From positions 2,825 to 66,824 of the forward strand of contig JBPCIX010000054.1 in NCBI GenBank assembly GCA_051005875.1: a stretch of 64,000 nucleotides of DNA, in the 5' to 3' direction. Source of the stretch: Actinomycetota bacterium (GTDB taxonomy: Bacteria; Actinomycetota; CADDZG01; JAHWKV01). The position numbers were made by a program, and so were the translations under genes. Position 1 is the stretch's first letter; each line of letters starts with the position of its first letter. The notes below the pieces were generated by a model. That model saw nothing but the letters and a program-made list of their open reading frames with translations. It did not search any database and was not told where the DNA came from. Positions 1-64,000 of the stretch are shown here, one piece after another.

Positions 1-150
1 CTCGGTCCCCGCGATCACGGTGTGGCCCGCGTTGTTGCCGCCCGAATAGCGAACGACCATATCCATTTCGTCGGCGATCAGGTGGGTGACTTTGCCTTTG
101 CCTTCATCTCCCCACTGGGTACCTACAAGCACTATTCCGGGCATCACCAT
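1..150 (-). CDS. purA: adenylosuccinate synthetase, N-terminal 50 codons (gene continues beyond window start)
   Basis: Reverse-complement of 1..150 reads [50 protein letters not shown]. It contains the GDEGKGK P-loop and GGNNAGHT motifs typical of PurA. ATG is at 150..148. Not in the ORF track because it is truncated by the window edge. Confidence 0.85.
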
Positions 151-233
151 GATTGTAGTGGCCGGGCGGGGCGCGGGGCTACCTCATCGAGCAAATAAGC
201 GAGCTCGGGAGTGCCCTGAGCCTAGCGGATAGA

Positions 234-2288
234 GTGGCGTATATGCCCGCAGAGTCCCCGATTTCGACGAATAGGCTGGCTGACGAGACCAGCCCGTATT
301 TGCTTCAGCATGCCCACAATCCGGTTGACTGGTACCCGTGGGGAGAAGAGGCGCTTGCACGGGCCCGCAGCGAGGACCGGCCGATTCTGCTTTCGGTCGG
401 TTATGCCGCCTGCCATTGGTGCCATGTGATGGAAAGGGAGTCTTTCGAGAACGAGGCTACCGCCCGCGTGATGAATGAAAGATTCGTGTGTGTGAAGGTG
501 GATCGCGAGGAGCGCCCCGACATCGACTCCATCTACATGGATGCCCTGCTGGCAATGACGGGCCGCGGCGGATGGCCCATGACGATGTTTCTTACGCCCG
601 ACGCCAAGCCCTATTTCGGGGGGACCTATTTTCCGCCCACCGAACAGCACGGCATGCCTTCCTTCGCAAGGATCCTCGATGCCGTCTGGGAGGCCTGGCA
701 GCACCGAAGGGCCGAAATTGGCGAGCAAACTGAAGCTTTGGTCGAGCAGATCCGCAGCCAAGCGGGCGCCCCGTCAAGCGAACCGCTCACTTCCTCACTC
801 ATATCCCAGGCGATTGGCCGTCTTGAGACTTCCTTCGACCCGGTCAACGGAGGTTTTGGATCGGCCCCCAAGTTCCCCCAGGCCCCGGTGCTGGAGCTTT
901 GCCTTCGAGCCGCAGCCGGCCAATTGGGACGGTCCAGGCAAATGGCTGAGGTCACCCTGCGCAAGATGGCTCTGGGCGGAATTTACGACCACCTGGCGGG
1001 CGGCTTTGCAAGGTACACGGTGGACAATCGCTGGCTCGTTCCTCACTTCGAGAAAATGCTCTACGACAACGCTCAACTAAGCAGGGTGTACACACGGGCC
1101 TGGCAGCTCACGGGGGATCCGTTATTCAAGCGGGTATCTATTGAGACCCTTGATTATTTGCTTTCCGACATGGTCTCCGGCGTTGCGCCGGGCACCGGCC
1201 CCCCGGACGCACCATTCGCCTTCGCTGCGAGCGAGGATGCGGACTCAGAGGGCAAGGAAGGCAAGTTTTACGTTTGGGACTACGACGAGTTCATCGGGGT
1301 TGCGCCGGATGGCGCCCAGTTTTACGGCGTCACCAAAGCAGGCAATTTTGAAGGCGTCAATATCCTTACGGCCACCGGCGACGACCCTCCTTTAGGGGAT
1401 CGGGCCAATCTGCTGGAGCAAAGACGGTCTCGCGTACGCCCCGGTCGCGACGACAAAGCGCTGGTCTCGTGGAACGGCCTGGCGGTTTCAGCCTTAGCGG
1501 AAGCCGGCGCTGCTTTCGGCCGGAAGGATCTGACTGAAATGGCGGCAAGGGTGTGCCGCTTCCTGTTGGACAATTCGGTTGATGAAACCGGCCGGCTGAT
1601 GCATTCCTATAAGGACGGCAGGGCCGGGGTGTTGGGCATGCTGGAAGACTACTCGTATCTGACGGAGGGCCTGCTGGCCCTTTGGGAAGTCACGTTTGAC
1701 CCCCAGTGGCTTAGCGAGTGCCGCCGCCTGGCAGAAGAAATGATTAGCCTGTTTTGGGACGAGGAGCGGGGCGGATTTTTCTCGACCGGCCGAGACCACG
1801 AGGCGCTGATCGTGCGACCTAAGGAGTTGATAGACGGCGCAACTCCTTCGTCGAACGGGGTGGCCTCACTACTGTTGTTGCGGCTTGCTGTGCTGACCGG
1901 CGACGACGCTTTTGCAAAAAAGGGAGTCGCCACCCTTAGAGCAGGTCATGTCTATATGTCTCAGGCGCCGCAAGTGGCGGGAACTCTGCTAAGCGCCCTG
2001 GATTTTTACCTATCCAAGCCCCAAGAAATTGTCGTCCTCGGAACCGGGCCCGGCGCGGATCTTTTAAAGACTGAAATTTGGCGTCGGTTTCTGCCCAACA
2101 AAGTTGTGGCCGGGGCCGAACTTGCGGACCCATCAACCGATTCACCCGCCGATTCACCCTTGCTTGCAGGCAAGACTCTAGTAGCTGGAAGAGCGACGGC
2201 TTTTGTCTGCGAGAATTACGCCTGCCAAGCCCCAACAACGGATCCGGCCCAACTTGCGGAGCAGTTGAGCGACGCAGCTATACCTTAA
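234..2288 (+). CDS. thioredoxin-domain protein (DUF255/YyaL-type, N-terminal thioredoxin fold plus alpha/alpha-toroid)
   Basis: 684-aa ORF. N-terminus has [28 protein letters not shown] and the CHWCHVM motif, which are hallmarks of the COG1331/YyaL family. Confidence 0.85.
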
Positions 2289-2539
2289 GCGCCGGTAGCG
2301 GCTGCCGGTTCTCGCTTGGGCATTGCGTCGGTTACCTCGCTGTACTCAGGAAAACGCTTGGCCTGCTTCTTCGACCAGATTTGGATACCGTCAACGCTCA
2401 GTTCGAACTTACCGCCACCCGAGGGGATAAGCACGAACGACTCGATTGCGTTTTTATAGTCCTCGAGTAACTTGGCCGTCAGACCGACGGCCTTGTCTGT
2501 GTAGTCTCAGACTACGCAGTATTCAAGTTCAATTTTCAT
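2285..2539 (-). CDS. Rdx/SelW-SelT-SelH family protein, predicted selenoprotein (CVVU redox motif; in-frame TGA at 2509..2507)
   Basis: Manual translation of the minus strand gives [10 protein letters not shown][TGA][73 protein letters not shown]. This is the beta1-CxxU-alpha1 layout with the IPSxGGxFEV..dG..iWSKK..grFP signature of the Rdx family. An AAGGG Shine-Dalgarno sequence precedes the ATG. Absent from the ORF track because of the TGA. Confidence 0.75.
2474..2492 (-). promoter_or_regulatory. candidate bacterial SECIS hairpin (GGCCGUC-GGUCU-GACGGCC)
   Basis: Perfect 7-bp stem with a 5-nt GGUCU loop. The stem starts 14 nt 3' of the in-frame UGA on the minus strand. Confidence 0.55.
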
Positions 2540-2553
2540 GACTTAACCCTTGG

Positions 2554-3282
2554 CTAGGGAGCTGGGCTCGAGGGAGCTGGGCTCGAGGGAGCTGGGCTCG
2601 AAGGAGCTGGGCTCGAAGGAGCTGGGCTCGGCTTCCGCGTGGGTTTGGGCGTCGCCTTGGTCGTCTTTTTGGCCGCGCTCGGCGACGGCGACTCCTCCGC
2701 TTTCACGACGTTGACGCTTCTGCTGATGAGCAAGCAGCCTTGCTCCGATTCTGTAACGTCACCCTTCACACCGATGGTGAAGCCTTGAATGCTGTTTGGA
2801 AATTTGCTGTTTTCCGTAACGTCGGCAGGATCGAAGGTCGTAGTGCCCGTGTACGCTACGACCAGGGTATCTCCGGCATTAAATACGCAGGCGCCGCCCG
2901 CTCCGTTGAAAGATGTAAGCCGAAGGGCTATCGAGCCGGGCGAGGAATAGTTGAACAACTCGGGTTGAGCGGTTCCGGTGGTTGCCTCAGGGCTGGCGCC
3001 GGGGCTGGCGCTGGAACCGGCCGAGGCCGAGACGGAGGCCGAGGGGCTCGGCGATGCTGACGGACTGGGTGACTGTGACGCGGCACCGCCGACCGTTGTC
3101 GCTGCAGCGCTCCCTGAAGCCTCGACCACGACACCTTCAAGCTCAAACGACGCGGGAGTAGGGCTCGGCGAGGGCGCTTGGGAAGTTTCAATGGGCGTGG
3201 GTGTTGCCACCTTAGCCCGGTCGCACGCAGCGACGGCGAACAGGAACAGCGGAAGAAACAGTATTGCAAGGCGCTTAGACAT
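2554..3282 (-). CDS. secreted lipoprotein, Ser/Pro/Ala-rich, with C-terminal (SSPAP)n repeat
   Basis: ORF 2554..3330. The preferred start is MSKRLAILFLPLFLFAVAAC at 3282, which gives a signal peptide plus lipobox (AVAAC). Composition is low-complexity S/P/A with five SSPAP repeats at the C-terminus. Confidence 0.65.
   Translation of the reverse strand: MSKRLAILFLPLFLFAVAACDRAKVATPTPIETSQAPSPSPTPASFELEGVVVEASGSAAATTVGGAASQSPSPSASPSPSASVSASAGSSASPGASPEATTGTAQPELFNYSSPGSIALRLTSFNGAGGACVFNAGDTLVVAYTGTTTFDPADVTENSKFPNSIQGFTIGVKGDVTESEQGCLLISRSVNVVKAEESPSPSAAKKTTKATPKPTRKPSPAPSSPAPSSPAPSSPAPSSPAP
2557..2631. repeat. 15-bp tandem repeat x5 (GGGAGCTGGGCTCGA) encoding (SSPAP)5
   Basis: Units at 2557, 2572, 2587, 2602 and 2617. 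Units 1-3 are identical. Unit 4 differs from them at one position (leading G to A) and unit 5 at two positions. Confidence 0.9.
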
Positions 3283-3363
3283 CGTCATCATTGTAGATCT
3301 TATCCAACTAAATCCCCAAATAACCTTCAATCAAGCTTATTTTTGCGGGCAGTGCCCTGACCA

Positions 3364-4608
3364 CTAAATGGGCAGAACCGTGTAGCCTTCCTCGTTCAGC
3401 CGGGCTATCAGATTCTTGACGTGGCCGGACCCTCTCGTCTCAACCTGAATGGCCACCTCCACGTCACCCAACAGCCGCGGCTCCGTACCTTCTCGCCGGT
3501 GCTCGATGCCCACTATATTTGCGCCGGCGCCGGAAATTACGCCCGATAAAGTATGCAACTCGCCGGGCCGGTCGAACAAAGTGGTTCGAAAAGAAAAGTA
3601 CCGGCCGGCCGAACCCATCCCGAACCTGATCACCCGAAGAAGAAGCAGGGGATCAATGTTTCCACCTGAGACGACGACCGCGGCAGGGAAATTGATGTGT
3701 GCGTGTGCGCCCAGGATTGCCGCCACGCCGGCCGCTCCTGCTGGTTCGACCAGCAGCTTCGCCCTTTCCACCGCCAGCAGCAGCGCCTCACCGATCTCCT
3801 CGTCGGTGACTGTAATCATCTCATCGACGTATCGCTGGACATGAGCGAGGCAAAGCTCACCTGTCTGCTGGGCCGCCAAGCCGTCGGCGACGGTAGAAAG
3901 GACCGGCACCTGCTGGACCTTGCCCGATTCAAGCGCCAGAGCCACTCCTGCCGCGCCGACCGGTTCCACGCCGACAATTCTGATGGAGGGATTCCGGGCT
4001 TTAGCAGCAACGGCAATGCCCGATATCAACCCGCCTCCACCCACCGGGACGATGATTGTGGCGACATTTGCCAGCTGGTCCATGATTTCCAAGCCGACGG
4101 TTCCCTGGCCTGCGATTACGTCCGGGTGATCAAAGGGGTGCACCATAACCAGGCCCGCCTCGGCGGCGAAAGCCTGAGCGGCGGCGAAAGCCTCGTCGTA
4201 AATTGATCCCTCGAGGACTACCTCAGCACCGTACCGGGTGGTGGCTTCGACCTTTGGCAACGCAGCACCCTCAGGCATAAACACGGTGGCCTTAACCCCC
4301 AGAAGCGATGCTCCGAGCGCTACTCCCTGAGCGTGATTTCCAGCGCTCGCAGCGACGACCCCTCGGTTGCGTTGTTCATCCGACAGCTTTGCAATGCAGT
4401 TGTAGGCGCCGCGGATCTTGAAAGCGCCGGTACGCTGAAGGTTCTCGCACTTCAAAAAGACCTGCCCACCGGCTTGCTCAGAGAGCACCCTCGAGATCTC
4501 AAGCGGCGTTCTGGCGGCCACTCCAACCAAGCGCTCTGCCGCCTCGGTCACCTGATCTATTCCAACAAGCTCCATGGGAATCATTGTGACACTTTGAGCC
4601 AAGCCCAA
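3364..4608 (-). CDS. ilvA: threonine ammonia-lyase (threonine dehydratase), PLP enzyme with C-terminal ACT-like domain
   Basis: 414 aa. Contains FLKCENLQRTGAFKIRGA (PLP lysine), SAGNHAQGVA and GGGGLISG. The start may be one of the internal ATGs (4584 or 4575). Confidence 0.88.
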   Translation of the reverse strand: MGLAQSVTMIPMELVGIDQVTEAAERLVGVAARTPLEISRVLSEQAGGQVFLKCENLQRTGAFKIRGAYNCIAKLSDEQRNRGVVAASAGNHAQGVALGASLLGVKATVFMPEGAALPKVEATTRYGAEVVLEGSIYDEAFAAAQAFAAEAGLVMVHPFDHPDVIAGQGTVGLEIMDQLANVATIIVPVGGGGLISGIAVAAKARNPSIRIVGVEPVGAAGVALALESGKVQQVPVLSTVADGLAAQQTGELCLAHVQRYVDEMITVTDEEIGEALLLAVERAKLLVEPAGAAGVAAILGAHAHINFPAAVVVSGGNIDPLLLLRVIRFGMGSAGRYFSFRTTLFDRPGELHTLSGVISGAGANIVGIEHRREGTEPRLLGDVEVAIQVETRGSGHVKNLIARLNEEGYTVLPI

Positions 4609-4624
4609 TTAGTCTTTCGACAAC

Positions 4625-6406
4625 ATGGATACTTGGGGGGTGCGGCGCCTTATAACAGCTATGGCCACGTTAGCCCTTCTGACCGGCGAGACGATTTCAG
4701 GAATTGCCGGCGCCCAGCAGGTTGACCCGGTTCGCTTTGTCCCCCAGACTCCCGACGCTTCCGTCAGAATCGATGCACATTTTCCCCCAAAGTCAGGAGC
4801 GTGCGGAAAGGAGCAGCGGACCACGCTGCATGCGGCGTACAAGGGGATCCTCGAGGTCGGCCGCCGGGCTGACGGGAACCTTTATCTCGTCAGCGAACTT
4901 AGCTTTGCCGACTACTTAAAGGGGATTGCCGAGGTTCCGAGGCAATGGCCCTTGGAAGCCCTAAAGACGCAAGTCGTCGCGGCTCGCACATATGCAATGA
5001 AGCACGCCAATCCAACAACCGCTCTTGCTCGCGAACTCAATTTTGACCTTTGCTCGACCGATGCATGCCAGGTGTACCGGGGGTTGAACGTGGAGCGAGG
5101 GGCCTGGGGGGACCAATGGGTAAAGGCCGTGGATGAAACCCGCGGCGAAGTTCTTGAATACAAGGGTAAGCCCGCCGACGCCTTGTACTTTTCGACCTCG
5201 AATGGGACAACCTATTCCAACAAAGACGTGTTTGGCGGCGACCCCCTTCCTTACTTGAAACCTGTTAAAGAAAGCGACGACGGGGAATCGCCGCTTTCAC
5301 GCTGGAGCGTGAAAATGCCCTTGGCCGACGTAGCCGAATCGCTAAAAAGGGGCGGCGCCTTTGCGGGTGCGACGATTGACACGATCAAGCAGGATGGAGC
5401 GACCGTTCACTTTGCGGGCGGAGGCCAGTCGGGATCCCTGTCGGTGGAGAAATTCAGAATCAAGCTGAACAACAATGCGATTTGCCTAACGCCTGCCCGC
5501 TATCCCACCCTCGGCGCCGACGGCCGAAAGTATCCGCAAGTGGTTCCATCGAAATGGCTGACCGTCCGCCAAGCTGGCGACGAAGCCATCATCGAGGGAC
5601 GGGGCTGGGGCCATGGCACGGGCATGGTTCAGTACGGCGCCAAAGGCAAGGCCGATCGGGGCCTGGACCACTCCGAGATACTCGCCTTCTATTACGGGGG
5701 CCTAACCCCGGTCAAAACATCCGAGCCCGACAACATAAGGATTAGCCTCGCGGTTGGGCTGGAAGACATAACAGTAGAGCGGCAGGGGGAAGTCAAGGTC
5801 GAGGGCGCCAAGGTCCCCGAAGGACCAATCAACCTCAGTGGCGGCAAAACAATAGCGGTCAAGGCAGGCAGCCCCATCGCCCCAACCCTCAAGATTGACA
5901 ACGTAGTCCTGTCGGCTATTCCTCCGGCCACCGCAACGCCGGGGATCGTGACAGCGAGCCCGTCCCCTGCGCCGTCAAGTCTGTCGAAGTTCGCCTTCAA
6001 CCTCTCAGCCCCGGCAAGGGTTCGCGCAGTTCTGAAGGGACCAGACGGGGCCGAACACCCTCTGCCCGAAGAAGCCAAGGACCGAGGCCCCCAAGAACTA
6101 ACAATAGAAACAACCACAGCGGCCCTGCCCCCAGGCCCCTACCAAGCAGCATTGACAGCAGAAGACGGAGTAGACAAAATCCAGTCCCCTCCAACCCAAA
6201 TCGAGATAACAGCGCCACCCCCATCCCCAAGCCCCTCTCCAACCCAAGCCAAGCCAACTCCCAAACCATCCCCCACGCAATCCCCAGAGCCGAACCAGAC
6301 CAAAAAAGCCCTTCTATACGCAACAGCCGCCCTAATGGCAGCAACAATCACTGCTCTATTCCTGTACCAAGCACAAAGAAAGAAAGCAAGAAAGCCCCAC
6401 GCCTGA
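4625..6406 (+). CDS. SpoIID/LytB-domain protein with Pro-rich linker and C-terminal TM anchor
   Basis: 593 aa with an N-terminal signal peptide. Contains YLKGIAEVPRQWPLEALKTQVVAARTYA and GWGHGTGMVQYGA, typical of the SpoIID family. The C-terminus is a PSPSPSPT linker plus a hydrophobic helix and a KKARK tail. Confidence 0.82.
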   Translation: MDTWGVRRLITAMATLALLTGETISGIAGAQQVDPVRFVPQTPDASVRIDAHFPPKSGACGKEQRTTLHAAYKGILEVGRRADGNLYLVSELSFADYLKGIAEVPRQWPLEALKTQVVAARTYAMKHANPTTALARELNFDLCSTDACQVYRGLNVERGAWGDQWVKAVDETRGEVLEYKGKPADALYFSTSNGTTYSNKDVFGGDPLPYLKPVKESDDGESPLSRWSVKMPLADVAESLKRGGAFAGATIDTIKQDGATVHFAGGGQSGSLSVEKFRIKLNNNAICLTPARYPTLGADGRKYPQVVPSKWLTVRQAGDEAIIEGRGWGHGTGMVQYGAKGKADRGLDHSEILAFYYGGLTPVKTSEPDNIRISLAVGLEDITVERQGEVKVEGAKVPEGPINLSGGKTIAVKAGSPIAPTLKIDNVVLSAIPPATATPGIVTASPSPAPSSLSKFAFNLSAPARVRAVLKGPDGAEHPLPEEAKDRGPQELTIETTTAALPPGPYQAALTAEDGVDKIQSPPTQIEITAPPPSPSPSPTQAKPTPKPSPTQSPEPNQTKKALLYATAALMAATITALFLYQAQRKKARKPHA

Positions 6407-6589
6407 AAAGAAAAAGGGTGTGGAAAGCCAAAGGGATGGGAAGAAAGGGAGTAAGAAAAGCCAAAAGGATGGGGCGGGCCCGTGGGTTTTTCCCTACTCG
6501 TGCGTATTAGTAGGTGTAGGCGAAGGCGAAGCTAAAAGCACCCCACCAAACCGAAGCACCCAACAAACCGAAAAAAGGGAGTTCATCTG

Positions 6590-7444
6590 ATGGCTAAACG
6601 TGGTGAAGAAGCCGGTGTCATTCCGGATGGTCTGGGAGCATTCTTGCAGGAGATTGGCCGTTTCCCGCTGTTGACCCGTGAACAAGAAGTTGAGTTGACT
6701 AAAAAGATCGAAAAAGGCGACAAAGCCGCCCGCGACCTCATGATCAGCTCGAACCTGAGGTTGGTGGTTTCAATAGCCAGGCGCTACCGCGGCGGGTTGC
6801 CGTTGCTTGACCTAATTCAAGAGGGGGTCGTTGGATTAGTCCGGGCAACAGAGCGCTTCGACTGGCGCCGGGAATGCAAGTTCTCGACCTACGCCACGTG
6901 GTGGATCCGCCAAGCTGTCGTGCGAGCGGTGCATAACGACTCAAGGACAATAAGGGTTCCCATTCATCACTCAGAAGCCGAATGGAAGCTGCGCAAGGCC
7001 GTGTTGGATCAGACTGAAAAGCTGGGGAGGGGCCCAACCGAGGAAGAGCTTAGCGCCGCCACCAGTATTACCCCCAAATATCTTGAGAGCATCCGGCTGG
7101 CTGGGCGAGTGGTTGCCAGCATCGATCAGCCTATCGGCGACGACGGTAGCGGATCGCTTGGGGACCTCCTATCGTCTCCGGAGCCGAGTTTCGAGGCTGC
7201 CGTCGATTTCGAGCATTTGGCCGCCGCTCTCCGACAATGCCTTCAGGCCCTTGAGCCAAGGCACAGAGAGGTAATTGGTCTTCGCTTTGGCCTGTCCTCG
7301 GGCGACCCAATGACACTGGAAGCGGTCGGCCGGACACTGGGGATCTCGCGCGAGCGAACTCGCCAGCTCGAAATGGCCGCTCTAGGCAAGTTAAAGCGCC
7401 TAAGGGGAGTGACTTGCCTGCGAGAGATAGCTTTCGCCGCATAG
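6590..7444 (+). CDS. sigma-70 family RNA polymerase sigma factor (regions 1.2-4 present, no region 1.1)
   Basis: 284 aa. Contains FLQEIGRFPLLTREQEVEL, NLRLVVSIARRY, DLIQEGVVGLVRATERFD, FSTYATWWIRQA and a C-terminal HTH LEAVGRTLGISRERTRQLE. Confidence 0.85.
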   Translation: MAKRGEEAGVIPDGLGAFLQEIGRFPLLTREQEVELTKKIEKGDKAARDLMISSNLRLVVSIARRYRGGLPLLDLIQEGVVGLVRATERFDWRRECKFSTYATWWIRQAVVRAVHNDSRTIRVPIHHSEAEWKLRKAVLDQTEKLGRGPTEEELSAATSITPKYLESIRLAGRVVASIDQPIGDDGSGSLGDLLSSPEPSFEAAVDFEHLAAALRQCLQALEPRHREVIGLRFGLSSGDPMTLEAVGRTLGISRERTRQLEMAALGKLKRLRGVTCLREIAFAA

Positions 7445-7454
7445 CCGGCGACGG

Positions 7455-7814
7455 CTAAAGGTAAAGCCCGGTCTTTCCTTCCGTCCGCTCAGAGGCGACC
7501 GCATGGATGTCGCGCTCACGTACGACAATGTATTCCTGATCCCTAACCTCGACTTCATAAGCAGACTCGGGGCCGAACAAAACTAGGTCCCCCGACTCCG
7601 CGCTCCTAACCATAGGCCCGCAGGCAACCACCTCGCCCCAAAGCGCTCTGCGTGTTTCAGCATCGACAGTTGCAGGAATGACTATGCCCCCTCGTGAGCG
7701 GCGCTCACCGATTTCCTTCGGAGGGACAACCAGGATTCGGTCGGCCGTCATTCTGATGGAATGGCGGGCCAAGTCTCCTTGGATTTGTCTAATGTTTTTC
7801 GATGGTCCTGGCAT
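7455..7814 (-). CDS. GroES/cpn10-fold co-chaperone-like protein with C-terminal extension ending GLYL
   Basis: The core ADRILVVPPKE..RSRGGIVIPATV..WGEVVACGP..SGDLVLF..YIVVRERDIHAV aligns by eye with GroES. The ATG at 7814 is preceded by GGAAAGGGA. An alternative ATG at 7751 (MTADRILVV) gives 99 aa. The 171-aa ORF-track version overlaps hspR and is too long. Confidence 0.65.
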   Translation of the reverse strand: MPGPSKNIRQIQGDLARHSIRMTADRILVVPPKEIGERRSRGGIVIPATVDAETRRALWGEVVACGPMVRSAESGDLVLFGPESAYEVEVRDQEYIVVRERDIHAVASERTEGKTGLYL

Positions 7815-8214
7815 GTATTCCCTTTCCGGCGGCAAAGATATCGCGAACATCGCTAAGGCGAACAAGTACCCCGCGACTTTCGCGCCGGCGGGTAAGCTCT
7901 GCCTCCGAATCGGCCAGCATGCGAGTGGCTTTCTCCAGGGACACCTGCATTCGCTCAAGTCGGTGCTCAAGATCGATAATGATCCTCACCCCGGCCAGGT
8001 TGACGCCCGCGTTTTGCGTCAGCGCCTGAATTCGATTCAATCGCGCCACGTCGCGCTCGGAGTAGCGGCGAGAATTCCCCTCGGTTCGCTTGGGCTCCAA
8101 AAGACCCTTACGCTCGTACATTCGAAGCGTCTGCGGGTGAACACCGGCGATTTCCGCCACAACGCTGATTACATACACGGCTCGGTCCCCCGGGCCGGGC
8201 CTGGGCTCACTCAT
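7789..8214 (-). CDS. hspR: MerR-family heat-shock repressor HspR
   Basis: Contains YVISVVAEIAGVHPQTLRMYERKGLLEPKRTEGNSRRYSERDVARLNRI (MerR HTH). It lies immediately downstream of dnaK-grpE-dnaJ, as in Streptomyces and Mycobacterium. The start MSEPRPG overlaps the dnaJ stop by 8 nt. Confidence 0.85.
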   Translation of the reverse strand: MSEPRPGPGDRAVYVISVVAEIAGVHPQTLRMYERKGLLEPKRTEGNSRRYSERDVARLNRIQALTQNAGVNLAGVRIIIDLEHRLERMQVSLEKATRMLADSEAELTRRRESRGVLVRLSDVRDIFAAGKGIHARTIEKH

Positions 8215-9139
8215 AGATGTGCTCGCGGGGAGACTCCGGCTCAACCTCGGCAAGTTTACGAACAAGGTCTTTGCCTTGTTTCGACAGTTTGCTCGGCACG
8301 GCCACGTTGACTGTTACCAGCAGATCCGCCTTGGCGCCGTCGGCGCCACCTTTGCCGCGCACCCGAAAGATCTTGCCCGAGGGCGTCCCGGCGGGAACCT
8401 TCAGAGTCACGTGCTTACCGTTCAACGTCGGGACCTCGACCTCGGCCCCCAAGGCGGCCTCGGCGAATGTAATGGGGAGCTGAAGCGTGACGTCGTGACC
8501 GCGGCGTCCGAAGTAGCGATGCGGGGCAACATGAACCTTCACGAAAAGGTCACCCGGGGAACCGCCGGCGGCGCCGGTCATGCCTTTACCGCTTAGGCGG
8601 ATCCTGTCACCGTCTTTGACCATTGCGGGGATTCGGGCCTTGATCGTTCGCCTGGGGCTCCCCGGCGAACTTATCCCAAGGCTCACGGTAGCGCCCTTAA
8701 GGGCGTCCTCAAACGGGATGGTTGCTTCGGTCTCGAGGTCGCTACCCCTTGAGGGGGCCCTTCGGAAACCGCCGCCGCCTCGACCGGCGCCGCCGCCGAA
8801 AAGCCCTCCGAGCAGATCGTCAAGATCAATCCCGCCGCCGCCGAAAATATCGCCCACATCCTCGGCCCGAACATTGCGCTGGCCGCCGCCGAACCCTCCC
8901 GAGTCGACCATCTGACGAATCCTGTCGTACTCCTGCTTCTTCTTGGGATCCGACAGCACATCATTTGCCTGAGAGATCTCCTTGAATTTCTCTTCGGCCT
9001 GTTTGTTGCCGGCATTGTTGTCCGGATGATATTGCTGGGCAAGTTTACGGTAGGCCTTTTTGATATCGGCTGCGGATGCGTTCTTATCCGCGCCCAACAT
9101 TGCGTAGTAATCCTTCTTCACCCAATCGGCTTGGCTCAC
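8207..9139 (-). CDS. dnaJ: J-domain co-chaperone (DnaJ/CbpA-like, class B: no Cys-rich zinc-finger domain)
   Basis: Has a J domain with HPD (YRKLAQQYHPDNN), a Gly-rich linker and DnaJ C-terminal domains. No CxxCxGxG repeats are present in the 310 aa. Confidence 0.85.
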   Translation of the reverse strand: MSQADWVKKDYYAMLGADKNASAADIKKAYRKLAQQYHPDNNAGNKQAEEKFKEISQANDVLSDPKKKQEYDRIRQMVDSGGFGGGQRNVRAEDVGDIFGGGGIDLDDLLGGLFGGGAGRGGGGFRRAPSRGSDLETEATIPFEDALKGATVSLGISSPGSPRRTIKARIPAMVKDGDRIRLSGKGMTGAAGGSPGDLFVKVHVAPHRYFGRRGHDVTLQLPITFAEAALGAEVEVPTLNGKHVTLKVPAGTPSGKIFRVRGKGGADGAKADLLVTVNVAVPSKLSKQGKDLVRKLAEVEPESPREHIYE

Positions 9140-9167
9140 TTTTCTTCTTTGATCCCGACCGTGACGC

Positions 9168-9797
9168 TCAGGAGCCCCTTCTTACCTTGACCATCGACGG
9201 TCTGAGGACTTTTCCTTTAAAGGCGTAGCCCGGACGCAGGATCTCCGCGACTACGAGTTCCCCTGTTTCATCGCCTGGAATCTCCAAAGCGGCCTCGTGA
9301 AGATGTGGGTCAAAGGGCTGGCCTTTGGCTTCGATTAGCTCAATACCCTCGGCTTGAAGAACCTCCTTCAGTTCTCCGTAAACCATCTCGATGCCCTTGA
9401 GCATTTTTTCGAAATCCTTGGTCTCCTCCGCCGCAGCCACAGCAAGCCCGAAGTTGTCGAGAACTCCAAGGAGCCTCGCCACCATAGGCAGAGCCGCTGT
9501 TTCGGCAAGAGCCGTTTGCTCCTTGACCACGCGTTTTCGATAGTTGTCGAACTCGGCCTTTAGGCGCTGGAGATCATCGAGATAGCCTGCTGCCTCAGAC
9601 TTTGCCCTTGTTATCTCGACTGCCAGCTCGACCGAAGGATCCCCGGTCGAGACCGGCGCCGGGGGAGCTTGCGAATCGGCGAGTTGATCCGGCGACTCGC
9701 CGTCGGGGCGCAGCTTTCTGCGGTCGCGCACCTGAACTTTAGAAGGCTCAGGCTCCTGCTCCGCCTCCAGCGGACGGTCCTGTTTCGAATCGGCCAT
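9168..9797 (-). CDS. grpE: nucleotide exchange factor GrpE
   Basis: 209 aa. Contains YLDDLQRLKAEFDNYRKR and a FDPHLHEA...GYAFKGKVLRPSMVKV C-terminus. Confidence 0.9.
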   Translation of the reverse strand: MADSKQDRPLEAEQEPEPSKVQVRDRRKLRPDGESPDQLADSQAPPAPVSTGDPSVELAVEITRAKSEAAGYLDDLQRLKAEFDNYRKRVVKEQTALAETAALPMVARLLGVLDNFGLAVAAAEETKDFEKMLKGIEMVYGELKEVLQAEGIELIEAKGQPFDPHLHEAALEIPGDETGELVVAEILRPGYAFKGKVLRPSMVKVRRGS

Positions 9798-9800
9798 CGC

Positions 9801-11642
9801 CTAAGCTCCCGCCTCTTCTACAATTTCCGCGTCGACAACATCGTCGTCTGACGAAGCTGCGTCGGCGGGCCCTGGGCCGCCTGAATCGCCGGTGCCTTGC
9901 TGGGCCTCGGCATACATGTGCTCGGCCAGCTTGTGCGAAGCCTCGGTCAACTTCTCCGAGGCAGCGCGGATCTTGTCCACGTCCTCAGTGCCGAGCGAGT
10001 CCTTGAGTTCTTGCACTGCCGTTTCAACCGCCGTGCGATCTGATTCGGCCAGCTTGTCGCCATGCTCTTTGAGTGTCTTTTCGGTTTGATAGATCAAGTT
10101 GTCGGCGAGGTTGCGTGCCTCGGCCAGCTCGCGGCGCTCTTTGTCTTCGTTGGCGAACTGCTCGGCGTCTTTCATCATTCGGTCGATTTCGTCTTTAGGC
10201 AAGGCCGAACCGCCGGTGATGGTCATGGCTTGTTCTTTGCCCGTCCCAAGATCCTTGGCGCCAACGTGGACGATTCCGTTTGCGTCAATGTCGAAGCTGA
10301 CCTCGACCTGAGGCACCCCACGGGGCGCGGCCGGGATTCCCACCAGGTCGAACTGGCCAAGGCTTCGTACGCCCGGCGAATGAACCATCTGACCTTCGCC
10401 TTGCACCACGTTTACCGTCACTGAAGGCTGATTGTCCTCAGCCGTTGAAAAGATCTCGCTCTTTCGCGTCGGGATCGTGGTGTTGCGCTCGATCATCTTT
10501 GTGAAGATGGCGCCCTTGGTCTCGATTCCCATGGTCAAAGGCGTAACATCGAGCAGGAGCACATCCTTAACCTCGCCCTTCAGTACTCCCGCTTGAAGCG
10601 CGGCGCCGATGGCGACGACCTCATCGGGATTGACGCCCTTGTGAGGTTCCTTGCCGCCGGTCATGCTCTTCACAAGCTCCACGATCATGGGCATGCGGGT
10701 GGAACCACCGACTAGGACTATGTGATCGATGTCGGCCACCGGCTTGCCCCAATCCTTTACAGCATGCTGGAAGGGGACCTTTACCCTATCGAGGAGGTCT
10801 TCGGTCATTTGCTCGAACTGAGACCTCGTCAAAGGCACTTCGAGGTGAATCGGCCCGGCGTCGGTCGCCGTCAAGAATGGAAGGTTGATGCTGGTCTGCA
10901 TAGCCTGAGAAAGCTCCATCTTCGCTTTCTCGGCGCCCTCCTTCAAACGCTGTAGAGCAACCCTGTCTTTGGAAAGGTCAACGCCGTGATTGTTCTTAAC
11001 CTCTTTCAACAGATGGTCAATGACTTTCTGATCCCAGTCGTCGCCGCCCAGGTGTGAGTCGCCGCTCGTTGCCTTGACGTCGAAAACACCGTCCGCTATT
11101 TCGAGAATTGAAACGTCAAAAGTGCCACCGCCCAAGTCGAAGACCAGGATCGTGTGCTCGGCGGATTTATCTAGGCCGTAGGCAAGCGCTGCTGCGGTCG
11201 GCTCCGCCACAAGCCGAAGGACCTCTAGGCCCGCAATCTCGCCGGCTTCTTTTGTAGCCTGGCGTTGAGCGTCTCCAAAGTATGCCGGTACGGTAACGAC
11301 CGCCTGAGTAACTTTGTCGCCCAAATAGGCCTCAGCGTCGCGCTTTAGTTTCATCAGGATCTGGGCTGAAATTTCCTGCGAAGTCCAGTCCTTGTTGTCG
11401 ATCTTGATCTTCCAGTTCGTCCCCATCTCACGCTTGATGGAGCGAACGGTCTGATCTGCGTTCGTAATCGCCTGGCGCTTGGCGACCTCGCCGACCAGGA
11501 TCTCGCCGGTTTTTGAGAACGCCACAACCGAGGGCGTAACCCGCTGCCCTTCGGCGTTAGGGATCACCACGGCCTCGCCGCCCTCAAGCACGCTCACAAC
11601 TGAGTTGGTGGTGCCGAGGTCAATTCCAACTGCTTTAGGCAT
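9801..11642 (-). CDS. dnaK: molecular chaperone DnaK (Hsp70)
   Basis: 613 aa. Contains [21 protein letters not shown] and [10 protein letters not shown]. Confidence 0.97.
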
Positions 11643-11719
11643 AATTTGCTCCTTTATCTCTTTAATTAATGACTTAGGTTATTAGCGTTCGAATACGTCT
11701 GATTCGCACGTCTGGAGAT

Positions 11720-11749
11720 ATTGTAAGACTTGAGTGTCTCATTGTCAAC
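11720..11749 (-). promoter_or_regulatory. dnaK-operon promoter (TTGACA-17 nt-TACAAT) overlapped by a HAIR-like HspR operator
   Basis: The minus strand reads GTTGACA-ATGAGAC-ACTCAAG-TCT-TACAAT. The -35 is at 11748..11743 and the -10 at 11725..11720, with a 17-nt spacer. The arrangement gTTGAca-N7-ACTCAAG matches the CTTGAGT-N7-ACTCAAG HAIR architecture with a degenerate left arm. An extra TTGAGTC copy lies at 11754..11760. Confidence 0.5.
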
Positions 11750-11778
11750 TTTGTTGAGTCAGCAGCGGCCGTCGGCGG

Positions 11779-12339
11779 CTAGAAATTCTCCCAGTAACGG
11801 GAGGGCGTAGGGCCCCGCTGACCCTGATATTTGCTACGAAGCTCCTGCGAACCGTAGCCGCGCTCGGCCGGCGAGGAGAGTCTGAAGAAGGCTATCTGGC
11901 CGATCTTCATGCCTGCATACAGGGTAATCGGCAGGTTCGCCAGATTCGACAGCTCCAGGGTGAGGTGCCCCTCGAAGGCAGGATCGATAAAGCCCGCCGT
12001 CGAATGAGTAACCAGTCCCAGCCGCCCGAGCGACGACTTCCCCTCGAGTCGGCCGGCAACGTCATCCGGCAGCTGAACCCATTCAAGTGTTGATCCGAGA
12101 ACAAACTCGCCCGGGTGCAGGATGAACGGCTCGTCTCCGGTTACCTCGATAAGCTCGGTGAGGTCATCCATTCGGGTTTTCACATCAATCACCTGGTAGC
12201 GGTGATTTTGGAAGACCCGGAACTGATTATCGATTCGAACGTCGACCGAGGAAGGCTGGACCATCGATGTCTCGAACGGCTTGATAACGATTCGTCCGTC
12301 CCGAATCTCGGAGTGAATGTCTTTGTCGGAGAGAATCAT
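11779..12339 (-). CDS. dcd: dCTP deaminase
   Basis: 186 aa. Contains MILSDKDI..., [10 protein letters not shown] and [15 protein letters not shown]. Confidence 0.9.
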
Positions 12340-12428
12340 GAAATTCGATTCTATCGGCTAGTGCCCAGGGCACTAAATACTTGGGTTTTCGGGCGTGGCC
12401 CCAGCCTTGGGTAAAATGTAGTTCATTT

Positions 12429-12502
12429 GCGGGTGTAGTTCAATGGTAGAACGGAAGCTTCCCAAGCTTCAGGCGGGGGTCCGATTCCCCTCACCCGCTC
12501 CA
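12429..12502 (+). tRNA. tRNA-Gly (anticodon CCC), CCA encoded
   Basis: GCGGGTG acceptor stem pairs with CACCCGC. The anticodon arm is GAAGC-TTCCCAA-GCTTC and the T arm is GGGGG-TCCGATT-CCCCT. The terminal TCCA is at 12499..12502. Confidence 0.9.
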
Positions 12503-12529
12503 AGTTATGCGTTCGCGGAAGGAAGTGTC

Positions 12530-12898
12530 GTGAGGATCCCTAAAGAACAGTTCGAAGAGCTTGCTTCCCAAGCTCTCGACGAGTTACCCGCAGAGATTGC
12601 TCGGAATATGGCGAATGTACAGGTCGTGATTGAGCCTCTTCCACTGGCCGGAGACTTTGACGACGAAGACGATCGCGCAAACTTGCTGGGGCTCTACGAC
12701 GGCGTGCCTTTGACGCAGCGCGGGAGCGACTACTCGGGCGTGCTTCCCGACAGAATCACGCTATATCAGCGCAATATTGAAAAATCCGCCGGCACCTTCG
12801 ACGAAATCAAGGAGGAAGTCCGGCGCACCGTCATCCACGAAGTCGCCCACCATTTTGGCATCGACGACGACCGCCTGGAACAGCTCGGTTGGGCCTAA
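12530..12898 (+). CDS. small zinc metallopeptidase-family protein (COG3824-like, HExxH)
   Basis: The GTG at 12530 is preceded by GGAAGGAAG. The protein reads VRIPKEQFEELASQALDELPAEIARNMANVQVVIEP...VIHEVAHHFGIDDDRLEQLGW. The ORF-track start at 12443 lies inside the tRNA-Gly and is rejected. Confidence 0.75.
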   Translation: MRIPKEQFEELASQALDELPAEIARNMANVQVVIEPLPLAGDFDDEDDRANLLGLYDGVPLTQRGSDYSGVLPDRITLYQRNIEKSAGTFDEIKEEVRRTVIHEVAHHFGIDDDRLEQLGWA

Positions 12899-13017
12899 AG
12901 CGCAGGAGCTACCCGGCCGATAATAGTTAATGCGACACTGCTGGGGAGCTGCGTCGGCGAGGCGGACCTTCGGGTCCCCCTTCGGACGCCCCTCGAAGAG
13001 CCGGTTCGGCTCCCCGG

Positions 13018-14391
13018 CTACCTCCTAATGTCCCGCGCTAGGTTGGCGAACTTCGTGTAGTGGTCCAGGAACGCCAGTTCTACTTTGCCGATGGGGCCGT
13101 TACGATGCTTGGCCACCTGAATTTCGGCGATTCCCTTTTGAGGCGAGTCGGGATTGTAGACCTCGTCCCGGTAAATGAACATAACGATATCCGCATCCTG
13201 TTCGATACTCCCGCTCTCGCGAAGATCGGCTAGCAGCGGGCGCTTGTCTGTTCGGTGTTCTACATTTCTGGATAGCTGGCTCACCGCTATTACCGGCAGA
13301 TCGAGTTCTTTGGCGAGGATTTTGAGTGATCGAGAAATTTCCGTTACCTCTTGGACCCTGTTGTCGGAGCGCCGGCCGGGCGGAGGGAGCATCAGCTGTA
13401 GGTAGTCGACTATCACCAGGCCGAGGCCTTGTTTCGCCTTCAGGCGGCGGCACTTTGCCCTGATCTCCATGATCGTCAGGTTGGCGGAATCGTCGATGTA
13501 GATCGGGGCCTCGGCAAGACGGCCTAGAGCGTGCGAGAGCTTGGGCCAATCTGCCTCTTGCAGAGCCCCCCGGCGCAACCGGTTCGAATCGACCCTGGCC
13601 TCAGCACACATGAGCCGCTGAACAAGTTCCATTTTCGACATTTCCAGCGAGAAGATGACGACAGGCTGGTGCATCTCGACCGCGACGTGCTGGGCTACTG
13701 AAACTGCAAGAGCGGACTTACCCATTGCCGGACGGGCGGCGACTATAACCAGGTTCGAGGGCTGCAGGCCCGCTGTAATGGCGTCTAGCTCGGTGAAACC
13801 CGTCGGCAGACCGGTAATGGTCGAGCCTTTTTCGTAGAGTTTTTCTACAAGCTCCATGTTTTCGGTGAGGAGGTCGCGAATCGCGGTGAAATCTTGGGCG
13901 TCTCTGCGCTGGGATACCTTGTACACAAGATCTTCGGCGAAATCCACGGTGCCTTCCACGTCTTCAGGAACGCTGAAGGCGAGGTCGGAAATCTCATGAG
14001 CTGCTTCAATCAACCTGCGGAGCAATGCGTTCTCTTCAACTATCCGGGCGTAGTGCACCGCTGAGCCTGCGGTCGGCACCGTTTGCACCAACGTGAAGAT
14101 ATAAGGCTTGCCGCCGGTGTTTTCGAGTGTGCCTCTGCGACGAAGCTCTTCGGCCAAAGTCACAGCGTCGATGGGGTCTCCCCGACCGTACAGTTCCAGC
14201 ATTGCCAGATAGATCTCGGTGTGGGCAGGCTTGTAAAAGTGATCGGGGTTAACGATTTCGAGCACGCCGGCGACGGCTTCACGCGACAGAAGGCACGCCC
14301 CCAGAACCGACTCTTCAGCCTCGAGGTTGTGGGGCGGCACGCGCGCCGCAAGTGTGGCGTCGGGGCTGCCGCTTCTAAGTCTTGTCGCCAT
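13018..14391 (-). CDS. dnaB: replicative DNA helicase DnaB (no intein)
   Basis: 457 aa. Contains PPHNLEAEESVLGA, Walker A ARPAMGKSA, IVDYLQLM and SQLSR. Confidence 0.95.
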   Translation of the reverse strand: MATRLRSGSPDATLAARVPPHNLEAEESVLGACLLSREAVAGVLEIVNPDHFYKPAHTEIYLAMLELYGRGDPIDAVTLAEELRRRGTLENTGGKPYIFTLVQTVPTAGSAVHYARIVEENALLRRLIEAAHEISDLAFSVPEDVEGTVDFAEDLVYKVSQRRDAQDFTAIRDLLTENMELVEKLYEKGSTITGLPTGFTELDAITAGLQPSNLVIVAARPAMGKSALAVSVAQHVAVEMHQPVVIFSLEMSKMELVQRLMCAEARVDSNRLRRGALQEADWPKLSHALGRLAEAPIYIDDSANLTIMEIRAKCRRLKAKQGLGLVIVDYLQLMLPPPGRRSDNRVQEVTEISRSLKILAKELDLPVIAVSQLSRNVEHRTDKRPLLADLRESGSIEQDADIVMFIYRDEVYNPDSPQKGIAEIQVAKHRNGPIGKVELAFLDHYTKFANLARDIRR

Positions 14392-14474
14392 CAGGAGCTA
14401 TTAGTGACCTCTCGTACATATGTTCGATAGTCTAACCGGCCGGGGCGACAATCCCCCGGATGCTACGCGCGAAA

Positions 14475-14558
14475 TCCACAGCCCTTCCAGGCACGGCTTC
14501 CACAATTCGAGCAAGAAATTCACAGGCATTCCCCCAAGTTTCCGGCTAGTTACCCACA
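14475..14558. promoter_or_regulatory. cluster of four co-oriented DnaA-box-like motifs upstream of dnaB
   Basis: AAATCCACA ends at 14480, GCTTCCACA at 14504, AAATTCACA at 14524 and TTACCCACA at 14558. All are on the plus strand, 85-170 nt from the dnaB start codon. Confidence 0.35.
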
Positions 14559-14806
14559 ACATATAGCGTCAATGACTTGATTACTCACTATATATTGGGT
14601 CGCTACGGGCCAGTCAAGGGCCTTTTAGAAATATCTTCCCGACTCGAAAAAGGGCGCTCCCTTTAGGGTCCACCGGGTATTCAGTCTAGGCCGAGCGCCA
14701 AGCCAATCGGGCGGATTAGTCTTGTCGGCGGCAGCCCTTATCGTGTCTTGTGCTTCCCCAGCGAAGGCAACCGTCATGCTTGCCAGCGGCTGCGTAAGGA
14801 GGGACA

Positions 14807-15196
14807 ATGTCGGTAACAGAAAGATCTAGGCACGAACTGTTTAAAAAACTCGAAAAGGTTCTCGGAATGGAAGATGCTGGCACCCTCATGGATCTCGTCC
14901 CGCCGATGGGCTGGGGGGACATGGCGACCAAACGGGATTTGGACGAATTTACAGTGGCGACCAAACGGGACATAGACGAATTTAGAGTGGCGACCAAACG
15001 AGACATAGACGAATTTAGAGTGGCGACCAAACGAGACATAGACGAATTTAGAGTGGCGACCAAACGGGACATGGACCTGCTGAAGAGCGATCTGAAGGAC
15101 GAGCTGACTTTAAAGCTTCGGGGGCTGTTCTTCGCGATTGCAGCCCTCTTTATCGGGGTCGTGAGCCTACTGCTAGCAGTGCCGCATTTGATTTAG
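14807..15196 (+). CDS. small tail-anchored coiled-coil protein with 11-aa tandem repeats (DUF1640-like architecture)
   Basis: Strong RBS (AAGGAGGGACAATG). 129 aa containing (ATKRD[IL]DEF[RT]V) x4.5, then LKSDLKDELTLKLRG and a C-terminal TM helix LFFAIAALFIGVVSLLLAV. Confidence 0.7.
   Translation: MSVTERSRHELFKKLEKVLGMEDAGTLMDLVPPMGWGDMATKRDLDEFTVATKRDIDEFRVATKRDIDEFRVATKRDIDEFRVATKRDMDLLKSDLKDELTLKLRGLFFAIAALFIGVVSLLLAVPHLI
14924..15076. repeat. 33-bp tandem repeat, about 4.6 copies
   Basis: Units start at 14924, 14957, 14990 and 15023, with a partial unit at 15056. The third and fourth units are identical and the second differs from them only at 1-2 positions. Confidence 0.92.
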
Positions 15197-15225
15197 GGCT
15201 CGAGCCAGTTATCAGGGGGAAGTAG

Positions 15226-15726
15226 CTAGGTTTGTTTTGTGGAGGGCGCTTCGGGTATTTCTTCCGCCGGCGTGACGGTACCGTCAGAAACTACCTCGAC
15301 TTTGCCTTGAGCCGTCACCTCGTGCTCCAGCGAAACACTGAACGAGTGCGAACCCAGGGATTTAATCGCCTCTGGCACCGAGACTTTGCGCCGGTCAATC
15401 TCTATCCCCAACAGCTCGGTGAGCTGCTGGGCAATCTCCGATGTGGTGACCGACCCGAACAGATGACCTTCGGCCCCCGCTCTGGCCGCTATCTTGAGCG
15501 GCGTTGCCGCGATCTTCTGGGCTATGGCCTCGACCGACTCTTTTGCCTTGCGGTCGCCGTCGGCCCTCGAGCGCAGCATGATCTCAGCCTGCTTCAACGT
15601 TCCCTTCGAAGCCGCTATGGCCAGCTTGCGAGGCAAAAGGTAGTTGCGGGCATAGCCGCCCGCAACCTCCACAACATCGCCTTTCCTGCCTAATCGCCCC
15701 ATATCGGCGCTCAGAACTACCCTCAT
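15226..15726 (-). CDS. rplI: 50S ribosomal protein L9
   Basis: MRVVLSADMGRLGRKGDVVEVAGGYARNYLLPRKLA. The ATG at 15726 is preceded by GGGAG. Confidence 0.9.
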   Translation of the reverse strand: MRVVLSADMGRLGRKGDVVEVAGGYARNYLLPRKLAIAASKGTLKQAEIMLRSRADGDRKAKESVEAIAQKIAATPLKIAARAGAEGHLFGSVTTSEIAQQLTELLGIEIDRRKVSVPEAIKSLGSHSFSVSLEHEVTAQGKVEVVSDGTVTPAEEIPEAPSTKQT

Positions 15727-15793
15727 TTGCATCTCCCGCAATGAGGGACGGACAGCGCCCCGAAGGCTGCCTTCCGGGGATGCAGGTCGTTCC

Positions 15794-16078
15794 TCATCTG
15801 ACTACGTAGGGGATTAGGGCTACCTCGCGGGCGTTCTTGATTGCGGACGCCACTTCGTGCTGGTGCTGCACGCAGGTGCCGGTCACCCTTCTCGCGCGGA
15901 TCTTGCCCCGGTCGGAAGTGAACTTGCGCATCAAGGACACATCCTTGAAATCGATGTAGTCGATCTTGTCCTTGCAAAACATGCAAACCTTCTTCCGGAC
16001 CGGACGACCGGCTCGTTTATCTCTTTTTTCCCGCGCATCCGAGCTGGTGCTGCGAGAATTAGAGTCTTTACGCCCCAG
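15794..16078 (-). CDS. rpsR: 30S ribosomal protein S18 (likely CTG-initiated; ORF track shows only the ATG-truncated 62 aa)
   Basis: The in-frame upstream sequence encodes ...[12 protein letters not shown] before [14 protein letters not shown], which is the conserved S18 N-terminal region. The frame is closed by a TAG at 16099..16097. No ATG, GTG or TTG lies in between. The only near-cognate start is the CTG at 16078..16076, 6 nt after AGGAGG. Confidence 0.75.
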
Positions 16079-16505
16079 CGGGAACCTCCTGGTTTTCTAC
16101 ACCCGGCGCTTCTGCACCGGCGGCTTCGGTCTGCCAATCGCCGGGACCGCCGCGGGTTGTTTTGGTTACAGCGGCAGTGGCCCACCTGAGCGACGGCCCT
16201 ACTTCGTCGGCCTCGATCTCAACAACGGTGCGCTTTTGCCCCTCTTCGGTCTCCCAGCTGCGGGACTGAACCCGGCCGCTGACTATCACCCTTACGCCGG
16301 TAGATAGGGATTCAGCGATGTTCTCAGCCAGTTGGCGCCACGCGTTTACGTTGAAAAAGTCTGTCTGCTCGACCTTTTCACCGTTGCGGTTTGTGTAAAA
16401 CCGGTTTACCGCGATCCCAAATTTAGCTACTGCGGCCCCCGAGGGCGTGTACTTGAGCTCGGGCTCACGGGTGAGGTTTCCCACCACGGTTACGTTGTTC
16501 GACAT
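16068..16505 (-). CDS. ssb: single-stranded DNA-binding protein
   Basis: 145 aa with an OB fold: [35 protein letters not shown]...[13 protein letters not shown]. Located within the rpsF-ssb-rpsR-rplI cluster. Confidence 0.9.
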
Positions 16506-16560
16506 CTGTCATCCTCCTTGAAGGACCCCCGCCCTTCGATTGGTGCTCCGGCCTGGAGCA

Positions 16561-16845
16561 CTACGGCACCCGCACTATTTTGTGACGGATGTATTCCTCG
16601 CCGATGCTTAACAACCGGTCGAGTTCGCCGATGAGCTCTGGCTCAGCTTTGAAATCCGCCACGACATAGTGACCTTCGTTGAGATGGTCGATCTGGTAAG
16701 CGAGGCGGCGCTTGCCCCACTCGTCGATCTTCGCCATCTCACCTTGGGTCGCGATGACTTTGGTGAACTTTTCGACCGCTTGTTGAATGGCCGCATCTTC
16801 CAGCCTGGGGTCAACGATGACGACAGCTTCATAGTTTCTTTGCAA
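16561..16845 (-). CDS. rpsF: 30S ribosomal protein S6
   Basis: MQRNYEAVVIVDPRLED...WGKRRLAYQI. Confidence 0.9.
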   Translation of the reverse strand: MQRNYEAVVIVDPRLEDAAIQQAVEKFTKVIATQGEMAKIDEWGKRRLAYQIDHLNEGHYVVADFKAEPELIGELDRLLSIGEEYIRHKIVRVP

Positions 16846-17003
16846 TGACTACTCCTTTGGACATCGGGTCTCGCGATACTTCAAAATTTCGCAAAACCCG
16901 AGGGCTCCCTAACGGGGGCAGGGTTGGTTCCGTTGTGCCATCGTACCTTCGACTCGTCGTTGCGTCCATTCGAATCTCACTATAGGAACCCGCGCCGACA
17001 AAA

Positions 17004-18341
17004 CTAGCCGGGCTGGGAAAAAACCTTTGCTTGTCGCGAGAAAATCTCCGGTGGGCACGAAAAAGCCACCCAGGCAATGATGGCCATCAAGGCGCCCGCC
17101 CTAAGCCAAACCGACAGCTCAAACGCCGTCATCCAGTTTGACTTCGGCGTTTGGCTAACTATGTAGAAGTTAAAGCGAGACACGAAAACGGCAAGGTCGG
17201 CGGCCAAAAAGGCGCCGACCTTCAACCAGGGAACCCCAACTACAGCCATGAGGGAGGCAAGCCAAAGTGCGTACTGCGGGGAGTAGAATTTTGAGGTCAA
17301 TAGAAAGACGCACAAGATTCCCAAGCAAATTGCGACCACCGGGTAGGCTTCACCGACCCTGCGGCGCCATCCCTGCCACAACAGCCACCCGGCGCCCAGG
17401 CCGAATAGACCAATGCCCGTTAGCGAGACGAACTTTTGATAACCCGCGCCCCAGTTGAAGCTTTTGACCGTGGCCTGGCCGTGGTGGGCAACCCAGTACC
17501 AAACGGTGTCGTAATCGACAAGCCTGCGGGCATGGAACAGCCAAATGCCCAGCCAGCCGTTCGCGCCCGCTTCGCGCAGCGGTACATCGGGGTGAGCCAA
17601 TGCGAAGCCGAACGAAGCATGGGGTGAGCCGTTCGAGACAATAACCCACGGAAGATTGATCAATAGGTAAGCGACAGCGAACCCGCCGACCAGCCGGTAA
17701 GCGCCCCGGCGATCGCGGGCGGCCAGCCGCTGAAGGACCAGAGCGGGGACAAAAAACAGGGGGTAAAGCTTGGCGCTTGCCCCGGCCGCCAGGGCGATTC
17801 CGGACCACCCATCCCTTTTTCGCCCAAAGGCGGTCAGGCCCCAGGTAGCGGCTGCGACGACCAGCAGGTCCCAGTTCATAAACCCGTAAAGGACGATCGG
17901 TGTCCCCACGGCCCAAATCATCAGTCGGCGAGCGGGAACCACCGGGCGAAGAAGGCCCGTCACAACAAAGCCAAGCGGCGCCAGGAGCGCCGCGCTTAAA
18001 ACGAAGTAGGATCCATCGGACGGCGAGCGGGTAATAACCCGCAGCAATCTGCCTGCAAGATCCATGAAAAGCCCCGACAGGACCGGATACTCCAACTGCA
18101 CGTCACGATAGGGGACAAGGCCATCCCGAATGCCCCGTGGCGCCCAGAGGGGCTGGATGTCGTTGTAGCAAAGACGCCGGTACTGAAAGTTGTCGACCCA
18201 CGCATGAACGACGCATTGATTCTTGATCAAAAATCCCACAAGCAGTCCCAAGGCCGTGGCCCCGTAGGCCAGCCAGGCAGGGCTGGGGACCCCCCAATCA
18301 ATCCGCCCCCGGCGACCCGGCGTGGTGTTCCCCGCCACCAC
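17004..18341 (-). CDS. polytopic membrane protein, GT87/DUF2029-type glycosyltransferase-like (Rv0051 position)
   Basis: Multi-TM protein located between ponA and rpsF, as in mycobacterial synteny. The preferred start is the GTG at 18341, just after the ponA stop. The 510-aa ORF-track version overlaps ponA by about 190 nt. Confidence 0.6.
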   Translation of the reverse strand: MVAGNTTPGRRGRIDWGVPSPAWLAYGATALGLLVGFLIKNQCVVHAWVDNFQYRRLCYNDIQPLWAPRGIRDGLVPYRDVQLEYPVLSGLFMDLAGRLLRVITRSPSDGSYFVLSAALLAPLGFVVTGLLRPVVPARRLMIWAVGTPIVLYGFMNWDLLVVAAATWGLTAFGRKRDGWSGIALAAGASAKLYPLFFVPALVLQRLAARDRRGAYRLVGGFAVAYLLINLPWVIVSNGSPHASFGFALAHPDVPLREAGANGWLGIWLFHARRLVDYDTVWYWVAHHGQATVKSFNWGAGYQKFVSLTGIGLFGLGAGWLLWQGWRRRVGEAYPVVAICLGILCVFLLTSKFYSPQYALWLASLMAVVGVPWLKVGAFLAADLAVFVSRFNFYIVSQTPKSNWMTAFELSVWLRAGALMAIIAWVAFSCPPEIFSRQAKVFSQPG

Positions 18342-18349
18342 TCTAGGGG

Positions 18350-20566
18350 TCAGCCATTTTTCCCGGTGTCGCCCGGAAGCCCGCTGTCGGGCCCGATATT
18401 GCCGCCGATCGGCGGAATCACCGGAAGGCTGGGCGACGGCACCACCGGGATGCTCGGTGAGGGCGGCAGACTCACGTCGATCGAAATGGACGGCTCGGGG
18501 CTCGGCGAGGGGGACGGAGTCGCAACGGGAATGCAATTGGGATCCCGGGACGGCGCCGGTGAGGGTGACTCACTGGGACTGACGGCCTTGCACGGCTGCG
18601 GCGCCACATTGATTACTTCGCCGCCCAGATCCGGTTTGGAGAAGTCAGTGCCCTTCACGCCCTTGAGGGCTTCTGACATGAACCGCCGCCAAATGGTCGC
18701 CGGGAACGACCCGCCGGTTACCTTTTTACCGTGGACGTTTAACATTTCGTCCGGAATGCCGCCCTTTGTTTTAGGGGCGTAGCCCATCCACACGACTGCC
18801 GTCAGTTCAGGGGTATATCCGGCAAACCAGGCGTCTCGATGATTCTGGGTCGTGCCGGTCTTGCCGGCGGCGGGGCGGCCAATGGCCGCGCCGGTTCCGG
18901 TTCCACGTTTGATGTTCTGATTCAAGACGTGGTTGACGGTATCGGCCACGTTCTCGTCGATGGTCCGTTCGATTCTTGGTTGCCGCTCGGCGATCATCTT
19001 CCCGTCGGGAGCAATAATTTGAAGAATCGTCAGAGGATCCGGCCGCTTGCCGCGCGCCGCGAAAGTTGTGTAGGCCCTGGCCATCCCGAAAGGGGTGACA
19101 TCGGCGGTTCCGAGCGTCAAGGCGCAGCCAACATCGTTGCGGGGAATCGAGATTCCGGCCTTATCCGCCATCGCCACGAACTTCGAGGGCGTAACGACCT
19201 TGTCCATGATTTGGGCATAGATCGTGTTTACGGATTTTGTGGTGGCGCTTATAACGTCGATCGCGCCGAAAGATTCGTTCTCGAAATTGGAAACTTCCCA
19301 GGCAGTGCCGTCGGCGTTTCGGCACCTGCGTGAATCGATTTTGATCTCTGTTGGTCCCGGGAATTGCGAATTGACCGATTTGTCCTCGTCGACAAAAGCC
19401 GCCAGCGCAAAAGGCTTGAAGGCCGATCCTGCTTGACGCCCGCCCTGGTCATCGGACCGGACGTTAGCCGCCCAATTAGTCCCTCGAGCTCGCTTGACAT
19501 CGGTAACGTTGCGACCGCCAACCATGGCCCGAACCATTCCCTGCGGATCCATGGCCACCAACCCCGCTTCCGGATCGTTGTCCTTGTCGAGGGTCGAGCT
19601 GATGGCGCTTTCGGCCGCGATCTGCATCCGCAAATCCAGCGTCGTCTTGACCGTGAGCCCTCCGCCCAATATCTGCTTGTCGGTCAACCGGAACTCGTCG
19701 CGCAGCCGCCTTCTCACGTATTCCACAAAATAGGCCGCCCTTGGAGAATCCGCCTCGACCGACTGTCCCGGCTTGAAGTCTGCCGCCAGGTCTTCCCTTT
19801 TCGCCTGCTCGGCTTGGGCCTGGTCTATAAAGCCCGACCCAAGCATGTCGGCGATTACCACGGACCGAATTCGTTCGGCGTCTTGCTTTGCTCGATCAAT
19901 CTGAAAGCGCTCGGGGGACCTAATGATTCCCGCCAAATAGGCGGCTTGGCCGACGGTCAAATCCTTGGCCGGCTTCTTGAAATAGGTTTGAGCGGCCGCC
20001 TCGGCGCCGTATGCTCCTCGCCCGAAGTACACGGTGTTCAGATAAAACTCAAGGATCTTGTCTTTGGAATACTTGCGCTCAGTTTTGACCGCAAGAGTCA
20101 CTTCCTTAACTTTCCGGAAAATAGTCCGCTCGCGGCCAACCTGGGCGAAGGCGTTTCGGACATATTGCTGGGTGATCGTGGATCCTCCCTGCTGCACCCC
20201 GCCCCCGCGCACATTGGCAAAAGCGGCTCTCAGGATGCCTTTCAAACTGACGCCGGGGTGCTCGAAAAACCCACGGTCCTCGGCCGCTATGACGGCCTTT
20301 TGAAGATTCGTCGATATTTGATCGAGCGGCACGATCGAGCGGTTCTCTTCGCCATGCAGCGTGCCTATTAACTTGCCGTCGAAAGCCAGAATCTTCGAAG
20401 ACTGAGCCCCCGGCGCAGTTTCGGGCAATGGGACGTTGCCGAGGAAGCTTGCCGCCACCCCCATCGCTGCCACGGCCACTAATACGCCTGCAAACAGCCA
20501 CCAGTGCGTTTTTACAAAGTGGCCGACCTTTTGAACACGCGTGCGACGAGGGATTCTTCTGGACAT
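18350..20566 (-). CDS. ponA: class A penicillin-binding protein (transglycosylase + transpeptidase) with Pro/Ser-rich C-terminal tail
   Basis: 738 aa. Transglycosylase motifs are AEDRGFFEH, GGSTITQQ and RKVKE. Transpeptidase motifs are SAFKP and KTGTT. Confidence 0.9.
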   Translation of the reverse strand: MSRRIPRRTRVQKVGHFVKTHWWLFAGVLVAVAAMGVAASFLGNVPLPETAPGAQSSKILAFDGKLIGTLHGEENRSIVPLDQISTNLQKAVIAAEDRGFFEHPGVSLKGILRAAFANVRGGGVQQGGSTITQQYVRNAFAQVGRERTIFRKVKEVTLAVKTERKYSKDKILEFYLNTVYFGRGAYGAEAAAQTYFKKPAKDLTVGQAAYLAGIIRSPERFQIDRAKQDAERIRSVVIADMLGSGFIDQAQAEQAKREDLAADFKPGQSVEADSPRAAYFVEYVRRRLRDEFRLTDKQILGGGLTVKTTLDLRMQIAAESAISSTLDKDNDPEAGLVAMDPQGMVRAMVGGRNVTDVKRARGTNWAANVRSDDQGGRQAGSAFKPFALAAFVDEDKSVNSQFPGPTEIKIDSRRCRNADGTAWEVSNFENESFGAIDVISATTKSVNTIYAQIMDKVVTPSKFVAMADKAGISIPRNDVGCALTLGTADVTPFGMARAYTTFAARGKRPDPLTILQIIAPDGKMIAERQPRIERTIDENVADTVNHVLNQNIKRGTGTGAAIGRPAAGKTGTTQNHRDAWFAGYTPELTAVVWMGYAPKTKGGIPDEMLNVHGKKVTGGSFPATIWRRFMSEALKGVKGTDFSKPDLGGEVINVAPQPCKAVSPSESPSPAPSRDPNCIPVATPSPSPSPEPSISIDVSLPPSPSIPVVPSPSLPVIPPIGGNIGPDSGLPGDTGKNG

Positions 20567-20626
20567 TGGGTCAATCCTAGTTGACCACTAGTGGTCCGGC
20601 GCGCCAGGCGAGTCCGGCGCCTGCCA

Positions 20627-21907
20627 TTAGAGGAACCCGGTGCGCAGCCCCATGAGTGTCAGCTTTGCGGCCACTGCTAAGGCAATCGCCAGAGCCGCCC
20701 AGCCGGCAGGCATGATGCCGGGACCTAGACCTGAGCGACGAGGTAGCACCAAAACCGCCTCATAAATCGGGCCGCTCGCGGCCTGCCAGGGCCAGCGCAC
20801 CGAGAGTCCGCCGGGATCGGAGTTTGCGAGCCTAAGGCAAACCACTCCGGCTATCACCGCCCCGTATCCAAGCCAAAGCCATGCTGCCGGTTGGCCGCTT
20901 GCCACAGCGATGACAAGAGCGCAAGCAGCTGCAAGCCATGCTCCGGCCAAGGGTGGCAGCGCAGCTCGGGGCCGGTCGGCAAGCCGGCTTGCGGCCGCCG
21001 CCCACGTAGATGTGAATACGAGAGCCAGGGCCCCTGCGAACACCGGCGCAGCTATAGGGCCGAATGCAGGTGTAGTCAGATTGTAAAACCAATCTGCGAT
21101 GGGGCCGGGCAAGCGAAGCGACTGCGCTGAAGCGAAAACCTCGGTCCAGCCGGCCAGCGAAAGGGGGAGGATTGCAACCACCCAAATTGCGATAACTCTT
21201 TCGCCCAAGGCCATGGCAAGCCCGGCTAAGCCAATCGCCATTATTCCGGCAGAGGGAGCTCCGAGGGCAGCAGCGACGGCCATTGATCCGCCGGCAATTG
21301 AGAGTCCCGAGAGCCTCGACCGGAATAAGAATGCCGAAACAAGCCAAACCGCCGCTCCGCCCAATCCCAGTACAAGCGGAGCTGATGGGGCCACCCAAAA
21401 CGCAAGAACCGCGCCCTGCCACCAACCCACCGAAACCATCGCGCCGTCGATGGGAGCGTTGGAGCCTTCCTGGCGCCATAGCTTGGCGTCGCAGTCATTA
21501 GAGAAGGCCGGGGCGGCCAGGCGCAAGGACGCCGCCACGACCACAAGCCAGGCCGCCGGACCCCACGAACCCCTGGCAGGAACGTGCCAGGACAAGGCGT
21601 GAACCTGGTATGACCACATCCCCAAGGCAAGTGCAACATCAGAAAGGGCGAAGCACGCGAAGGCGGCAGGAGTCAACCTGCGAAACACTCCACCCACGCC
21701 GAGGATTAGCGTGATCGAAATGAATAGGACCAGGAAGGTAATAGGCGTTCCAAAAAATCCGATCGAAGTGGGGGAGGCCAAAGCAATAGCCACGCTCAGA
21801 ATTCCCAGAGTTGATATGCACGCCGCCCAAAAGCGACCAGACCCTCCGGCGTCGGCCCAGAAAACTACGCCCAGGGTGACGGCTAAACCGACCAGCAGCC
21901 AGGTCAT
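20627..21907 (-). CDS. hypothetical polytopic membrane protein (Ala/Gly/Leu/Trp-rich)
   Basis: The start MTWLLVGLAVTLG at 21907 forms an ATGA overlap with the stop of the upstream gene. About 12 hydrophobic segments and no recognisable motif. Confidence 0.5.
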   Translation of the reverse strand: MTWLLVGLAVTLGVVFWADAGGSGRFWAACISTLGILSVAIALASPTSIGFFGTPITFLVLFISITLILGVGGVFRRLTPAAFACFALSDVALALGMWSYQVHALSWHVPARGSWGPAAWLVVVAASLRLAAPAFSNDCDAKLWRQEGSNAPIDGAMVSVGWWQGAVLAFWVAPSAPLVLGLGGAAVWLVSAFLFRSRLSGLSIAGGSMAVAAALGAPSAGIMAIGLAGLAMALGERVIAIWVVAILPLSLAGWTEVFASAQSLRLPGPIADWFYNLTTPAFGPIAAPVFAGALALVFTSTWAAAASRLADRPRAALPPLAGAWLAAACALVIAVASGQPAAWLWLGYGAVIAGVVCLRLANSDPGGLSVRWPWQAASGPIYEAVLVLPRRSGLGPGIMPAGWAALAIALAVAAKLTLMGLRTGFL

Positions 21908-22770
21908 ACCGCCTGTGCCGCCGCCGCGATCGCAACCAGCCAGAGGAGCGCGCAAATCGCTAACGCCGGCCCCGGCCTGGCCCTTGCCGACCAGGCGTTG
22001 GTTTTGGAAACAGCCGCCACCACCACGCATGCGACGCCAAAGCTGGCGGACGCCTGCATCCCAACACTCAGAGCAAACGGTATTGCCACCAATGCGCCCA
22101 GAGCAGGCCCGGTGAGCACCCAGGACACCGCGGCCCCCGCTAGTGCGGACTCTGACCATCTAAGCATTGCGTCGGCCTTTCGGCTTGCGAAGCGCGGCGT
22201 CCGCGCCGACCAAAAAATAGCCGCAATGAGACCGCTTGCCGATGCGGCCGAAAGGCTGGCTGCGGCAGGAGTTCCGCCGGTGAGCACTAGGGGCCCCAAG
22301 ACCGTCTGCGCCGCTAAAATCTGGCGAAGACTCGAAGTGTTTAGCAGAATCGGCGGCATGAAAATACTCAAGGCCAAGACAGCGGTCCACAAATAAGGTG
22401 AATCGAGTTTGCCGAAATTTCGAATGGGACGAGGGGCTTGAGGGGCGTCGTCGGCGGGCGTATCAACGGGCCAGTTTTCTTCGGGCCGGATTTCACCCCC
22501 GGCCAACGACCTTCCGAGAATGCACGCCATGAGTGCGCCGGGGAGTATCAAGACGTTTCCCGGCACAAGCCCCAGGGCCGCCGGAATTCCGATAGCGATT
22601 CCAAAGGGCGCAAGAGCGACCACCGCGCGGCCCTGAGGCGCGGTCAACTCGAGGCGAGCCCCGGCTGGCTGCCACAAGTCTTTTCTGCGAGGCCATTCGC
22701 GCGACGTGCGGGCAGACACCAGAATCAAGAAAATGGTCCCAACAAAGCCGATTGGTACTGCCAAGAACAC
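21904..22770 (-). CDS. hypothetical polytopic membrane protein (Rv0048c-like position)
   Basis: 288 aa with multiple TM segments. Translationally coupled to the downstream membrane protein. Confidence 0.5.
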   Translation of the reverse strand: MFLAVPIGFVGTIFLILVSARTSREWPRRKDLWQPAGARLELTAPQGRAVVALAPFGIAIGIPAALGLVPGNVLILPGALMACILGRSLAGGEIRPEENWPVDTPADDAPQAPRPIRNFGKLDSPYLWTAVLALSIFMPPILLNTSSLRQILAAQTVLGPLVLTGGTPAAASLSAASASGLIAAIFWSARTPRFASRKADAMLRWSESALAGAAVSWVLTGPALGALVAIPFALSVGMQASASFGVACVVVAAVSKTNAWSARARPGPALAICALLWLVAIAAAAQAV

Positions 22771-22805
22771 GTGGGGGGCGCTAGTGACGTCCGCGATGAG
22801 CCCCT

Positions 22806-23216
22806 CTACGAGGAGGTCCGGCGGCTGCGCTGGCCGGCTGCCTTGGGGCCTGCGGGCTTAAACCGACGCCCCATTAGCTGGCAGGCGGCAAGATGGTTCC
22901 AAGCGCAATCGACGCAAACTTCAATCGTGTAGCACCGGAACTCGCCGAACTCCCGGCTAAGACTTAGTTCCCAACCTTCGGGATAAACCGGCCTGCCGGA
23001 GAGATGCTTCAACTCATCGCCGTACACATATTTGACTTGCCTCAGGCTCTGGTGAGCGCAAACCGGGCACGTCCCCTCGGTCTTTATTCCAATGTTGTGC
23101 GCAGCTCTCATGAGTTGGGGGTGGGCGTCACAGATGTCCATGCGGTCCAAAGACCCACGGCGAAATCCCTCGAGCACGGCCCGCTTGGCCAGCCTGTAGT
23201 CAATAACTCCTTGCAT
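22806..23216 (-). CDS. DUF5318-like Cys-rich protein (Rv0049 position)
   Basis: 136 aa. Reads MQGVIDYRLAKRAVL...CDAHPQLMRAA...CPVC...CVDCAWNHL. It is a conserved neighbour of ponA in Actinomycetota. Confidence 0.65.
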   Translation of the reverse strand: MQGVIDYRLAKRAVLEGFRRGSLDRMDICDAHPQLMRAAHNIGIKTEGTCPVCAHQSLRQVKYVYGDELKHLSGRPVYPEGWELSLSREFGEFRCYTIEVCVDCAWNHLAACQLMGRRFKPAGPKAAGQRSRRTSS

Positions 23217-23251
23217 GGCTCACATATTGTAGGGCTTGTGGCGAGTACTAT

Positions 23252-23635
23252 TTGAAAATGAACGAGCCCAAAGTGCGCGTCTTGTTAGTTGACGATCAAC
23301 CTGCTGTTCGATCTGAGGTTTGTTTGGTCGTCGAAGCCACTGAAGGCTTCGAGGTTGTAGGTGAAGCCAGTTCAGGAGAAGAGGCCGTTGAGATGGCGGC
23401 TGACCTTAATCCCGACTTGATACTCATGGATGTCAACTTGCCGGGAATCAACGGTCTTGAGGCCACAAAACTGATTCTCACTCATTCAAAACTTCCGATT
23501 GTTCTTGTTCTTTCAACCTATGAAGCGCAGGATTACGAGCCCAAGGCCCTGGCTCAGGGCGCTTCGGGCTACATCTCAAAATACGAATTCAGCCCTGAGA
23601 CTCTCCTGGCTCGTTGGACTGCTGCCCGGACGTAG
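23252..23635 (+). CDS. stand-alone response-regulator receiver (CheY-like)
   Basis: 127 aa. Contains VLLVDDQ, LILMDVNLPGINGLE, VLST and a conserved Lys (SKYEF). No output domain. Confidence 0.8.
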   Translation: MKMNEPKVRVLLVDDQPAVRSEVCLVVEATEGFEVVGEASSGEEAVEMAADLNPDLILMDVNLPGINGLEATKLILTHSKLPIVLVLSTYEAQDYEPKALAQGASGYISKYEFSPETLLARWTAART

Positions 23636-24944
23636 CGCTTTCGCCGGGGGTAGCGGCAGGTATTAAGAAGGCCTTAACCGGGGTCTGCCTGCCTTTAACG
23701 GTGGCGGGTTCTAAGCTCTGAGCCTCGGGCTTGTGTGCCAGCGCGTTGTAAGTGGGCTCGCTCAGTACGGTGCCGCCACCCTCGGCCCATTGCTGAAGCC
23801 GTTGGGCCAAATTGACCGTATCGCCGACCAGCGTGTATTCAAGGCGCTCTTCGGAACCGAGAAGCGCCGCCGCCACCTGACCTGTTGACAGACCGATTCC
23901 CAGCATGAAAGACGGCAGCCCAGTCTCTGCCCAAACCCGGTTGACCTCGTCTTGCGCCCGGTGCATTCCAGCGGCGGCAGCCAGGGCCCTGTCGGCGTGG
24001 TGGAGCTGGGGAAAGGGGGCGCCGAACACCGCCATCACCGCGTCGCCGACGAATTGCATTACGGTCCCCCCCTCGGCCAGAACGACCTTCGTCATTTCGG
24101 CGCGGTGCTTGCTCAATTGGCCGGCAAGTTCTGACGGGTCGACAATCTCAGCGATGGCCGAGTACCCCCTTACGTCGGACATCAAAACTGTGACGTTCAA
24201 CATCTCGGTCTCGCCTATCCGCCGGCCCTGCGTTCGAAGTTTTTCGGCGATGCCGCCCGGCAACAAGCGCGACAGGTTTTCACCGATTTCTTCGCGCTCA
24301 ACTAAAGCTTGATGCAGGACCTTGAGCCCTTTAACCGCGCCCGATGCGCCGCCGGTAGCCCCTTGGGCTACTTTCATAAACAGATCTTCAATTCGGTTTG
24401 AAATGTCGGCGGGGGTTGTATTCCTCGATGCAGCGATCGCTTTAATTGATTTGCCCTCGGCAACCAAGCGAAGCAATTCTTCATCCGAGTCGCTCAGATC
24501 GCCCTTCGCCGTCACGGGAGCAACCAGGGCTTCAACAATCTTGGGGTCCAACATCGATCCGCCCGACGCTACTTCGCGCACGGCTCTTACCAGCTGGTCG
24601 CCTTCGGCCACCCGGTCTTTCAGCAAGTAGGCATAGCCCTGGGCACCCTCTTTCAGCAAAGCCGCCGCGTATTCCGGATCGTCATGCTGCGACAGAATCA
24701 CGACGCCGGTCCCTGGGTGTAGTTTGCGAATTTCCTTGGCCGCCTCAATACCTTCTTGTTGAAAAAACGGCGGCATCCTGATGTCGGTAACCAGTACCTG
24801 GGCCCCGGCTTTTCCAGCTTTGTCGATTAGTTCAGGGTAGTCGGCGGCTGTGCCCACCACTTCAAGGTCATCTTCCATCGACAGCAAAGCCCGCACGCCC
24901 TCGCGGACAATCAAATTATCGTCGGCCAAAAAGATGCTGATCAA
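23589..24944 (-). CDS. response regulator with REC + LuxR/GerE-type HTH + class III nucleotidyl cyclase domains
   Basis: The REC domain has FLADDN and VLVTDIRMPP. The HTH is LSDSDEELLRLVAEGKSIKAIAASRNTTPADISNRIEDLFMKV. The cyclase domain has VTVLMSDVRGYS, FVGDAVMAVFGAP and LVGDTVNLAQRL. The TTG start overlaps the kinase stop (TTGA). Confidence 0.85.
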   Translation of the reverse strand: MISIFLADDNLIVREGVRALLSMEDDLEVVGTAADYPELIDKAGKAGAQVLVTDIRMPPFFQQEGIEAAKEIRKLHPGTGVVILSQHDDPEYAAALLKEGAQGYAYLLKDRVAEGDQLVRAVREVASGGSMLDPKIVEALVAPVTAKGDLSDSDEELLRLVAEGKSIKAIAASRNTTPADISNRIEDLFMKVAQGATGGASGAVKGLKVLHQALVEREEIGENLSRLLPGGIAEKLRTQGRRIGETEMLNVTVLMSDVRGYSAIAEIVDPSELAGQLSKHRAEMTKVVLAEGGTVMQFVGDAVMAVFGAPFPQLHHADRALAAAAGMHRAQDEVNRVWAETGLPSFMLGIGLSTGQVAAALLGSEERLEYTLVGDTVNLAQRLQQWAEGGGTVLSEPTYNALAHKPEAQSLEPATVKGRQTPVKAFLIPAATPGESATSGQQSNEPGESQG

Positions 24945-27214
24945 GTTAGTCGCCCCCCGTAAACCCGGTCAAGGACCGCCCCCCTAGGCGACTCCGCAGC
25001 TTCTTCCACCGGGATTTCACCTGTCGTCGTTGTTCCCATTCCGGGTGAGGAAACCACACCGAGATGTCCCCCCAGGGCCTCGATTCGGTCCGACATATTT
25101 TGCAGTCCGGAACTCTTCTGAGCGGTCGATGTGTCGAACCCCCGGCCGTCGTCCGAAATGACAAAGCGCAACGTTTGGCCTTCGATGTGCAAGCTGATCG
25201 ACGCTCCTGTCGCACCGGCATGTTTTGAAATATTTTGCAAAGCCTCAAGGCAGCAAAAGTAAACGGCTGCTTCGACTTCTTGGGAAAAGCGCCTTGGTTC
25301 ATTCGAAGTTACTTCCACCGGAATCGCCAGCTTCCGGGCCTGTGCGTTCAGCGCAACCTCCAACCCTTCTGCCGCCAACAAAGGCGGGTATATTCCGCGG
25401 GCCAAGTCGCGCAACGTTTGCAATGCATCGTCGGTATCGGCCGCAATTTGATCGAGGAGGGCCTTGTAGTCCGGCGCGTGGTCTTGAGCCTTTCGGGCGG
25501 CCATGGCGACTCTCAGTTTAAGTGCGACGAGTTGCTGCTGGGCACCATCGTGAAGATTTCGCTCGATGCGCCTTCTTTCCTCGTCTTGAGCGGTAACGAG
25601 ACGCTGCCGGGACGCGCTCAGTTCCTCCAGTCGGTCCATCAGCTCCGCGTTCAGCCGCACGTTTGAAAGCACCAGCCCCGCCTGTGAGGCAAGGTCTTCG
25701 AGCAACTTTTCCTCCGGAAGGGTAAGGGATTCGCCTTCGGGTTTGGTCACAGTTAGCGCGCCCAGAAGTTCTCCCTTGTGCCGAACCGCTACGGCTCGGT
25801 CACTTCCTTGCATCTCGGGCAAGTGTTCAGTTTCGATAATGAGTTCCCCAACCTCGCTTAAGTCTTCAGCCGGCCAGCTTGCCTCGAGTCGAAGCGCATT
25901 GCCCACCCTCAGCCACACCTCAACCCTGGAGGCGGCGGTGCCTTCGGCAAGCACCCGAGCCATCCGGACAAGAAGGTCGTCGGACGCGAAGGACTCGACC
26001 ATTCTCTCGGAGAATCTCGACAGCACCTCGTAAGGGGTCGCTCGCTTTCCGAAAACCACCCGGTTGGCGAAACGCTCGAGCCGTTCTTTAGCAGGTTCAA
26101 ATGCGAACGCAATAAACGCTGTCGCAACAATTGATAAGAGCAGGTTGTCGGCGCGCTCGTTCAATAGCGTTCCGACTCCGGCAACGATCGCAACATACAC
26201 CGCGGTTACGAACGCTACGAGGGTCCCGTACAGCAGTGTTCGGCTGATTACCCGGTCGATATTCCACAGCCGGTATCGAAGGAGTCCCACAAATAGTGCG
26301 ATCGGAACCAAGGAAAACACCGGCTGAAAGACTCTGAAAACCACCACCGGCAGTTCATGCAGATCGCGCCCCTCCAACCCAGGCGATAGGAACGACCTGA
26401 TGCCCTGCGTCAAGACGAAAAGCCCGACCAAGAATGCGGGCAACAGGGCGAAAAACAGCAGGCGCGATTGCTGCCTCTGCTCGGGTGTGGGCGACTGACG
26501 GTAACGATAGGCCTGAGCAAGGACCGCCGCCGCCGGAGTTACGAGCCCGAAAAACAAGATGAGATCGATTGGTCCCGGCTGGCTTCCGGCGCGCCCGAAA
26601 GAGGCCCAGGCTACAGCGAGCATTAAGGGCCCGTACAGCAGAGTTTGGCCCCACCGCGGCCATCGGGGCACCAGCCTTCCATCGGGGAAAAGAATCAAGG
26701 CGGCAATGTAGGCGGTGCCTGTCACAAGCTGGTGCAACGAAAACAACAGGATCTCAACCGAAGTTTTAGGCATCACCTCATAGACGCTCACCGCCTGGAG
26801 GTTCAACAAGGCGGCCGTGCCTATCATTCCGGTGGCAAGCAAGCGGGCGGGTTTCTCGTCGCAGCGAAGCCTGAGTAAAAAGAAGGCCAGCACTAAGTTA
26901 AAGGCGCTAAAAAGGTAGTCGAGAGCAAGTTGGCTAAGGGACTGGACCTTATGCGATGCATCGGCCACTCCTTCGGCCACCCTGGCAACTAAACCTGTCC
27001 CGAAGGCGAGTTCGTGAAGGCTCTGGTGAAACGAGGGCGTAGACTTTGCAGCCGCGGCTGCCGCCCCCAGGGCCAAAATGCCGGCGGAAGCCCCCGCGAA
27101 TATGACTATGAGGCCCAGCACGACAAAGTCGGGCCGCGATCTGCGAGTTTTGGCCACGCCCTTAGAGACGACCTCGGCTTTCCGAATCACCGGGCCGCCA
27201 GGGGTACTGGCCAC
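24941..27214 (-). CDS. sensor histidine kinase (about 9-10 TM N-terminal module, GAF-like domain, HisKA_3 + HATPase)
   Basis: 757 aa. The H-box is ERRRIERNLHDGAQQQLVAL (NarX/DesK type). The ATPase region has CLEALQNISKHA, DDGRGF and GLQNMSDRIEALGG. Confidence 0.85.
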   Translation of the reverse strand: MASTPGGPVIRKAEVVSKGVAKTRRSRPDFVVLGLIVIFAGASAGILALGAAAAAAKSTPSFHQSLHELAFGTGLVARVAEGVADASHKVQSLSQLALDYLFSAFNLVLAFFLLRLRCDEKPARLLATGMIGTAALLNLQAVSVYEVMPKTSVEILLFSLHQLVTGTAYIAALILFPDGRLVPRWPRWGQTLLYGPLMLAVAWASFGRAGSQPGPIDLILFFGLVTPAAAVLAQAYRYRQSPTPEQRQQSRLLFFALLPAFLVGLFVLTQGIRSFLSPGLEGRDLHELPVVVFRVFQPVFSLVPIALFVGLLRYRLWNIDRVISRTLLYGTLVAFVTAVYVAIVAGVGTLLNERADNLLLSIVATAFIAFAFEPAKERLERFANRVVFGKRATPYEVLSRFSERMVESFASDDLLVRMARVLAEGTAASRVEVWLRVGNALRLEASWPAEDLSEVGELIIETEHLPEMQGSDRAVAVRHKGELLGALTVTKPEGESLTLPEEKLLEDLASQAGLVLSNVRLNAELMDRLEELSASRQRLVTAQDEERRRIERNLHDGAQQQLVALKLRVAMAARKAQDHAPDYKALLDQIAADTDDALQTLRDLARGIYPPLLAAEGLEVALNAQARKLAIPVEVTSNEPRRFSQEVEAAVYFCCLEALQNISKHAGATGASISLHIEGQTLRFVISDDGRGFDTSTAQKSSGLQNMSDRIEALGGHLGVVSSPGMGTTTTGEIPVEEAAESPRGAVLDRVYGGRLT

Positions 27215-27218
27215 GAAA

Positions 27219-28445
27219 TTACTTAACTACGATCGTCCCGACCATCGCCGGGTGGATCACGCACGCATAGTTATATTTTCCGGGTTTACCGATCCGCACT
27301 GAATAGGTTGCGTCGCCTTCGCCGTGGAAAAGACCAGATGAGAAGTACCCATTGCCGTCCCAGGTCCCTCCGTCGATCTCCAATGGTTTCGGCGGGGGTG
27401 CTCCCTCGGCCGGGGGCCCGTCGGGCTCTTCGGGCAATGGCGGAGAGCCTCCCGCCGGTTCCTCGATCTTGGGATTAATCGAAACTTGCCCATCGCGCTT
27501 AACCGAATAAATAGGGAAATAGGGAGGAACATCGAAGCTCACCGAATGTCTACCGTCAAAGGTCCAGGTGACCGTCTCGCCAACCTCAGCCTCAATTGCT
27601 TTTGGCAGGAAGGCGTTGGCGCCCCCAAAGACCACCTGCTCTCCCGGGTAGACCCCGGCAATATTCCCCGTTATGGTCCGGCCGTCCTTGTCCACCTTGC
27701 CCTTTGAATTGTACGTAGAGACCACACTTTTGATCGGCTTCATTTGCTTATCGATTAGCTCGATCGCCTGCCTGTTCACAACAGCTTGCGAGGGTATTGA
27801 GGCGCCCTTCGGCTTGACGGTAACTTTGCCGGACATCGCGGGCCCGTGCAGATTGCAATAGTAAAAATAGCTTCCCGGCTTCGTGTCGCCGGCGAACTTC
27901 ACTTTGAATTCGTTCTTGCCGACCCCTTCGTAGGGAATGAAGCCGCTATTGAAGAAGCTTTGGCGCCCGTTGAATTCGGGCTTCTTGGTCTTGGGGCAGG
28001 TCTGATCGGCTTCAGTCGGCGGATTTCCTGAGTTCAGATAACAAGGTTGAGCGGCATTTTGGGCGACCCCGCCTTGACCGAAGAAAAATGGAAGGGCTTT
28101 CATTTCCGGGCTTTCGTCAACTGCGGCGTATTCCTCTTCCTTTACTTCGTCGCCTTTGCGGAGCCGTTCGACCAAGGGGCTTGCCAGCGCCATCATTTTG
28201 TCGACCAACGTTCCCATGGTTACGGTATGGGCGTCGCCGGTCCAGTCCTGCTGGAAAGAAACCGTATCGCCCTGCCTGACGGTGAGGGCGCGGGGGAAGT
28301 ATTCGAAGATCGCGGTTGGGAACTCATCGTGGAGGTAGTCGACCCTTACCGTACGGGTCTGGGGGCCGCTTTCATTTGAAGAGCACGACGCCAACAGCAA
28401 AACCAGGATCGCCCCAACAGCAGTCTTGCGGTTCACGGAACGCAC
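27219..28445 (-). CDS. lipoprotein with two cupredoxin (type-1 blue copper) domains
   Basis: Signal peptide plus lipobox (LLLASC). Two ligand sets are present: DAHTV...YYCNLHGPAMSG and GRHSVSF...YACVIHPAMVG (His, Cys, His, Met). A 4-nt gap separates it from the kinase start. Confidence 0.72.
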   Translation of the reverse strand: MRSVNRKTAVGAILVLLLASCSSNESGPQTRTVRVDYLHDEFPTAIFEYFPRALTVRQGDTVSFQQDWTGDAHTVTMGTLVDKMMALASPLVERLRKGDEVKEEEYAAVDESPEMKALPFFFGQGGVAQNAAQPCYLNSGNPPTEADQTCPKTKKPEFNGRQSFFNSGFIPYEGVGKNEFKVKFAGDTKPGSYFYYCNLHGPAMSGKVTVKPKGASIPSQAVVNRQAIELIDKQMKPIKSVVSTYNSKGKVDKDGRTITGNIAGVYPGEQVVFGGANAFLPKAIEAEVGETVTWTFDGRHSVSFDVPPYFPIYSVKRDGQVSINPKIEEPAGGSPPLPEEPDGPPAEGAPPPKPLEIDGGTWDGNGYFSSGLFHGEGDATYSVRIGKPGKYNYACVIHPAMVGTIVVK

Positions 28446-28480
28446 TTGGTCACTCTACAAGAATCTTTTCGTTCAACGGT

Positions 28481-29476
28481 CTATTTTGCGGGATATTCCA
28501 GCTGGTGCCCGAGCGCAACCTCAGCCAGCGAATCGATTGCGACGCGATCGGGGGGCACGACCGCCACCTTGCAGGCTGTGAGGGCCCTGAGCGTCGAGGT
28601 GCGTGTGCCCTTTTCCAAAAGCGCTCTCTCGCCGACCAGAACCCCCGGTCCGAGCGAGGCCAGTACCTCGCCGTTGACCTCAACTTCGAGGACCCCGTCG
28701 AGTAACAGGAACATTTCTTTGCCTGCGCTGCCTTGCTCTACCAGGTTTGCGCCCTTGGACACCCTTCGTATTTCGGGGGCAGGCCCCGAGCTCATAATGG
28801 CGCTTGAGAGTTGGCGCTCCAATGCACTCTCGGCCTGAACAACGAAAGCGGCCGAATCCTGATCGCCCCACGGAGTGTTTTCGCCGAAAGCATCGTTCAT
28901 CCACGTCTTTAGATCAACCAGACCGGACTTGGCCGAGAGCCTTCCCGACGAATCGTAGATCCAATGGCGGGGAAAGCAGCTGTGCCCTAAAACCTCGTAG
29001 CTGGACTCGCCGTTGGCCTTGATTGTTAATGAAAGCGTGGTCCAGGCTAAAGGCGGGCTCAGTTGAAAGAAAGGCTTTCTCTGCACAGGCCGGGGGGCCG
29101 GCAGTCCGGTTTTGCCCCCTGCGGTTTGCGTGAATTTGACCCAGCCCTCACCTACGACCGGCGTCGGCTGTATGTCGGGCATCGGCACGGCCGGGACCGT
29201 CATTTGCCGGCTGCCCAGCTTGATGGTGGTCGCGCCGATGTGCCCCCTGCCAGCGTGCCCAAAGTTTGTGATTTTGCCGTCTTCAACCTCGACCCATGCG
29301 CGGAGCTCATTGGCGAAACGAAACCGGTCGGCCTGCCGCAGAGCCTCGATATCCTCCACAGCCTCGGGCGGGGGCTCGTCGTAATGAAGGGCCGTCCCGA
29401 ATGCATGCTTCGCCATCCCCTCAATCGACTCGGACGGAATCCAAGAAAGCGACGTGACCGACGATTCAATGCGCAA
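28481..29476 (-). CDS. cyclic-nucleotide-binding-domain protein with an uncharacterised N-terminal domain of about 230 aa
   Basis: The C-terminal CAP_ED-like region reads VSKGANLVEQGSAGKEMFLLLDGVLEVEVNGEVLASLGPGVLVGERALLEKGTRTSTLRA, with a phosphate-binding-cassette Arg. The N-terminal part has no motif I recognise. Confidence 0.78.
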   Translation of the reverse strand: MRIESSVTSLSWIPSESIEGMAKHAFGTALHYDEPPPEAVEDIEALRQADRFRFANELRAWVEVEDGKITNFGHAGRGHIGATTIKLGSRQMTVPAVPMPDIQPTPVVGEGWVKFTQTAGGKTGLPAPRPVQRKPFFQLSPPLAWTTLSLTIKANGESSYEVLGHSCFPRHWIYDSSGRLSAKSGLVDLKTWMNDAFGENTPWGDQDSAAFVVQAESALERQLSSAIMSSGPAPEIRRVSKGANLVEQGSAGKEMFLLLDGVLEVEVNGEVLASLGPGVLVGERALLEKGTRTSTLRALTACKVAVVPPDRVAIDSLAEVALGHQLEYPAK

Positions 29477-29579
29477 GAACGTTCCCCCCAGGGTCGGCGG
29501 ACTATGTTCGGCATTGTACTCGGTGATCGCTTGGAACGGAAGCTCCGGGCGTCCCTTTGCCCGATGCTTGACTTTGTGG

Positions 29580-29619
29580 CGATATAACGGTTAGATATAT
29601 CGGTGCGATATATCGGTGC
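29580..29619. promoter_or_regulatory. three phased AT-rich palindromes (CGATATATCG-like), including a 13-bp tandem direct repeat
   Basis: CGATATAACG at 29580, AGATATATCG at 29593 and CGATATATCG at 29606, a 13-bp phasing. GATATATCGGTGC is repeated in tandem at 29594..29619 and flanked by GGTTAGA at 29589 and 29623. They lie in the divergent region between the cNMP-protein gene and padR. Confidence 0.4.
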
Positions 29620-29651
29620 GATGGTTAGAGGCGTGAAACTGTGCTTAAACT

Positions 29652-30203
29652 GTGATTGAGATGGCCGTATTGGGGGTTCTCAAGGATCGCGCCATGCACG
29701 GCTACGAGCTGAAGAAAGAGCTGAGCGCCCAGTTGGGGCAGTTCTGGCAATTTTCTTACGGGAGCCTTTACCCCACAATCAAGCGTCTCGAAAAATCCGG
29801 CGCGGTCGAGCGTGTTTATGACAAGCAGAACGTCAAGAGACGCCTGAACATCTATCGCATCACCCCCGTAGGCGAAAAGCTGTTCGATGGAATGATCGCC
29901 GAGCACTCCGAAGTCGACGACGCCCGGTTCTCGATCAAGATGGCCTTTTTTCGCTACATGGAATCCAATGAGCGCGTGGAGCTTCTGGAGCGAAGGCGGG
30001 CCTACCTCACCGACAAACTCATAGATCTTCGAGCCAAGCTCAGGGCTTACAAAGAGCGACTCGACGCGTACACATATCGTCTGATGGAACATGGCGTTGA
30101 TACAACCAGCGCCGATCTTGAATGGGTAGACCGCCTAATCGCGGAAGAAAAGTCTGAAACTCCCGGCCCGGCGGGCACCGTGCCCGGTCCGGCCGGCGGC
30201 TAA
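29652..30203 (+). CDS. PadR-family transcriptional regulator
   Basis: MAVLGVLKDRAMHGYELKKEL...SYGSLYPTIKRLEKSGAV. The start is either the GTG at 29652 or the ATG at 29661. It lies upstream of ino1, as with mycobacterial Rv0047c-Rv0046c. Confidence 0.85.
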   Translation: MIEMAVLGVLKDRAMHGYELKKELSAQLGQFWQFSYGSLYPTIKRLEKSGAVERVYDKQNVKRRLNIYRITPVGEKLFDGMIAEHSEVDDARFSIKMAFFRYMESNERVELLERRRAYLTDKLIDLRAKLRAYKERLDAYTYRLMEHGVDTTSADLEWVDRLIAEEKSETPGPAGTVPGPAGG

Positions 30204-30233
30204 ACCAAGGGGCAACTGAAAGGAATTCGCCAA

Positions 30234-31358
30234 ATGGCAAAAAAGATTCGTGTAGGAATAATCGGCGCAGGCAATTGCGCCTCAGCACTGGTTCAGGGGA
30301 CCGAGTTCTACCGCAACGCCCAGCAGGGCGACGATGTGCCGGGCCTGATGCATGTGAAAGTCGGGGACTATCACATCTCGGACATTGAATTTTCATGCGC
30401 GTTCGATGTCGACGCCAACAAAGTAGGTGTCGATCTGTCGAAGGCAATCCAGATTCAACCCAACAACACGCTCCAGTTCGCGGAGGTAAGCAACCTAAGC
30501 GTCACCGTCGAACGGGGGCCCACGTTGGACGGCCTCGGCGACTTTTACCGCGAGCAGATAACCGAATCCCCCGCGGCGCCGGTTGACGTCAGCCAGGTTC
30601 TGAAGGACACAAACACTCAGGTTCTCGTCAACTACTTGCCCGTCGGCAGTGAAAAGGCGGCGAAGTTTTATGCGGAACAGGCCCTCGACGCGGGAGTTGC
30701 CTTCGTAAACTGCATGCCCGTGTTTATTGCGTCGCACCCGGCTTGGGCCGACAAATTCACCGAGCGGGGAGTGCCGATCATCGGCGACGACATCAAAAGT
30801 CAGGTCGGCGCCACAATAATCCACCGAATTTTGGCAAAGCTTTTCGAAGACCGCGGCGTGCGCCTGGATCACACCTACCAGCTCAATTTCGGTGGCAACA
30901 TGGACTTTATGAACATGCTGCAACGCGACCGGCTTGTTTCGAAAAAGATATCGAAGACCCAGGCGGTCACATCGCAACTTCGCGGAACCATCGATGCAGA
31001 AGATGTCCACATTGGTCCCTCCGACCATGTTCCGTGGCTAAACGACCGGAAGTGGGCGCACATTAGGCTCGAGGGCCGTGAGTTCGGCGAGGCGCCGATC
31101 TCGGTCGATTTGAAACTTGAGGTTTGGGATTCGCCGAACTCGGCGGGGATAGTCATCGACGCAATCCGGTGCTGCAGGCTGGCATTGGACGCCGGCGCCG
31201 GCGGCCCTTTGCTCGGCCCCAGCGCCTACTTTATGAAGTCTCCCCCGGTGCAGTACTCCGATGAAGTAGGCCGTCAAATGGTCGAGGAATTCATCCATTC
31301 TTCCACGCTGGGATCAGTCGAAGACAGCAGGGAGTTAAAAGTTAACGTCGCACGCTAA
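30234..31358 (+). CDS. ino1: inositol-3-phosphate synthase
   Basis: 374 aa. Reads [22 protein letters not shown]...[15 protein letters not shown]...NFGGNMDF. Confidence 0.92.
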
Positions 31359-31366
31359 TACATGTG

Positions 31367-31387
31367 ATACATGCACATTGCATGTAT
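31367..31387. promoter_or_regulatory. perfect 9-bp inverted repeat ATACATGCA-cat-TGCATGTAT upstream of the antitoxin gene
   Basis: Seen directly in the sequence. It ends 10 nt before the vapB-like ATG at 31398 and is preceded by an ACATGT palindrome (31360..31365). Candidate antitoxin operator, or a terminator for ino1. Confidence 0.45.
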
Positions 31388-31397
31388 GATTTGAAGT

Positions 31398-31631
31398 ATG
31401 AGTAAAAGTGTCCAGATTCGTGACGTCCCCAACGATCTTCATCTCAAATTGAAAACACGGGCGGCGGGAGAAGGAAAATCACTTTCGGACTACCTGCTTG
31501 GCGAACTCGCCAAGATGGCGGCACGACCATCTATTAAGGAAGTACTCGACCGCGCGAGCCGGCGGCCGGGGCCCAAAGTGGGAACAGCCTCCATCGTCGC
31601 GGCCGTGCGCGCGGGGCGAAACGAGAACTGA
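31398..31631 (+). CDS. ribbon-helix-helix antitoxin (FitA/VapB-like)
   Basis: 77 aa. MSKSVQIRDVPNDLHLKLKTRAAGEGKSLSDYLLGELAKMA is an RHH signature. The gene overlaps the downstream PIN gene. Confidence 0.7.
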   Translation: MSKSVQIRDVPNDLHLKLKTRAAGEGKSLSDYLLGELAKMAARPSIKEVLDRASRRPGPKVGTASIVAAVRAGRNEN

Positions 31632-32041
31632 GCGGCATCGTAGTAGACGCCTCTGCCGTACTCGAAGCGTTAATCGAACCCGCGCCTCAAGCGCTGCTCG
31701 ACCGGCTGGCGGGCGAAACCGAATGGAGCGCTCCCTATCTTATCGATGTGGAATTTCTTAACTCCCTGCGCCGTCTTGTTCTTGCCGGTCTGGTCAGCGA
31801 AGAAAGGGCCGCTTACGCTCGGTCCGATTTCGCAGATTTAACAATAGAGCGGTTTCCTCACGAGCCTTTCGCCGAGCGCATCTGGGAATTGCGCCACAAC
31901 CTCAGTGCATACGACGCCGTTTATGTTGCGCTAAGTGAGAAGGTTGAAGTCCCGCTGATCACCTGCCACGCAGGCCTGGCCGAGGCCCCGGGCGTGGAAA
32001 CAACCATCGAACTCTTCGAAACGCTAGAAAAATCGCCTTGA
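31628..32041 (+). CDS. PIN-domain toxin (VapC-like); N-terminus reachable only from CTG
   Basis: The ORF track starts at the GTG at 31748. The in-frame upstream sequence encodes SGIVVDASAVLEALIEP, the PIN N-terminal strand with the catalytic Asp. No ATG, GTG or TTG is available upstream. The CTG at 31628 overlaps the antitoxin TGA (CTGA). The protein also contains SAYDAVYVALSE. Confidence 0.65.
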   Translation: MSGIVVDASAVLEALIEPAPQALLDRLAGETEWSAPYLIDVEFLNSLRRLVLAGLVSEERAAYARSDFADLTIERFPHEPFAERIWELRHNLSAYDAVYVALSEKVEVPLITCHAGLAEAPGVETTIELFETLEKSP

Positions 32042-32065
32042 GGTACGGCCGATATACCGTTCGCT

Positions 32066-33466
32066 CTAACACTTTGGTATAGGCCGGTTCTCCTCGTACC
32101 ATTCGTCGAGGCGTTTAACGGCGGTCTCGCGGTTCAGCTCGCCCTCATCGAGCCTTAACTCCATCAAGAATTTCAGAGCTTCACCAACCACCCTTCCGGG
32201 GCCCACCTTCAGGTGCTCCATGATGTCGTTGCCGTCAAGGGCCGGGCGCAAACGCAATAGCTCCTCTTTCGCGGCCAATTCGCTGATTCGCTCTTCCAGC
32301 TCGTCCATCCTGTGGCCGAGCTTGCGGGCCCTTTCAACATTGCGGGTTGTGCAATCGGCCCGGACCAGGGTGTTTAACTTGCCGAGCAACGCCCCGGCAT
32401 CTCTAACGTATCGCCTGATGGCTTTGTCGGTCCAGCCCAGCCGGTAGGTGTGAAATCTGAGGTGCAAGTAGACAAGCTCCCGTACTTCCTCAATAAGCCG
32501 GGCCGGATATCTCAGCTCCCGAAGCCTCGCCTCGGTCATATTCGCGCCCACTACTTCGTGGTGATGGAAGCTAACCCCCTTGGGGCCGATCTGTCTTGTT
32601 TTCGGCTTGCCCACATCGTGCAGCAAGGCCGCTAGTCTTAGGGCAAGGTCCGGCTCGGCGGCGTCGGCCACAGTAACTTTTTCGAGCACTGCAAGGGTGT
32701 GGCCAAAAACGTCTTTGTGGCGATGGATAGGGTCCTGTTCGAGGCGAAGCGCCGGTAGCTCCGGCAAGAACTCGCCTGCCAGCCCGGTTTCAGCGGCCAA
32801 CGCCAATGCGGCGCCGGGCGAGCGTCCGAGCATCAACTTGCTAAGCTCATCGCGGATCCTCTCGCGAGAGACTATTTGCAGCCGGCCATGCATCTGGCCA
32901 ATTGCCCCCAGGAGTTCTTCATCAACTTCAAAATCGAGCGTCGAGGCAAACCTTAAGGCTCTGAGCATCCGCAGTGGATCGTCTGAGAAAGCAATCTCCG
33001 GGCCGAGAGGGGTTCGAATAAGGCGCGTCGCTAAGTCTTTTGCGCCTCCGAACGGATCTATCACGACGGCGTCGGGAAGTTCCATCGCCATGGCGTTGAT
33101 GGTGAAGTCCCGCCTGGACAAGTCTGTTTCAAGATCATCGGCAAATGTGACCACGGGATTGCGTGAATCCTCGCGATAGACCTCGCTTCGAAAAGTCGTC
33201 ACCTCGATTCGGGCGCCGTCTTTGTGGGATCCTACGGTTCCAAACTCGATACCGGTCGTCCAGGGCTCGGCGCGGCCCCACTTGGCCAATATCTCCAGCG
33301 AGGCGTCGGGTTTGGCGTCGGTGGCAAAGTCGAGGTCATCGTGGGTGTCGCCGAGCAGGGCATCACGAACCCAACCGCCGACCAGCAGCAGCCGGTGGCC
33401 CCGCGCCTGGAAGGCCTTGGCCAGAGACTTTGCCGTTAAAGGCACGTCCAACTTTAGTTCGGTCAC
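32066..33466 (-). CDS. cca: CCA tRNA nucleotidyltransferase (PcnA-type, with HD domain)
   Basis: 466 aa. Contains LLLVGGWVRDALLG, DLDFAT, RRDFTINAMA and an HD region FHHHEVVG...LHDVGK. Confidence 0.9.
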   Translation of the reverse strand: MTELKLDVPLTAKSLAKAFQARGHRLLLVGGWVRDALLGDTHDDLDFATDAKPDASLEILAKWGRAEPWTTGIEFGTVGSHKDGARIEVTTFRSEVYREDSRNPVVTFADDLETDLSRRDFTINAMAMELPDAVVIDPFGGAKDLATRLIRTPLGPEIAFSDDPLRMLRALRFASTLDFEVDEELLGAIGQMHGRLQIVSRERIRDELSKLMLGRSPGAALALAAETGLAGEFLPELPALRLEQDPIHRHKDVFGHTLAVLEKVTVADAAEPDLALRLAALLHDVGKPKTRQIGPKGVSFHHHEVVGANMTEARLRELRYPARLIEEVRELVYLHLRFHTYRLGWTDKAIRRYVRDAGALLGKLNTLVRADCTTRNVERARKLGHRMDELEERISELAAKEELLRLRPALDGNDIMEHLKVGPGRVVGEALKFLMELRLDEGELNRETAVKRLDEWYEENRPIPKC

Positions 33467-33513
33467 AGCCTGAGGATACCCTTCGAGGATTCGGCCAAGC
33501 CCTGAGGTCGCTG

Positions 33514-34569
33514 CTAACGCCTGCGGGTTGTGCCTATGTAGATCCTTAGGGCAAGTAAAGCGGCCATCAGCCCTGCGAACAGCAGGTAGCCACCCGTGGC
33601 CGACGATTTCCTACCGGGGGCGGCTGCAGTACTCCGGCCCCGTTGGGAAGATTTTGACTCGGAGGCCGGTCCGAGCGAGATCGATTCCACCGTCGGTTCG
33701 GTGGGATCGGGTCCTGCGGATAAAGACGGGGTCCCCTGCTCAGGGATCGGCGGGGCTGCAGGGCTAGCGGGGTCGCCGCTCACGACCTGGTCCTGCAGGG
33801 TCCCTTTTCTCGCCCTACCTGCCGTCTCATCAACCTCGACGGACGAGCCGGCGCCGCTCGGCCGGCCGGTCGAATCGCCGGGGTTACCACCCGTGGTATC
33901 CCCACTTGAACTCCCCGACTGACCACCGGTTCGCGGCGCACTTTGCGTTTCGGGCGGGCTTGTAGGTTGACTTGGGCATGATCCAGCGAGGCAAGCGGGC
34001 ATGGTGGTGGAAGACGGCGGCGAGCCATTGCCCTGCGGGTACCACGTCCATCCGTCCACCCCTCCGCAGTGAACACGCGAACTCGACGCGCCGAGACCCG
34101 ACTGTCCCCACCGGCCATCTTGGAAATGCCAATAGACCCAGTAGCTGTTGTCACTCGCCGGACAATTTGAGGCCTCGGTCCCCACGCCGCCGATCTTGCA
34201 AACGAATTCGCCGAGCGAGCCATTGCTTTTGGTGACTAGAGGCAGCCCGGTAGCACGCAGCGCCTCGATGCCGCTCAACGATTGCGATTCAAAGCTAAGG
34301 CAATAAGTCCGTTCGTCGTTCGCACTTAACTGCACTACCACCCCGGCATGGTTGCTTTCGGATGCACAGGCGGGAACGGAAGTTCCGCTCCAGACCGGCA
34401 GGGCCATCGACATTGCGATTAGGGCACGGGCTGCCCCCAGCGTCAAACGTCGCTGGCTCACTACTGGTGGCTCATCGCGGAAGTCATGTGGATAACAGGG
34501 CGTCCCGGGGCCATGAGCGCAAGGCGCGAGGAGGGCGCATACCGGCAGTATGTAACCGACGAGCAACAC
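33514..34569 (-). CDS. secreted DUF4430-like (transcobalamin beta-domain-like) protein with Ser/Pro/Gly-rich linker and C-terminal TM anchor
   Basis: The core reads GVVVQLSANDERTYCLSFES..LSGIEALRATGLPLVT...GEFVCKIGGVG...SYWVYWHFQDGRWGQSGLGASSSRV..GGVDGWTWY. By eye this matches the DUF4430 pattern (beta start, tg.eaL, fv..I.G, yW.y...g.W). The likely true start is the GTG at 34461, which gives signal peptide VSQRRLTLGAARALIAMSMALPVWS. Confidence 0.5.
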   Translation of the reverse strand: MLLVGYILPVCALLAPCAHGPGTPCYPHDFRDEPPVVSQRRLTLGAARALIAMSMALPVWSGTSVPACASESNHAGVVVQLSANDERTYCLSFESQSLSGIEALRATGLPLVTKSNGSLGEFVCKIGGVGTEASNCPASDNSYWVYWHFQDGRWGQSGLGASSSRVHCGGVDGWTWYPQGNGSPPSSTTMPACLAGSCPSQPTSPPETQSAPRTGGQSGSSSGDTTGGNPGDSTGRPSGAGSSVEVDETAGRARKGTLQDQVVSGDPASPAAPPIPEQGTPSLSAGPDPTEPTVESISLGPASESKSSQRGRSTAAAPGRKSSATGGYLLFAGLMAALLALRIYIGTTRRR

Positions 34570-34624
34570 AGCGATCGTGGATTCCGGGACGTCCTGATGC
34601 CGCAGGAATTTTCGCGATGAGCCA

Positions 34625-36175
34625 CTAGTGGGACCAACTTTTGCGTTTCCGCATGTAATAAACGATAGAGGCCGCCAACAAACCGGCCCCGACCGCCGCT
34701 GCGGCGCGCCCGGCCAAAGTTAACGGGGTCGCACGATCATTTTCCGCGCGCGCCAAAGCTGCGCCGCCGCTCGGACCTGGCTGTAAAGTTGGAGTACTGG
34801 CGATTGGCGACTGCGAGGTTGCCAGCAGCGGACTGGCCTGGGGGGTAGAGGGCACCGGGGCCGCAGAAGGCGCCGCTGGAGGCCTTGGTGCCCGCTTCTT
34901 GCGTAAAACCGCGGCGGGTGGCGACTTTGGATCTGGAGTGGGCGTCCCTTGCCGCGACACCGACGAATCCCGGGACGCTTGTTCTGATGGGGGGACCGAG
35001 ACAGGGCTGGTCTCGGCCACACTCGAACCCCCCCCTTGCTGGTCCGCCGGCGAAACCGGGCAGGTTCCAAGCCCAATGAGGCACACGAACGATTCGCCGG
35101 CAACAGCTGGGATCGCCTGGGAGGTGGCCCCGGCGTCACCTGAACAATCCGGTCCCTGTTGATAATTAAATGAACCATCATCGTTTTGTACCGAAAGCAG
35201 AAACTCGACCGGGCCGGCGCCCGCAGGAACCCATCCGGCGGCCGCTGGATCCTCGCCCGCGGCCAAAAGCGCCTGAGTTGAGTAGGCGGTGGAATTGGTA
35301 TCACTGACCTTTGATCCCCCGCAGTAGTTTGAGGCGAAAGACTTTTGGTAGGCAAAACCTCCATCAGCGTTTTGCTGAGCGTGGAAGAACTCAAGAGCTT
35401 TGACCAAGGCCGCATCCGCGTCTATCCGGGGGTCCAGGCGCCGGGCCGCAATAAGCGCCTGGAGCGCCAAGGCGGTCGAATTCGTATCTGTTCCCCATCC
35501 CGGTGAAAACTCCCACCCGCCATCGGACTGCTGGGCGACAAGAAGATTGGAAATGGCCGGGCGCGGCGTCTGAACGTGCCGGGCCGACAATCCGAGAACG
35601 GCGAAGGCCTGGTCGAACATATTGGTAACGAAGGAATACTTCCCGGATACAGGGTCCAATTTGGTTTCCCGGTACGAGCCTGAGGCTTCGTCAAAAGTCG
35701 CCTCTATCGCCGCGATCAGGTCAGAGCCGCCGAAGCGCTTTGGGTTGTCCGATGAGGCCTCGGCTGCAACGGCTACTTGACCGGCGGAACGGGCACTGCA
35801 ATCGGAGCGGTCCGAAGCGTCACAATCGATCGACTCCACCCTTGCCTTCAAAAACTCGATCGGGTCGGATCCTCCCGGCCGGGCCACATCATGCGGATCT
35901 TCACCCCCGGCGGCAAGAGCGTAAATTCCGTCAGCAGTTCCGCCAATCGCGGAAAAGCCGGGAAAGCTCCCATCGGTGGCTTGCTGGGACTTCAACCAGG
36001 TCAAACCCCGAGCGACCGAAGACTCCGGTTCAGTTGCAACCGCCTGGGTTGCAATCGCCTGGGGCAGCGGCGGGATAAACAAGAGGACAACCCAAAACAG
36101 GACCAGGGCTATCGAGGCGGATATGACGCGGAGGGGAAACGGTATGGGCCAGGTGGGCGACAGGAAATCCTGCAA
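34625..36175 (-). CDS. secreted prenyltransferase/squalene-cyclase-repeat (alpha/alpha-toroid) protein with Pro-rich linker and C-terminal TM anchor
   Basis: Carries repeated QxxDGGF/W-type motifs: WLKSQQATDGSFPGF, LVAQQSDGGWEF, FHAQQNADGGFAYQ, LLSVQNDDGSFNYQ, plus TNSTA..Q(A)L. It has an N-terminal signal/TM segment, and the C-terminus is a hydrophobic helix followed by RKRK. Confidence 0.7.
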   Translation of the reverse strand: MQDFLSPTWPIPFPLRVISASIALVLFWVVLLFIPPLPQAIATQAVATEPESSVARGLTWLKSQQATDGSFPGFSAIGGTADGIYALAAGGEDPHDVARPGGSDPIEFLKARVESIDCDASDRSDCSARSAGQVAVAAEASSDNPKRFGGSDLIAAIEATFDEASGSYRETKLDPVSGKYSFVTNMFDQAFAVLGLSARHVQTPRPAISNLLVAQQSDGGWEFSPGWGTDTNSTALALQALIAARRLDPRIDADAALVKALEFFHAQQNADGGFAYQKSFASNYCGGSKVSDTNSTAYSTQALLAAGEDPAAAGWVPAGAGPVEFLLSVQNDDGSFNYQQGPDCSGDAGATSQAIPAVAGESFVCLIGLGTCPVSPADQQGGGSSVAETSPVSVPPSEQASRDSSVSRQGTPTPDPKSPPAAVLRKKRAPRPPAAPSAAPVPSTPQASPLLATSQSPIASTPTLQPGPSGGAALARAENDRATPLTLAGRAAAAVGAGLLAASIVYYMRKRKSWSH

Positions 36176-36199
36176 GTTCTTGCCTTTCTCGCGAAGGTA

Positions 36200-36330
36200 A
36201 GGAGCATGCGAGGCGGCGGGTATCCTGACTTGCCACCGGGGACTTGCCGATGGCTTACAGTTGCGGGACAGCGCCGGACTTTAACCGGCTTCCCCTCTTT
36301 GTATCCCAGGCATCCGGGCCTTGGGATTCC
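36200..36330 (-). promoter_or_regulatory. cobalamin (B12) riboswitch, compact form
   Basis: The minus strand reads AGAGGGGAAGCCGGTTAAAGTCCGGCGCTGTCCCGCAACTGTAAGCCATCGGCAAGTCCCCGGTGGCAAGTCAGGATACCCGCC. It contains the GGGAA..GGT..AA.TCC..GC.G.CCCGCAACTGTAA core and the B12 box AGTCAGGATACCCGCC (36230..36215). It lies 25-150 nt upstream of the TTG start at 36175. Confidence 0.8.
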
Positions 36331-36446
36331 GCTACACAAATTCTGCTATTGACCCGAGTATAGGCCCAGTGCTTGTCCCATGTCGAGTCTTTGACCGAGT
36401 CCCCTTTGCCTACCCCTTACTGCACTCTGGATGAACCCCGGCTCCT

Positions 36447-37544
36447 CTACTCTTCCAGAAGGTTCTCCTGCCGCAGCATGATTTCGAAATCGTGAGGGTT
36501 AGAAGATGCATCCATTGCATGGTCGAGATCTATCACGTTGTTTTTGAAAAGATCGAGCAAGGCCTGGTCGAAGGTCTGCATTCCGTAAAACCCGCTTTCG
36601 GCAATCACGCCATGAATCAGGTGAGTCTGTTCGGCGTCCACAATCAAATCGAAGATTCTGCCGTTCTTAACCAAAACCTCGACGGCGGGCACCCGGCCCT
36701 TGCCCTTTTTCTTTGGGAGCAAACGCTGGCTGAGAATTCCCTTTAGGCTGCCGGCAAGAGCGATTCGAATTTCTTTCTGCTGATGAGGCGGAAAGAAATC
36801 AATGATGCGGTTGACCGTTCCCTGAGCATCGGTCGTGTGCAGAGTTGAAATCACGAGGTGACCGGTCTCGGCCGCGGCCAAGGCCGCCTTTGCCGTCAGG
36901 TCGTCCCTGATTTCGCCGATAAAGATGACATCGGGATCCTGGCGAAGCACGCGTCTCAAAGCTTCCTTAAAGTCCGCCGTATCGATGCCGACTTCACGCT
37001 GGTTCACGATCGATTTTTTGTCCTCATGGACAATTTCTATCGGGTCCTCGATCGTCATTATGTGAACGGCCTTTGTGCGGTTGATGTAATCGATCATTGC
37101 GGCGGTTGTGGTGCTTTTGCCGGATCCGGTGATTCCGGTGACCAAAATCAGACCGCGAGGCTCTAATGCGATCTGCTCCATAACACTCGGGAGGCCAAGA
37201 CTCTCAAAGCTGGTTGAAGGTGGCAGCACCCGGCGGATGGCGATCCCGACCTGGCCGCGCTGACGATAGACATTGCAGCGAAAACGGCCCAGGCTCGCGG
37301 CCGAATAGGCGAAGTCGGCTTCGCCGGACTCTTCAAATTGCAGTCGGGCGCGCTCGCTCATCAACTGCTTGGCGGTGCGCTCAACGTCCGCAGCGGTGAG
37401 TTTAGGAAACTCAGTGCGGACCAAGGCGCCGTCTATGCGCAAGGCCGGCGGAGCGCCCGCCTTGAAATGAAGGTCGGAAGCGCCCTTGTCAACCAAATCA
37501 TGCAAATATTTGTCGATCTGTGACACGGCCACTTCCGGCTCCAT
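36447..37544 (-). CDS. pilT: PilT-family type IV pilus retraction ATPase (orphan in this window)
   Basis: 365 aa. Contains DLHFKAGAPPALRIDG, Walker A GITGSGKSTT, Walker B DPDVIFIGEIRD and His box GHLVISTLHTTDA. Confidence 0.85.
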   Translation of the reverse strand: MEPEVAVSQIDKYLHDLVDKGASDLHFKAGAPPALRIDGALVRTEFPKLTAADVERTAKQLMSERARLQFEESGEADFAYSAASLGRFRCNVYRQRGQVGIAIRRVLPPSTSFESLGLPSVMEQIALEPRGLILVTGITGSGKSTTTAAMIDYINRTKAVHIMTIEDPIEIVHEDKKSIVNQREVGIDTADFKEALRRVLRQDPDVIFIGEIRDDLTAKAALAAAETGHLVISTLHTTDAQGTVNRIIDFFPPHQQKEIRIALAGSLKGILSQRLLPKKKGKGRVPAVEVLVKNGRIFDLIVDAEQTHLIHGVIAESGFYGMQTFDQALLDLFKNNVIDLDHAMDASSNPHDFEIMLRQENLLEE

Positions 37545-37620
37545 TTCGTTGTTGTCCTGCAGTTAAGGATTCTATCGGCCGCCCGAGCCGCGATGTTTAG
37601 GCAGGACTTAGGATGAATCA

Positions 37621-38385
37621 GTGAAAGTGGCCGTTTACATACTTACGGGCCTGGTCGCGGGATTGTTTTCCGGCGCTTTGGGCGTCGGCGGGGCAATTGT
37701 TGCGACTCCCTTGCTGCGCCTTGCCGGTATAAGCCCCTACCTGGCTATCGGAACCACCGTTCCGGCCATCTTGCCGGGAGCCATTACCGGAGCTTGGACT
37801 TATTTGAGGGCTAACTTCGTCGATTCCCGAGCGGCTTTGGCGATTGGTGTTCCCGGCGCCGTTTTTTCGTTCTTGGGCGCGAGGGCCACACGGTCCGTCG
37901 ACGGTCATATGCTGATGATCATGACGGCTATGGTTCTTCTGGCTCTAGCCATCAGGCTTCCCGCACAGGTCGCCGAGGACCGAGCCGGGGGGACCAACCG
38001 GGTAGGCGCTCTGCACTGGTTCGCGTTGCTCGGAGCGGCGGCGGGATTTTTCTCGGGTCTTTTGGGCATCGGCGGAGGATTCTTGATCGTTCCGGTGCTG
38101 GCCGGGCTGTTTGGCTTCCCAATCAAGCTGGCGCTTGGAACGTCGCTTGCAGTCATCGCGCTCATGGCCGTCCCCAATATTGTTGGTCAAGCGCAGGCCG
38201 GAAACATCAAGTGGAGTGCTGCGTTGTTGCTGGCTGTGGGGTGTGTCCCGGGGGCCCGCCTCGGATCGATGGTGGCAATTAGGAGCTCCGACCGGCGCCT
38301 CAAAGTGGTCGTGGCTGTGGGTCTGGGTCTTGTCGCTGTCTTTTACGCCGCCCTCGAGCTAACCGCGTTAAGGACATCGCGATGA
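37621..38385 (+). CDS. TauE/SafE (DUF81) family anion exporter-like membrane protein
   Basis: 254 aa with 7-8 TM segments and the repeated G..GxGGG motif (GALGVGGAIV, GLLGIGGGFLIVP). Confidence 0.78.
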   Translation: MKVAVYILTGLVAGLFSGALGVGGAIVATPLLRLAGISPYLAIGTTVPAILPGAITGAWTYLRANFVDSRAALAIGVPGAVFSFLGARATRSVDGHMLMIMTAMVLLALAIRLPAQVAEDRAGGTNRVGALHWFALLGAAAGFFSGLLGIGGGFLIVPVLAGLFGFPIKLALGTSLAVIALMAVPNIVGQAQAGNIKWSAALLLAVGCVPGARLGSMVAIRSSDRRLKVVVAVGLGLVAVFYAALELTALRTSR

Positions 38386-40451
38386 CCCTTTGGCCTCGAA
38401 CCTATCTCAGTTTCTTGCTGGTCGCTGCAACGGCGCTTGCCACTTCCGGCACGGCGAGTGCCCAATCGTTGGACGAGTCGTCGCTTCGGGCTCGCCTGGT
38501 TGAATTCCCCAGCTCAGTGGGCCCGCAGGATTCTCTCAAGATCGGACTGGAAGTTGCCAACCGCGGCGAGGAGCCGATCGAGTCGTTGAGGGTCTTTTTC
38601 TCAATCCACGAAGCGGTGAACTCGCGGTCCAAGCTACAGAACACCTTTAAGGGAGTTCTCAGAACATCGCTCGGCAGCGACACGATTCCCGCAGAAGGTT
38701 CAATCGAACCCGGGCAGAGCCGGGTGATTTCTGTCGAAAAGCCATTAAGCGAAATAAGCGCGGTGCGTTTCGCTGCGAATGATGGCGCCTACCCGGTTCG
38801 AATTGTGGTCAGGGCGGGCAGTCTGGCCTCCGAGCCGATCGAGACCCACATGATCTTCTTTGCGCAACCGTCACTCGAACCATTGGGGGTCGGACTGGTA
38901 ATTCCTCTGCATAACCCTTCCATCTATACCGACGGTGCCCGCCCGGGTGTGGTGACCGAAAACTCATTGGAGCGTTCTTTGAGCGCCGGTCGCCTGGCGC
39001 GACTGTTCGACGCCCTAGAAAAGTATCCCCAAACGCCGGTGACGCTGGCGCCGAGCGGTTTGCTGATAGACATGCTTACCGACCTATCAAACGGCTTTGG
39101 CAAGAATGCCAGCAACAGGATCCTAAGAGTCGGCCCCGAGGATCCCGTTGCTCAACTGGCCGCGCGAACCCTGGCGCGGTTGAAGCTGCTCGCCGCTCGC
39201 CCGAACACTCGTATCGCCTCAATGCCTTATTCGGCAGCATCACTGGGCGCTCTGTCCAGCGCAGGCTTAGAGGACCTTGCTCAAGCCCAGGTAACCGAAA
39301 CGCGTACTCGTTTATCGCCCGCGTCCGGAGGCGTCTTGCCCGCACAGCCTGCGGAGGTTTGGCTGGTTCCCATTTACCCAGCGTTGGATGAGCCCACCCT
39401 TTCATCTCTACAGCGCTCCGGTGTAAACCGGATGGTGCTTCCGGCTGGCTCAATTCGCAAGGAACCGCAACTATTGACCCGGGCGGCGCCGGTTGAGGTC
39501 GAGACTCGTACCGGCCCAATTCAGGCTCTGGTTGAGGATCAACTCCTGAATGACACTCTGCTTCCCGGCAAGGAAACCGGTCCGGTAGTCGACCGGCAAA
39601 GGTTTCTAGCCGACACAGCCACCTTGATGCTTGAGCGCCCTTCGCAAAAGCGTGCTGTGGTGGTGGTTGCGCCGGTGGACTGGGCGCCCAAGTCCCCTGC
39701 AATCGAAGGACTTTTAGCCGCCCTTTCGTCGCCAACATGGATCAAAGGGCAGACCGTGGACGAGATTCTTGCCTCATTTCCGTCTCCGCTTCCCTTGGCT
39801 GCAATAGCCGGGCAAGAAGGTCTTCGTCCCTCTCCGCAGCCGCCGTCCGATGACTATTTTGACGACCTAAAGCAAGCCAAAAACGCCATTCAGAAGTTCG
39901 GCGAGCTTGCCCCGCCCGGGGGACGGCTGGCAGGGCTTCAGCGACGTCTGCTGATTGCCGAAAGTGCCGACTGGTGGGGATCGAAAACATCGGTGGAGAA
40001 GGGCAAAGCATTCGCCCGGGCAATTTCGCCTGAAGTAACCAGGCAGATGAATTCGATCCGCGCCCCCGGCGCCCAGGTGATTACCCTGACCTCGCGAACG
40101 GGAATTATTCCCCTCTCGGTCATTTCTCGCCTTGCGTATCCGGTCGATGTTGTGCTGGAGCTTCAGTCCGACAAGCTTCGGTTCCCCGACGGGAACCGAA
40201 TTGTCATAGCGAAACTGACCCCTCCAAACAAGACGGTTGAAGTAAGGACCATCGCCCAGGCCACCGGCACCTTCCCGCTCCGGGTCCAAATTCAGACTTC
40301 CACCGGAAGAGTAATTTCCGAGGAGCGCCTCACAATTAGGTCGACCGCATACAACGTGGTGGCAGTATTAGTAACCGCCGGTGCAGGGTTGTTTCTACTT
40401 GGATGGTGGGCCGTCGGAGCTTTTAAGAGAAAAGTAAGCCCGGCCTCTTGA
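38382..40451 (+). CDS. large secreted/membrane-anchored protein, DUF6049-like (Rv3909 position upstream of murJ)
   Basis: 689 aa with a signal peptide and a C-terminal TM helix. The ATGA overlaps on both sides suggest coupling with the neighbouring genes. The assignment rests on synteny. Confidence 0.55.
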   Translation: MTLWPRTYLSFLLVAATALATSGTASAQSLDESSLRARLVEFPSSVGPQDSLKIGLEVANRGEEPIESLRVFFSIHEAVNSRSKLQNTFKGVLRTSLGSDTIPAEGSIEPGQSRVISVEKPLSEISAVRFAANDGAYPVRIVVRAGSLASEPIETHMIFFAQPSLEPLGVGLVIPLHNPSIYTDGARPGVVTENSLERSLSAGRLARLFDALEKYPQTPVTLAPSGLLIDMLTDLSNGFGKNASNRILRVGPEDPVAQLAARTLARLKLLAARPNTRIASMPYSAASLGALSSAGLEDLAQAQVTETRTRLSPASGGVLPAQPAEVWLVPIYPALDEPTLSSLQRSGVNRMVLPAGSIRKEPQLLTRAAPVEVETRTGPIQALVEDQLLNDTLLPGKETGPVVDRQRFLADTATLMLERPSQKRAVVVVAPVDWAPKSPAIEGLLAALSSPTWIKGQTVDEILASFPSPLPLAAIAGQEGLRPSPQPPSDDYFDDLKQAKNAIQKFGELAPPGGRLAGLQRRLLIAESADWWGSKTSVEKGKAFARAISPEVTRQMNSIRAPGAQVITLTSRTGIIPLSVISRLAYPVDVVLELQSDKLRFPDGNRIVIAKLTPPNKTVEVRTIAQATGTFPLRVQIQTSTGRVISEERLTIRSTAYNVVAVLVTAGAGLFLLGWWAVGAFKRKVSPAS

Positions 40452-42061
40452 ACACAATCGGTCGGGGAGCGGCCGTGGCGACCGCGGGAACTGCGCTGTC
40501 GCGTATGACAGGGTTTGTCCGTCTTGCGGCCATGACCTATGCCCTCGGGGTGGCCGAAAGCCGTCTTGCCGACACTTACAATCTCGCAAACACGACCCCG
40601 AACATTTTGTATGAGCTGGCTCTTGGCGGCATCCTTTCGTCGGTGCTTTTGAGGGTCTACGTGGAGGTCAAACAGTCCCAAGGCCAGGACGAAGCCTGGA
40701 GATTCATCTCGAGGCTTACCTGCATGAGCGTTCTGATTTTAGGTGGGATTTCCGTAGTTGCGATCGTGGCCGCACCGGCGATTTTCAAGCTGTACACAAT
40801 CGGGGCCGAACAGTCTGATTTGCAGAACCAGGCGGGAGCATTTCTTCTGCGTTTGTTTATCCCCCAGCTTTTGTTTTATGCACTGTCAACCATTTCAACC
40901 GCAGTGCTGAACGCACACCGGCGTTTTGGCGTTCCCATGTTTGCCCCGGTGCTTAACAACCTCACCGTATCCGCAGTGATGATCCTTTTCGCGCTGACGG
41001 TGCCGCAATCAATGAGGGACATCGACCGCGTCGGCTCAGGTTCTCTCAGGTTGCTGGGGATCGGTACGACCGCGGGGGTGGGATTGATGGGGTTGGTTCC
41101 GTGGTTCTATATGCGCCGGATTGGCTACCGATTTTCCTTTTCTCAGGGATTGAAGGACCCGCGGTTCCGGCAGGTCGCTCGCTTGTCCGCGTACATGTTC
41201 GGATATGTTGCAACCAATCAAATCGGCCTGGCGGTCGCGATGATTCTGGCCAACCGAGTGCAGGGTGGGGTCACCGCCTATCAGTACGCCTTTATTCTCT
41301 TCCAGCTACCGCACGGATTGCTGGCTGTTTCAATTGCCACAGCTGTGTTTCCCGGATTGACCGAAAGTGCGGTAGCGGGCGAGTTCGGAACCCTTGCGGA
41401 CCGCCTGGGTGCAGCGTTAAGGCAAATCGCCTTTTTCATATTGCCGGCAATCGCGGGCTACATTGCCATCGGTCCCCAGGTGGTGCGGCTCCTTTTGCGT
41501 CACGGCCTAACAACAGTCTCATCGACCGACTTTATTTCAACGGTCCTCATGGTTTGGGCGCCCGGCATCTTTTTCTTCTCAACCTTTTACTTGATTCTTC
41601 GAGGCTTTTACGCTCTTGGGGACACCCGGACCCCTATGCTGATCAATATTGGAGCCTTTGTGGTGAATGTCGCCGTCGACTTGGTGCTGTTCTTCTCGTT
41701 CACCGAGCCCCGCTATCGCATCGCAGGTCTGGCCATTGGCCATTCTGTCTCTTACGCGGCTGCGCTGGTCGCTGGCGCCTGGTTGATGGTGAACCGGCTT
41801 GGCAAAAGGGTGTTCCCGGTAGGTTACGGGCCTGCCGTTGCTCGGATGTGCACGGCGGCCGCCCTCACCGGAGGCGCCGCCTGGCTTACGGCAAAGACTC
41901 TTTCGGAGCACCTGACGAGATCTTTCACCGGACAGACCGTAAGTGTCACCGCTGCCACGGTCGCAGGCATAGTGATTTACGCTGGAGCTACCAGGATGCT
42001 TGGGCTCGAGGAAATAGATTGGATCGCCAGGTTGATCAAGAACAAGGGTCGCGCCGTCTAG
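40448..42061 (+). CDS. murJ: lipid II flippase MurJ (MviN), without fused kinase-like domain
   Basis: 537 aa with 14 TM-like segments. Contains ALSRMTGFVRLAAMTYALG and FYALGDTRTPMLI. Confidence 0.9.
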   Translation: MNTIGRGAAVATAGTALSRMTGFVRLAAMTYALGVAESRLADTYNLANTTPNILYELALGGILSSVLLRVYVEVKQSQGQDEAWRFISRLTCMSVLILGGISVVAIVAAPAIFKLYTIGAEQSDLQNQAGAFLLRLFIPQLLFYALSTISTAVLNAHRRFGVPMFAPVLNNLTVSAVMILFALTVPQSMRDIDRVGSGSLRLLGIGTTAGVGLMGLVPWFYMRRIGYRFSFSQGLKDPRFRQVARLSAYMFGYVATNQIGLAVAMILANRVQGGVTAYQYAFILFQLPHGLLAVSIATAVFPGLTESAVAGEFGTLADRLGAALRQIAFFILPAIAGYIAIGPQVVRLLLRHGLTTVSSTDFISTVLMVWAPGIFFFSTFYLILRGFYALGDTRTPMLINIGAFVVNVAVDLVLFFSFTEPRYRIAGLAIGHSVSYAAALVAGAWLMVNRLGKRVFPVGYGPAVARMCTAAALTGGAAWLTAKTLSEHLTRSFTGQTVSVTAATVAGIVIYAGATRMLGLEEIDWIARLIKNKGRAV

Positions 42062-42483
42062 TGGCCCTTCGCGAAACTCCGTGTGGAGTCACGGCAAGAC
42101 TCAGGTCGGAAGACAAGGGCCTGATCGTCAACTGGTTGGTCAAGTTAACAATCTTTATTGCCCTGGCGGGCTTGGTGTCGGTCGAGGGCGGCAGCGTTCT
42201 GCTGGCTCGGTACCAGGCCGTGGAGGCCGCCTCGGCGGCTTCCGCTGAAGCCGCTTTTGCAGTTAGAAATCCAGATTCAGAGGGTCCACCCGAAGCAGCG
42301 GCGCAAAGGATTGCAGAATACAAGGGGGCCCGGTTGGCGAGTCTTTCCATCGATCAAGCCGCTCTGACTGTGACCGTCAAGGTTGAAAAAACGGCGCAGA
42401 GCTTTGTTATCCAACGCATTGGGCCCCTCAAGAAGTTCCGGGTTGCGGTGGCCTCGCACACGGCCTCATACGACCGCCGTTGA
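42061..42483 (+). CDS. small membrane-anchored hypothetical protein
   Basis: This is the tail of a 460-aa shadow ORF that otherwise overlaps murJ. It has one TM helix (LVKLTIFIALAGLVSV) followed by an Ala-rich soluble part. Start candidates are the GTG at 42061, the CTG at 42121 and the TTG at 42136. Its stop overlaps the kinase start (TTGA). Confidence 0.4.
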   Translation: MALRETPCGVTARLRSEDKGLIVNWLVKLTIFIALAGLVSVEGGSVLLARYQAVEAASAASAEAAFAVRNPDSEGPPEAAAQRIAEYKGARLASLSIDQAALTVTVKVEKTAQSFVIQRIGPLKKFRVAVASHTASYDRR

Positions 42484-43958
42484 CCGCAAGGCAACACCCT
42501 TTAACCAGGCTGGCAGGGCGCTACCGGCTCGAGGAGGAAATAGCAGAAGGCGGCATGGCCACGGTATGGCTTGCAGCCGACGAAACCCTTGCCCGGCCGG
42601 TGGCGGCCAAAGTTCTTCACGACCACCTGGCGGCCGATGCTGTCTTTCGAAAGCGATTCCGCATCGAAGCGTTGTCCGCTGCGAGACTTTCTCATCCCAA
42701 CATTGTTTCAGTGTTCGACACCGGCATCCATGAGGACAGACCCTTCATTGTCATGGAACATCTTTCCGGCGGAACACTCAAGGATCTGGTCAACCAGAGC
42801 GGAACCCTAGATCCCGAGCGAGCCGCATTAATCGGGGCGGAGGTCTGCAAGGCTCTCCAGTACGCGCACAGCTCCGGGATAGTCCACCGCGACATCAAGC
42901 CCGCCAACATTCTTTTTTCTGAGTCGGGCCTGGTCAAGGTCGGCGATTTCGGCATCGCAAAAGCCGCCTTTTTTCCGAACGATCTCACCGATACCGGAGC
43001 GGTCCTGGGAACCGTTCGGTATTTGGCCCCCGAGCAGGTAGAGGGCCTTGAGCCCGACGGTCGGGCCGATATCTATTCGCTGGCGATTGTTCTTTATGAA
43101 GCCATCACCGGCAGCGCGCCTTTTACCGGCGACAACGATCTGGCCACTGCCACCGCACGCGTTGGGAAACTCGCCAGGCCTCCACGCGATTTCGTCCCCT
43201 CTGTCTCAAAGGGTCTTGATGCCGCGATCATGAAGGCAATGGACCCCAACCGCGACGTCCGGTTCGCCGATGCCGCCTCGTTTGGGCAAGCTTTGCTTCA
43301 AGCCGCCGGGCAAAGCGACTCAACGTTTGGCCCAACAACACAGGTGCGAGTGCCGCCTAAGAGCAAAGCAGAACCCAGTTCATTTGTAAGCGCGGAATTC
43401 AGGTGGCTGGTCCCTACCTTGCTTATCGTCCTGCTTGCAGTCGGATTGGTACTCGGCGTCCCGGCTCTTAGAAATCGTGTTGGGGGCGTAATTTCTAAGG
43501 GGGCGCCAAAGGAGCCCGCAGCAGTGCGCATTGTGGGAGGGTCCAGCTACGACCCACCACCGGGCGACGGAACGGAAAATGACGGACAGGTTCCGCTGGC
43601 CTTCGACGGCAAGCCCACCACATGGTGGGCTACGGTCGGATACCGCACCGAGCAGTTCGGCGGATTAAAGAAGGGCGTCGGAATCTACTTCGACCTTGGC
43701 GCCCCGAGTCCCCTTCGGCGCGTAACGGTCGAATCCGTTACTGGGGGCTGGTCGGGGACCATGCGTTTCTCGGATGATGGCCGGAACTGGAGTCCGATCG
43801 GCCGATCGGAACAAGTTGCAGGCAAGCACACCTTCGAGACGCAAGGAAACCACCAGTACTGGATGGTCTGGGCAACAAGCCTGGTCCGAACGCCGGGAGA
43901 GGGCAGCTCAAGAAATCCATACTCGGTTGCAATCAAAGAGATCACTCCGGCCGGCTGA
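42480..43958 (+). CDS. Ser/Thr protein kinase, single-pass, with extracellular discoidin/carbohydrate-binding-like domain (MviN C-terminal-module-like)
   Basis: Kinase motifs are intact: EGGMATVW, VAAKVL, HRDIKPANIL, DFGIA and LAPEQ. The TM helix is WLVPTLLIVLLAVGLVLGV. The ectodomain reads FDGKPTTWWAT..GVGIYFDLG....RFSDDGRNW. Confidence 0.85.
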   Translation: MTARQHPLTRLAGRYRLEEEIAEGGMATVWLAADETLARPVAAKVLHDHLAADAVFRKRFRIEALSAARLSHPNIVSVFDTGIHEDRPFIVMEHLSGGTLKDLVNQSGTLDPERAALIGAEVCKALQYAHSSGIVHRDIKPANILFSESGLVKVGDFGIAKAAFFPNDLTDTGAVLGTVRYLAPEQVEGLEPDGRADIYSLAIVLYEAITGSAPFTGDNDLATATARVGKLARPPRDFVPSVSKGLDAAIMKAMDPNRDVRFADAASFGQALLQAAGQSDSTFGPTTQVRVPPKSKAEPSSFVSAEFRWLVPTLLIVLLAVGLVLGVPALRNRVGGVISKGAPKEPAAVRIVGGSSYDPPPGDGTENDGQVPLAFDGKPTTWWATVGYRTEQFGGLKKGVGIYFDLGAPSPLRRVTVESVTGGWSGTMRFSDDGRNWSPIGRSEQVAGKHTFETQGNHQYWMVWATSLVRTPGEGSSRNPYSVAIKEITPAG

Positions 43959-44617
43959 TGGGCCGCCGATTTGCCGACTTAGATTCTAAAAGCGACGAGG
44001 CCCTGGTTAGGGCCTTTGTCGATTCGGGGGACGAGGACGCCCTGGAAGTGCTGTTGCAACGCCATGAGGCAAAGGTGTTGAGTCTCGCGTACCGAATAAT
44101 GGGAAACAGAGCCGATGCGCTCGACGCCACGCAGGAGGTCTTTTTGACGGTATTCCGACGGGCCGGGTCTTTCCAACATCGTTCGTCGTTTAGCACCTGG
44201 CTCTACCGCTTAACTACCAATGCCTGCTACGACTTGGGCCGCAGTCGCAGCCGCGCGCCGGTACCCAGTGTTGCCGTCGAGTCCGCCGCGGCGGGCCACG
44301 GTGAATCCTTAGACGAACAGATTGATATTCATCGCGCCCTTCAACGACTCGCCCCCGAGCAGCGCGCTGCCGTTGTCATGCGGGACCTCTACCAGATGCC
44401 CTATTCGGAGATCTCCGAAGTCGCCGGCGTGGCTGAGGGTACGGTAAAAAGCCGGATCGCCCGCGGACGCCTGCATCTTTCCGAGGTGCTGGGTCCAAAG
44501 GGCTACGGCAGGAATCCGTCTGAACAGGAACCGCCGAGGTCCGGTGGACGTCTTAGTAGTGAAGCCACCCCTTTGGCGAGCGCCGATGAGGCGCCGGAGG
44601 TTGAGGACAACAGATGA
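43958..44617 (+). CDS. ECF-type RNA polymerase sigma factor (SigM position)
   Basis: Reads LLQRHEAKVLSLAYRIMGNRADALDATQEVFLTVFR...FSTWLYRLTTNACYD...PYSEISEVAGVAEGTVKSRIARGR. Confidence 0.85.
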   Translation: MGRRFADLDSKSDEALVRAFVDSGDEDALEVLLQRHEAKVLSLAYRIMGNRADALDATQEVFLTVFRRAGSFQHRSSFSTWLYRLTTNACYDLGRSRSRAPVPSVAVESAAAGHGESLDEQIDIHRALQRLAPEQRAAVVMRDLYQMPYSEISEVAGVAEGTVKSRIARGRLHLSEVLGPKGYGRNPSEQEPPRSGGRLSSEATPLASADEAPEVEDNR

Positions 44618-45594
44618 ACGACCACATAGATCTCGAATCGCTGAGCGCCCTGCTGGACGGCGAACTGGATGCTCGCGAACGGCGAGCGATCGCTCAGCAC
44701 CTAGAGGGCTGCTCCGAATGCTCCGACCAACTTCAATCCATAAAAGCAGTAGCCGGGCAATTGGAAGCTTTACCCGATCTGGAAGCGACCGAGCTAGAGC
44801 ATCAGCGGCTCGTCCGGGCGGCCGTCGAGTGGCGCCGGGGGGGCCGTGACGGAAAGGCCGGGGGGGCCGTGACGGAAAGGCCGGGGGCCCGGACCAGGCC
44901 TGCACCGTTCAGACGCTGGCTGGCGCCGGGCCTGGTGGCGGCGCTCTTAGTGGGATTCGGCCTGATTCCAATACTGCGAAACTCCGACCCCACCCCCGGC
45001 CGCCCCGAAGTTCAGGCCGCAGGCTCACCGTTGAAACTGGCGTCCGGACGCGATATTCGCCGCGTCGTCGGGGCTTTGCCCGTGGTGTCGGATCAGGTGG
45101 GCAAATACAGCGTCAGCGCAGCGACCAAGGCCGGACGCAATGCGGGGGTTTCGGAAACGTCGCCCGGCAGGCCGGAAAGCTCGGCCGATGACGCGGCGGG
45201 TCAGGATTCGGCAGCCGGCTCGAAAACGCTGGAGAGCGGGCAGCAGGCTGCCCCGGCCCTGGCGCCGGACACCGATGCAGAAGGCTTCATCGCCCCGCCT
45301 TCTGGCCAGACTGGCCAGACGTTCGAACCCAAGTTCTCGAAGAGCGCCGGAGAATCTTGTTTGGGCAAGGTCGCTGCGACCCAGGGCTCCACCCTTGTTG
45401 CTTTGTTGGCCCAAAAGGCCGACTACCAGGGCAAGCCCGCCTGGATGTTGGCCTTCGCCTGGACCCCATCCAAAAACCCCGAAGCCAAGCTCGACCGTGT
45501 GCAAGTGTGGATCTTTGCTCCCGAAGACTGCGCAACCCTGGCGGGGCCTGCCCTAATTAACCGAGTACTCAACTACTCGTCGTTCACAATCTAA
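44614..45594 (+). CDS. anti-sigma factor (zf-HC2), single-pass membrane protein
   Basis: ATGA overlap with the sigma gene. The N-terminus reads LSALLDGELDARERRAIAQHLEGCSECSDQL. The TM helix is WLAPGLVAALLVGFGLIPIL. Confidence 0.72.
   Translation: MNDHIDLESLSALLDGELDARERRAIAQHLEGCSECSDQLQSIKAVAGQLEALPDLEATELEHQRLVRAAVEWRRGGRDGKAGGAVTERPGARTRPAPFRRWLAPGLVAALLVGFGLIPILRNSDPTPGRPEVQAAGSPLKLASGRDIRRVVGALPVVSDQVGKYSVSAATKAGRNAGVSETSPGRPESSADDAAGQDSAAGSKTLESGQQAAPALAPDTDAEGFIAPPSGQTGQTFEPKFSKSAGESCLGKVAATQGSTLVALLAQKADYQGKPAWMLAFAWTPSKNPEAKLDRVQVWIFAPEDCATLAGPALINRVLNYSSFTI
44837..44882. repeat. perfect 23-bp tandem duplication (GGGGGGGCCGTGACGGAAAGGCC x2) followed by G5
   Basis: Copies lie at 44837..44859 and 44860..44882, each beginning with a G7 run. 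They sit inside the anti-sigma CDS, between the zf-HC2 domain and the TM helix. Confidence 0.92.
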
Positions 45595-45614
45595 GACGTC
45601 ATTACCGGTGTGAT

Positions 45615-46106
45615 TTACCTTCCGGCGCGAAAAGCTGCGAACCCTGATGCGATTAGAGTCGAAACAATAAACCGCCCGTTCACCAGGCCCTGAACCGGAA
45701 AGCCGGCCAAAAGGGATCCGGTCACGAGGCCCAGTGCTGTGGCGACCGCTGCAGTTGCCTGGATGCCGGAGTGGCGCAGGTTCGACGCCGCTCGAACAAC
45801 CACGGAGCCGACTGCATAGCCAATAAGGGCGGACCCAAGGAAACCGAAGGATCCAATTCTCAGACGGATGAGAATCGCAGCCGCCACGGCCGCTACCGCA
45901 AACCCGGCCCCGCCCCCGGCCAGGTAGTGGCGGGGCCTGCCGATCATCCTGGCCCTCAGAGGTGGCCGAGAGCAAAAGGGACATTTCATCCCAACGGAGC
46001 TTTCGCGCATGCACTTCAAACAGATCGGGGAGTCACATGCCGAACATCTCAGCCTGGTTGAACGCTTGGGGTGATTGACACAGACAAAATCGAGATCGTC
46101 CGCCAC
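45615..46106 (-). CDS. membrane protein with N-terminal B-box/zinc-ribbon-like Cys cluster
   Basis: 163 aa. CVNHPKRSTRLRCSACDSPICLKCMRESSVGMKCPFCS is followed by 3-4 TM segments. Confidence 0.5.
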   Translation of the reverse strand: MADDLDFVCVNHPKRSTRLRCSACDSPICLKCMRESSVGMKCPFCSRPPLRARMIGRPRHYLAGGGAGFAVAAVAAAILIRLRIGSFGFLGSALIGYAVGSVVVRAASNLRHSGIQATAAVATALGLVTGSLLAGFPVQGLVNGRFIVSTLIASGFAAFRAGR

Positions 46107-46210
46107 ACAAATACATTAACTGTTAGCAGGAGTTATTTCGGGGCCACGATCTGGCCGGGAAGGATATTTCGGGGTCTGTGGTTATCCTTGAGATCATGGA
46201 CAGGACGATC

Positions 46211-47173
46211 ATGGACAACCACCACAAGATTGCGATCATTGGATCCGGGCCTGCCGGACTTACGGCCGCCCTTTATTCAGCACGGGCTGACCTGGCCCCC
46301 TTAGTAATCGAGGGATTCGAGGCCGGAGGTCAGCTGATGCTGACAAGTGAGGTTGAAAACTTTCCTGGCTTCGTCGACGGAATCATGGGCCCCGCATTGA
46401 TGGACACTATGCGAAAGCAAGCTGAGCGGTTCGGCACCACCTACCTAACCGACGACGTTTCCGAGGTCGACTTTTCGGAGCGCCCCTTCAAAATACACGT
46501 GGGCAAACAAGTTCACCTCGCCGAAGCTGTGATTATCTCGACGGGCGCTTCGGCCAAGATGCTTGGTCTTCCCAACGAGAAGCGGCTGCTGGGACGCGGC
46601 GTATCGACCTGCGCGACGTGCGATGGCGCCTTCTTTAAGAACCAGGAGCTGGTGGTTGTAGGCGGCGGAGACTCTGCGGTCGAAGAGGCCATCTTCTTAA
46701 CCCGTTTTGCCAGCAAGGTCACTCTCGTACACCGGCGATCTCAACTAAGAGCCTCGAAAATAATGCAAGACCGCGCTCTCGCCCATCCTAAGATGTCATT
46801 CGTTTGGAATTCCGGGGTCGACGACATCTTGGGCGACGACCGGGTGACCGGTGTGCTTCTATCAGACACCGAGACCGGCGCCAAGAATCAATTGCCCTCC
46901 GGAGGCGTTTTTGTGGCAATTGGCCATTTACCGAACACCAAGCTGTTTACCGGCAAACTCGAGGTCGATCCCGCGGGATACTTAGTCACCGGCACAGATT
47001 TAAAATCTGATCCCCAGCCGGACTCCCCGGCCCAGACGCGTACCAGTGTAAGCGGGGTCTTTGCGGCGGGCGATGTTGTGGACCATACCTATCGTCAGGC
47101 TATTACCGCCGCTGGAATGGGCTGCATGGCGGCAATTGACGCCGAGAGGTGGCTGGAGGACCAGGGGCACTAG
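46211..47173 (+). CDS. trxB: thioredoxin-disulfide reductase
   Basis: Contains IAIIGSGPAGLTAALY, the CATCDG redox centre, VVGGGDSAVEEA and FAAGDV. The start is taken at MDNHHK; the ORF opens at 46178. Confidence 0.92.
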   Translation: MDNHHKIAIIGSGPAGLTAALYSARADLAPLVIEGFEAGGQLMLTSEVENFPGFVDGIMGPALMDTMRKQAERFGTTYLTDDVSEVDFSERPFKIHVGKQVHLAEAVIISTGASAKMLGLPNEKRLLGRGVSTCATCDGAFFKNQELVVVGGGDSAVEEAIFLTRFASKVTLVHRRSQLRASKIMQDRALAHPKMSFVWNSGVDDILGDDRVTGVLLSDTETGAKNQLPSGGVFVAIGHLPNTKLFTGKLEVDPAGYLVTGTDLKSDPQPDSPAQTRTSVSGVFAAGDVVDHTYRQAITAAGMGCMAAIDAERWLEDQGH

Positions 47174-47317
47174 ACTCACAGCCCTGCCTGTATGATGGGA
47201 ATACAGGAACCCGGGCGGGTGTTATACCAAGAGACAACACAGCTATTCTTCATCGCTTCCCGGTATTCGAATAGCTTTACTGCTAAGGAGGGAAGGGCCG
47301 ATTGGCCCGGAAATATT

Positions 47318-47638
47318 ATGGAACTAACCCACGCAACCGATTCGACTTTTGATTCAGAAGTGCTCGATTCAGACCGCCCGGTCTTGGTCGACTTTTGGGC
47401 GGACTGGTGTCAGCCCTGCAAGATGGTAGAGCCGCATTTGAAGGCAATCGCCGAGGAAATGCCCGACAAAATACGAGTGGTCAAGGTAAACCTTGATGAC
47501 AGCCCTGGGGTAGCCGGCCGGTTTGGAGTCCTTTCCATTCCCACTATGGTCCTTTTCAATGACGGCGTTGAAAAGACTCGACTGGTAGGCGCCCGCCCCA
47601 AGGAAGCAATCGTTTCGGAAATCGAGCAGTATCTCTAG
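47318..47638 (+). CDS. trxA: thioredoxin (active site WCQPC)
   Basis: MELTHATDSTFDSEVLDSDRPVLVDFWADWCQPCKMVEPHL...VKVNLDDSPGVAGRFGVLSIPTMVLF. The ORF-track N-terminal 42 aa are rejected. Confidence 0.9.
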   Translation: MELTHATDSTFDSEVLDSDRPVLVDFWADWCQPCKMVEPHLKAIAEEMPDKIRVVKVNLDDSPGVAGRFGVLSIPTMVLFNDGVEKTRLVGARPKEAIVSEIEQYL

Positions 47639-47677
47639 TCACACTACTCACGCCGCTCGGCCGGCGTTGGTAAGCGG

Positions 47678-47714
47678 AGGCCGGTAGCCCACTAAGAGCG
47701 GCCTTTTTGGTTTT
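47678..47714 (+). terminator. possible intrinsic terminator after trxA
   Basis: The stem AGGCCG (47678..47683) pairs with CGGCCT (47699..47704) and is followed by TTTTTGGTTTT. The loop is long (15 nt), so the call is weak. Confidence 0.35.
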
Positions 47715-47745
47715 GGCGCCAGCCTGACATTAAGCTCTGTCTTAT

Positions 47746-48834
47746 ATGGAGCTTATCCGGCGCAATCAACGATCCGCAGAAGTGGCCGACATCCAGGCTC
47801 GTTTAGCGCGTATGGACTTCGAAATCGCCGAATCCGAGCGCGGGGGCCTGTTCGGTCCAACAACCGAAGCCGCCGTTAAGGCTCTTCAACAGAGTCGCGG
47901 CCTGCACGTGGACGGCCTCGTGGGCGAAGCCACCTGGCGAGAGCTGGTCGAAAGCTCCTGGACTCTGGGCGACAGGCCGCTTAACTTGAGCAACCCCAAT
48001 CTACGAGGCGACGACGTTCGGGATCTCCAAACGAGCCTTAACGCCCTGGGCTTCAAGTCCGGCAAGCACGACGGCATTTTCGGCCTGCGAACTGAAGCTG
48101 CCCTCAAGGAGTTTCAGCAAAACTTAGCTATCGGCGAAGATGGCATCTGCGGCTTAGAGACCATCGGGGCGCTCCGAAGGCTCCGGCTCGTGATCAAGCC
48201 CGGCCTTGGCCCAAGAGTCATCGAGCGCGAGGCCCGAAAGGCTCACCCTCCCGGTTTGTCGGGCAAGCGCATCGCGATCGACCCCGGCCACGGAGGTGAA
48301 GATCCAGGCGAGACAGCCGCTAACGGAGAATCCGAAGCCGAGCTGACCTTTAGAATCGCGGCAAGGACTTCGGTTTTGCTGGAATCCAGCGGCGCTGTAG
48401 CGATCCTCACCCGTGGGCCGAATGACGGACCTTCCGATTCAGAGCGCGCTGCGCTAGCCAATGAGTTCGCTGCGCAGCTCTTGGTCAGTATCCACTTGAA
48501 TGCCCACCCCAAGCAGGTAGCCGGGGGCGCCGCCACGTACTTCTTCCAGCATGGATCCATAGCGTCCGAGTCGGGTGAGCATCTGGCGGGCCTGATGCAA
48601 TGCGCTTTCGTCGACCTGGGCCGGCTGGACTGCCGATCGCACGGCAAGGCTTATCCGATACTCCGGGAAACCGTAATGCCCGCAGTAGTGGTAGAACCTG
48701 GCTTTATTACGAATCCGGCCGAGCTATCCTTTCTCACCGAGACCAGTGCTGTCGAGCGCCTGGCCGAGGCTATGGTGCTGGCGTTGGAGAACTACTTCGA
48801 AAGCGACTCCCCGGCAGAGGCAACCGGCGCTTAA
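47746..48834 (+). CDS. cwlM: CwlM-type N-acetylmuramoyl-L-alanine amidase homologue (two PG-binding domains + amidase_3)
   Basis: Two peptidoglycan-binding-1 repeats are present (LQQSRGLHVDGLVGEATWREL and FQQNLAIGEDGICGLETIGAL). The amidase domain has IAIDPGHGGEDPG and SIHLNA. Confidence 0.85.
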   Translation: MELIRRNQRSAEVADIQARLARMDFEIAESERGGLFGPTTEAAVKALQQSRGLHVDGLVGEATWRELVESSWTLGDRPLNLSNPNLRGDDVRDLQTSLNALGFKSGKHDGIFGLRTEAALKEFQQNLAIGEDGICGLETIGALRRLRLVIKPGLGPRVIEREARKAHPPGLSGKRIAIDPGHGGEDPGETAANGESEAELTFRIAARTSVLLESSGAVAILTRGPNDGPSDSERAALANEFAAQLLVSIHLNAHPKQVAGGAATYFFQHGSIASESGEHLAGLMQCAFVDLGRLDCRSHGKAYPILRETVMPAVVVEPGFITNPAELSFLTETSAVERLAEAMVLALENYFESDSPAEATGA

Positions 48835-49712
48835 GGCTCGACCGAAGCCCCGTAAGAGCCCGATTCCTCGCCTGCAATGGCGGTTAACAGCCTGTCCAGG
48901 TCCTCCAAGGACCCGAATTCAATGATTATTTTGCCCTTGCCCTTACCTTTGGCCACCTTTACGCGGGTTTGCAGAGCCTCGCCCAGCCGTTCGGCCGCTT
49001 CGAGAAGTTGGGCGTTGCCCGGCGGGGGGGCCTTGGCCGGCCTGCCGGGTAACTCCGATTCGCTTGCCTGCCTTCGGACCAGTTCCTCGGTTTGTCTCAC
49101 CGAAAGGCCCGATCCGGCAACTTTTTGGGCAATTCTCTCGAGCAAGGGGTGACCGGTTAAACCGAGCAGACTTCTCGCATGCCCGGCGCTCAACTTGCCC
49201 TGGATTACAAGTTTTTGGATTGAGTCCGGCAGCTCCAACAAACGGATGGCATTGCTGATGGAAGGCCTGGAAAGGCCAACGCGCTCAGCCAGCTGATCGT
49301 GGGTAAGCCCAGCTTCGTCAAGAAGCTGACGGTACGAGGCCGCCTCTTCAATCGGGTTCAGATCCTCCCGGTGTATGTTCTCGACCAGAGCTCTTTCAAG
49401 GGCGCCCCGGTCGTCCGTCTCGATCACAAGCGCCGGGATGTTCGCGAGCCCGGCACGCTGTGAAGCCCGCCAGCGTCTTTCCCCCATTACCAATTCGAAT
49501 GTACCCGTCTCGTTTCTTCTGACTACCACCGGCTGGAGCAAACCGAGCCGCCTTATCGAGGCCGCCAAGGTCGCCAGGGCCTCTTCGTCGAAATGGCGGC
49601 GTGGCTGCTTCGGATTGGGGACGATGTCGGACGCTGGAATTTCCTGCAGGGCTCTGGCGCCGGAAGGTATAAGCGCCCCCAGGCCTTTACCCAGGCCCCC
49701 TCGTACTGTCAC
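48831..49712 (-). CDS. parB: chromosome partitioning protein ParB
   Basis: (M)TVRGGLGKGLGALIP...IVPNPKQPRRHFDEEAL..LLQPVVVR...GERRWRA. The preferred start is the GTG at 49712, 16 nt after the parA stop. An alternative ATG lies at 49790. The 448-aa ORF-track version is rejected. Confidence 0.82.
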   Translation of the reverse strand: MTVRGGLGKGLGALIPSGARALQEIPASDIVPNPKQPRRHFDEEALATLAASIRRLGLLQPVVVRRNETGTFELVMGERRWRASQRAGLANIPALVIETDDRGALERALVENIHREDLNPIEEAASYRQLLDEAGLTHDQLAERVGLSRPSISNAIRLLELPDSIQKLVIQGKLSAGHARSLLGLTGHPLLERIAQKVAGSGLSVRQTEELVRRQASESELPGRPAKAPPPGNAQLLEAAERLGEALQTRVKVAKGKGKGKIIIEFGSLEDLDRLLTAIAGEESGSYGASVEP

Positions 49713-49728
49713 TGGTTTCGTCGGGCTA

Positions 49729-50889
49729 TCACTGGGTTCCTCCTGTGTGGGTTGCTCGCAGGCTTTCAGGCGGGCCGGCCGGGTCCGCATCGATTGGATC
49801 CCGGTCCTGGCTCTCGGTGTCTGCGACGGTCGTGGGTATCTCCGGCTCAGCCGAAACGTTTTCAGCCGGGGGCTCTCCAATTGAGGCAGCCGAGGGGTCA
49901 ACGATGGGCGCTGGCTGGCCGAGAGGTTCCTCGTCCTTCTCGGCGGGCTCGGGACCCGCCGCGTCGGGTAGACCCGGTTCGTCTTGTCCGGCTGGACCGG
50001 GATGTTCTGCCGGGTCCGGCCCCCCGACTTGGGGGGCAGGCCCGGCATCCTCGACCTGGGGGGCATGGAAAAGGGTTCCGTCCTCTCCCGCCTGCATCCC
50101 TTGAACTTCTCGGGCCAGGGCCTCATAAGCCAGCGAACCTTGGGACTTTGGATCATAAAGGGCAACCGGCTGTCCAAACGATGGCGCCTCTGACAGCCTC
50201 ACGTTCCGGGGGATCACGGACCGGAAGACTCTCCCCGGAAAATGCCCCCTCACTTCTGCAGCGACCTGCTCGGCCAACTTCGTCCTGGCATCGTACATTG
50301 TGAGCACGATGCCACAAAGCATCAAGTCTGGATTGAGACTTGACTGTACAAGATTGACATTTGTTAGCAATTGCCCAAGTCCTTCCAGGGCGTAGAATTC
50401 ACACTGGATCGGTACCAGTACCTCATCGGCTGCAGCAAGTGCGTTCACAGTGAGTAACCCGAGCGAGGGCGGGCAGTCGATAAATACATAATCAAAATCA
50501 GCGAGTGCGGGCTGCAGGCCCCTTTTTAGCTTAAGTTCCCTCGAAAAAGAGGCCACAAGCTCAATTTCAGCGCCGGCGAGGTCAATCGTAGAGGGAACGC
50601 AGTATAAATTTCTAACCGCGGTTGCCTCAACGGCGTCTTCCACAGCCTGCTCTTCTACAAGCATCTTGTAGATATTTCCAGATGTAGTCCTGGGATCAAT
50701 GCCTACGCCGGTAGTAGCGTTCGCCTGAGGGTCCAGATCTACTATGAGCACCTTCCTGCCTTGCATTGCCAACCAGGCACCCAGATTGACCACAGTGGTG
50801 CTCTTGCCTACTCCTCCTTTTTGATTAGCAACGGCTATAACCCGCGTTCCAGAAGGGCTGGATTCCAATCCCTGCGGCTCAGTACTCAT
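49729..50889 (-). CDS. parA: chromosome partitioning ATPase ParA/Soj with an acidic Pro-rich C-terminal extension of about 125 aa
   Basis: Contains the deviant Walker A VANQKGGVGKSTT and IDCPPSLG. After LAYEALAREV the frame stays open for about 125 more codons (PQVEDAGPAPQ...DPIDADPAGPPE). Confidence 0.88.
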   Translation of the reverse strand: MSTEPQGLESSPSGTRVIAVANQKGGVGKSTTVVNLGAWLAMQGRKVLIVDLDPQANATTGVGIDPRTTSGNIYKMLVEEQAVEDAVEATAVRNLYCVPSTIDLAGAEIELVASFSRELKLKRGLQPALADFDYVFIDCPPSLGLLTVNALAAADEVLVPIQCEFYALEGLGQLLTNVNLVQSSLNPDLMLCGIVLTMYDARTKLAEQVAAEVRGHFPGRVFRSVIPRNVRLSEAPSFGQPVALYDPKSQGSLAYEALAREVQGMQAGEDGTLFHAPQVEDAGPAPQVGGPDPAEHPGPAGQDEPGLPDAAGPEPAEKDEEPLGQPAPIVDPSAASIGEPPAENVSAEPEIPTTVADTESQDRDPIDADPAGPPESLRATHTGGTQ

Positions 50890-50895
50890 CGAAAG

Positions 50896-51639
50896 TCAGG
50901 ATTTGGTCGCCAATAGGACGCGCTGCGTCAGGTGATTGCCTCCCGAAAGGGTGATTAGCTCGGTGCTTGCAATACCTATGCTTTTAATACCCATGCTTGC
51001 AATACCCATGCTTTTAATACCCATGCTCTTAATACCCCCGGCCGACGATTCCAGATCCTTCGTTGGCGATTCGATCTCGCTTTTGGCGGTTAGTATGATC
51101 TTGCCCCCAGTCTCACAGAGCGGTGCACACAATTGTAACGCCAATTTGGCCTCAGCTAGGGCTTTTGCCGTCACAAATGCTCCTTTACCGTCGAATCCAT
51201 CCGCTGCGGCTTGCTGAGCTGAGCCGTGAAATACCGTAATCTTTAGATCGAGATCACGCACCACCTTCTCTAAAAAAGCTACCGCTCTGCGCTTTGGCTC
51301 GACCAATACGCTTTCGAGCGCAGGCCCGCCTTCAGTGCGAGCGCGCTCAGACAGCGCTATAGCCATCGGGATGGCCGGCAACCCGGCGCCGCTTCCGACG
51401 TCGATTAGTAGCCTGTGGTGAGCGCTCGCTTGCCCCTTCGTTAAGACTTGGCGAGGATTTTCGAAGGCCCCGGACATCTGCTGTGCAATCAACTCGGACA
51501 TAAGAATACTTCGTTGAACCTGCTCCCGGGCCTGCTTTTCGGAAAGATGCACGAGCCCCGCCGGAAAGGCAACACTCCCTAAAAGAAAGACGTATCGGGT
51601 GAGGAGGTGCTCAGATTCAGATGAGATGGGCTCATTCAC
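50896..51639 (-). CDS. rsmG: 16S rRNA (guanine527-N7)-methyltransferase RsmG/GidB with an internal repeat insertion
   Basis: Contains LIDVGSGAGLPAIPMAIA (SAM motif). Located between jag and parA. The C-terminal region contains GIKSMGIKSMGIASMGIKSIGIAS. Confidence 0.82.
   Translation of the reverse strand: MNEPISSESEHLLTRYVFLLGSVAFPAGLVHLSEKQAREQVQRSILMSELIAQQMSGAFENPRQVLTKGQASAHHRLLIDVGSGAGLPAIPMAIALSERARTEGGPALESVLVEPKRRAVAFLEKVVRDLDLKITVFHGSAQQAAADGFDGKGAFVTAKALAEAKLALQLCAPLCETGGKIILTAKSEIESPTKDLESSAGGIKSMGIKSMGIASMGIKSIGIASTELITLSGGNHLTQRVLLATKS
50965..51039. repeat. 15-bp tandem repeat x5 (GCTT[GT][CT]AATACCCAT) encoding (MGI[KA]S)n
   Basis: Units start at 50965, 50980, 50995, 51010 and 51025. 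They alternate between two sub-variants. Confidence 0.9.
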
Positions 51640-51757
51640 GCAAGAACCAGCCTGACTCTTGAGAACTTCGGCCCACGGCCCTGACGGGGGCGAAAGGAAA
51701 AACGTGAAACATTAGGCGAAATCCCAGTCGCCCACACCAGCACAACGTCTTCAACGT

Positions 51758-52279
51758 CTAGCCTGTGCTTCTGATTACCACTCTGCGGTCAGGATCGCGT
51801 CCCTCGCTAAAGCTTGTCACTTCCTCGTTTAGGGCGACAATGTCGTGCACGAGCTTACGCTCATAAGAGCTCATCGGCTCGAGCTCGGCCTCGCCGTTTT
51901 CCAGCGCCTCCTGGATCACCTCTGAGGTGAGTTGTTCGATAGCCTGGCGGCGGCGTTCCCGGTAGCCTTCAACGTCAAGAGAAACCTTAAGTCCGGGGCC
52001 CACCTGGCGTTGAACGACGGCCCTTACTAGATCCTGCAGCGCATCAAGGGTCTTGCCCTTACGGCCGATCAGAAGCGCACTTTGTTCGCCGCTCAATGAC
52101 AGCGTCATCTGATCGGGCGGGGAAACCGCCGCCTGAACCTCGCCCTCAAGCTCCATTGCATCAAGCAGCCCCTCTAGGAAGTCGAGAGCCTCGTCTGACG
52201 CCTGCTCGAGCCGGCTTTCAGGCGTCTTCTCTGTTTCTCCGCTGAATTCTTCGCCTACGCCAAGTTCATCTTCGCTCAC
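51758..52279 (-). CDS. jag: Jag/KhpB-type RNA-binding protein (KH + R3H domains)
   Basis: The GTG at 52279 lies directly after the yidC stop. Contains LLIGRKGKTLDALQDL (KH) and MSSYERKLVHDIV (R3H). The 254-aa ORF-track version overlaps yidC and is rejected. Confidence 0.8.
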   Translation of the reverse strand: MSEDELGVGEEFSGETEKTPESRLEQASDEALDFLEGLLDAMELEGEVQAAVSPPDQMTLSLSGEQSALLIGRKGKTLDALQDLVRAVVQRQVGPGLKVSLDVEGYRERRRQAIEQLTSEVIQEALENGEAELEPMSSYERKLVHDIVALNEEVTSFSEGRDPDRRVVIRSTG

Positions 52280-52280
52280 G

Positions 52281-53276
52281 CTACCGCCGCCTGCCTTTCT
52301 TCTTTTTGTTCCTTCTTGCGCCCGAACCCTTTGCCTTGCCGGCGCCGGGCGGCGTCCCCCCCGGCTTGGCCCCATTGGTCTTGGCGATATTAGACTTCGT
52401 GTGCGCGGGCTTGGGGACCTTGGCTTCGCCGTTAGGAGACGGCGATCCGTTATCAGCAAGGGCCACCTGGGTGCCGGTGGTGGCTGCGGGTGAGCTTTTG
52501 GCTGTTTGAGCTTGAGGGCCATACTTCTTTAGGAGTAAGTACTGCTGCCCAATTGTCCAGATATTCGTGGAGGCCCAGTATAACGTCAGGCCGATAGGGA
52601 AATTGAGCGAGGCGAACACGAGCAATAGCGGCATGAACTGCATGATTTTCTGGGTTTGGGCCATTTGTGGGTCCATGGGTTGCGAGGCCGTCATAAGTTT
52701 TGTTTGGTACCACATCGTCAACCCCATAACGACGCAGAGGAGGTAATACGGCCACGCGTCCGGCAAACCCCCGGCTTTCAGCACTCCCGAGGGCTTAAAG
52801 TTAAGGTTCATACTTAGAAACGTCGCGCGGGACGCACGGATCGCTTCGTGAAGCGCGTTGGACTTCGGAATGAACCGCTCGGGCCTGCACCCCGCTTGGC
52901 TGATTAGCTTTGGGCACCCGCGCAGCACCTGATACATGGCCATAAAAATCGGCATCTGAAGCAAGGTAGGCAGGCAGCCCGCCAGACTACTGAGTGCGTT
53001 TACGCCGTGGTGGTCATAAAGCTTCTTCTGCTCCTCGTAGAGCTTGGCTCTGTCGTCTTTATGTTTCTCTTTTAGCTTTTTGAGCTCCGGTTGAATCTTC
53101 TTCATCTTCTCAGCGTTGGCGCGCTGGCCGATCATCATGTGCGCTTGTTTCACGGCCAACGGAATCATGGCGACGCGCACCGTTACCGTGAGTAGAATGA
53201 TCCCCACTCCATAATTTGGTATGAAGTTGTAGAAGACGCCGAGCAATTGGCCCATGCCAGATACGAGGCCGAACAT
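52281..53276 (-). CDS. yidC: membrane protein insertase YidC (short Gram-positive type) with Lys/Arg-rich tail
   Basis: Contains GVGIILLTVTVRVAMIPL, LPTLLQMPIFMAMY and a C-terminal KKKKGRRR. Confidence 0.9.
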   Translation of the reverse strand: MFGLVSGMGQLLGVFYNFIPNYGVGIILLTVTVRVAMIPLAVKQAHMMIGQRANAEKMKKIQPELKKLKEKHKDDRAKLYEEQKKLYDHHGVNALSSLAGCLPTLLQMPIFMAMYQVLRGCPKLISQAGCRPERFIPKSNALHEAIRASRATFLSMNLNFKPSGVLKAGGLPDAWPYYLLCVVMGLTMWYQTKLMTASQPMDPQMAQTQKIMQFMPLLLVFASLNFPIGLTLYWASTNIWTIGQQYLLLKKYGPQAQTAKSSPAATTGTQVALADNGSPSPNGEAKVPKPAHTKSNIAKTNGAKPGGTPPGAGKAKGSGARRNKKKKGRRR

Positions 53277-53593
53277 TATTTGTGTGAGATCCCAGAGCTC
53301 AACGGGCGCTTGACGTTTAGACTCCTCGTTTTAGGTGGTGGGACCGGATCGATCCCACCTTCGTGGAATGGATGACACTTTGAGATTCTCGCCATAGTCA
53401 GCTTGACGCCGGTCCATGGCCCGTGACCCTTTATAGCTAATTGGGCATATTCCGAGCACGAGGGCTGAAACCTACATTTAGGCGAGAAGAATGACGACAT
53501 GAAGCGATAGGTCGAAACAAAACCGAGCATTACCCGCTCGGCAGCGCTAACGATGGATGCGCCGGCCGCCTCCCAACCAGTGCCCCTAACCAA
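53276..53593 (-). CDS. yidD: membrane protein insertion efficiency factor YidD
   Basis: CRFQPSCSEYAQLAIKGHG...ARISKCHPFHEGGIDPVP. The start is either 53593 (overlapping rnpA) or the ATG at 53530. Confidence 0.75.
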   Translation of the reverse strand: MVRGTGWEAAGASIVSAAERVMLGFVSTYRFMSSFFSPKCRFQPSCSEYAQLAIKGHGPWTGVKLTMARISKCHPFHEGGIDPVPPPKTRSLNVKRPLSSGISHK

Positions 53594-53921
53594 CTTCAGG
53601 CCCGCAGTGAGCAGAGCGCCCTTCCATTATTTGGTTGAATTCAGTTGAGATTTGGTCATAAGACGCCTCATCGATGCCGCGTCGCGCTACGACAACCAAA
53701 TCGATCCCAGGATTGGTTAGGCGCATGATTCTCACAACTTCCTTTATTCGACGGCGAATTCGATTTCGTTCGACCGCGCCCCCGTGTTTTCGGGACACCA
53801 CAATTCCTACCCTTGCGGGAAGCCCATCGTGCCGATCCAGGATATAAACCTGGAGGTGAGCCGACACAACGCTCCGCCCATTTTTAAAGACTCGCTGAAA
53901 GTCTGAGGTTCTTAATGCCAT
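53586..53921 (-). CDS. rnpA: ribonuclease P protein component
   Basis: 111 aa. Contains FQRVFKNGRSV and GGAVERNRIRRRIKE. Located between rpmH and yidD. Confidence 0.85.
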   Translation of the reverse strand: MALRTSDFQRVFKNGRSVVSAHLQVYILDRHDGLPARVGIVVSRKHGGAVERNRIRRRIKEVVRIMRLTNPGIDLVVVARRGIDEASYDQISTEFNQIMEGRSAHCGPEVG

Positions 53922-53947
53922 GGCCTGAAGGCCGGTGTATGGAAATC

Positions 53948-54082
53948 CTAGTGGCTGAGCCGGGTCCGGCCTTTTGCGCGGCGCCGGGCCAAAATAACTC
54001 GGCCGGCCCGTGTTCGCATTCTCACCCTAAATCCGTGAGTCTTTTTTTGGTGCCGGGTGTTGGGTTGGTAGGTACGTTTCAT
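53948..54082 (-). CDS. rpmH: 50S ribosomal protein L34 (not in ORF track, 44 aa)
   Basis: Manual translation gives [44 protein letters not shown]. Confidence 0.93.
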
Positions 54083-54558
54083 CGTCTTTTTAACTCCTAA
54101 AAAACTCGAATTGTCGATTGTGAGTCAGGCATAACCCAAGCGTAATCCGAGCGTGGACAAATTATTATTCAGGCTCGCTAAGTTTGGCTTGGAGTGATTA
54201 TATCCGCTCGTTCGCCAATGCGTTTTCGCGACTTTGCCAGGATCTTATTCATCGTTATAATCAGCCGGGCACCAAGCGCTTACCTATGAGGTAGGTGAGG
54301 CAGGCCAAACCTCACTCCCCCGTTGTCCTACCTGTGCCGTTGTTTGTTTTAGCTACCTGAAAAGGGGACTTCAATTGATTAAAGTCAGGCTTTCCACATC
54401 TGTGGACTCACCTGTGTACAACTCTCATTTCCGCAGGTCTATTGGGTTGCCGGCCTTATTTGCGTCTACTGTTAATTGCCAACTTTCCCGTTATATTTCC
54501 CACTGGTCTGTGGATAAATGTGGGGCTTTTCCCAGCCCTGCTGGTTTATGGCCTGTTA
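54083..54558. promoter_or_regulatory. rpmH-dnaA intergenic region with DnaA boxes (dnaA promoter / part of oriC)
   Basis: A perfect TGTGGATAA (the reverse complement of TTATCCACA) lies at 54509..54517. An inverted pair CTTTCCACA (54390..54398) / TGTGGACTC (54401..54409) is present. CGTGGACAA lies at 54152..54160. The surrounding DNA is AT-richer than the flanks. Confidence 0.55.
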
Positions 54559-55911
54559 ATGACTAATCCTTCCAAATCCGCGGGAGATATTTGGGCCCAG
54601 GCTGCTGAGCAAATCAAAACAAGACTATCTCCGCCAATTTTTCGTTCATGGTTTGAATCAATTCGCGCTGCTGGTTTGGGTGGTAGCGAGCTCACTTTGT
54701 TAGTCCCTAGTCGCTTTGCTAAAGAATGGATTGAGCCCCGTTACCTTCCCCTTATCTCGGGCGCAGTCAGTAGCGCCGCCGGGCAGGATTTAGACATAAA
54801 AATCGATGTCGACAGCCAGTCGCCCGTGACGACTCCTTTTTATGCCCCAGTCGCTGTCACAGAGGTTCGGCCATCTTTTTTAAATTCGCGATACACCTTC
54901 GACACGTATGTAATTGGGGCTTCAAACCGTTTTGCTCACGCTGCAGCGCTGGCAGTGGCCGAGGCGCCTGCTCGCGCCTATAACCCACTTTTTATTTATG
55001 GAGGGGTTGGCCTTGGTAAAACCCATCTTTTACATGCTATCGGCCACTACCTACTTGACACACAACCTGGTTCAAAAGTTTGTTATGTATCGAGTGAGCA
55101 GTTTACAAATGATTTTATAGCTTCAGTTGGGGACCCGGGCCGTATTGCCGGTTTTAAGCGCCGATACCGTGAGAGTGACATTTTATTAGTTGACGACATT
55201 CAGTTTTTGGAGAAAAAAGAGGCGACTATTGAAGAGTTTTTTCACACATTCAACACCCTCCACGATGCTAGTAAACAGATTGTTCTCACCTCAGACCGGC
55301 CGCCCAAACAACTTGCCCTCGACGAGAGGGTCCACTCTCGTTTTGAATGGGGATTAATAACCGACGTCCAACCACCAGATCTCGAGACCCGTATAGCCAT
55401 CCTTCGCAAGAAAGCCGGACTTGAAGGAGTTGACCACCTTCCTGATGATGTTTTGGCTTTTATCGCATCACGGATAGAGTCCAATATTAGGGAGTTGGAG
55501 GGGGCCCTTATTCGGGTGATCGCTTTCGCAAGCCTGGATCGCAGCCGCGTCACAGTTGGGTTGGCTGAGAGTGTTTTAAAGGACCTTTATCCCGACAGCG
55601 GCCCAGGCACCATTACCCCTGATCTTATTTTGGTTGAAATATCCCGGTATTTCGACTTAAACCTTGATGAAATTCTTTCACTCAAACGCGACCGGCCGTT
55701 GGTAGACGCCCGGCACATTGCAATGTATTTATGCCGGGAGTTAACAGATTTATCACTGCCTCGTATTGGGCAGCGGTTTGGTGGCCGCGATCATTCCACA
55801 GTGATGCATGCGACCAGTAAAATTCGGAATTTAATGGCCGAGAAACGATCGACTTACAACCAAATTCAAGAGTTAACCAGCAGGATTAAAACCACTGCGA
55901 AGAAGTTGTGA
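54559..55911 (+). CDS. dnaA: chromosomal replication initiator DnaA
   Basis: The start [20 protein letters not shown] is at 54559. Contains Walker [23 protein letters not shown] and a domain [35 protein letters not shown]. The ORF-track N-terminal 39 aa overlap the DnaA boxes and are rejected. Confidence 0.95.
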
Positions 55912-56157
55912 ATAACACTTGGTTACCAACACCGTTGTGGTTGAGTTCACAACCCAACCAGGTTAATCCAACTACAATCCCCCGCCCGAAACGTAGCTTG
56001 ACCTGCTTGTTTGGTGGTTTATCCCCAAAGCGCAGCTCTCTACTACTACTACTAGTTTTTAAGTCTTAAAGAACGCGAAACATTTTTTATGTGGAAAACC
56101 GTTTTACGTCAGGTTTGTCGGACCTAGTAATTAGTATTTAAATCATTGGAGGTTTGA
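55912..56157. promoter_or_regulatory. dnaA-dnaN intergenic region: candidate oriC with DnaA boxes and an AT-rich tract
   Basis: TTATCCCCA at 56019..56027. TGTGGAAAA at 56090..56098. Degenerate boxes at 55936..55950. AT-rich segment at 56052..56090. (TAC)4 microsatellite at about 56038..56055. Confidence 0.5.
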
Positions 56158-57258
56158 GTGATGCAGATTGAAGGCGAAAAGCAAACCCTGGTTGAAATTG
56201 GGCAATCGGTATTGAGGGTTGTGTCCCCCCGGGCAACTCTGCCGGTTTTGGGTGGAATCCGCATCACAGCCGGTGAATCGGGGGTGGAGTTCGCCGCGTC
56301 AGATCTCGAGATGTTTATAACCAGCACATATGATCTCGCCGTTAGTGAGCAGGGAGCGGTTGTTGCGCCCGGACGTCTTTTTAGTGAAATCTTAAGGAGC
56401 TTGCCTGGGGGTAAGGTAAGTATCAACGGGCAGGATGGGCAGGTAAGGATTGAAGCTGGCCGTAGTGAGTTTTCGATGAGAGGGTTTCCGGTGGCCGACT
56501 TTCCTCAGGCGCCCGAGGTGCCCGGCGGTGAGGCTTTTAAGGTTCCTGGCCTTGATTTAGGTAAAGCACTTAGCCGGGTGGTGCGGGCGGCCTCAACCGA
56601 CGAATCCCGCCCGGTTTTAACGGGTGTTCTGTGGATACTCGAGGCGGGTATGTTGAAATTAGTTGCGACAGATAGTTACCGGCTGGCGATCGCTGATGTT
56701 GTTGTTAAAGAGGCCCCCCCCGACAAACAGGCGATTGTTCCCGGGCGAGCCCTGACAGAGCTTTCCCGGCATATTGCAAACGCCGGCGACGCGGATGTCG
56801 AGGTTTGGTTGGGCGACAACCAGGCGGTTTTCAAAGTGGGGCACACACAACTGGTGACTAGATTAATTGAGGGAGAGTTCCCAAACTGGCGGAATTTAAT
56901 TCCAGATAATTATGAGAATAGATTATTGGTGAATCGAGACCACTTCGCCGGCGCTGTCGGCAGAGTCGGTTTGGTCGCTCAAGCGAACACGCCTATTAAG
57001 TTCCACCTAGAGGACGAAATTCAACTAACAGCCAGTGAATCTGGCGTGGCTGAAGCCACAGAGGTACTCGAGGAAGGAAAGTATGAAGGGTCACCGATGG
57101 TTGTGGCCTTCAACCCCAAGTTTTTTAGTGATGGGTTAGAGGGCGTTGATACAGAGCAGGCTTTACTTGAGGTGATTGATCCAGCCAAACCGGCCTTATT
57201 AAAAGCCGAAGACGACCCCAGCTACACATACCTGTTAATGCCGGTGCGGCTTCCCTAA
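56158..57258 (+). CDS. dnaN: DNA polymerase III beta sliding clamp
   Basis: 366 aa. Reads VSPRATLPVLGGIRI...ATDSYRLA...YLLMPVRL. Confidence 0.95.
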   Translation: MMQIEGEKQTLVEIGQSVLRVVSPRATLPVLGGIRITAGESGVEFAASDLEMFITSTYDLAVSEQGAVVAPGRLFSEILRSLPGGKVSINGQDGQVRIEAGRSEFSMRGFPVADFPQAPEVPGGEAFKVPGLDLGKALSRVVRAASTDESRPVLTGVLWILEAGMLKLVATDSYRLAIADVVVKEAPPDKQAIVPGRALTELSRHIANAGDADVEVWLGDNQAVFKVGHTQLVTRLIEGEFPNWRNLIPDNYENRLLVNRDHFAGAVGRVGLVAQANTPIKFHLEDEIQLTASESGVAEATEVLEEGKYEGSPMVVAFNPKFFSDGLEGVDTEQALLEVIDPAKPALLKAEDDPSYTYLLMPVRLP

Positions 57259-57286
57259 TGATGAGGGCATTGGTGCGCAACTTCTT

Positions 57287-58462
57287 TTGGAAGGCCAACG
57301 GCGACTGCAGATAGGAACTTTAGAGCTTAATAATTTCCGAAACTACACCAAGTCCTCGATTGAATTCGCGGGTGGGTTAAATATGGTTGTAGGGCGCAAC
57401 GGTCAAGGAAAAACCAACTTATTGGAGGCCGTTCATGTTCTTTGTGGTTTGGGGTCGCACCGCTCGACGCCCCACGCCGGGCTTGTCGAGCACGGATTTG
57501 AAGTGTCGATTCTTCGGGCGGGGGCCCACGTCAACCAACGGCAATGCCGGGTGGATGTTGAAATTAAAGTAAAAGGGGGGTTACGGCTGAGGGTAAATGA
57601 AATTCCATTTGAGCGGACACAAATCCACCGCGTTTTGCCGGCTTGTGTTGTGTTCTCGCCGGACGATTTGGTTTTGATTAAAGGGGGCCCAGAAGAGCGA
57701 CGAAGTTTTTTAGACACCATCATTACCCAAACCAACACCTTGGGTGCTGCTCATAAACACAACTTCGAGAAGATTCTTCGCCAGCGAAATGGAATTTTAA
57801 AGGCGGCTCAATTTAACGACCGGGCCCTTAAGCAGTTAGGTGTGTGGACGGACCAATTAATTATGGCCGCGGCTAAGTTGATAAGAGACCGGCTCGTCGT
57901 GTTGAAGCAAATTAGTGGGGAAGTATCGGTTAAGTACGCAGCTGTGGCGGGCAAAGGTGGGTCTGTTGGCGTTAGGTATCGCCCAACATGGACGTCGGGA
58001 ATACCTGAGGACTTTTTTGGGGCGGTTGAGGGCTCTTCTTTAACATCTGGGGGCTCCACGGAGTTGGAGTCGATCCAACAGGCAATGGCAAAAGGAATCA
58101 ACGGGTCTTCTGCGCGTGATTTGGAGCGAGGGATCACTTTGGTTGGTCCCCATCGCGACGACATTGAAATCACCCTCGACCGGGGTGACGCGAGACTCTT
58201 CGCCTCGCAGGGGGAGCAAAGGACTCTCGCGCTTGCTTTTAGGTTGGCCGAGTATGAGTTGGTGGCCCAGTCCAGGGGCGAAGAACCCATACTCCTACTC
58301 GACGACGTTTTTTCAGAGCTGGATGAGAGCCGGCGAAAGCGTGTTGCTGAAATTGTCCAGGGGGGAGCACAGGCGATTGTTACAGCCACCGGCGCCGAGG
58401 GCTTGCCTTTTGAGAGCGATCGGGTTGTCGTTGTGGAGGAAGGACAGTTGCGACTTGAGTGA
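57287..58462 (+). CDS. recF: DNA replication/repair protein RecF
   Basis: Contains LELNNFRNY, Walker A GRNGQGKTNLLEA, GPHRDD, SQGEQRTLALAFRLAE and LLLDDVFSELD. Confidence 0.9.
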   Translation: MEGQRRLQIGTLELNNFRNYTKSSIEFAGGLNMVVGRNGQGKTNLLEAVHVLCGLGSHRSTPHAGLVEHGFEVSILRAGAHVNQRQCRVDVEIKVKGGLRLRVNEIPFERTQIHRVLPACVVFSPDDLVLIKGGPEERRSFLDTIITQTNTLGAAHKHNFEKILRQRNGILKAAQFNDRALKQLGVWTDQLIMAAAKLIRDRLVVLKQISGEVSVKYAAVAGKGGSVGVRYRPTWTSGIPEDFFGAVEGSSLTSGGSTELESIQQAMAKGINGSSARDLERGITLVGPHRDDIEITLDRGDARLFASQGEQRTLALAFRLAEYELVAQSRGEEPILLLDDVFSELDESRRKRVAEIVQGGAQAIVTATGAEGLPFESDRVVVVEEGQLRLE

Positions 58463-58754
58463 TCCCCTAAAACTTGGGAGCCTGCTGGCGCAACTCGCCG
58501 CTAAATGGGGTATGGACTACCCGATGGAATCGGCGCGGCTCTTCGCCGGGTGGCAAGATATCGTAGGCGCTGAGATCGCCGCAAAATGCCAACCCACGGC
58601 GCTCAAGCAGGGGGTTTTGAAAGTGAAAACCTCGTCGCCGGCCTGGGCTTCTGAATTCAAATATTTGGCCCCAGCAGTTATTAAACGCGTGAACGAGGAA
58701 CTCGGGCACCCGGTGGTAAAAGAGATTAGGCCTTGGATAGAGAGGTCACATTGA
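58455..58754 (+). CDS. dciA: DUF721/DciA-family protein (Rv0004 position)
   Basis: The TTG at 58455 overlaps the recF stop. Reads MSDPLKLGSLLAQLAAKWG...WQDIVGAEIAAKCQPTALKQGVLKVKTSSPAWASEFKYLAPAVIKRVN. Located at the conserved recF-gyrB position. Confidence 0.72.
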   Translation: MSDPLKLGSLLAQLAAKWGMDYPMESARLFAGWQDIVGAEIAAKCQPTALKQGVLKVKTSSPAWASEFKYLAPAVIKRVNEELGHPVVKEIRPWIERSH

Positions 58755-58870
58755 CCCGCAGGCCAGAAATGTCCCCAAATGGCTCCTGATACCCTCCACC
58801 AAAGCCGAAATTTACGGACATTTGAGGGTCCTTGCATGGTATGCTTGGAAGGCGCCAAAACCTCTTTTGA

Positions 58871-60862
<1,992 letters not shown>

Positions 60863-60873
60863 GGGGTTACCAA

Positions 60874-63336
60874 GTGAGCGATAACGGCGACGACGTGGTG
60901 GAACTCGGTCCGGGGGGACTGGAAGAGCCCCGCATGCAAACCGTCGATGTAGAGGAAGAGGTCCAGCGCTCATACCTCGATTACGCGATGAGTGTCATCG
61001 TCGGCCGAGCCCTTCCGGATGTTCGTGACGGTCTAAAGCCGGTCCACCGCAGGATTTTGTATGGTCTGCTCGCTGCGGGCATGCGGCCGGGGACCCCTTA
61101 CAAGAAGTGTGCCAGGATCGTCGGTGACGTAATGGGTAAGTACCACCCACACGGTGACTCGGCCATCTACGACGCCCTCGCCCGTATGGCCCAAGATTTC
61201 ACAATGCGCCACCCCCTGGTAGACGGCCACGGCAACTTCGGTTCAATAGACGGCGACCCGCCAGCCGCTATGCGCTACACCGAGTGCCGGCTGGCTTCTT
61301 TGTCATCTGAGCTTTTGCAGGGGATCGACGAGGACACTGTTGACTTCATTGCCAACTATGACGGCGAGGAAACGGAGCCCGTTGTTTTGCCGGCCCGGTT
61401 CCCAAACCTTTTGGTTAACGGCTCCACCGGCATTGCCGTGGGCATGGCTACGAACATTCCTCCCCACAACCTGGGCGAGGTTATCGACGGCACTATCGCG
61501 ATGATCGAGGACCCTGAGATCTCGTCGGCGGATCTCAGCAAGATCATCCTCGGCCCCGATTTTCCTTTGGGCGGAGTGATCCTTGGAAGAGGCGGGATCA
61601 AAGACGCATACGAGACCGGGCGGGGCTCGGTCAGGGTCCGGGGCAAAGCGGAGGTTGAAGAGACCAAGCGCGGCAACCGGATCGTCATAACCGAATTGCC
61701 CTACATGGCCTCGGGTGACCGATTGATCGAGAAGCTGGCCGACCTTGTGAATTCAAAGAAAATCACGGGCGTTTCAGGCGGGCGCAATGAAAGCAACCGC
61801 AAGGGGACCCGGATTGTTATCGATCTAAAACGTGACGCAATTCCGCAGGTCGTCATGAACAATCTCTACAAATTTACCCAGCTGCAAGATAGTTTTGGCA
61901 TGAACATGCTGGCCCTGGTCGAGGGCATTCCCCGCACGTTGCCGCTTAGGGAGTTCATCTCCAATTATCTGTTGCACCAGGTCGAGGTCATTACCCGGCG
62001 CACGGCCTACAGGCTCCGCAAAGCCGAAGAGAGAATGCACATTCTGGAGGGTCTGTTGATTGCTCTCGATCATCTGGACGAGGTGATCAAGTTGATCCGC
62101 GCAGCAGCCTCTGCCGACGACGCCCGAACCAAGTTGATAGCTACATATGAATTGACTGAGATTCAGGCGAACGCAATCCTGGAAATGCAGCTGCGTCGGC
62201 TCGCCGGCTTGGAGCGCCAAAAGATTCGCGACGAGGCGAAGGAACTCGCGGAAACGATCAAAGAATTGAAGTCGATTCTCAGCTCTCCCGCCCGGGTCAA
62301 GCGAATCATAAAAGACGAAGTGACGGCCATCAAGGAGAAGTTCGCCAATCCCCGCCGGACTGAGATCATCGCCGACGAAGCCGAGTTCGACATCGAGGAC
62401 CTGATCCCCGACGAGGACGTTGTAGTGACCATCACCCGCACCGGCTACATAAAACGGGTGAAGGCTGCAACGTATAAGACCCAGGGCAGGGGCGGCAGAG
62501 GGGTCATCGGCGGCAAGCCGAAAGAAGGCGACATCGTCCAGCATATGCTGACTACCACCAACCACGCCTTCATCATGATTTTCTCAAACCGGGGCAAGGT
62601 CTACCGGATCAAGGCTCACGTAATTCCCGAGAAGGAACGGACCTCCCGGGGAATCTCAATTCGGAATCTGTTGCCGTTTACAGAGGTAGAGTCGGTAGCG
62701 GCCGTAATCGACACAAGAGACTTCGAAGCTCACAAGTATCTGGTCATGGGCACGAAAAAGGGCATTGTGAAAAAGACCTTCTTCAACGCCTACAACTCAT
62801 CGCGCCGTGACGGCATAATCGCGATCAATCTTCGGCCCGAGGACGAAGTTGTGATGGTTCGAGCAACCTCGGGCGAGGACGAGCTAATCAGTGTCTCGAA
62901 GCGGGGTATGGCTATCTGCTTCGCCGAGTCCGACGTGCGCTCAATGGCCCGCCAGGCTTCGGGGGTCATCGGAATGCGGCTTTCTGAGGGAGACGAGGTC
63001 GTTTCGTTTGATGTCGTAGACCCCAACGGTGAGCTGCTGCTGATTACCGATGCAGGCTTCGGCAAGCGGACGTTGCTCGACAAGTATCCGCGTCAGCGCC
63101 GCGGCGGCAAAGGTGTGAAAACCGCAAAACTCACCGGACGGCGCGGGTCCATCCAGGGTGCCGGGGTCGTGAGAGTTGGTCATCAGGTGTTTCTTATTTC
63201 CAGCGATGGGCAAGTAATCCGCATGACAGTCAAGGACATTTCCCGCCAAGGCCGCGACACAACGGGCGTTAGGGTAATGCGCATGGCTCCGGGAGTTACA
63301 GTGGCGGCCATGGCGCCGGCGACCGAAGACGAATGA
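60874..63336 (+). CDS. gyrA: DNA gyrase subunit A (no intein)
   Basis: 820 aa. Contains [39 protein letters not shown] and the active-site region AAMRYTE. Confidence 0.97.
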
Positions 63337-63340
63337 GAGC

Positions 63341-63772
63341 GTGGCCGACCTTTCCCTGACGCCTTCCGAAGTTCCCGCCCCGCTGGCTGTTGAGGCCGGT
63401 GAGCTTGAACCCAGCGCGGGCCCATTGTTCCGCCGAACCATCAAGAATTTTACGCTGCCGCATCTAGCCAAGTTCGCAGCGGCCTTTTACGCGTCTTTGG
63501 CCGGTGCCTGGTTCCTGGCGATGATGCTGCTCTTTCTTGTCGCTAGGGTCACCGGTGTAATTGTTATGGTTCAGAGGTTCTTTCTCTCAATCAACATAGA
63601 ACTCGAACTCACCTGGTTCCAGGTGGCCAGGGTACTGCTCATAATGGGCACAGCTTTCACGTTGCTGATGACGGCGCTCACCTTGTTGGCGGCCTACCTG
63701 TTCAACCTGGTGTCCGACGTGTTCGGCGGTATTGAGGTGACCATGGGGCAAGAGGGCAAGCGGCAGGGTTAG
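63341..63772 (+). CDS. DUF3566-like membrane protein (Rv0007 position after gyrA)
   Basis: 143 aa with four hydrophobic segments. It follows gyrA by 4 nt. The call rests on synteny. Confidence 0.55.
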   Translation: MADLSLTPSEVPAPLAVEAGELEPSAGPLFRRTIKNFTLPHLAKFAAAFYASLAGAWFLAMMLLFLVARVTGVIVMVQRFFLSINIELELTWFQVARVLLIMGTAFTLLMTALTLLAAYLFNLVSDVFGGIEVTMGQEGKRQG

Positions 63773-63836
63773 CCCGCCCGGTCTGTACAATGGGTCCCTG
63801 CTGACCTCGCCGTTTCGAGCCGAGCCAGTGTGAAAA

Positions 63837-63910
63837 GGGGCCATAGCTCAGCTGGTTAGAGCGCAGCACTGATAATGCTGAGGTCCGTGGTTCGACTCCA
63901 CGTGGCCCCA
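63837..63910 (+). tRNA. tRNA-Ile (anticodon GAU)
   Basis: The GGGGCCA acceptor stem pairs with TGGCCCC. The D arm is GCTCAGCTGGTTAGAGC, the anticodon arm is CAGCA-CTGATAA-TGCTG and the T arm is CGTGG-TTCGACT-CCACG. CCA is not encoded. Confidence 0.92.
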
Positions 63911-64000
63911 CTTTAAATTTTTCACGTTTGCACCCGTAGCCTGTTCACGTTTGAGCCGGTGAGCAAGATAAAGGGATCGCGTCGGCCGTCTTTGGGGTCT

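Follow-up and report, generated by a model that had tools for sequence, protein, structure and literature searches.

Previous work has shown that bacterial SelW-like selenoproteins with a CxxU motif are an established, long-known and abundant family (PF10262, formerly PF05169; TIGR02174, CXXU_selWTH; PMC1088965, PMC1794560). These proteins are about 75-90 residues long, have an N-terminal (I/L)EYCxxU motif, contain the conserved blocks IPSxGGxFE and FSKK..GRFPE, and have a stem-loop with a G in its apical loop inside the ORF, after the UGA. Eukaryotic selenoprotein W (SelW/SEPW1) is likewise an Rdx protein with a CxxU redox motif, but its SECIS, a kink-turn element, is located in the 3' UTR, in contrast with the in-ORF hairpin described below (PMC1088965). 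The paradigm bacterial element, the SECIS of E. coli fdhF, also lies in the ORF, shortly after the UGA. Actinobacteria are one of three phyla rich in selenoprotein families (PMC1794560). The statement made in an earlier note on this DNA, that selenoproteins are uncommon in Actinomycetota, agrees only in part with the literature.

We analysed a 64-kb stretch of DNA (the window) from an uncultured Actinomycetota lineage and found in it a gene that shows no essential difference from the bacterial SelW-like selenoproteins. A complete SelW-like (Rdx family) selenoprotein ORF of 84 codons, one of them an in-frame UGA, occupies 2285..2539 on the minus strand and is closed by TAA. The UGA is codon 11 (2507..2509, minus strand), predicted from the alignment to Cys in homologues to encode the selenocysteine of a C8-V-V-U11 motif. 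The size, the N-terminal motif, the two conserved blocks and the in-ORF stem-loop with its apical G are common to the window protein and the family, while the window copy has in addition a short Pro/Ala-rich C-terminal tail, an extra hairpin around the UGA, and its particular lineage. Translation from 2539 to 2285 confirmed the 84-codon minus-strand ORF that the earlier note had described, together with its AAGGG ribosome-binding site. This Shine-Dalgarno-like motif was read directly at 2547..2551 (minus strand), 7 nt upstream of the ATG; it is weak evidence, because it is not kept in either of two orthologues that are about 80% identical (L001 and L002).

The mechanical ORF list of the region does not contain the full SelW-like gene and reports only a GTG-started remnant of 49 aa (2285..2434, minus strand). 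When the Cys-substituted protein was used as query in a word-indexed search for homologues, only three orthologues were returned (P0001-P0003), all of them truncated calls of the same kind, 48-49 aa long. Because the in-frame TGA almost certainly encodes selenocysteine, the gene is truncated by ordinary gene calling. TGA is the stop codon of 16 of the 53 long ORFs of the window, which indicates that the genome is not recoded.

With a Cys put in place of the TGA, the protein matched the Pfam Rdx profile (PF10262) with 63.8 bits (cut-off 22.6; E = 1.7e-17) over residues 2-70, a span that includes the TGA, and TIGR02174 with 55.9 bits (cut-off 34.2). The best-scoring NCBIfam model was NF041051 (SelTWH_Campy, the Campylobacterota SelT/SelW/SelH (seleno)protein equivalog), with 71.9 bits and an E-value of 3.8e-20; as this is below the curated cut-off of 88 bits, the gene falls outside that equivalog. 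Cys homologues of solved structure, 2p0g (Selenoprotein W-related protein), 2fa8 (Atu0228), 2obk, 2oka and 3dex (SAV_2001), were recovered with E-values of 6e-11 to 7e-7. They are alignable over residues 2-70 and have their CxxC at the same place; they differ from the window protein by the Cys (YCxQC) at the position of the UGA, by a length of about 105 aa, by other C-termini and by having no SECIS. The second Cys of YCxQC in 2p0g, 2fa8 and 2obk aligns with the TGA (YCRQC and YCTQC against YCVV-UGA), and the CxxC of full-length database homologues (P0009, P0022, P0050, P0058 and others) likewise aligns with YCVV-UGA. These alignments bear out the earlier proposal that the stop falls at the second redox residue of the CxxC/CxxU motif of the Rdx/SelW/SelT/SelH family. 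Alignment to TIGR02174/Rdx with a check for Cys or Sec at this position, as that note had suggested, gave a family match, with TGA in the orthologues and Cys in the solved homologues. The read-through product is a protein of the Rdx/SelT-SelW-SelH family.

An exhaustive HMMER search was made with the 73 residues downstream of the TGA as query. We also considered the codon itself in other relatives. TGA was present at the same codon in all 80 of the best genome loci (the best 80 of 535 relatives found), which belong to eight or more phyla, with Actinomycetota, Latescibacterota, Chloroflexota, Bacillota, Planctomycetota, Marinimicrobia, Verrucomicrobiota and Armatimonadota represented. The same was observed in 14/14 metagenome loci, so that 94 out of 94 other relatives inspected at the DNA level have TGA here. 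In these relatives the TGA has a conserved context, being preceded by (I/L)EYCxx. The close orthologues L001-L003 also keep the TGA, and L001 and L002 share the ATG and the hairpin as well. The nearest genome representative of the gene is only 53% identical to it, and among the nearest relatives Sec forms outnumber Cys forms. A 770-bp contig in ENA assembly ERZ27252463 agrees with the window over the region read. Database proteins that read CxxW at this place correspond to a TGA translated as Trp (verified on L102).

The earlier note had also placed a perfect hairpin fourteen nt after the UGA, and we found it with exactly that position and sequence. This SECIS-like hairpin (GGCCGUC-GGUCU-GACGGCC; 2474..2492, minus strand) folds with 7 perfect base pairs and a 5-nt loop. 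The 14-nt spacer (2506..2493) is followed by the 5' arm (2492..2486), the loop GGUCU (2485..2481), which begins 21 nt downstream of the UGA, and the 3' arm (2480..2474). The whole element is within the coding sequence, at codons 16-22 (K-A-V-G-L-T-A). According to PMC1088965, a bacterial SECIS is a stem-loop that directly follows the UGA on its 3' side and has a G in its small apical loop, and the stem, loop and spacer of the window hairpin agree with this description. In fdhF of E. coli K-12 we read the UGA, 11 nt, and then GGUUGCA-GGUC-UGCACC, in keeping with the statement that the fdhF loop contains GGUC. The two elements share GGUCUG, and both loops begin with GGUC in an in-frame GGU CUG (Gly-Leu). 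The minimal fdhF element, with its bulged U and 4-nt loop, begins 11 nt from the UGA, whereas the window hairpin begins at 14 nt, has no bulge, and carries its larger loop one codon further downstream; it would presumably still be bound by SelB.

The 81-nt region has a folding energy of -30.1 kcal/mol, corresponding to z = -3.84; among 200 shuffled sequences, one was equally stable. The window contains 60 perfect 7-bp hairpins with loops of 3-8 nt, compared with about 27 in shuffles. The probability of finding the start of such a hairpin within a 13-nt interval after a given codon is therefore about 1.2%, and about half of this if the first two loop bases must include a G. The codon register of the hairpin is kept across 83 sequences. 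The five inner pairs of the stem are paired in 58-81 of 82 rows, and the two outer pairs are unpaired in most of the 83 aligned sequences. Support for the stem comes from explicit pair counting with controls and from per-sequence folds: the covariation score was 0.252, compared with 0.153 in shuffles (0/500 reached 0.252) and at most 0.136 in slid controls. Compensatory changes were observed in the stem (CCGUC/GACGG, CGGCC/GGCCG, CCGCC/GGCGG, CAGCC/GGCUG and CUGCC/GGCAG), and a Clostridia-type subset has the hairpin displaced by about 3 nt. RNAalifold found no consensus structure on the 83-sequence alignment, and Rfam gave no family match at the gathering score and no SECIS match up to an E-value of 10 on 2250-2600. 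The conservation of the stem could partly be due to the conserved A-V-G/S-L-A/T peptide.

The SelW-like gene lies between two ORFs. Upstream, on the same strand (2554..3330), is an ORF of 258 aa with a signal- or lipoprotein-like N-terminus and a tail of PAPSS repeats, for which no Pfam match was found; L001 has a homologue of it upstream of its SelW-like gene. Because this ORF ends 14 nt before the ATG of the SelW-like gene, the two are probably co-transcribed. On the plus strand (234..2288), a 684-aa thioredoxin-domain protein, Thioredox_DsbH (DUF255; Pfam PF03190, E = 9.4e-78), is convergent with the SelW-like gene, and the two stop codons overlap in the palindrome TTAA. A look-up of the 684-aa protein returned no identical sequence. 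This DsbH neighbour is also present beside the SelW-like gene in L001-L005. In the Actinomycetota MAGs L004 (JAHWKU01) and L005, the gene order is PALP, SelW-like, DsbH, with the TGA kept; L010 and L017 keep the PALP neighbour and the TGA, with no DsbH match there.

Pfam searches of the 53 long ORFs, tblastn with the E. coli proteins SelA, SelB and SelD, ARAGORN and Rfam revealed no selA, selB, selD or tRNA-Sec in the window. In six relatives from other phyla, the homologue adjoins tRNA-Sec or sel genes: tRNA-Sec, selD and selA in L046 and L076; selD, selA and selB in L075; tRNA-Sec and selB in two Bacillus genomes (L064 and L068); and tRNA-Sec in L092. If the Sec pathway had been wholly or partly lost, or if selenium were limiting, the UGA might be read through either as Cys, delivered by a mischarged tRNA-Sec, or as Trp, through near-cognate suppression. 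The hairpin and the family conservation could then be recent relics. However, the TGA and the hairpin are maintained in syntenic actinobacterial orthologues down to 47-60% identity, which implies that the decoding signal has long been under selection in this lineage. Furthermore, loss of the Sec trait normally brings a Sec-to-Cys codon change or loss of the gene (PMC1794560). Readthrough with an amino acid other than Sec appears improbable to us.

Purifying selection acts on both sides of the TGA. The dN/dS ratio was 0.08-0.10 against L001 and L002, codons 12-35 (from the TGA to the internal start) had a pN of 0.07 and a pS of 0.38-0.51, and codons 1-10 were identical among the orthologues compared. 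Conservation with L001 and L002 starts exactly at the ATG, the first 30 nt being identical (30/30) and the 5' flank unalignable. The ORF contains no disruptions other than the TGA. The earlier note had indicated that its reading would fall if orthologues showed the region to be non-coding or a disrupted pseudogene, and we found neither.

The UGA is also enclosed in a second perfect hairpin, GUAGUC-UGA-GACUAC (2501..2515, minus strand), in which it makes up the 3-nt loop. L001 keeps this hairpin, L002 has it with a G-U pair, and L004 retains 5 of its 6 pairs. Most relatives have only 0-4 contiguous pairs counted from the loop, and we rejected the UGA-enclosing hairpin as a feature of the family; judged from the sequences compared, it is lineage-specific. 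Its presence, and that of a GTG- or TTG-started ORF of 48-49 aa in the window, L001 and L002, might suggest that the locus makes two products, a 10-residue leader peptide that stops at the UGA and a 49-aa protein starting at GTG 2434, with both hairpins acting as regulatory or attenuator structures. We regard this as very unlikely. Codons 12-35, which neither product would contain, are constrained at the protein level and agree with both the Rdx profile and the PDB homologues, the truncated form would be without strand beta-1 and the redox motif, and neither the internal starts nor the UGA-loop hairpin are kept across the family. Just as unlikely is a pseudogene, in which a former CxxC Rdx gene would have suffered a nonsense mutation of TGC/TGT to TGA beside a coincidental hairpin: gene callers do terminate at the TGA and the Sec machinery was not found in the window, but the 94 inspected relatives and the close orthologues have their TGA at the same codon, dN/dS is about 0.09 with the codons just past the TGA included, other disruptions are absent, and the hairpin is kept with compensatory changes.

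We conclude that the locus is very probably a functional gene for an 84-residue SelW-like Rdx protein with the active site Cys8-Val-Val-Sec11. The interpretation as an Rdx/SelW selenoprotein was supported in every part tested, i.e. family membership, alignment of the TGA, conservation of the TGA and the hairpin, selection, and the position of homologues beside tRNA-Sec and sel genes in other phyla. By analogy with the described systems, we infer that this organism decodes Sec, that SelB binds the hairpin and that the product has redox chemistry. Following the E. coli paradigm, translation would start at ATG 2539 on an mRNA probably shared with the upstream ORF. The hairpin, through its G/U-rich apical loop, would recruit SelB-GTP with Sec-tRNA(Sec) at the UGA, and selenocysteine would be inserted at codon 11 in place of termination. 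The product is predicted to have a thioredoxin-like fold, as the solved Cys homologues do, and may function as a thiol/selenol oxidoreductase in which Cys and Sec reversibly form a selenenylsulfide.

The SelW-like locus is a real gene, and its correct annotation is 2539..2285 with a Sec translation exception at codon 11, rather than a 49-aa fragment or an intergenic gap. It is a further member of a bacterial selenoprotein family that has been known for about twenty years. The literature since 2005 has covered the family together with its CxxU motif, SECIS and systematic mis-annotation, and the gene opens no new question. It does predict a Sec-decoding trait in this uncultured Actinomycetota lineage, which would include the syntenic MAGs L004, L005, L010 and L017 and the soil-metagenome contigs L085-L087 and L089. 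More speculative, and improbable in our view, are the proposals that the UGA-loop hairpin and the invariant first 30 nt form an extra recoding signal, tuning how RF2 and SelB compete at a UGA only 10 codons into the ORF, and, separately, that the SelW-like protein and the convergent DUF255 protein form a dedicated redox pair in this actinobacterial lineage.

A scan of the unoccupied DNA of the window for CxxU/UxxC read-through ORFs disclosed no second selenoprotein gene. The TGA at 31392 was considered as a further CxxU/UxxC candidate and rejected, as the ORF downstream of it has an ATG of its own (31398) and encodes a VapB-like antitoxin. The 64-kb window as a whole corresponds to an actinobacterial oriC region.

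On the minus strand of the window, a SelW-like ORF (2539..2285) carries an in-frame TGA (2509..2507) and is preceded by an AAGGG motif (2551..2547), 7 nt ahead of the ATG; its read-through translation contains a predicted Cys8-x-x-Sec11 pair. We consider it very likely that this is a SelW-like (Rdx) selenoprotein gene, with predicted Sec at UGA codon 11. The earlier note had proposed this reading, which is supported as a whole by the family match, the conservation of the TGA, dN/dS and hairpin covariation. Its description of the ORF, the TGA and the AAGGG was borne out by reading the sequence, as was that of a perfect hairpin starting 14 nt past the TGA, at the positions described. The mechanical ORF list contained nothing at this locus except a GTG-started 49-aa remnant (2285..2434, minus strand), so the gene seemed unannotated. 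Its stop codon and that of the convergent 684-aa DUF255/Thioredox_DsbH gene on the plus strand overlap in the palindrome TTAA (2285-2288), leaving no intergenic room for a terminator. The upstream 258-aa ORF (2554-3330, minus strand) had no match in Pfam; it has a signal/lipoprotein-like N-terminus (LFLFAVAAC) and, at its 3' end (about 2557-2640, minus strand), a tandem 15-nt repeat encoding PAPSS several times.

Profile searches were performed on the read-through product with Cys in place of the TGA. Pfam Rdx (PF10262) was matched over residues 2-70 (E 1.7e-17), and the TGA therefore falls inside the match. The product scored above the cut-off of NCBIfam TIGR02174 (SelT/SelW/SelH; 55.9 bits, cut-off 34.2) and under that of the Campylobacterota equivalog NF041051 (71.9 bits, cut-off 88). 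It also matched solved bacterial Cys homologues (2p0g, 2fa8, 2obk, 2oka and 3dex; E 6e-11 to 7e-7), and in the alignment the TGA falls on the second Cys of YCxQC in these proteins, placing the UGA, as had been claimed, at the second redox position of CxxC/CxxU. When the 73 residues that follow the TGA served as query in an exhaustive HMMER search, 109 representatives were obtained, comprising ~60-aa ORFs starting past the position of the TGA, full-length CxxC proteins (CVPC, CHEC, CGVC and others) and full-length proteins reading CxxW. The latter are found in public protein collections (P0004, P0005, P0015, P0019, P0086, P0088 and others). The W of P0004, the one CxxW protein checked, is a TGA codon in the DNA (589-825 of locus L102), which indicates that the CxxW entries are the same selenoprotein in misleading form, with TGA translated as Trp.

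A word-indexed homologue search gave three matches, all of them truncated calls of 48-49 aa. Contigs L001 and L002 (JGI 3300015209, about 80% amino acid identity to the window gene) and L003 (ENA ERZ27252463, which agrees with the window across the region read) keep ATG AAA ATT GAA CTT GAA TAC TGC GTA GTC TGA and the hairpin. Scanning one genome per GTDB species yielded 535 relatives, and each of the 80 best loci had TGA at the aligned codon, after (I/L)EYCxx. They belong to Actinomycetota, Latescibacterota, Chloroflexota, Bacillota, Planctomycetota, Marinimicrobia, Verrucomicrobiota and Armatimonadota, and include the cultured Bacillota Desulforamulus putei, Alkaliphilus peptidifermentans and Bacillus timonensis. 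TGA was also present in 14 further metagenomic relatives (identity up to 60%).

Read-through with Cys or Trp, synthesis of two separate products and a pseudogene are, even taken together, rather improbable explanations. Ordinary TGA stops end 16 of the 53 long ORFs in the window, and the genome is therefore not recoded. Comparison with L001 and L002 gave a dN/dS of 0.08-0.10 over codons 1-70. Codons 12-35, which separate the TGA from the internal start, had a pN of 0.07 vs a pS of 0.38-0.51, the same regime as codons 36-70, and conservation among the three sequences started exactly at the ATG, the 60 nt 5' of it showing background identity. A leader peptide followed by a truncated protein does not fit this dN/dS, the constraint in codons 12-35 or conservation from the ATG on. 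A pseudogene, which the earlier note had named as a refuting outcome, fits them no better. From the ATG up to the codon preceding the UGA, the three sequences do not differ at any of the 30 nt (window 2510-2539, minus strand; L001 2005-2034; L002 226-255). Set against a synonymous divergence of 0.4-0.65 in the rest of the gene, this points to a possible added nucleotide-level constraint around the start and the UGA.

The hairpin consists of GGCCGUC (2492-2486), the loop GGUCU and GACGGCC (2480-2474) on the minus strand. The 81-nt region around it folded at -30.1 kcal/mol (z = -3.84). The 64 kb contain 60 hairpins with a perfect 7-bp stem and a loop of 3-8 nt, which corresponds to a chance of ~1.2% that one starts in a 13-nt interval following a given codon. 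Most of the 83 sequences in an ungapped alignment had a hairpin in the same codon register, and in most the apical loop started with G or AG; in a Clostridia-type subset it was displaced by about 3 nt. When the seven pairs of the window were counted on 82 rows, the inner five were paired in 58-81 rows, with 16 double changes at pair 33-45 and 8 at pair 36-42, while the outer two were specific to the window's lineage. Compensatory arms included CCGUC/GACGG, CGGCC/GGCCG, CCGCC/GGCGG, CAGCC/GGCUG, CUGCC/GGCAG and CCGCA/UGCGG. The covariation score was 0.252 vs 0.153 ± 0.014 for shuffles (reached by 0 of 500), and sliding the partners by 1-3 columns gave at most 0.136. RNAalifold found no consensus structure on the 83-sequence alignment, and no Rfam family matched the hairpin. 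Conservation of the stem is partly protein-level, as its codons specify a conserved A-V-G/S-L-A/T peptide. The E. coli fdhF element, read from K-12, has the UGA, 11 nt and then GGUUGCA-GGUC-UGCACC, confirming the GGUC attributed to its loop. Both elements have an in-frame GGU CUG, but the loop in the window lies one codon further downstream and lacks the bulged U.

The sole unusual detail of the locus is a perfect 6-bp hairpin, GUAGUC-UGA-GACUAC (2501-2515, minus strand), with the UGA as its 3-nt loop. It is kept in L001, in L002 via a G-U pair, and for 5 of 6 pairs in the Actinomycetota MAG locus L004. It was ruled out as a family-wide feature, most relatives having 0-4 contiguous pairs.

Standard bacterial Sec insertion is the best-supported account of the locus: SelB with GTP and Sec-tRNA(Sec) would bind the hairpin starting 14 nt past the TGA and deliver Sec to UGA codon 11. 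The product would be an 84-residue thioredoxin-fold protein, in which the Cys8-x-x-Sec11 pair may cycle between selenol/thiol and selenenylsulfide. Within the 64-kb window, no SelA, SelB or SelD domain protein and no tRNA-Sec were found, and no candidate for a second selenoprotein survived inspection. A CMI-TGA context upstream of a VapB-like antitoxin was rejected as a coincidental CxxU mimic; this antitoxin (31398-31631, plus strand) and the following 97-aa ORF (31748-32041, plus strand) occupy a region (31371-32041) between the inositol-1-phosphate synthase and CCA-adding enzyme genes.

Relatives provide indirect support with regard to the Sec machinery. There, tRNA-Sec, selD and selA adjoin the SelW-like homologue in Verrucomicrobiota loci L046 and L076, and in L075 it sits between selD-selA and selB. 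Two Bacillus genomes (L064, L068) have tRNA-Sec and selB followed by the homologue, and tRNA-Sec adjoins it in L092. In these six loci, from Verrucomicrobiota, Bacillus and one metagenome contig, the SelW-like gene seems to be part of a small cluster of Sec genes. tRNA-Sec represented 5 of the 14 tRNAs detected in 573 kb (window and fetched loci). The order PALP enzyme, SelW-like protein, DUF255 protein is kept in Actinomycetota MAG loci L004 and L005; the PALP neighbour is also present in L010 and L017, where no DsbH match was found. The TGA and hairpin are retained in all four (identity 47-53%), which speaks in favour of Sec decoding having been maintained in this lineage over the long term.

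With 48 genes, bacterial SelW-like CxxU selenoproteins ranked first in abundance among the selenoprotein families of the Sargasso Sea data (PMC1088965), and Cys homologues of the family are noted to be scarce in organisms that use Sec (PMC1794560). Such genes have been described as universally mis-annotated, and Actinobacteria were named among the phyla rich in selenoprotein families (PMC1088965, PMC1794560). As the family is already established, the locus is another member of it, from a poorly sampled Actinomycetota lineage, and not a new system. Its main value lies in the annotation fix and in the prediction that this lineage decodes Sec.

A cobalamin riboswitch (RF00174, 66.9 bits in Rfam) lies at 36198-36348 on the minus strand. 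The 516-aa ORF downstream of it (34628-36175) has a weak squalene-hopene-cyclase C-terminal-like match, and the next, 351-aa ORF had no match in Pfam. The window covers an origin region of actinobacterial type, with dnaA-dnaN-recF-gyrB-gyrA, rnpA-yidD-yidC, gidB, parB and trxB-trxA, and further contains murJ, dnaB, rplI, ssb and dnaK-grpE-dnaJ. The gene order at 46178-63911 (trxB, trxA, amidase, parB, (parA), gidB, yidC, yidD, rnpA; dnaA, dnaN, recF, gyrB, gyrA, DUF3566, tRNA-Ile) is typical of actinobacterial chromosomal origins, and rpmH and oriC likely lie in the 520-nt gap ahead of dnaA (53921-54442).

What the first reader, a model, noticed from the sequence alone, without database searches (positions are those of the whole stretch)
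23252..29651. Sensor, writer and reader of a cyclic nucleotide in one operon: cNMP-binding protein, double blue-copper lipoprotein, multi-TM GAF kinase and REC-LuxR-cyclase, inserted in conserved synteny
**Operon structure (seen in sequence).**
- Four minus-strand genes are packed with gaps of 35 nt, 4 nt and a TTGA overlap: 29476->28481, 28445->27219, 27214->24941 and 24944->23589. A single transcript is therefore likely.
- The response regulator ends in a class III nucleotidyl cyclase domain, so the two-component output is second-messenger synthesis.
- The first gene of the same operon carries a CAP-type cyclic-nucleotide-binding domain.
- The second gene encodes an extracytoplasmic lipoprotein with two type-1 copper sites, a plausible redox or copper input partner for the membrane kinase.

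**Synteny (established knowledge).**
- The flanking genes DUF5318 and padR-ino1 are near neighbours in Mycobacterium (Rv0049 / Rv0047c-Rv0046c).
- This roughly 6.4-kb block therefore looks like an accessory insertion in the origin-proximal backbone.

**Inference.** I know of no described system coupling a cupredoxin lipoprotein to a kinase-regulated cyclase with a dedicated cNMP receptor.
Basis: partly seen in the sequence, partly recalled or inferred. Interest (0 to 1): 0.78.

Follow-up and report, generated by a model that had tools for sequence, protein, structure and literature searches.

The report
Copper-protein sensor driving a cyclic-nucleotide circuit
This operon is a real but uncharacterised bacterial signalling circuit, in which a membrane kinase paired with a blue-copper lipoprotein appears to switch on a cyclic-nucleotide-making enzyme whose product is read by a dedicated binding protein; it is a local variant of a gene cluster found across the Actinomycetota.

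Summary
Four tightly packed minus-strand genes encode:
- a cyclic-nucleotide-binding (CNB) protein;
- a lipoprotein with two complete type-1 copper sites;
- a multi-TM HisKA_3 histidine kinase;
- a NarL-like response regulator fused to a class III cyclase.

A fifth gene, for a receiver-only protein that converges on the cyclase gene, was overlooked.

This is not a one-off insertion but a minority variant of a cluster conserved across the Actinomycetota.
- **Cyclase and CNB protein:** the cyclase regulator is about 60-70% identical across classes and has the same 330-aa CNB protein nearby in 48 of 57 genomes.
- **Lipoprotein and kinase:** in 44 of 51 metagenome loci the lipoprotein gene sits directly upstream of this kinase type.
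- **His loop:** 28 of 29 lipoprotein-paired kinases carry a three-histidine outer loop that all 48 unpaired relatives lack. This supports the lipoprotein as the kinase's co-sensor.
- **Cyclase residues:** all catalytic residues are present, but Gln replaces the base-specifying Lys, so the nucleotide is unresolved. The Lys-type sister clade has no CNB neighbour.
- **Effector domain:** the CNB protein's N-terminal domain has no known function.
- **Weak calls:** the LuxR and GAF assignments are sub-threshold.

I found no literature on the system. Function is inferred, not shown. It is a new variant of a known kind, of moderate to high interest.

The parts
28481..29476 (-). 331-aa cytoplasmic protein. 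It has an N-terminal beta-rich domain of unknown function (about residues 1-200) and a C-terminal cyclic-nucleotide-binding domain (237-311). It is the proposed reader.
   Evidence: - Pfam cNMP_binding scores 9.9e-15.
- The phosphate-binding cassette G282-E283-R284-A285...R292-T293 is invariant in 30 homologues.
- The TTG start is supported by homologue N-termini (MRIESSVTS) and a GGGGGG Shine-Dalgarno sequence.
- The AlphaFold model of the N-domain has pLDDT 77.5 and pTM 0.77. Its only significant fold match is 3c5p, a protein of unknown function.
- The N-domain family has 1135 representatives, mostly about 330 aa.
27219..28445 (-). 408-aa lipoprotein with two cupredoxin domains, each with a complete type-1 copper site. 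It is the proposed extracytoplasmic co-sensor of the kinase.
   Evidence: - The lipobox is LLASC, with C21 invariant.
- Site 1 ligands are H73, C197, H200 and M204. Position 204 is Met or Gln in homologues.
- Site 2 ligands are H300, C395, H398 and M401, all invariant in 27 sequences.
- Pfam Copper-bind is found on both halves.
- The gene lies directly upstream of an HK757-type kinase in 44 of 51 loci and in L086-L088.
24941..27214 (-). 757-aa sensor histidine kinase. It has about 8-10 TM helices, a GAF-like linker (sub-threshold), then HisKA_3 and HATPase_c. The first predicted outer loop (residues 58-94) carries H63, H67 and H88.
   Evidence: - Pfam HisKA_3 scores 1.5e-12 and HATPase_c 5.4e-8. 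GAF scores only 0.0085.
- The His triad is present in 28 of 29 cupredoxin-paired kinases and in 0 of 48 unpaired relatives of the same FPDGRL..RW family.
23589..24944 (-). 451-aa response regulator. It has a NarL-type receiver (D54), a degenerate LuxR-type HTH (about 150-195), a helical linker and a class III (IIIb-like) nucleotidyl cyclase (249-424). It is the proposed writer.
   Evidence: - Pfam Response_reg scores 1.7e-17 and Guanylate_cyc 5e-21.
- D9, D54, S85, K109, D257, D301, N378 and R382 are invariant in 81 homologues.
- Q297 is at the Lys/Glu position in 75 of 81, and T/S371 is at the Asp/Thr position.
- The N-terminal 194 aa are 42% identical to the cluster's NarL paralogue.
- It aligns with DesR, DevR, VraR, RcsB and NarL through residue about 192.
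- TTGA start/stop coupling with the kinase gene is read.
23252..23635 (+). 127-aa single-domain receiver protein that converges on the cyclase gene with a 47-nt 3' overlap. It is the proposed phosphate sink or competitor, or a connector.
   Evidence: - Pfam Response_reg scores 3.3e-25.
- It is 50% identical to the receiver-only protein of the conserved cluster.
- A receiver-only gene is present in 32 of 35 loci with at least 8 kb downstream of the cyclase gene.
- The same convergent arrangement is seen in L084.
29477..29651 (.). Divergent intergenic region between the CNB gene and padR. It is the probable promoter and operator region of the operon.
   Evidence: - Three copies of GCGATATAwCGGTkmGAT spaced 13 nt apart form overlapping palindromes at 29579-29622.
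- AAACTGTGmTT occurs twice at 29636-29657.
- No consensus sigma-70 match was found.
- The function of this region was not tested.

Best explanation
The block is a five-gene signalling module that turns an extracytoplasmic redox or copper signal into a cytoplasmic cyclic-nucleotide signal.

**Proposed steps**
1. The membrane-anchored lipoprotein with two type-1 copper centres reports its redox state or copper occupancy to the multi-TM HisKA_3 kinase. The contact is a His-rich outer loop (H63, H67, H88).
2. The kinase phosphorylates Asp54 of the NarL-like regulator.
3. Phosphorylation promotes dimerisation through the receiver and vestigial-HTH region, which brings two class III cyclase domains together and switches on synthesis of a 3',5'-cyclic nucleotide.
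4. The nucleotide binds the C-terminal CNB domain of the 331-aa protein and controls that protein's uncharacterised N-terminal domain.
5. The receiver-only protein competes for phosphoryl groups and sets the gain.

**Shown:** the gene order, the domain content, the integrity of catalytic, phospho-acceptor, copper-ligand and phosphate-binding residues, and the conserved pairings.

**Inferred:** the signal, the direction of regulation, the identity of the nucleotide (Gln replaces the usual Lys) and the final output.
For: **Operon packing**
- The genes are separated by 35 nt, 4 nt and a TTGA overlap, with no terminator-like site in the junctions.

**Intact functional residues**
- The phospho-acceptor and catalytic residues of the regulator-cyclase are invariant in 81 homologues.
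- The copper ligands are invariant in both cupredoxin domains.
- The CNB phosphate-binding cassette is invariant.

**Writer-reader pairing**
- The CNB protein is present in 48 of 57 Gln-type cyclase loci and in 0 of 5 Lys-type loci.
- The pairing is also seen when anchoring on the CNB protein (L170).

**Sensor pairing**
- The order lipoprotein->kinase holds in 44 of 51 loci and in L086-L088.
- Tandem lipoprotein copies precede the kinase in 13 loci.
- The His-triad loop is present in 28 of 29 paired kinases and in 0 of 48 unpaired ones.

**Kinase-regulator match**
- A HisKA_3 kinase is paired with a NarL-type receiver.
- Kinase and regulator-cyclase are adjacent in several arrangements: the window, L084, L086, L126 and L143.
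Against: - No experiment exists for any member. I found nothing in the searchable literature.
- Most cupredoxin-kinase pairs lie without the cyclase (RRcyc in 11 of 79 loci). Most cyclase clusters lack the cupredoxin (1 of 59). The two modules are therefore separable and their coupling here is inferred from adjacency.
- The lipoprotein could be a regulated electron carrier rather than a sensor.
- Some CNB-protein genes stand alone (L172; L087).
- The window lacks the MBL-fold hydrolase, the ABC transporter and the NarL regulator of the canonical cluster, so the local circuit may be incomplete or may rely on genes elsewhere.
- The HTH might still bind DNA, which would give a second output.
Confidence: 0.6

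Rival explanations
1. The cupredoxin lipoprotein is an ordinary extracytoplasmic electron carrier, or a copper-handling protein, whose expression is merely co-regulated with the two-component system. It is not a sensor. The kinase senses something else through its TM domain.
For: - Cupredoxins are classically electron carriers.
- Some homologues occur without a kinase (L168, L099, L152) or next to other cupredoxins (L086 and L169).
- The kinase TM family (FPDGRL..RW) works without any cupredoxin in 48 of 77 cases.
Against: - The order lipoprotein->kinase holds in 86% of loci, whichever regulator follows.
- A three-His outer loop is found only in paired kinases (28 of 29 against 0 of 48).
- Other homologues sit beside a different signalling module, SpoIIE-STAS.
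- No respiratory or copper-export genes are consistently adjacent.
Confidence: 0.2
2. The regulator is mainly a DNA-binding NarL-type transcription factor. Its cyclase domain is a dimerisation or regulatory module with little catalytic role. The neighbouring CNB protein responds to cAMP made by other cyclases.
For: - The N-terminal 194 residues are 42% identical to a bona fide NarL paralogue.
- They align with NarL-family structures through the recognition helix.
- The substrate-specifying Lys is missing.
Against: - Both metal-binding Asp residues, the transition-state Asn and the Arg are invariant in 81 homologues.
- The cyclase domain is the best-conserved part of the protein.
- GerE is below the Pfam threshold, and the recognition helix (TTPADISNRIEDLF) is acidic where NarL relatives carry Lys, His or Arg.
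- The CNB protein co-occurs specifically with the Gln-type cyclase.
Confidence: 0.1
3. The cyclase plus CNB-domain protein is a Pycsar-like anti-phage system. On this reading a pyrimidine cyclase makes cCMP or cUMP, which activates a toxic effector.
For: - PADLOC PycC models hit the cyclase domain (2.1e-22, 77.7 bits), and PycTIR and effector models hit the CNB domain (about 38-40 bits).
- A PycTIR CNB structure is among the fold and sequence matches.
- The base-specifying residue is non-canonical.
Against: - The hits are at domain level only. The generic Pfam cyclase model scores about the same (75.6 bits), and the cyanobacterial Cya2 and CyaB score higher (104 and 95 bits).
- No TIR or TM effector domain is present.
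- The genes are about 60-70% identical across classes and embedded in a two-component cluster in housekeeping surroundings, unlike patchy defence islands.
Confidence: 0.04

Closest known systems
Response-regulator-controlled class III adenylyl cyclases (Spirulina and Anabaena CyaC, myxobacterial Cya proteins, Dictyostelium ACR)
   Same: A receiver domain sits upstream of a class III cyclase, so a phosphorelay controls cNMP synthesis. The closest solved cyclase domains are the class IIIb enzymes Cya2, P. aeruginosa CyaB and CyaC. ACR is described in PMC3009899.
   Different: - Here the regulator is a complete NarL-type REC plus LuxR-like HTH fused to the cyclase.
- The kinase is a separate HisKA_3 protein.
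- The adenine-specifying Lys is replaced by Gln.
- A dedicated CNB protein is encoded alongside.

I found no description of this three-domain architecture.
M. tuberculosis Rv0386 (class III cyclase with a LuxR-type HTH; a Gln-Asn substrate pair; recalled from Castro et al. 2005, not verified with the tools)
   Same: It is an actinobacterial class III cyclase combined with a LuxR-type HTH. Gln sits at the position of the substrate-specifying Lys. Rv0386 is reported to make cAMP with guanylyl cyclase side activity.
   Different: - Rv0386 has the order cyclase-ATPase-HTH and no receiver.
- Its second specificity residue is Asn rather than Thr/Ser.
- It has no adjacent CNB protein.
- Homology beyond the domain level was not tested.
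Three-component systems with an extracytoplasmic accessory protein: HbpS-SenS-SenR of Streptomyces (PMC4991794), LpqB-MtrB and QseG-QseE (PMC6075780)
   Same: A secreted or lipid-anchored protein is encoded next to a membrane kinase and modulates it. HbpS is a redox-sensing metalloprotein, which is the closest functional analogy.
   Different: - The accessory protein here is a double type-1 copper cupredoxin, not a haem protein or a beta-propeller.
- The kinase has about 8-10 TM helices with a His-triad loop.
- No sequence relationship to these systems is implied.
- I found no cupredoxin-kinase pair in the literature.
CRP/CAP and PKA/PKG-type cyclic-nucleotide-binding domains
   Same: The CNB beta-barrel and phosphate-binding cassette (G-E-x-A ... 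R-T) are conserved. The best solved matches are PKG, PKA-R and HCN CNB domains.
   Different: - There is no HTH or kinase effector.
- The CNB domain is C-terminal to a roughly 200-aa beta-rich domain. That domain's only structural relative is the uncharacterised BAS0735 (3c5p; E 3.8e-5, TM 0.45-0.5).
Pycsar (PycC cyclase plus a CNB-domain effector)
   Same: A class III-like cyclase is encoded next to a protein that carries a CNB domain. PADLOC gives domain-level matches.
   Different: - There is no TIR or TM killing domain.
- The cyclase is under two-component control.
- The genes are conserved and lie in core-genome-like surroundings.

Membership tests
Two-component system, HisKA_3 kinase / NarL-type regulator class | Kinase with a HisKA_3 H-box and an HATPase_c catalytic domain | tested here: met
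   HisKA_3 scores 1.5e-12 (48.3 bits against 24) and HATPase_c 5.4e-8 (33.7 against 26.4). The H-box NLHDGAQQQL is read in the translation.
Two-component system, HisKA_3 kinase / NarL-type regulator class | Receiver with a phospho-acceptor Asp, an acidic pair, a Ser/Thr and a Lys | tested here: met
   D9, D54, S85 and K109 are present in 80-81 of 81 homologues. Response_reg scores 1.7e-17.
Two-component system, HisKA_3 kinase / NarL-type regulator class | Phosphotransfer from this kinase to this regulator | not testable with these tools
   This is inferred from the TTGA start/stop overlap and from matching kinase and receiver classes.
LuxR/GerE-type HTH output domain | Match to the GerE model above threshold, with a basic recognition helix | tested here: inconclusive
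   - GerE scores E 0.027, 14.5 bits against a cut-off of 23.5.
- NarL-family models and structures align through residue about 192.
- The region is 42% identical to a NarL paralogue.
- The recognition helix lacks the usual basic residues.
Class III nucleotidyl cyclase (class IIIb adenylyl cyclases) | Two metal-binding Asp residues, a transition-state Asn and an Arg | tested here: met
   D257, D301, N378 and R382 are invariant in 81 sequences. They align with Cya2, CyaB and CyaC.
Class III nucleotidyl cyclase (class IIIb adenylyl cyclases) | Adenine-specifying Lys paired with Thr (class IIIb), or Glu for guanylyl cyclases | tested here: not met
   - Q297 aligns with the Lys of CyaC and CyaB and with the Glu of Cya2. 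It is Gln in 75 of 81 sequences.
- The second position is Thr or Ser, as in class IIIb.
- The enzyme class is met, but the substrate cannot be assigned.
Cyclic-nucleotide-binding domain (CAP/PKA family) | Beta-barrel with a phosphate-binding cassette, G-E-x-A ... R-[ST] | tested here: met
   cNMP_binding scores 9.9e-15 (54.7 bits against 27.5). G282, E283, R284, A285, R292 and T293 are invariant.
CRP/FNR transcription factors | C-terminal HTH DNA-binding domain after the CNB domain | tested here: not met
   The CNB domain is at the C-terminus. CRP models match only the CNB part, far below their cut-offs. No HTH was detected.
Type-1 (blue) copper cupredoxins | His, Cys, His and an axial Met or Gln ligand set within a cupredoxin fold | tested here: met
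   The sets H73/C197/H200/M204 and H300/C395/H398/M401 are present, and the His and Cys ligands are invariant in 27 homologues. Copper-bind is found on both halves. Copper binding itself was not tested.
Bacterial lipoproteins | Signal peptide ending in a lipobox with an invariant Cys | tested here: met
   The N-terminus is MRSVNRKTAVGAILVLLLAS-C21, and this Cys is invariant in the family alignment.
GAF domain in the kinase linker | Match to a GAF model above threshold | tested here: inconclusive
   GAF scores E 0.0085, 17.1 bits against 22.4, over 42 residues only. Faint GAF hits recur in homologues.
Pycsar anti-phage system | PycC cyclase plus an effector with a CNB domain fused to a TIR or TM killing domain, with patchy defence-island distribution | tested here: not met
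   Only domain-level PADLOC hits were found. No TIR or TM domain is present. The genes are conserved across classes in a two-component cluster.

The most novel reading that the evidence does not exclude
Actinomycetota carry a phylum-wide, so far undescribed second-messenger circuit with three unusual parts.
- A Gln-type REC-HTH-cyclase makes a nucleotide other than plain cAMP, for example cGMP or a mixed or other cNMP.
- A co-evolved CNB protein reads that nucleotide through a new effector domain.
- In a subset of genomes that includes this window, the input is an extracytoplasmic double blue-copper lipoprotein that docks on a His-triad loop of the kinase.

That input would be the first cupredoxin used as a signalling sensor for a histidine kinase.
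Probability: 0.3. Interest if true: 0.8.

Novelty: new variant of a known kind. Interest (0 to 1): 0.6.

Why it matters
- **A testable, widespread pathway.** Cyclic-nucleotide signalling in Actinomycetota is known mainly from mycobacteria, corynebacteria and streptomycetes. This cluster is conserved at about 60-70% identity from Acidimicrobiia and Nitriliruptoria to Nocardioidaceae and Streptosporangiaceae. Cultured carriers include Microbispora corallina, Planotetraspora thailandica and Spongisporangium articulatum. Yet it has no described function.
- **A possible specificity switch.** A Lys-to-Gln change at the base-specifying position coincides with the presence of a dedicated receptor. This points to a change of nucleotide specificity that a single enzyme assay could resolve.
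- **A new kind of kinase input.** The cupredoxin-kinase pair, with its co-evolving His-rich loop, would make extracellular redox state or copper a new input for histidine kinases.
- **A new effector domain.** The N-terminal domain of the CNB protein would be a new cyclic-nucleotide-controlled effector.

Tried and rejected
- **MctS/MctR.** These are the best NCBIfam names for the kinase and regulator. They refer to a rhizobial monocarboxylate-transport system (PMC9100948). The hits are far below cut-off and cover the kinase core only, so there is no copper link.
- **Pycsar membership.** Only domain-level PADLOC hits were found.
The full-length model matched only CNB domains. The domain-only model matched only 3c5p, a protein of unknown function. 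No function could be assigned. Pfam gave only a chance-level DUF7251 hit.
- **An MBL-fold 'eraser'.** The hydrolase next to the CNB gene in other genomes is only remotely similar to RNase Z, and it is absent from the window. A phosphodiesterase role is speculation.
- **Promoter and terminator scan.** Counts equal those of shuffled controls, so the scan is uninformative.
- **Exact-sequence look-up of the DUF5318 protein.** This was meant to find relatives lacking the block. The protein is not on record.
- **Comparison with M. tuberculosis gene order.** It rests on memory plus PMC3899939 for the ino1-Rv0047c operon.
- **Literature.** Five searches on REC-cyclase, CNB and cupredoxin-kinase combinations found no description. 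Subscription-only papers are not covered.
- **Composition.** GC content and skew give no sign that the block is foreign.

Full report
**1. Observation**

| Coordinates | Length | Product |
|---|---|---|
| 29476->28481 | 331 aa | CNB protein |
| 28445->27219 | 408 aa | cupredoxin lipoprotein |
| 27214->24941 | 757 aa | histidine kinase |
| 24944->23589 | 451 aa | regulator-cyclase |

- The junctions read as stated. There is a 35-nt gap, then 'aag taa tttc GTG' (a 4-nt gap), then 'act TGA' overlapping the TTG start.
- Pfam confirms cNMP_binding, Copper-bind/Cupredoxin_1, HisKA_3 plus HATPase_c, and Response_reg plus Guanylate_cyc, all above curated thresholds.
- The N-terminal half of the lipoprotein alone also passes Copper-bind.
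- Two domain labels are weaker than written. GAF scores 17.1 bits against a cut-off of 22.4, and GerE scores 14.5 bits against 23.5.
- The regulator is nonetheless a full NarL-type protein in front of the cyclase. NarL-family models and the structures of DesR, DevR, VraR, RcsB and NarL align through residue about 192.
- The flanks are DUF5318 on one side and PadR plus Ino1 on the other.
It encodes a 127-aa receiver-only protein on the plus strand (23252-23635) and converges on the cyclase gene with a 47-nt overlap.
- Promoter-like and terminator-like matches are at the level of shuffled sequence, and none lies in the junctions.

**2. The regulator-cyclase belongs to a large, strongly conserved family**

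- A search of the protein collection returned thousands of hits. The best 120 all carry REC plus cyclase and are 67-72% identical to the window protein, apart from the protein itself and one relative at 88%.
- A scan of one genome per species found 586 stretches encoding relatives. They come from Acidimicrobiia, Nitriliruptorales, Nocardioidaceae, Streptosporangiaceae, Kineosporiales-like Spongisporangium and Dormibacteria.
- Cultured carriers include Microbispora corallina and Planotetraspora thailandica.
- In 81 full-length homologues the receiver residues D9, D54, S85 and K109 are essentially invariant. So are the cyclase residues D257, D301, N378 and R382. The enzyme therefore looks active.

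**3. Substrate specificity is not canonical**

- Alignment with solved class III cyclases puts Q297 at the position of the adenine-specifying Lys of CyaC and P. aeruginosa CyaB. The same position holds the guanine-specifying Glu of Cya2.
- T371 falls at the Thr of class IIIb enzymes.
- Gln is present in 75 of 81 homologues. The six with Lys form a separate clade at about 46% identity.
- From memory, M. tuberculosis Rv0386 also has Gln at this position and makes cAMP with some cGMP. I could not verify this with the tools.
- The product of the window enzyme is therefore unresolved.

**4. Writer and reader are a conserved pair**

- I mapped the neighbours of the cyclase gene in 65 species-representative loci.
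- The 330-aa CNB protein, including its N-terminal domain, is present in 48 of 57 Gln-type loci that have enough upstream sequence. It is usually transcribed divergently from the cyclase gene.
- It is present in 0 of 5 Lys-type loci.
- Anchoring on the CNB protein instead recovers the cyclase next door in L170 but not in L172.
- The phosphate-binding cassette (G282, E283, R284, A285, R292, T293) is invariant. The closest solved relatives are the CNB domains of PKG, PKA-R and HCN.

The N-terminal roughly 200 residues are as conserved as the CNB domain.
- They model confidently as a beta-rich domain (pLDDT 77.5, pTM 0.77).
- The only match among solved structures is BAS0735 (3c5p), whose function is unknown.
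- This domain has 1135 representatives at 50% clustering, mostly in proteins of about 330 aa.

**5. The canonical cluster is larger than the window's version**

The typical order is: MBL-fold hydrolase <- CNB protein <- | -> regulator-cyclase -> ABC ATPase plus FtsX permeases -> one to three HisKA_3 kinases, followed by <- receiver-only <- NarL regulator.

Counts for each component:

| Component | Loci with it | Loci assessed |
|---|---|---|
| MBL-fold hydrolase | 39 | 54, with at least 2.5 kb upstream of the cyclase gene |
| ABC ATPase | 24 | 35, with at least 8 kb downstream |
| Kinase | 34 | 35, with at least 8 kb downstream |
| Receiver-only gene | 32 | 35, with at least 8 kb downstream |
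| NarL regulator | 33 | 35, with at least 8 kb downstream |

- The window has no homologue of the hydrolase, the ABC ATPase or the NarL regulator. The NarL query instead hits the cyclase regulator itself at 42% identity.
- The window keeps the receiver-only gene.

**6. The cupredoxin lipoprotein and the kinase are a conserved sensory pair**

- The lipoprotein family is small (332 hits) and confined to Actinomycetota metagenome bins.
- Its lipobox Cys, both sets of type-1 copper ligands and a probable disulfide pair (C135, C150) are invariant.
- Among 79 metagenome loci anchored on the lipoprotein, 51 have at least 800 nt downstream. In 44 of these an HK757-type kinase follows immediately on the same strand, with homology that extends into its TM domain.
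- Three further genome contexts show the same order.
- Tandem arrays of two to four lipoprotein genes before the kinase occur in 13 loci.
- Exceptions include a SpoIIE-STAS context and stand-alone copies.

The strongest evidence for functional coupling is a co-evolving loop.
- 77 multi-TM kinases of the same family share the FPDGRL..RW motif.
- Of the 29 directly preceded by the lipoprotein gene, 28 carry H63, H67 and H88 in the first loop after TM1.
- None of the 48 unpaired kinases has this segment at all.
- The N-terminus before TM1 is rich in Lys and Arg. By the positive-inside rule the loop should therefore face outward, where the lipoprotein is. This topology is an inference.

**7. How the two modules combine**

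- The cyclase gene lies beside the cupredoxin-kinase pair in 11 of 79 lipoprotein-anchored loci.
- Conversely, the cupredoxin lies near the cyclase in only 1 of 59 species-representative cyclase loci (L037).
- The arrangements differ between genomes:
  - window and L084: CNB -> lipoprotein -> kinase -> cyclase;
  - L086, L092 and L101: cyclase -> lipoprotein -> kinase;
  - L126 and L143: lipoprotein -> kinase -> cyclase;
  - L037: divergent.
- The same components recurring in different orders argues for selection on their association. The window's form is a minority variant.

**8. Genomic setting**

- The window backbone reads DnaB, GT87, class A PBP, membrane ORFs, DUF5318, [block], PadR, Ino1 and the CCA-adding enzyme.
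- From memory this is the order of the M. tuberculosis Rv0046c-Rv0058 region. The ino1-Rv0047c operon is documented in PMC3899939.
- Its GC content (0.55-0.61) is not distinct from the flanks.
- The relative L084, whose cyclase is 88% identical, has the block at the same DUF5318-PBP-GT87 flank. On its other side, L084 has a NarL regulator and a small GerE protein instead of PadR-Ino1.
- This looks like a lineage-specific placement with later rearrangement, not a recent acquisition.

**9. Mechanism proposed**

The proposed sequence of events is:
1. The redox state or copper occupancy of the lipoprotein is sensed by the kinase through the His loop.
2. The kinase phosphorylates D54 of the regulator.
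3. Receiver-driven dimerisation activates the cyclase.
4. The cNMP binds the CNB protein.
5. The N-domain of the CNB protein gives an unknown output.
6. The receiver-only protein acts as a phosphate sink.

Gene order, residue integrity and the conserved pairings are shown. Every biochemical step is inferred. The recognition helix of the HTH (TTPADISNRIEDLF) is acidic where relatives are basic. I therefore expect it to serve dimerisation rather than DNA binding, with low certainty.

**10. Rivals**

- **The lipoprotein is a co-regulated electron carrier.** This is weakened by the loop co-evolution.
- **The regulator is mainly a transcription factor with an inactive cyclase.** This is weakened by the invariant catalytic residues.
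- **The pair is a Pycsar-like defence system.** This is weakened because the PADLOC hits are at domain level only, there is no killing domain, and conservation looks core-genome-like.

**11. Novelty**

- Regulator-controlled class III cyclases, CNB receptors and accessory proteins of kinases are all known kinds.
- Four features are not described in any paper I could search:
  - the NarL-HTH-cyclase architecture with Gln at the specificity position;
  - its dedicated CNB partner with a new N-domain;
  - the phylum-wide cluster around them;
  - the cupredoxin-kinase pair with its His-triad loop.
- I rate it a new variant of a known kind. It is of moderate to high interest because it is widespread, it occurs in cultured strains, and it can be tested directly.

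Noticed in passing
window 29579-29657 (intergenic, between the CNB gene and padR): Three copies of GCGATATAwCGGTkmGAT spaced 13 nt apart form overlapping palindromes. AAACTGTGmTT also occurs twice, overlapping the padR start. These are candidate operator sites for PadR or for a regulator of the operon.
   Followed up: partly
window 23589-23635; L084 7834-7874: The cyclase-regulator gene and the receiver-only gene converge and overlap at their 3' ends by 47 nt here and by 41 nt in L084. In L003 the cyclase gene and a kinase gene overlap convergently by about 58 nt. The significance of these overlaps is unknown.
   Followed up: no
L063-L069 (genome-contig loci): A sister clade of REC-HTH-cyclases, at about 46% identity, keeps the canonical Lys at the specificity position. 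It has a NarL gene directly upstream but no CNB-protein neighbour.
   Followed up: partly
L001 7990-8820 and equivalents in 39 of 54 loci: An MBL-fold (Lactamase_B_2) gene follows the CNB-protein gene in most genomes. It is only remotely similar to RNase Z. It could be the phosphodiesterase of the circuit, and it is absent from the window.
   Followed up: partly
L096, L099, L108, L111, L147 and others: Tandem arrays of two to four paralogous double-cupredoxin lipoprotein genes occur, often just before the kinase gene.
   Followed up: no
L169 2191-8962: Two double-cupredoxin lipoprotein genes are followed by a single cupredoxin, an unknown protein, a GAF-SpoIIE-HATPase_c_2 protein and two STAS proteins. 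The same lipoprotein family may therefore feed a partner-switching module.
   Followed up: no
L086 5712-6473: A further single-domain cupredoxin (253 aa) sits between the CNB gene and the cyclase gene. Rieske, DUF2269-cupredoxin and Usp-Rieske genes lie nearby, giving the locus a redox-related neighbourhood.
   Followed up: no
window 20627-22770: Two long, overlapping minus-strand ORFs (510 aa and 288 aa) lie between DUF5318 and the class A PBP. They are Ala/Gly/Leu-rich, membrane-like and have no Pfam match. L084 has a 464-aa gene without a Pfam match at the same place. The true gene boundaries are unclear.
   Followed up: no
window 28481-29476: The public annotation of this gene (P0121, 311 aa) starts 20 codons downstream of the TTG start. 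Homologues of 330 aa and a GGGGGG Shine-Dalgarno sequence support the longer form.
   Followed up: yes
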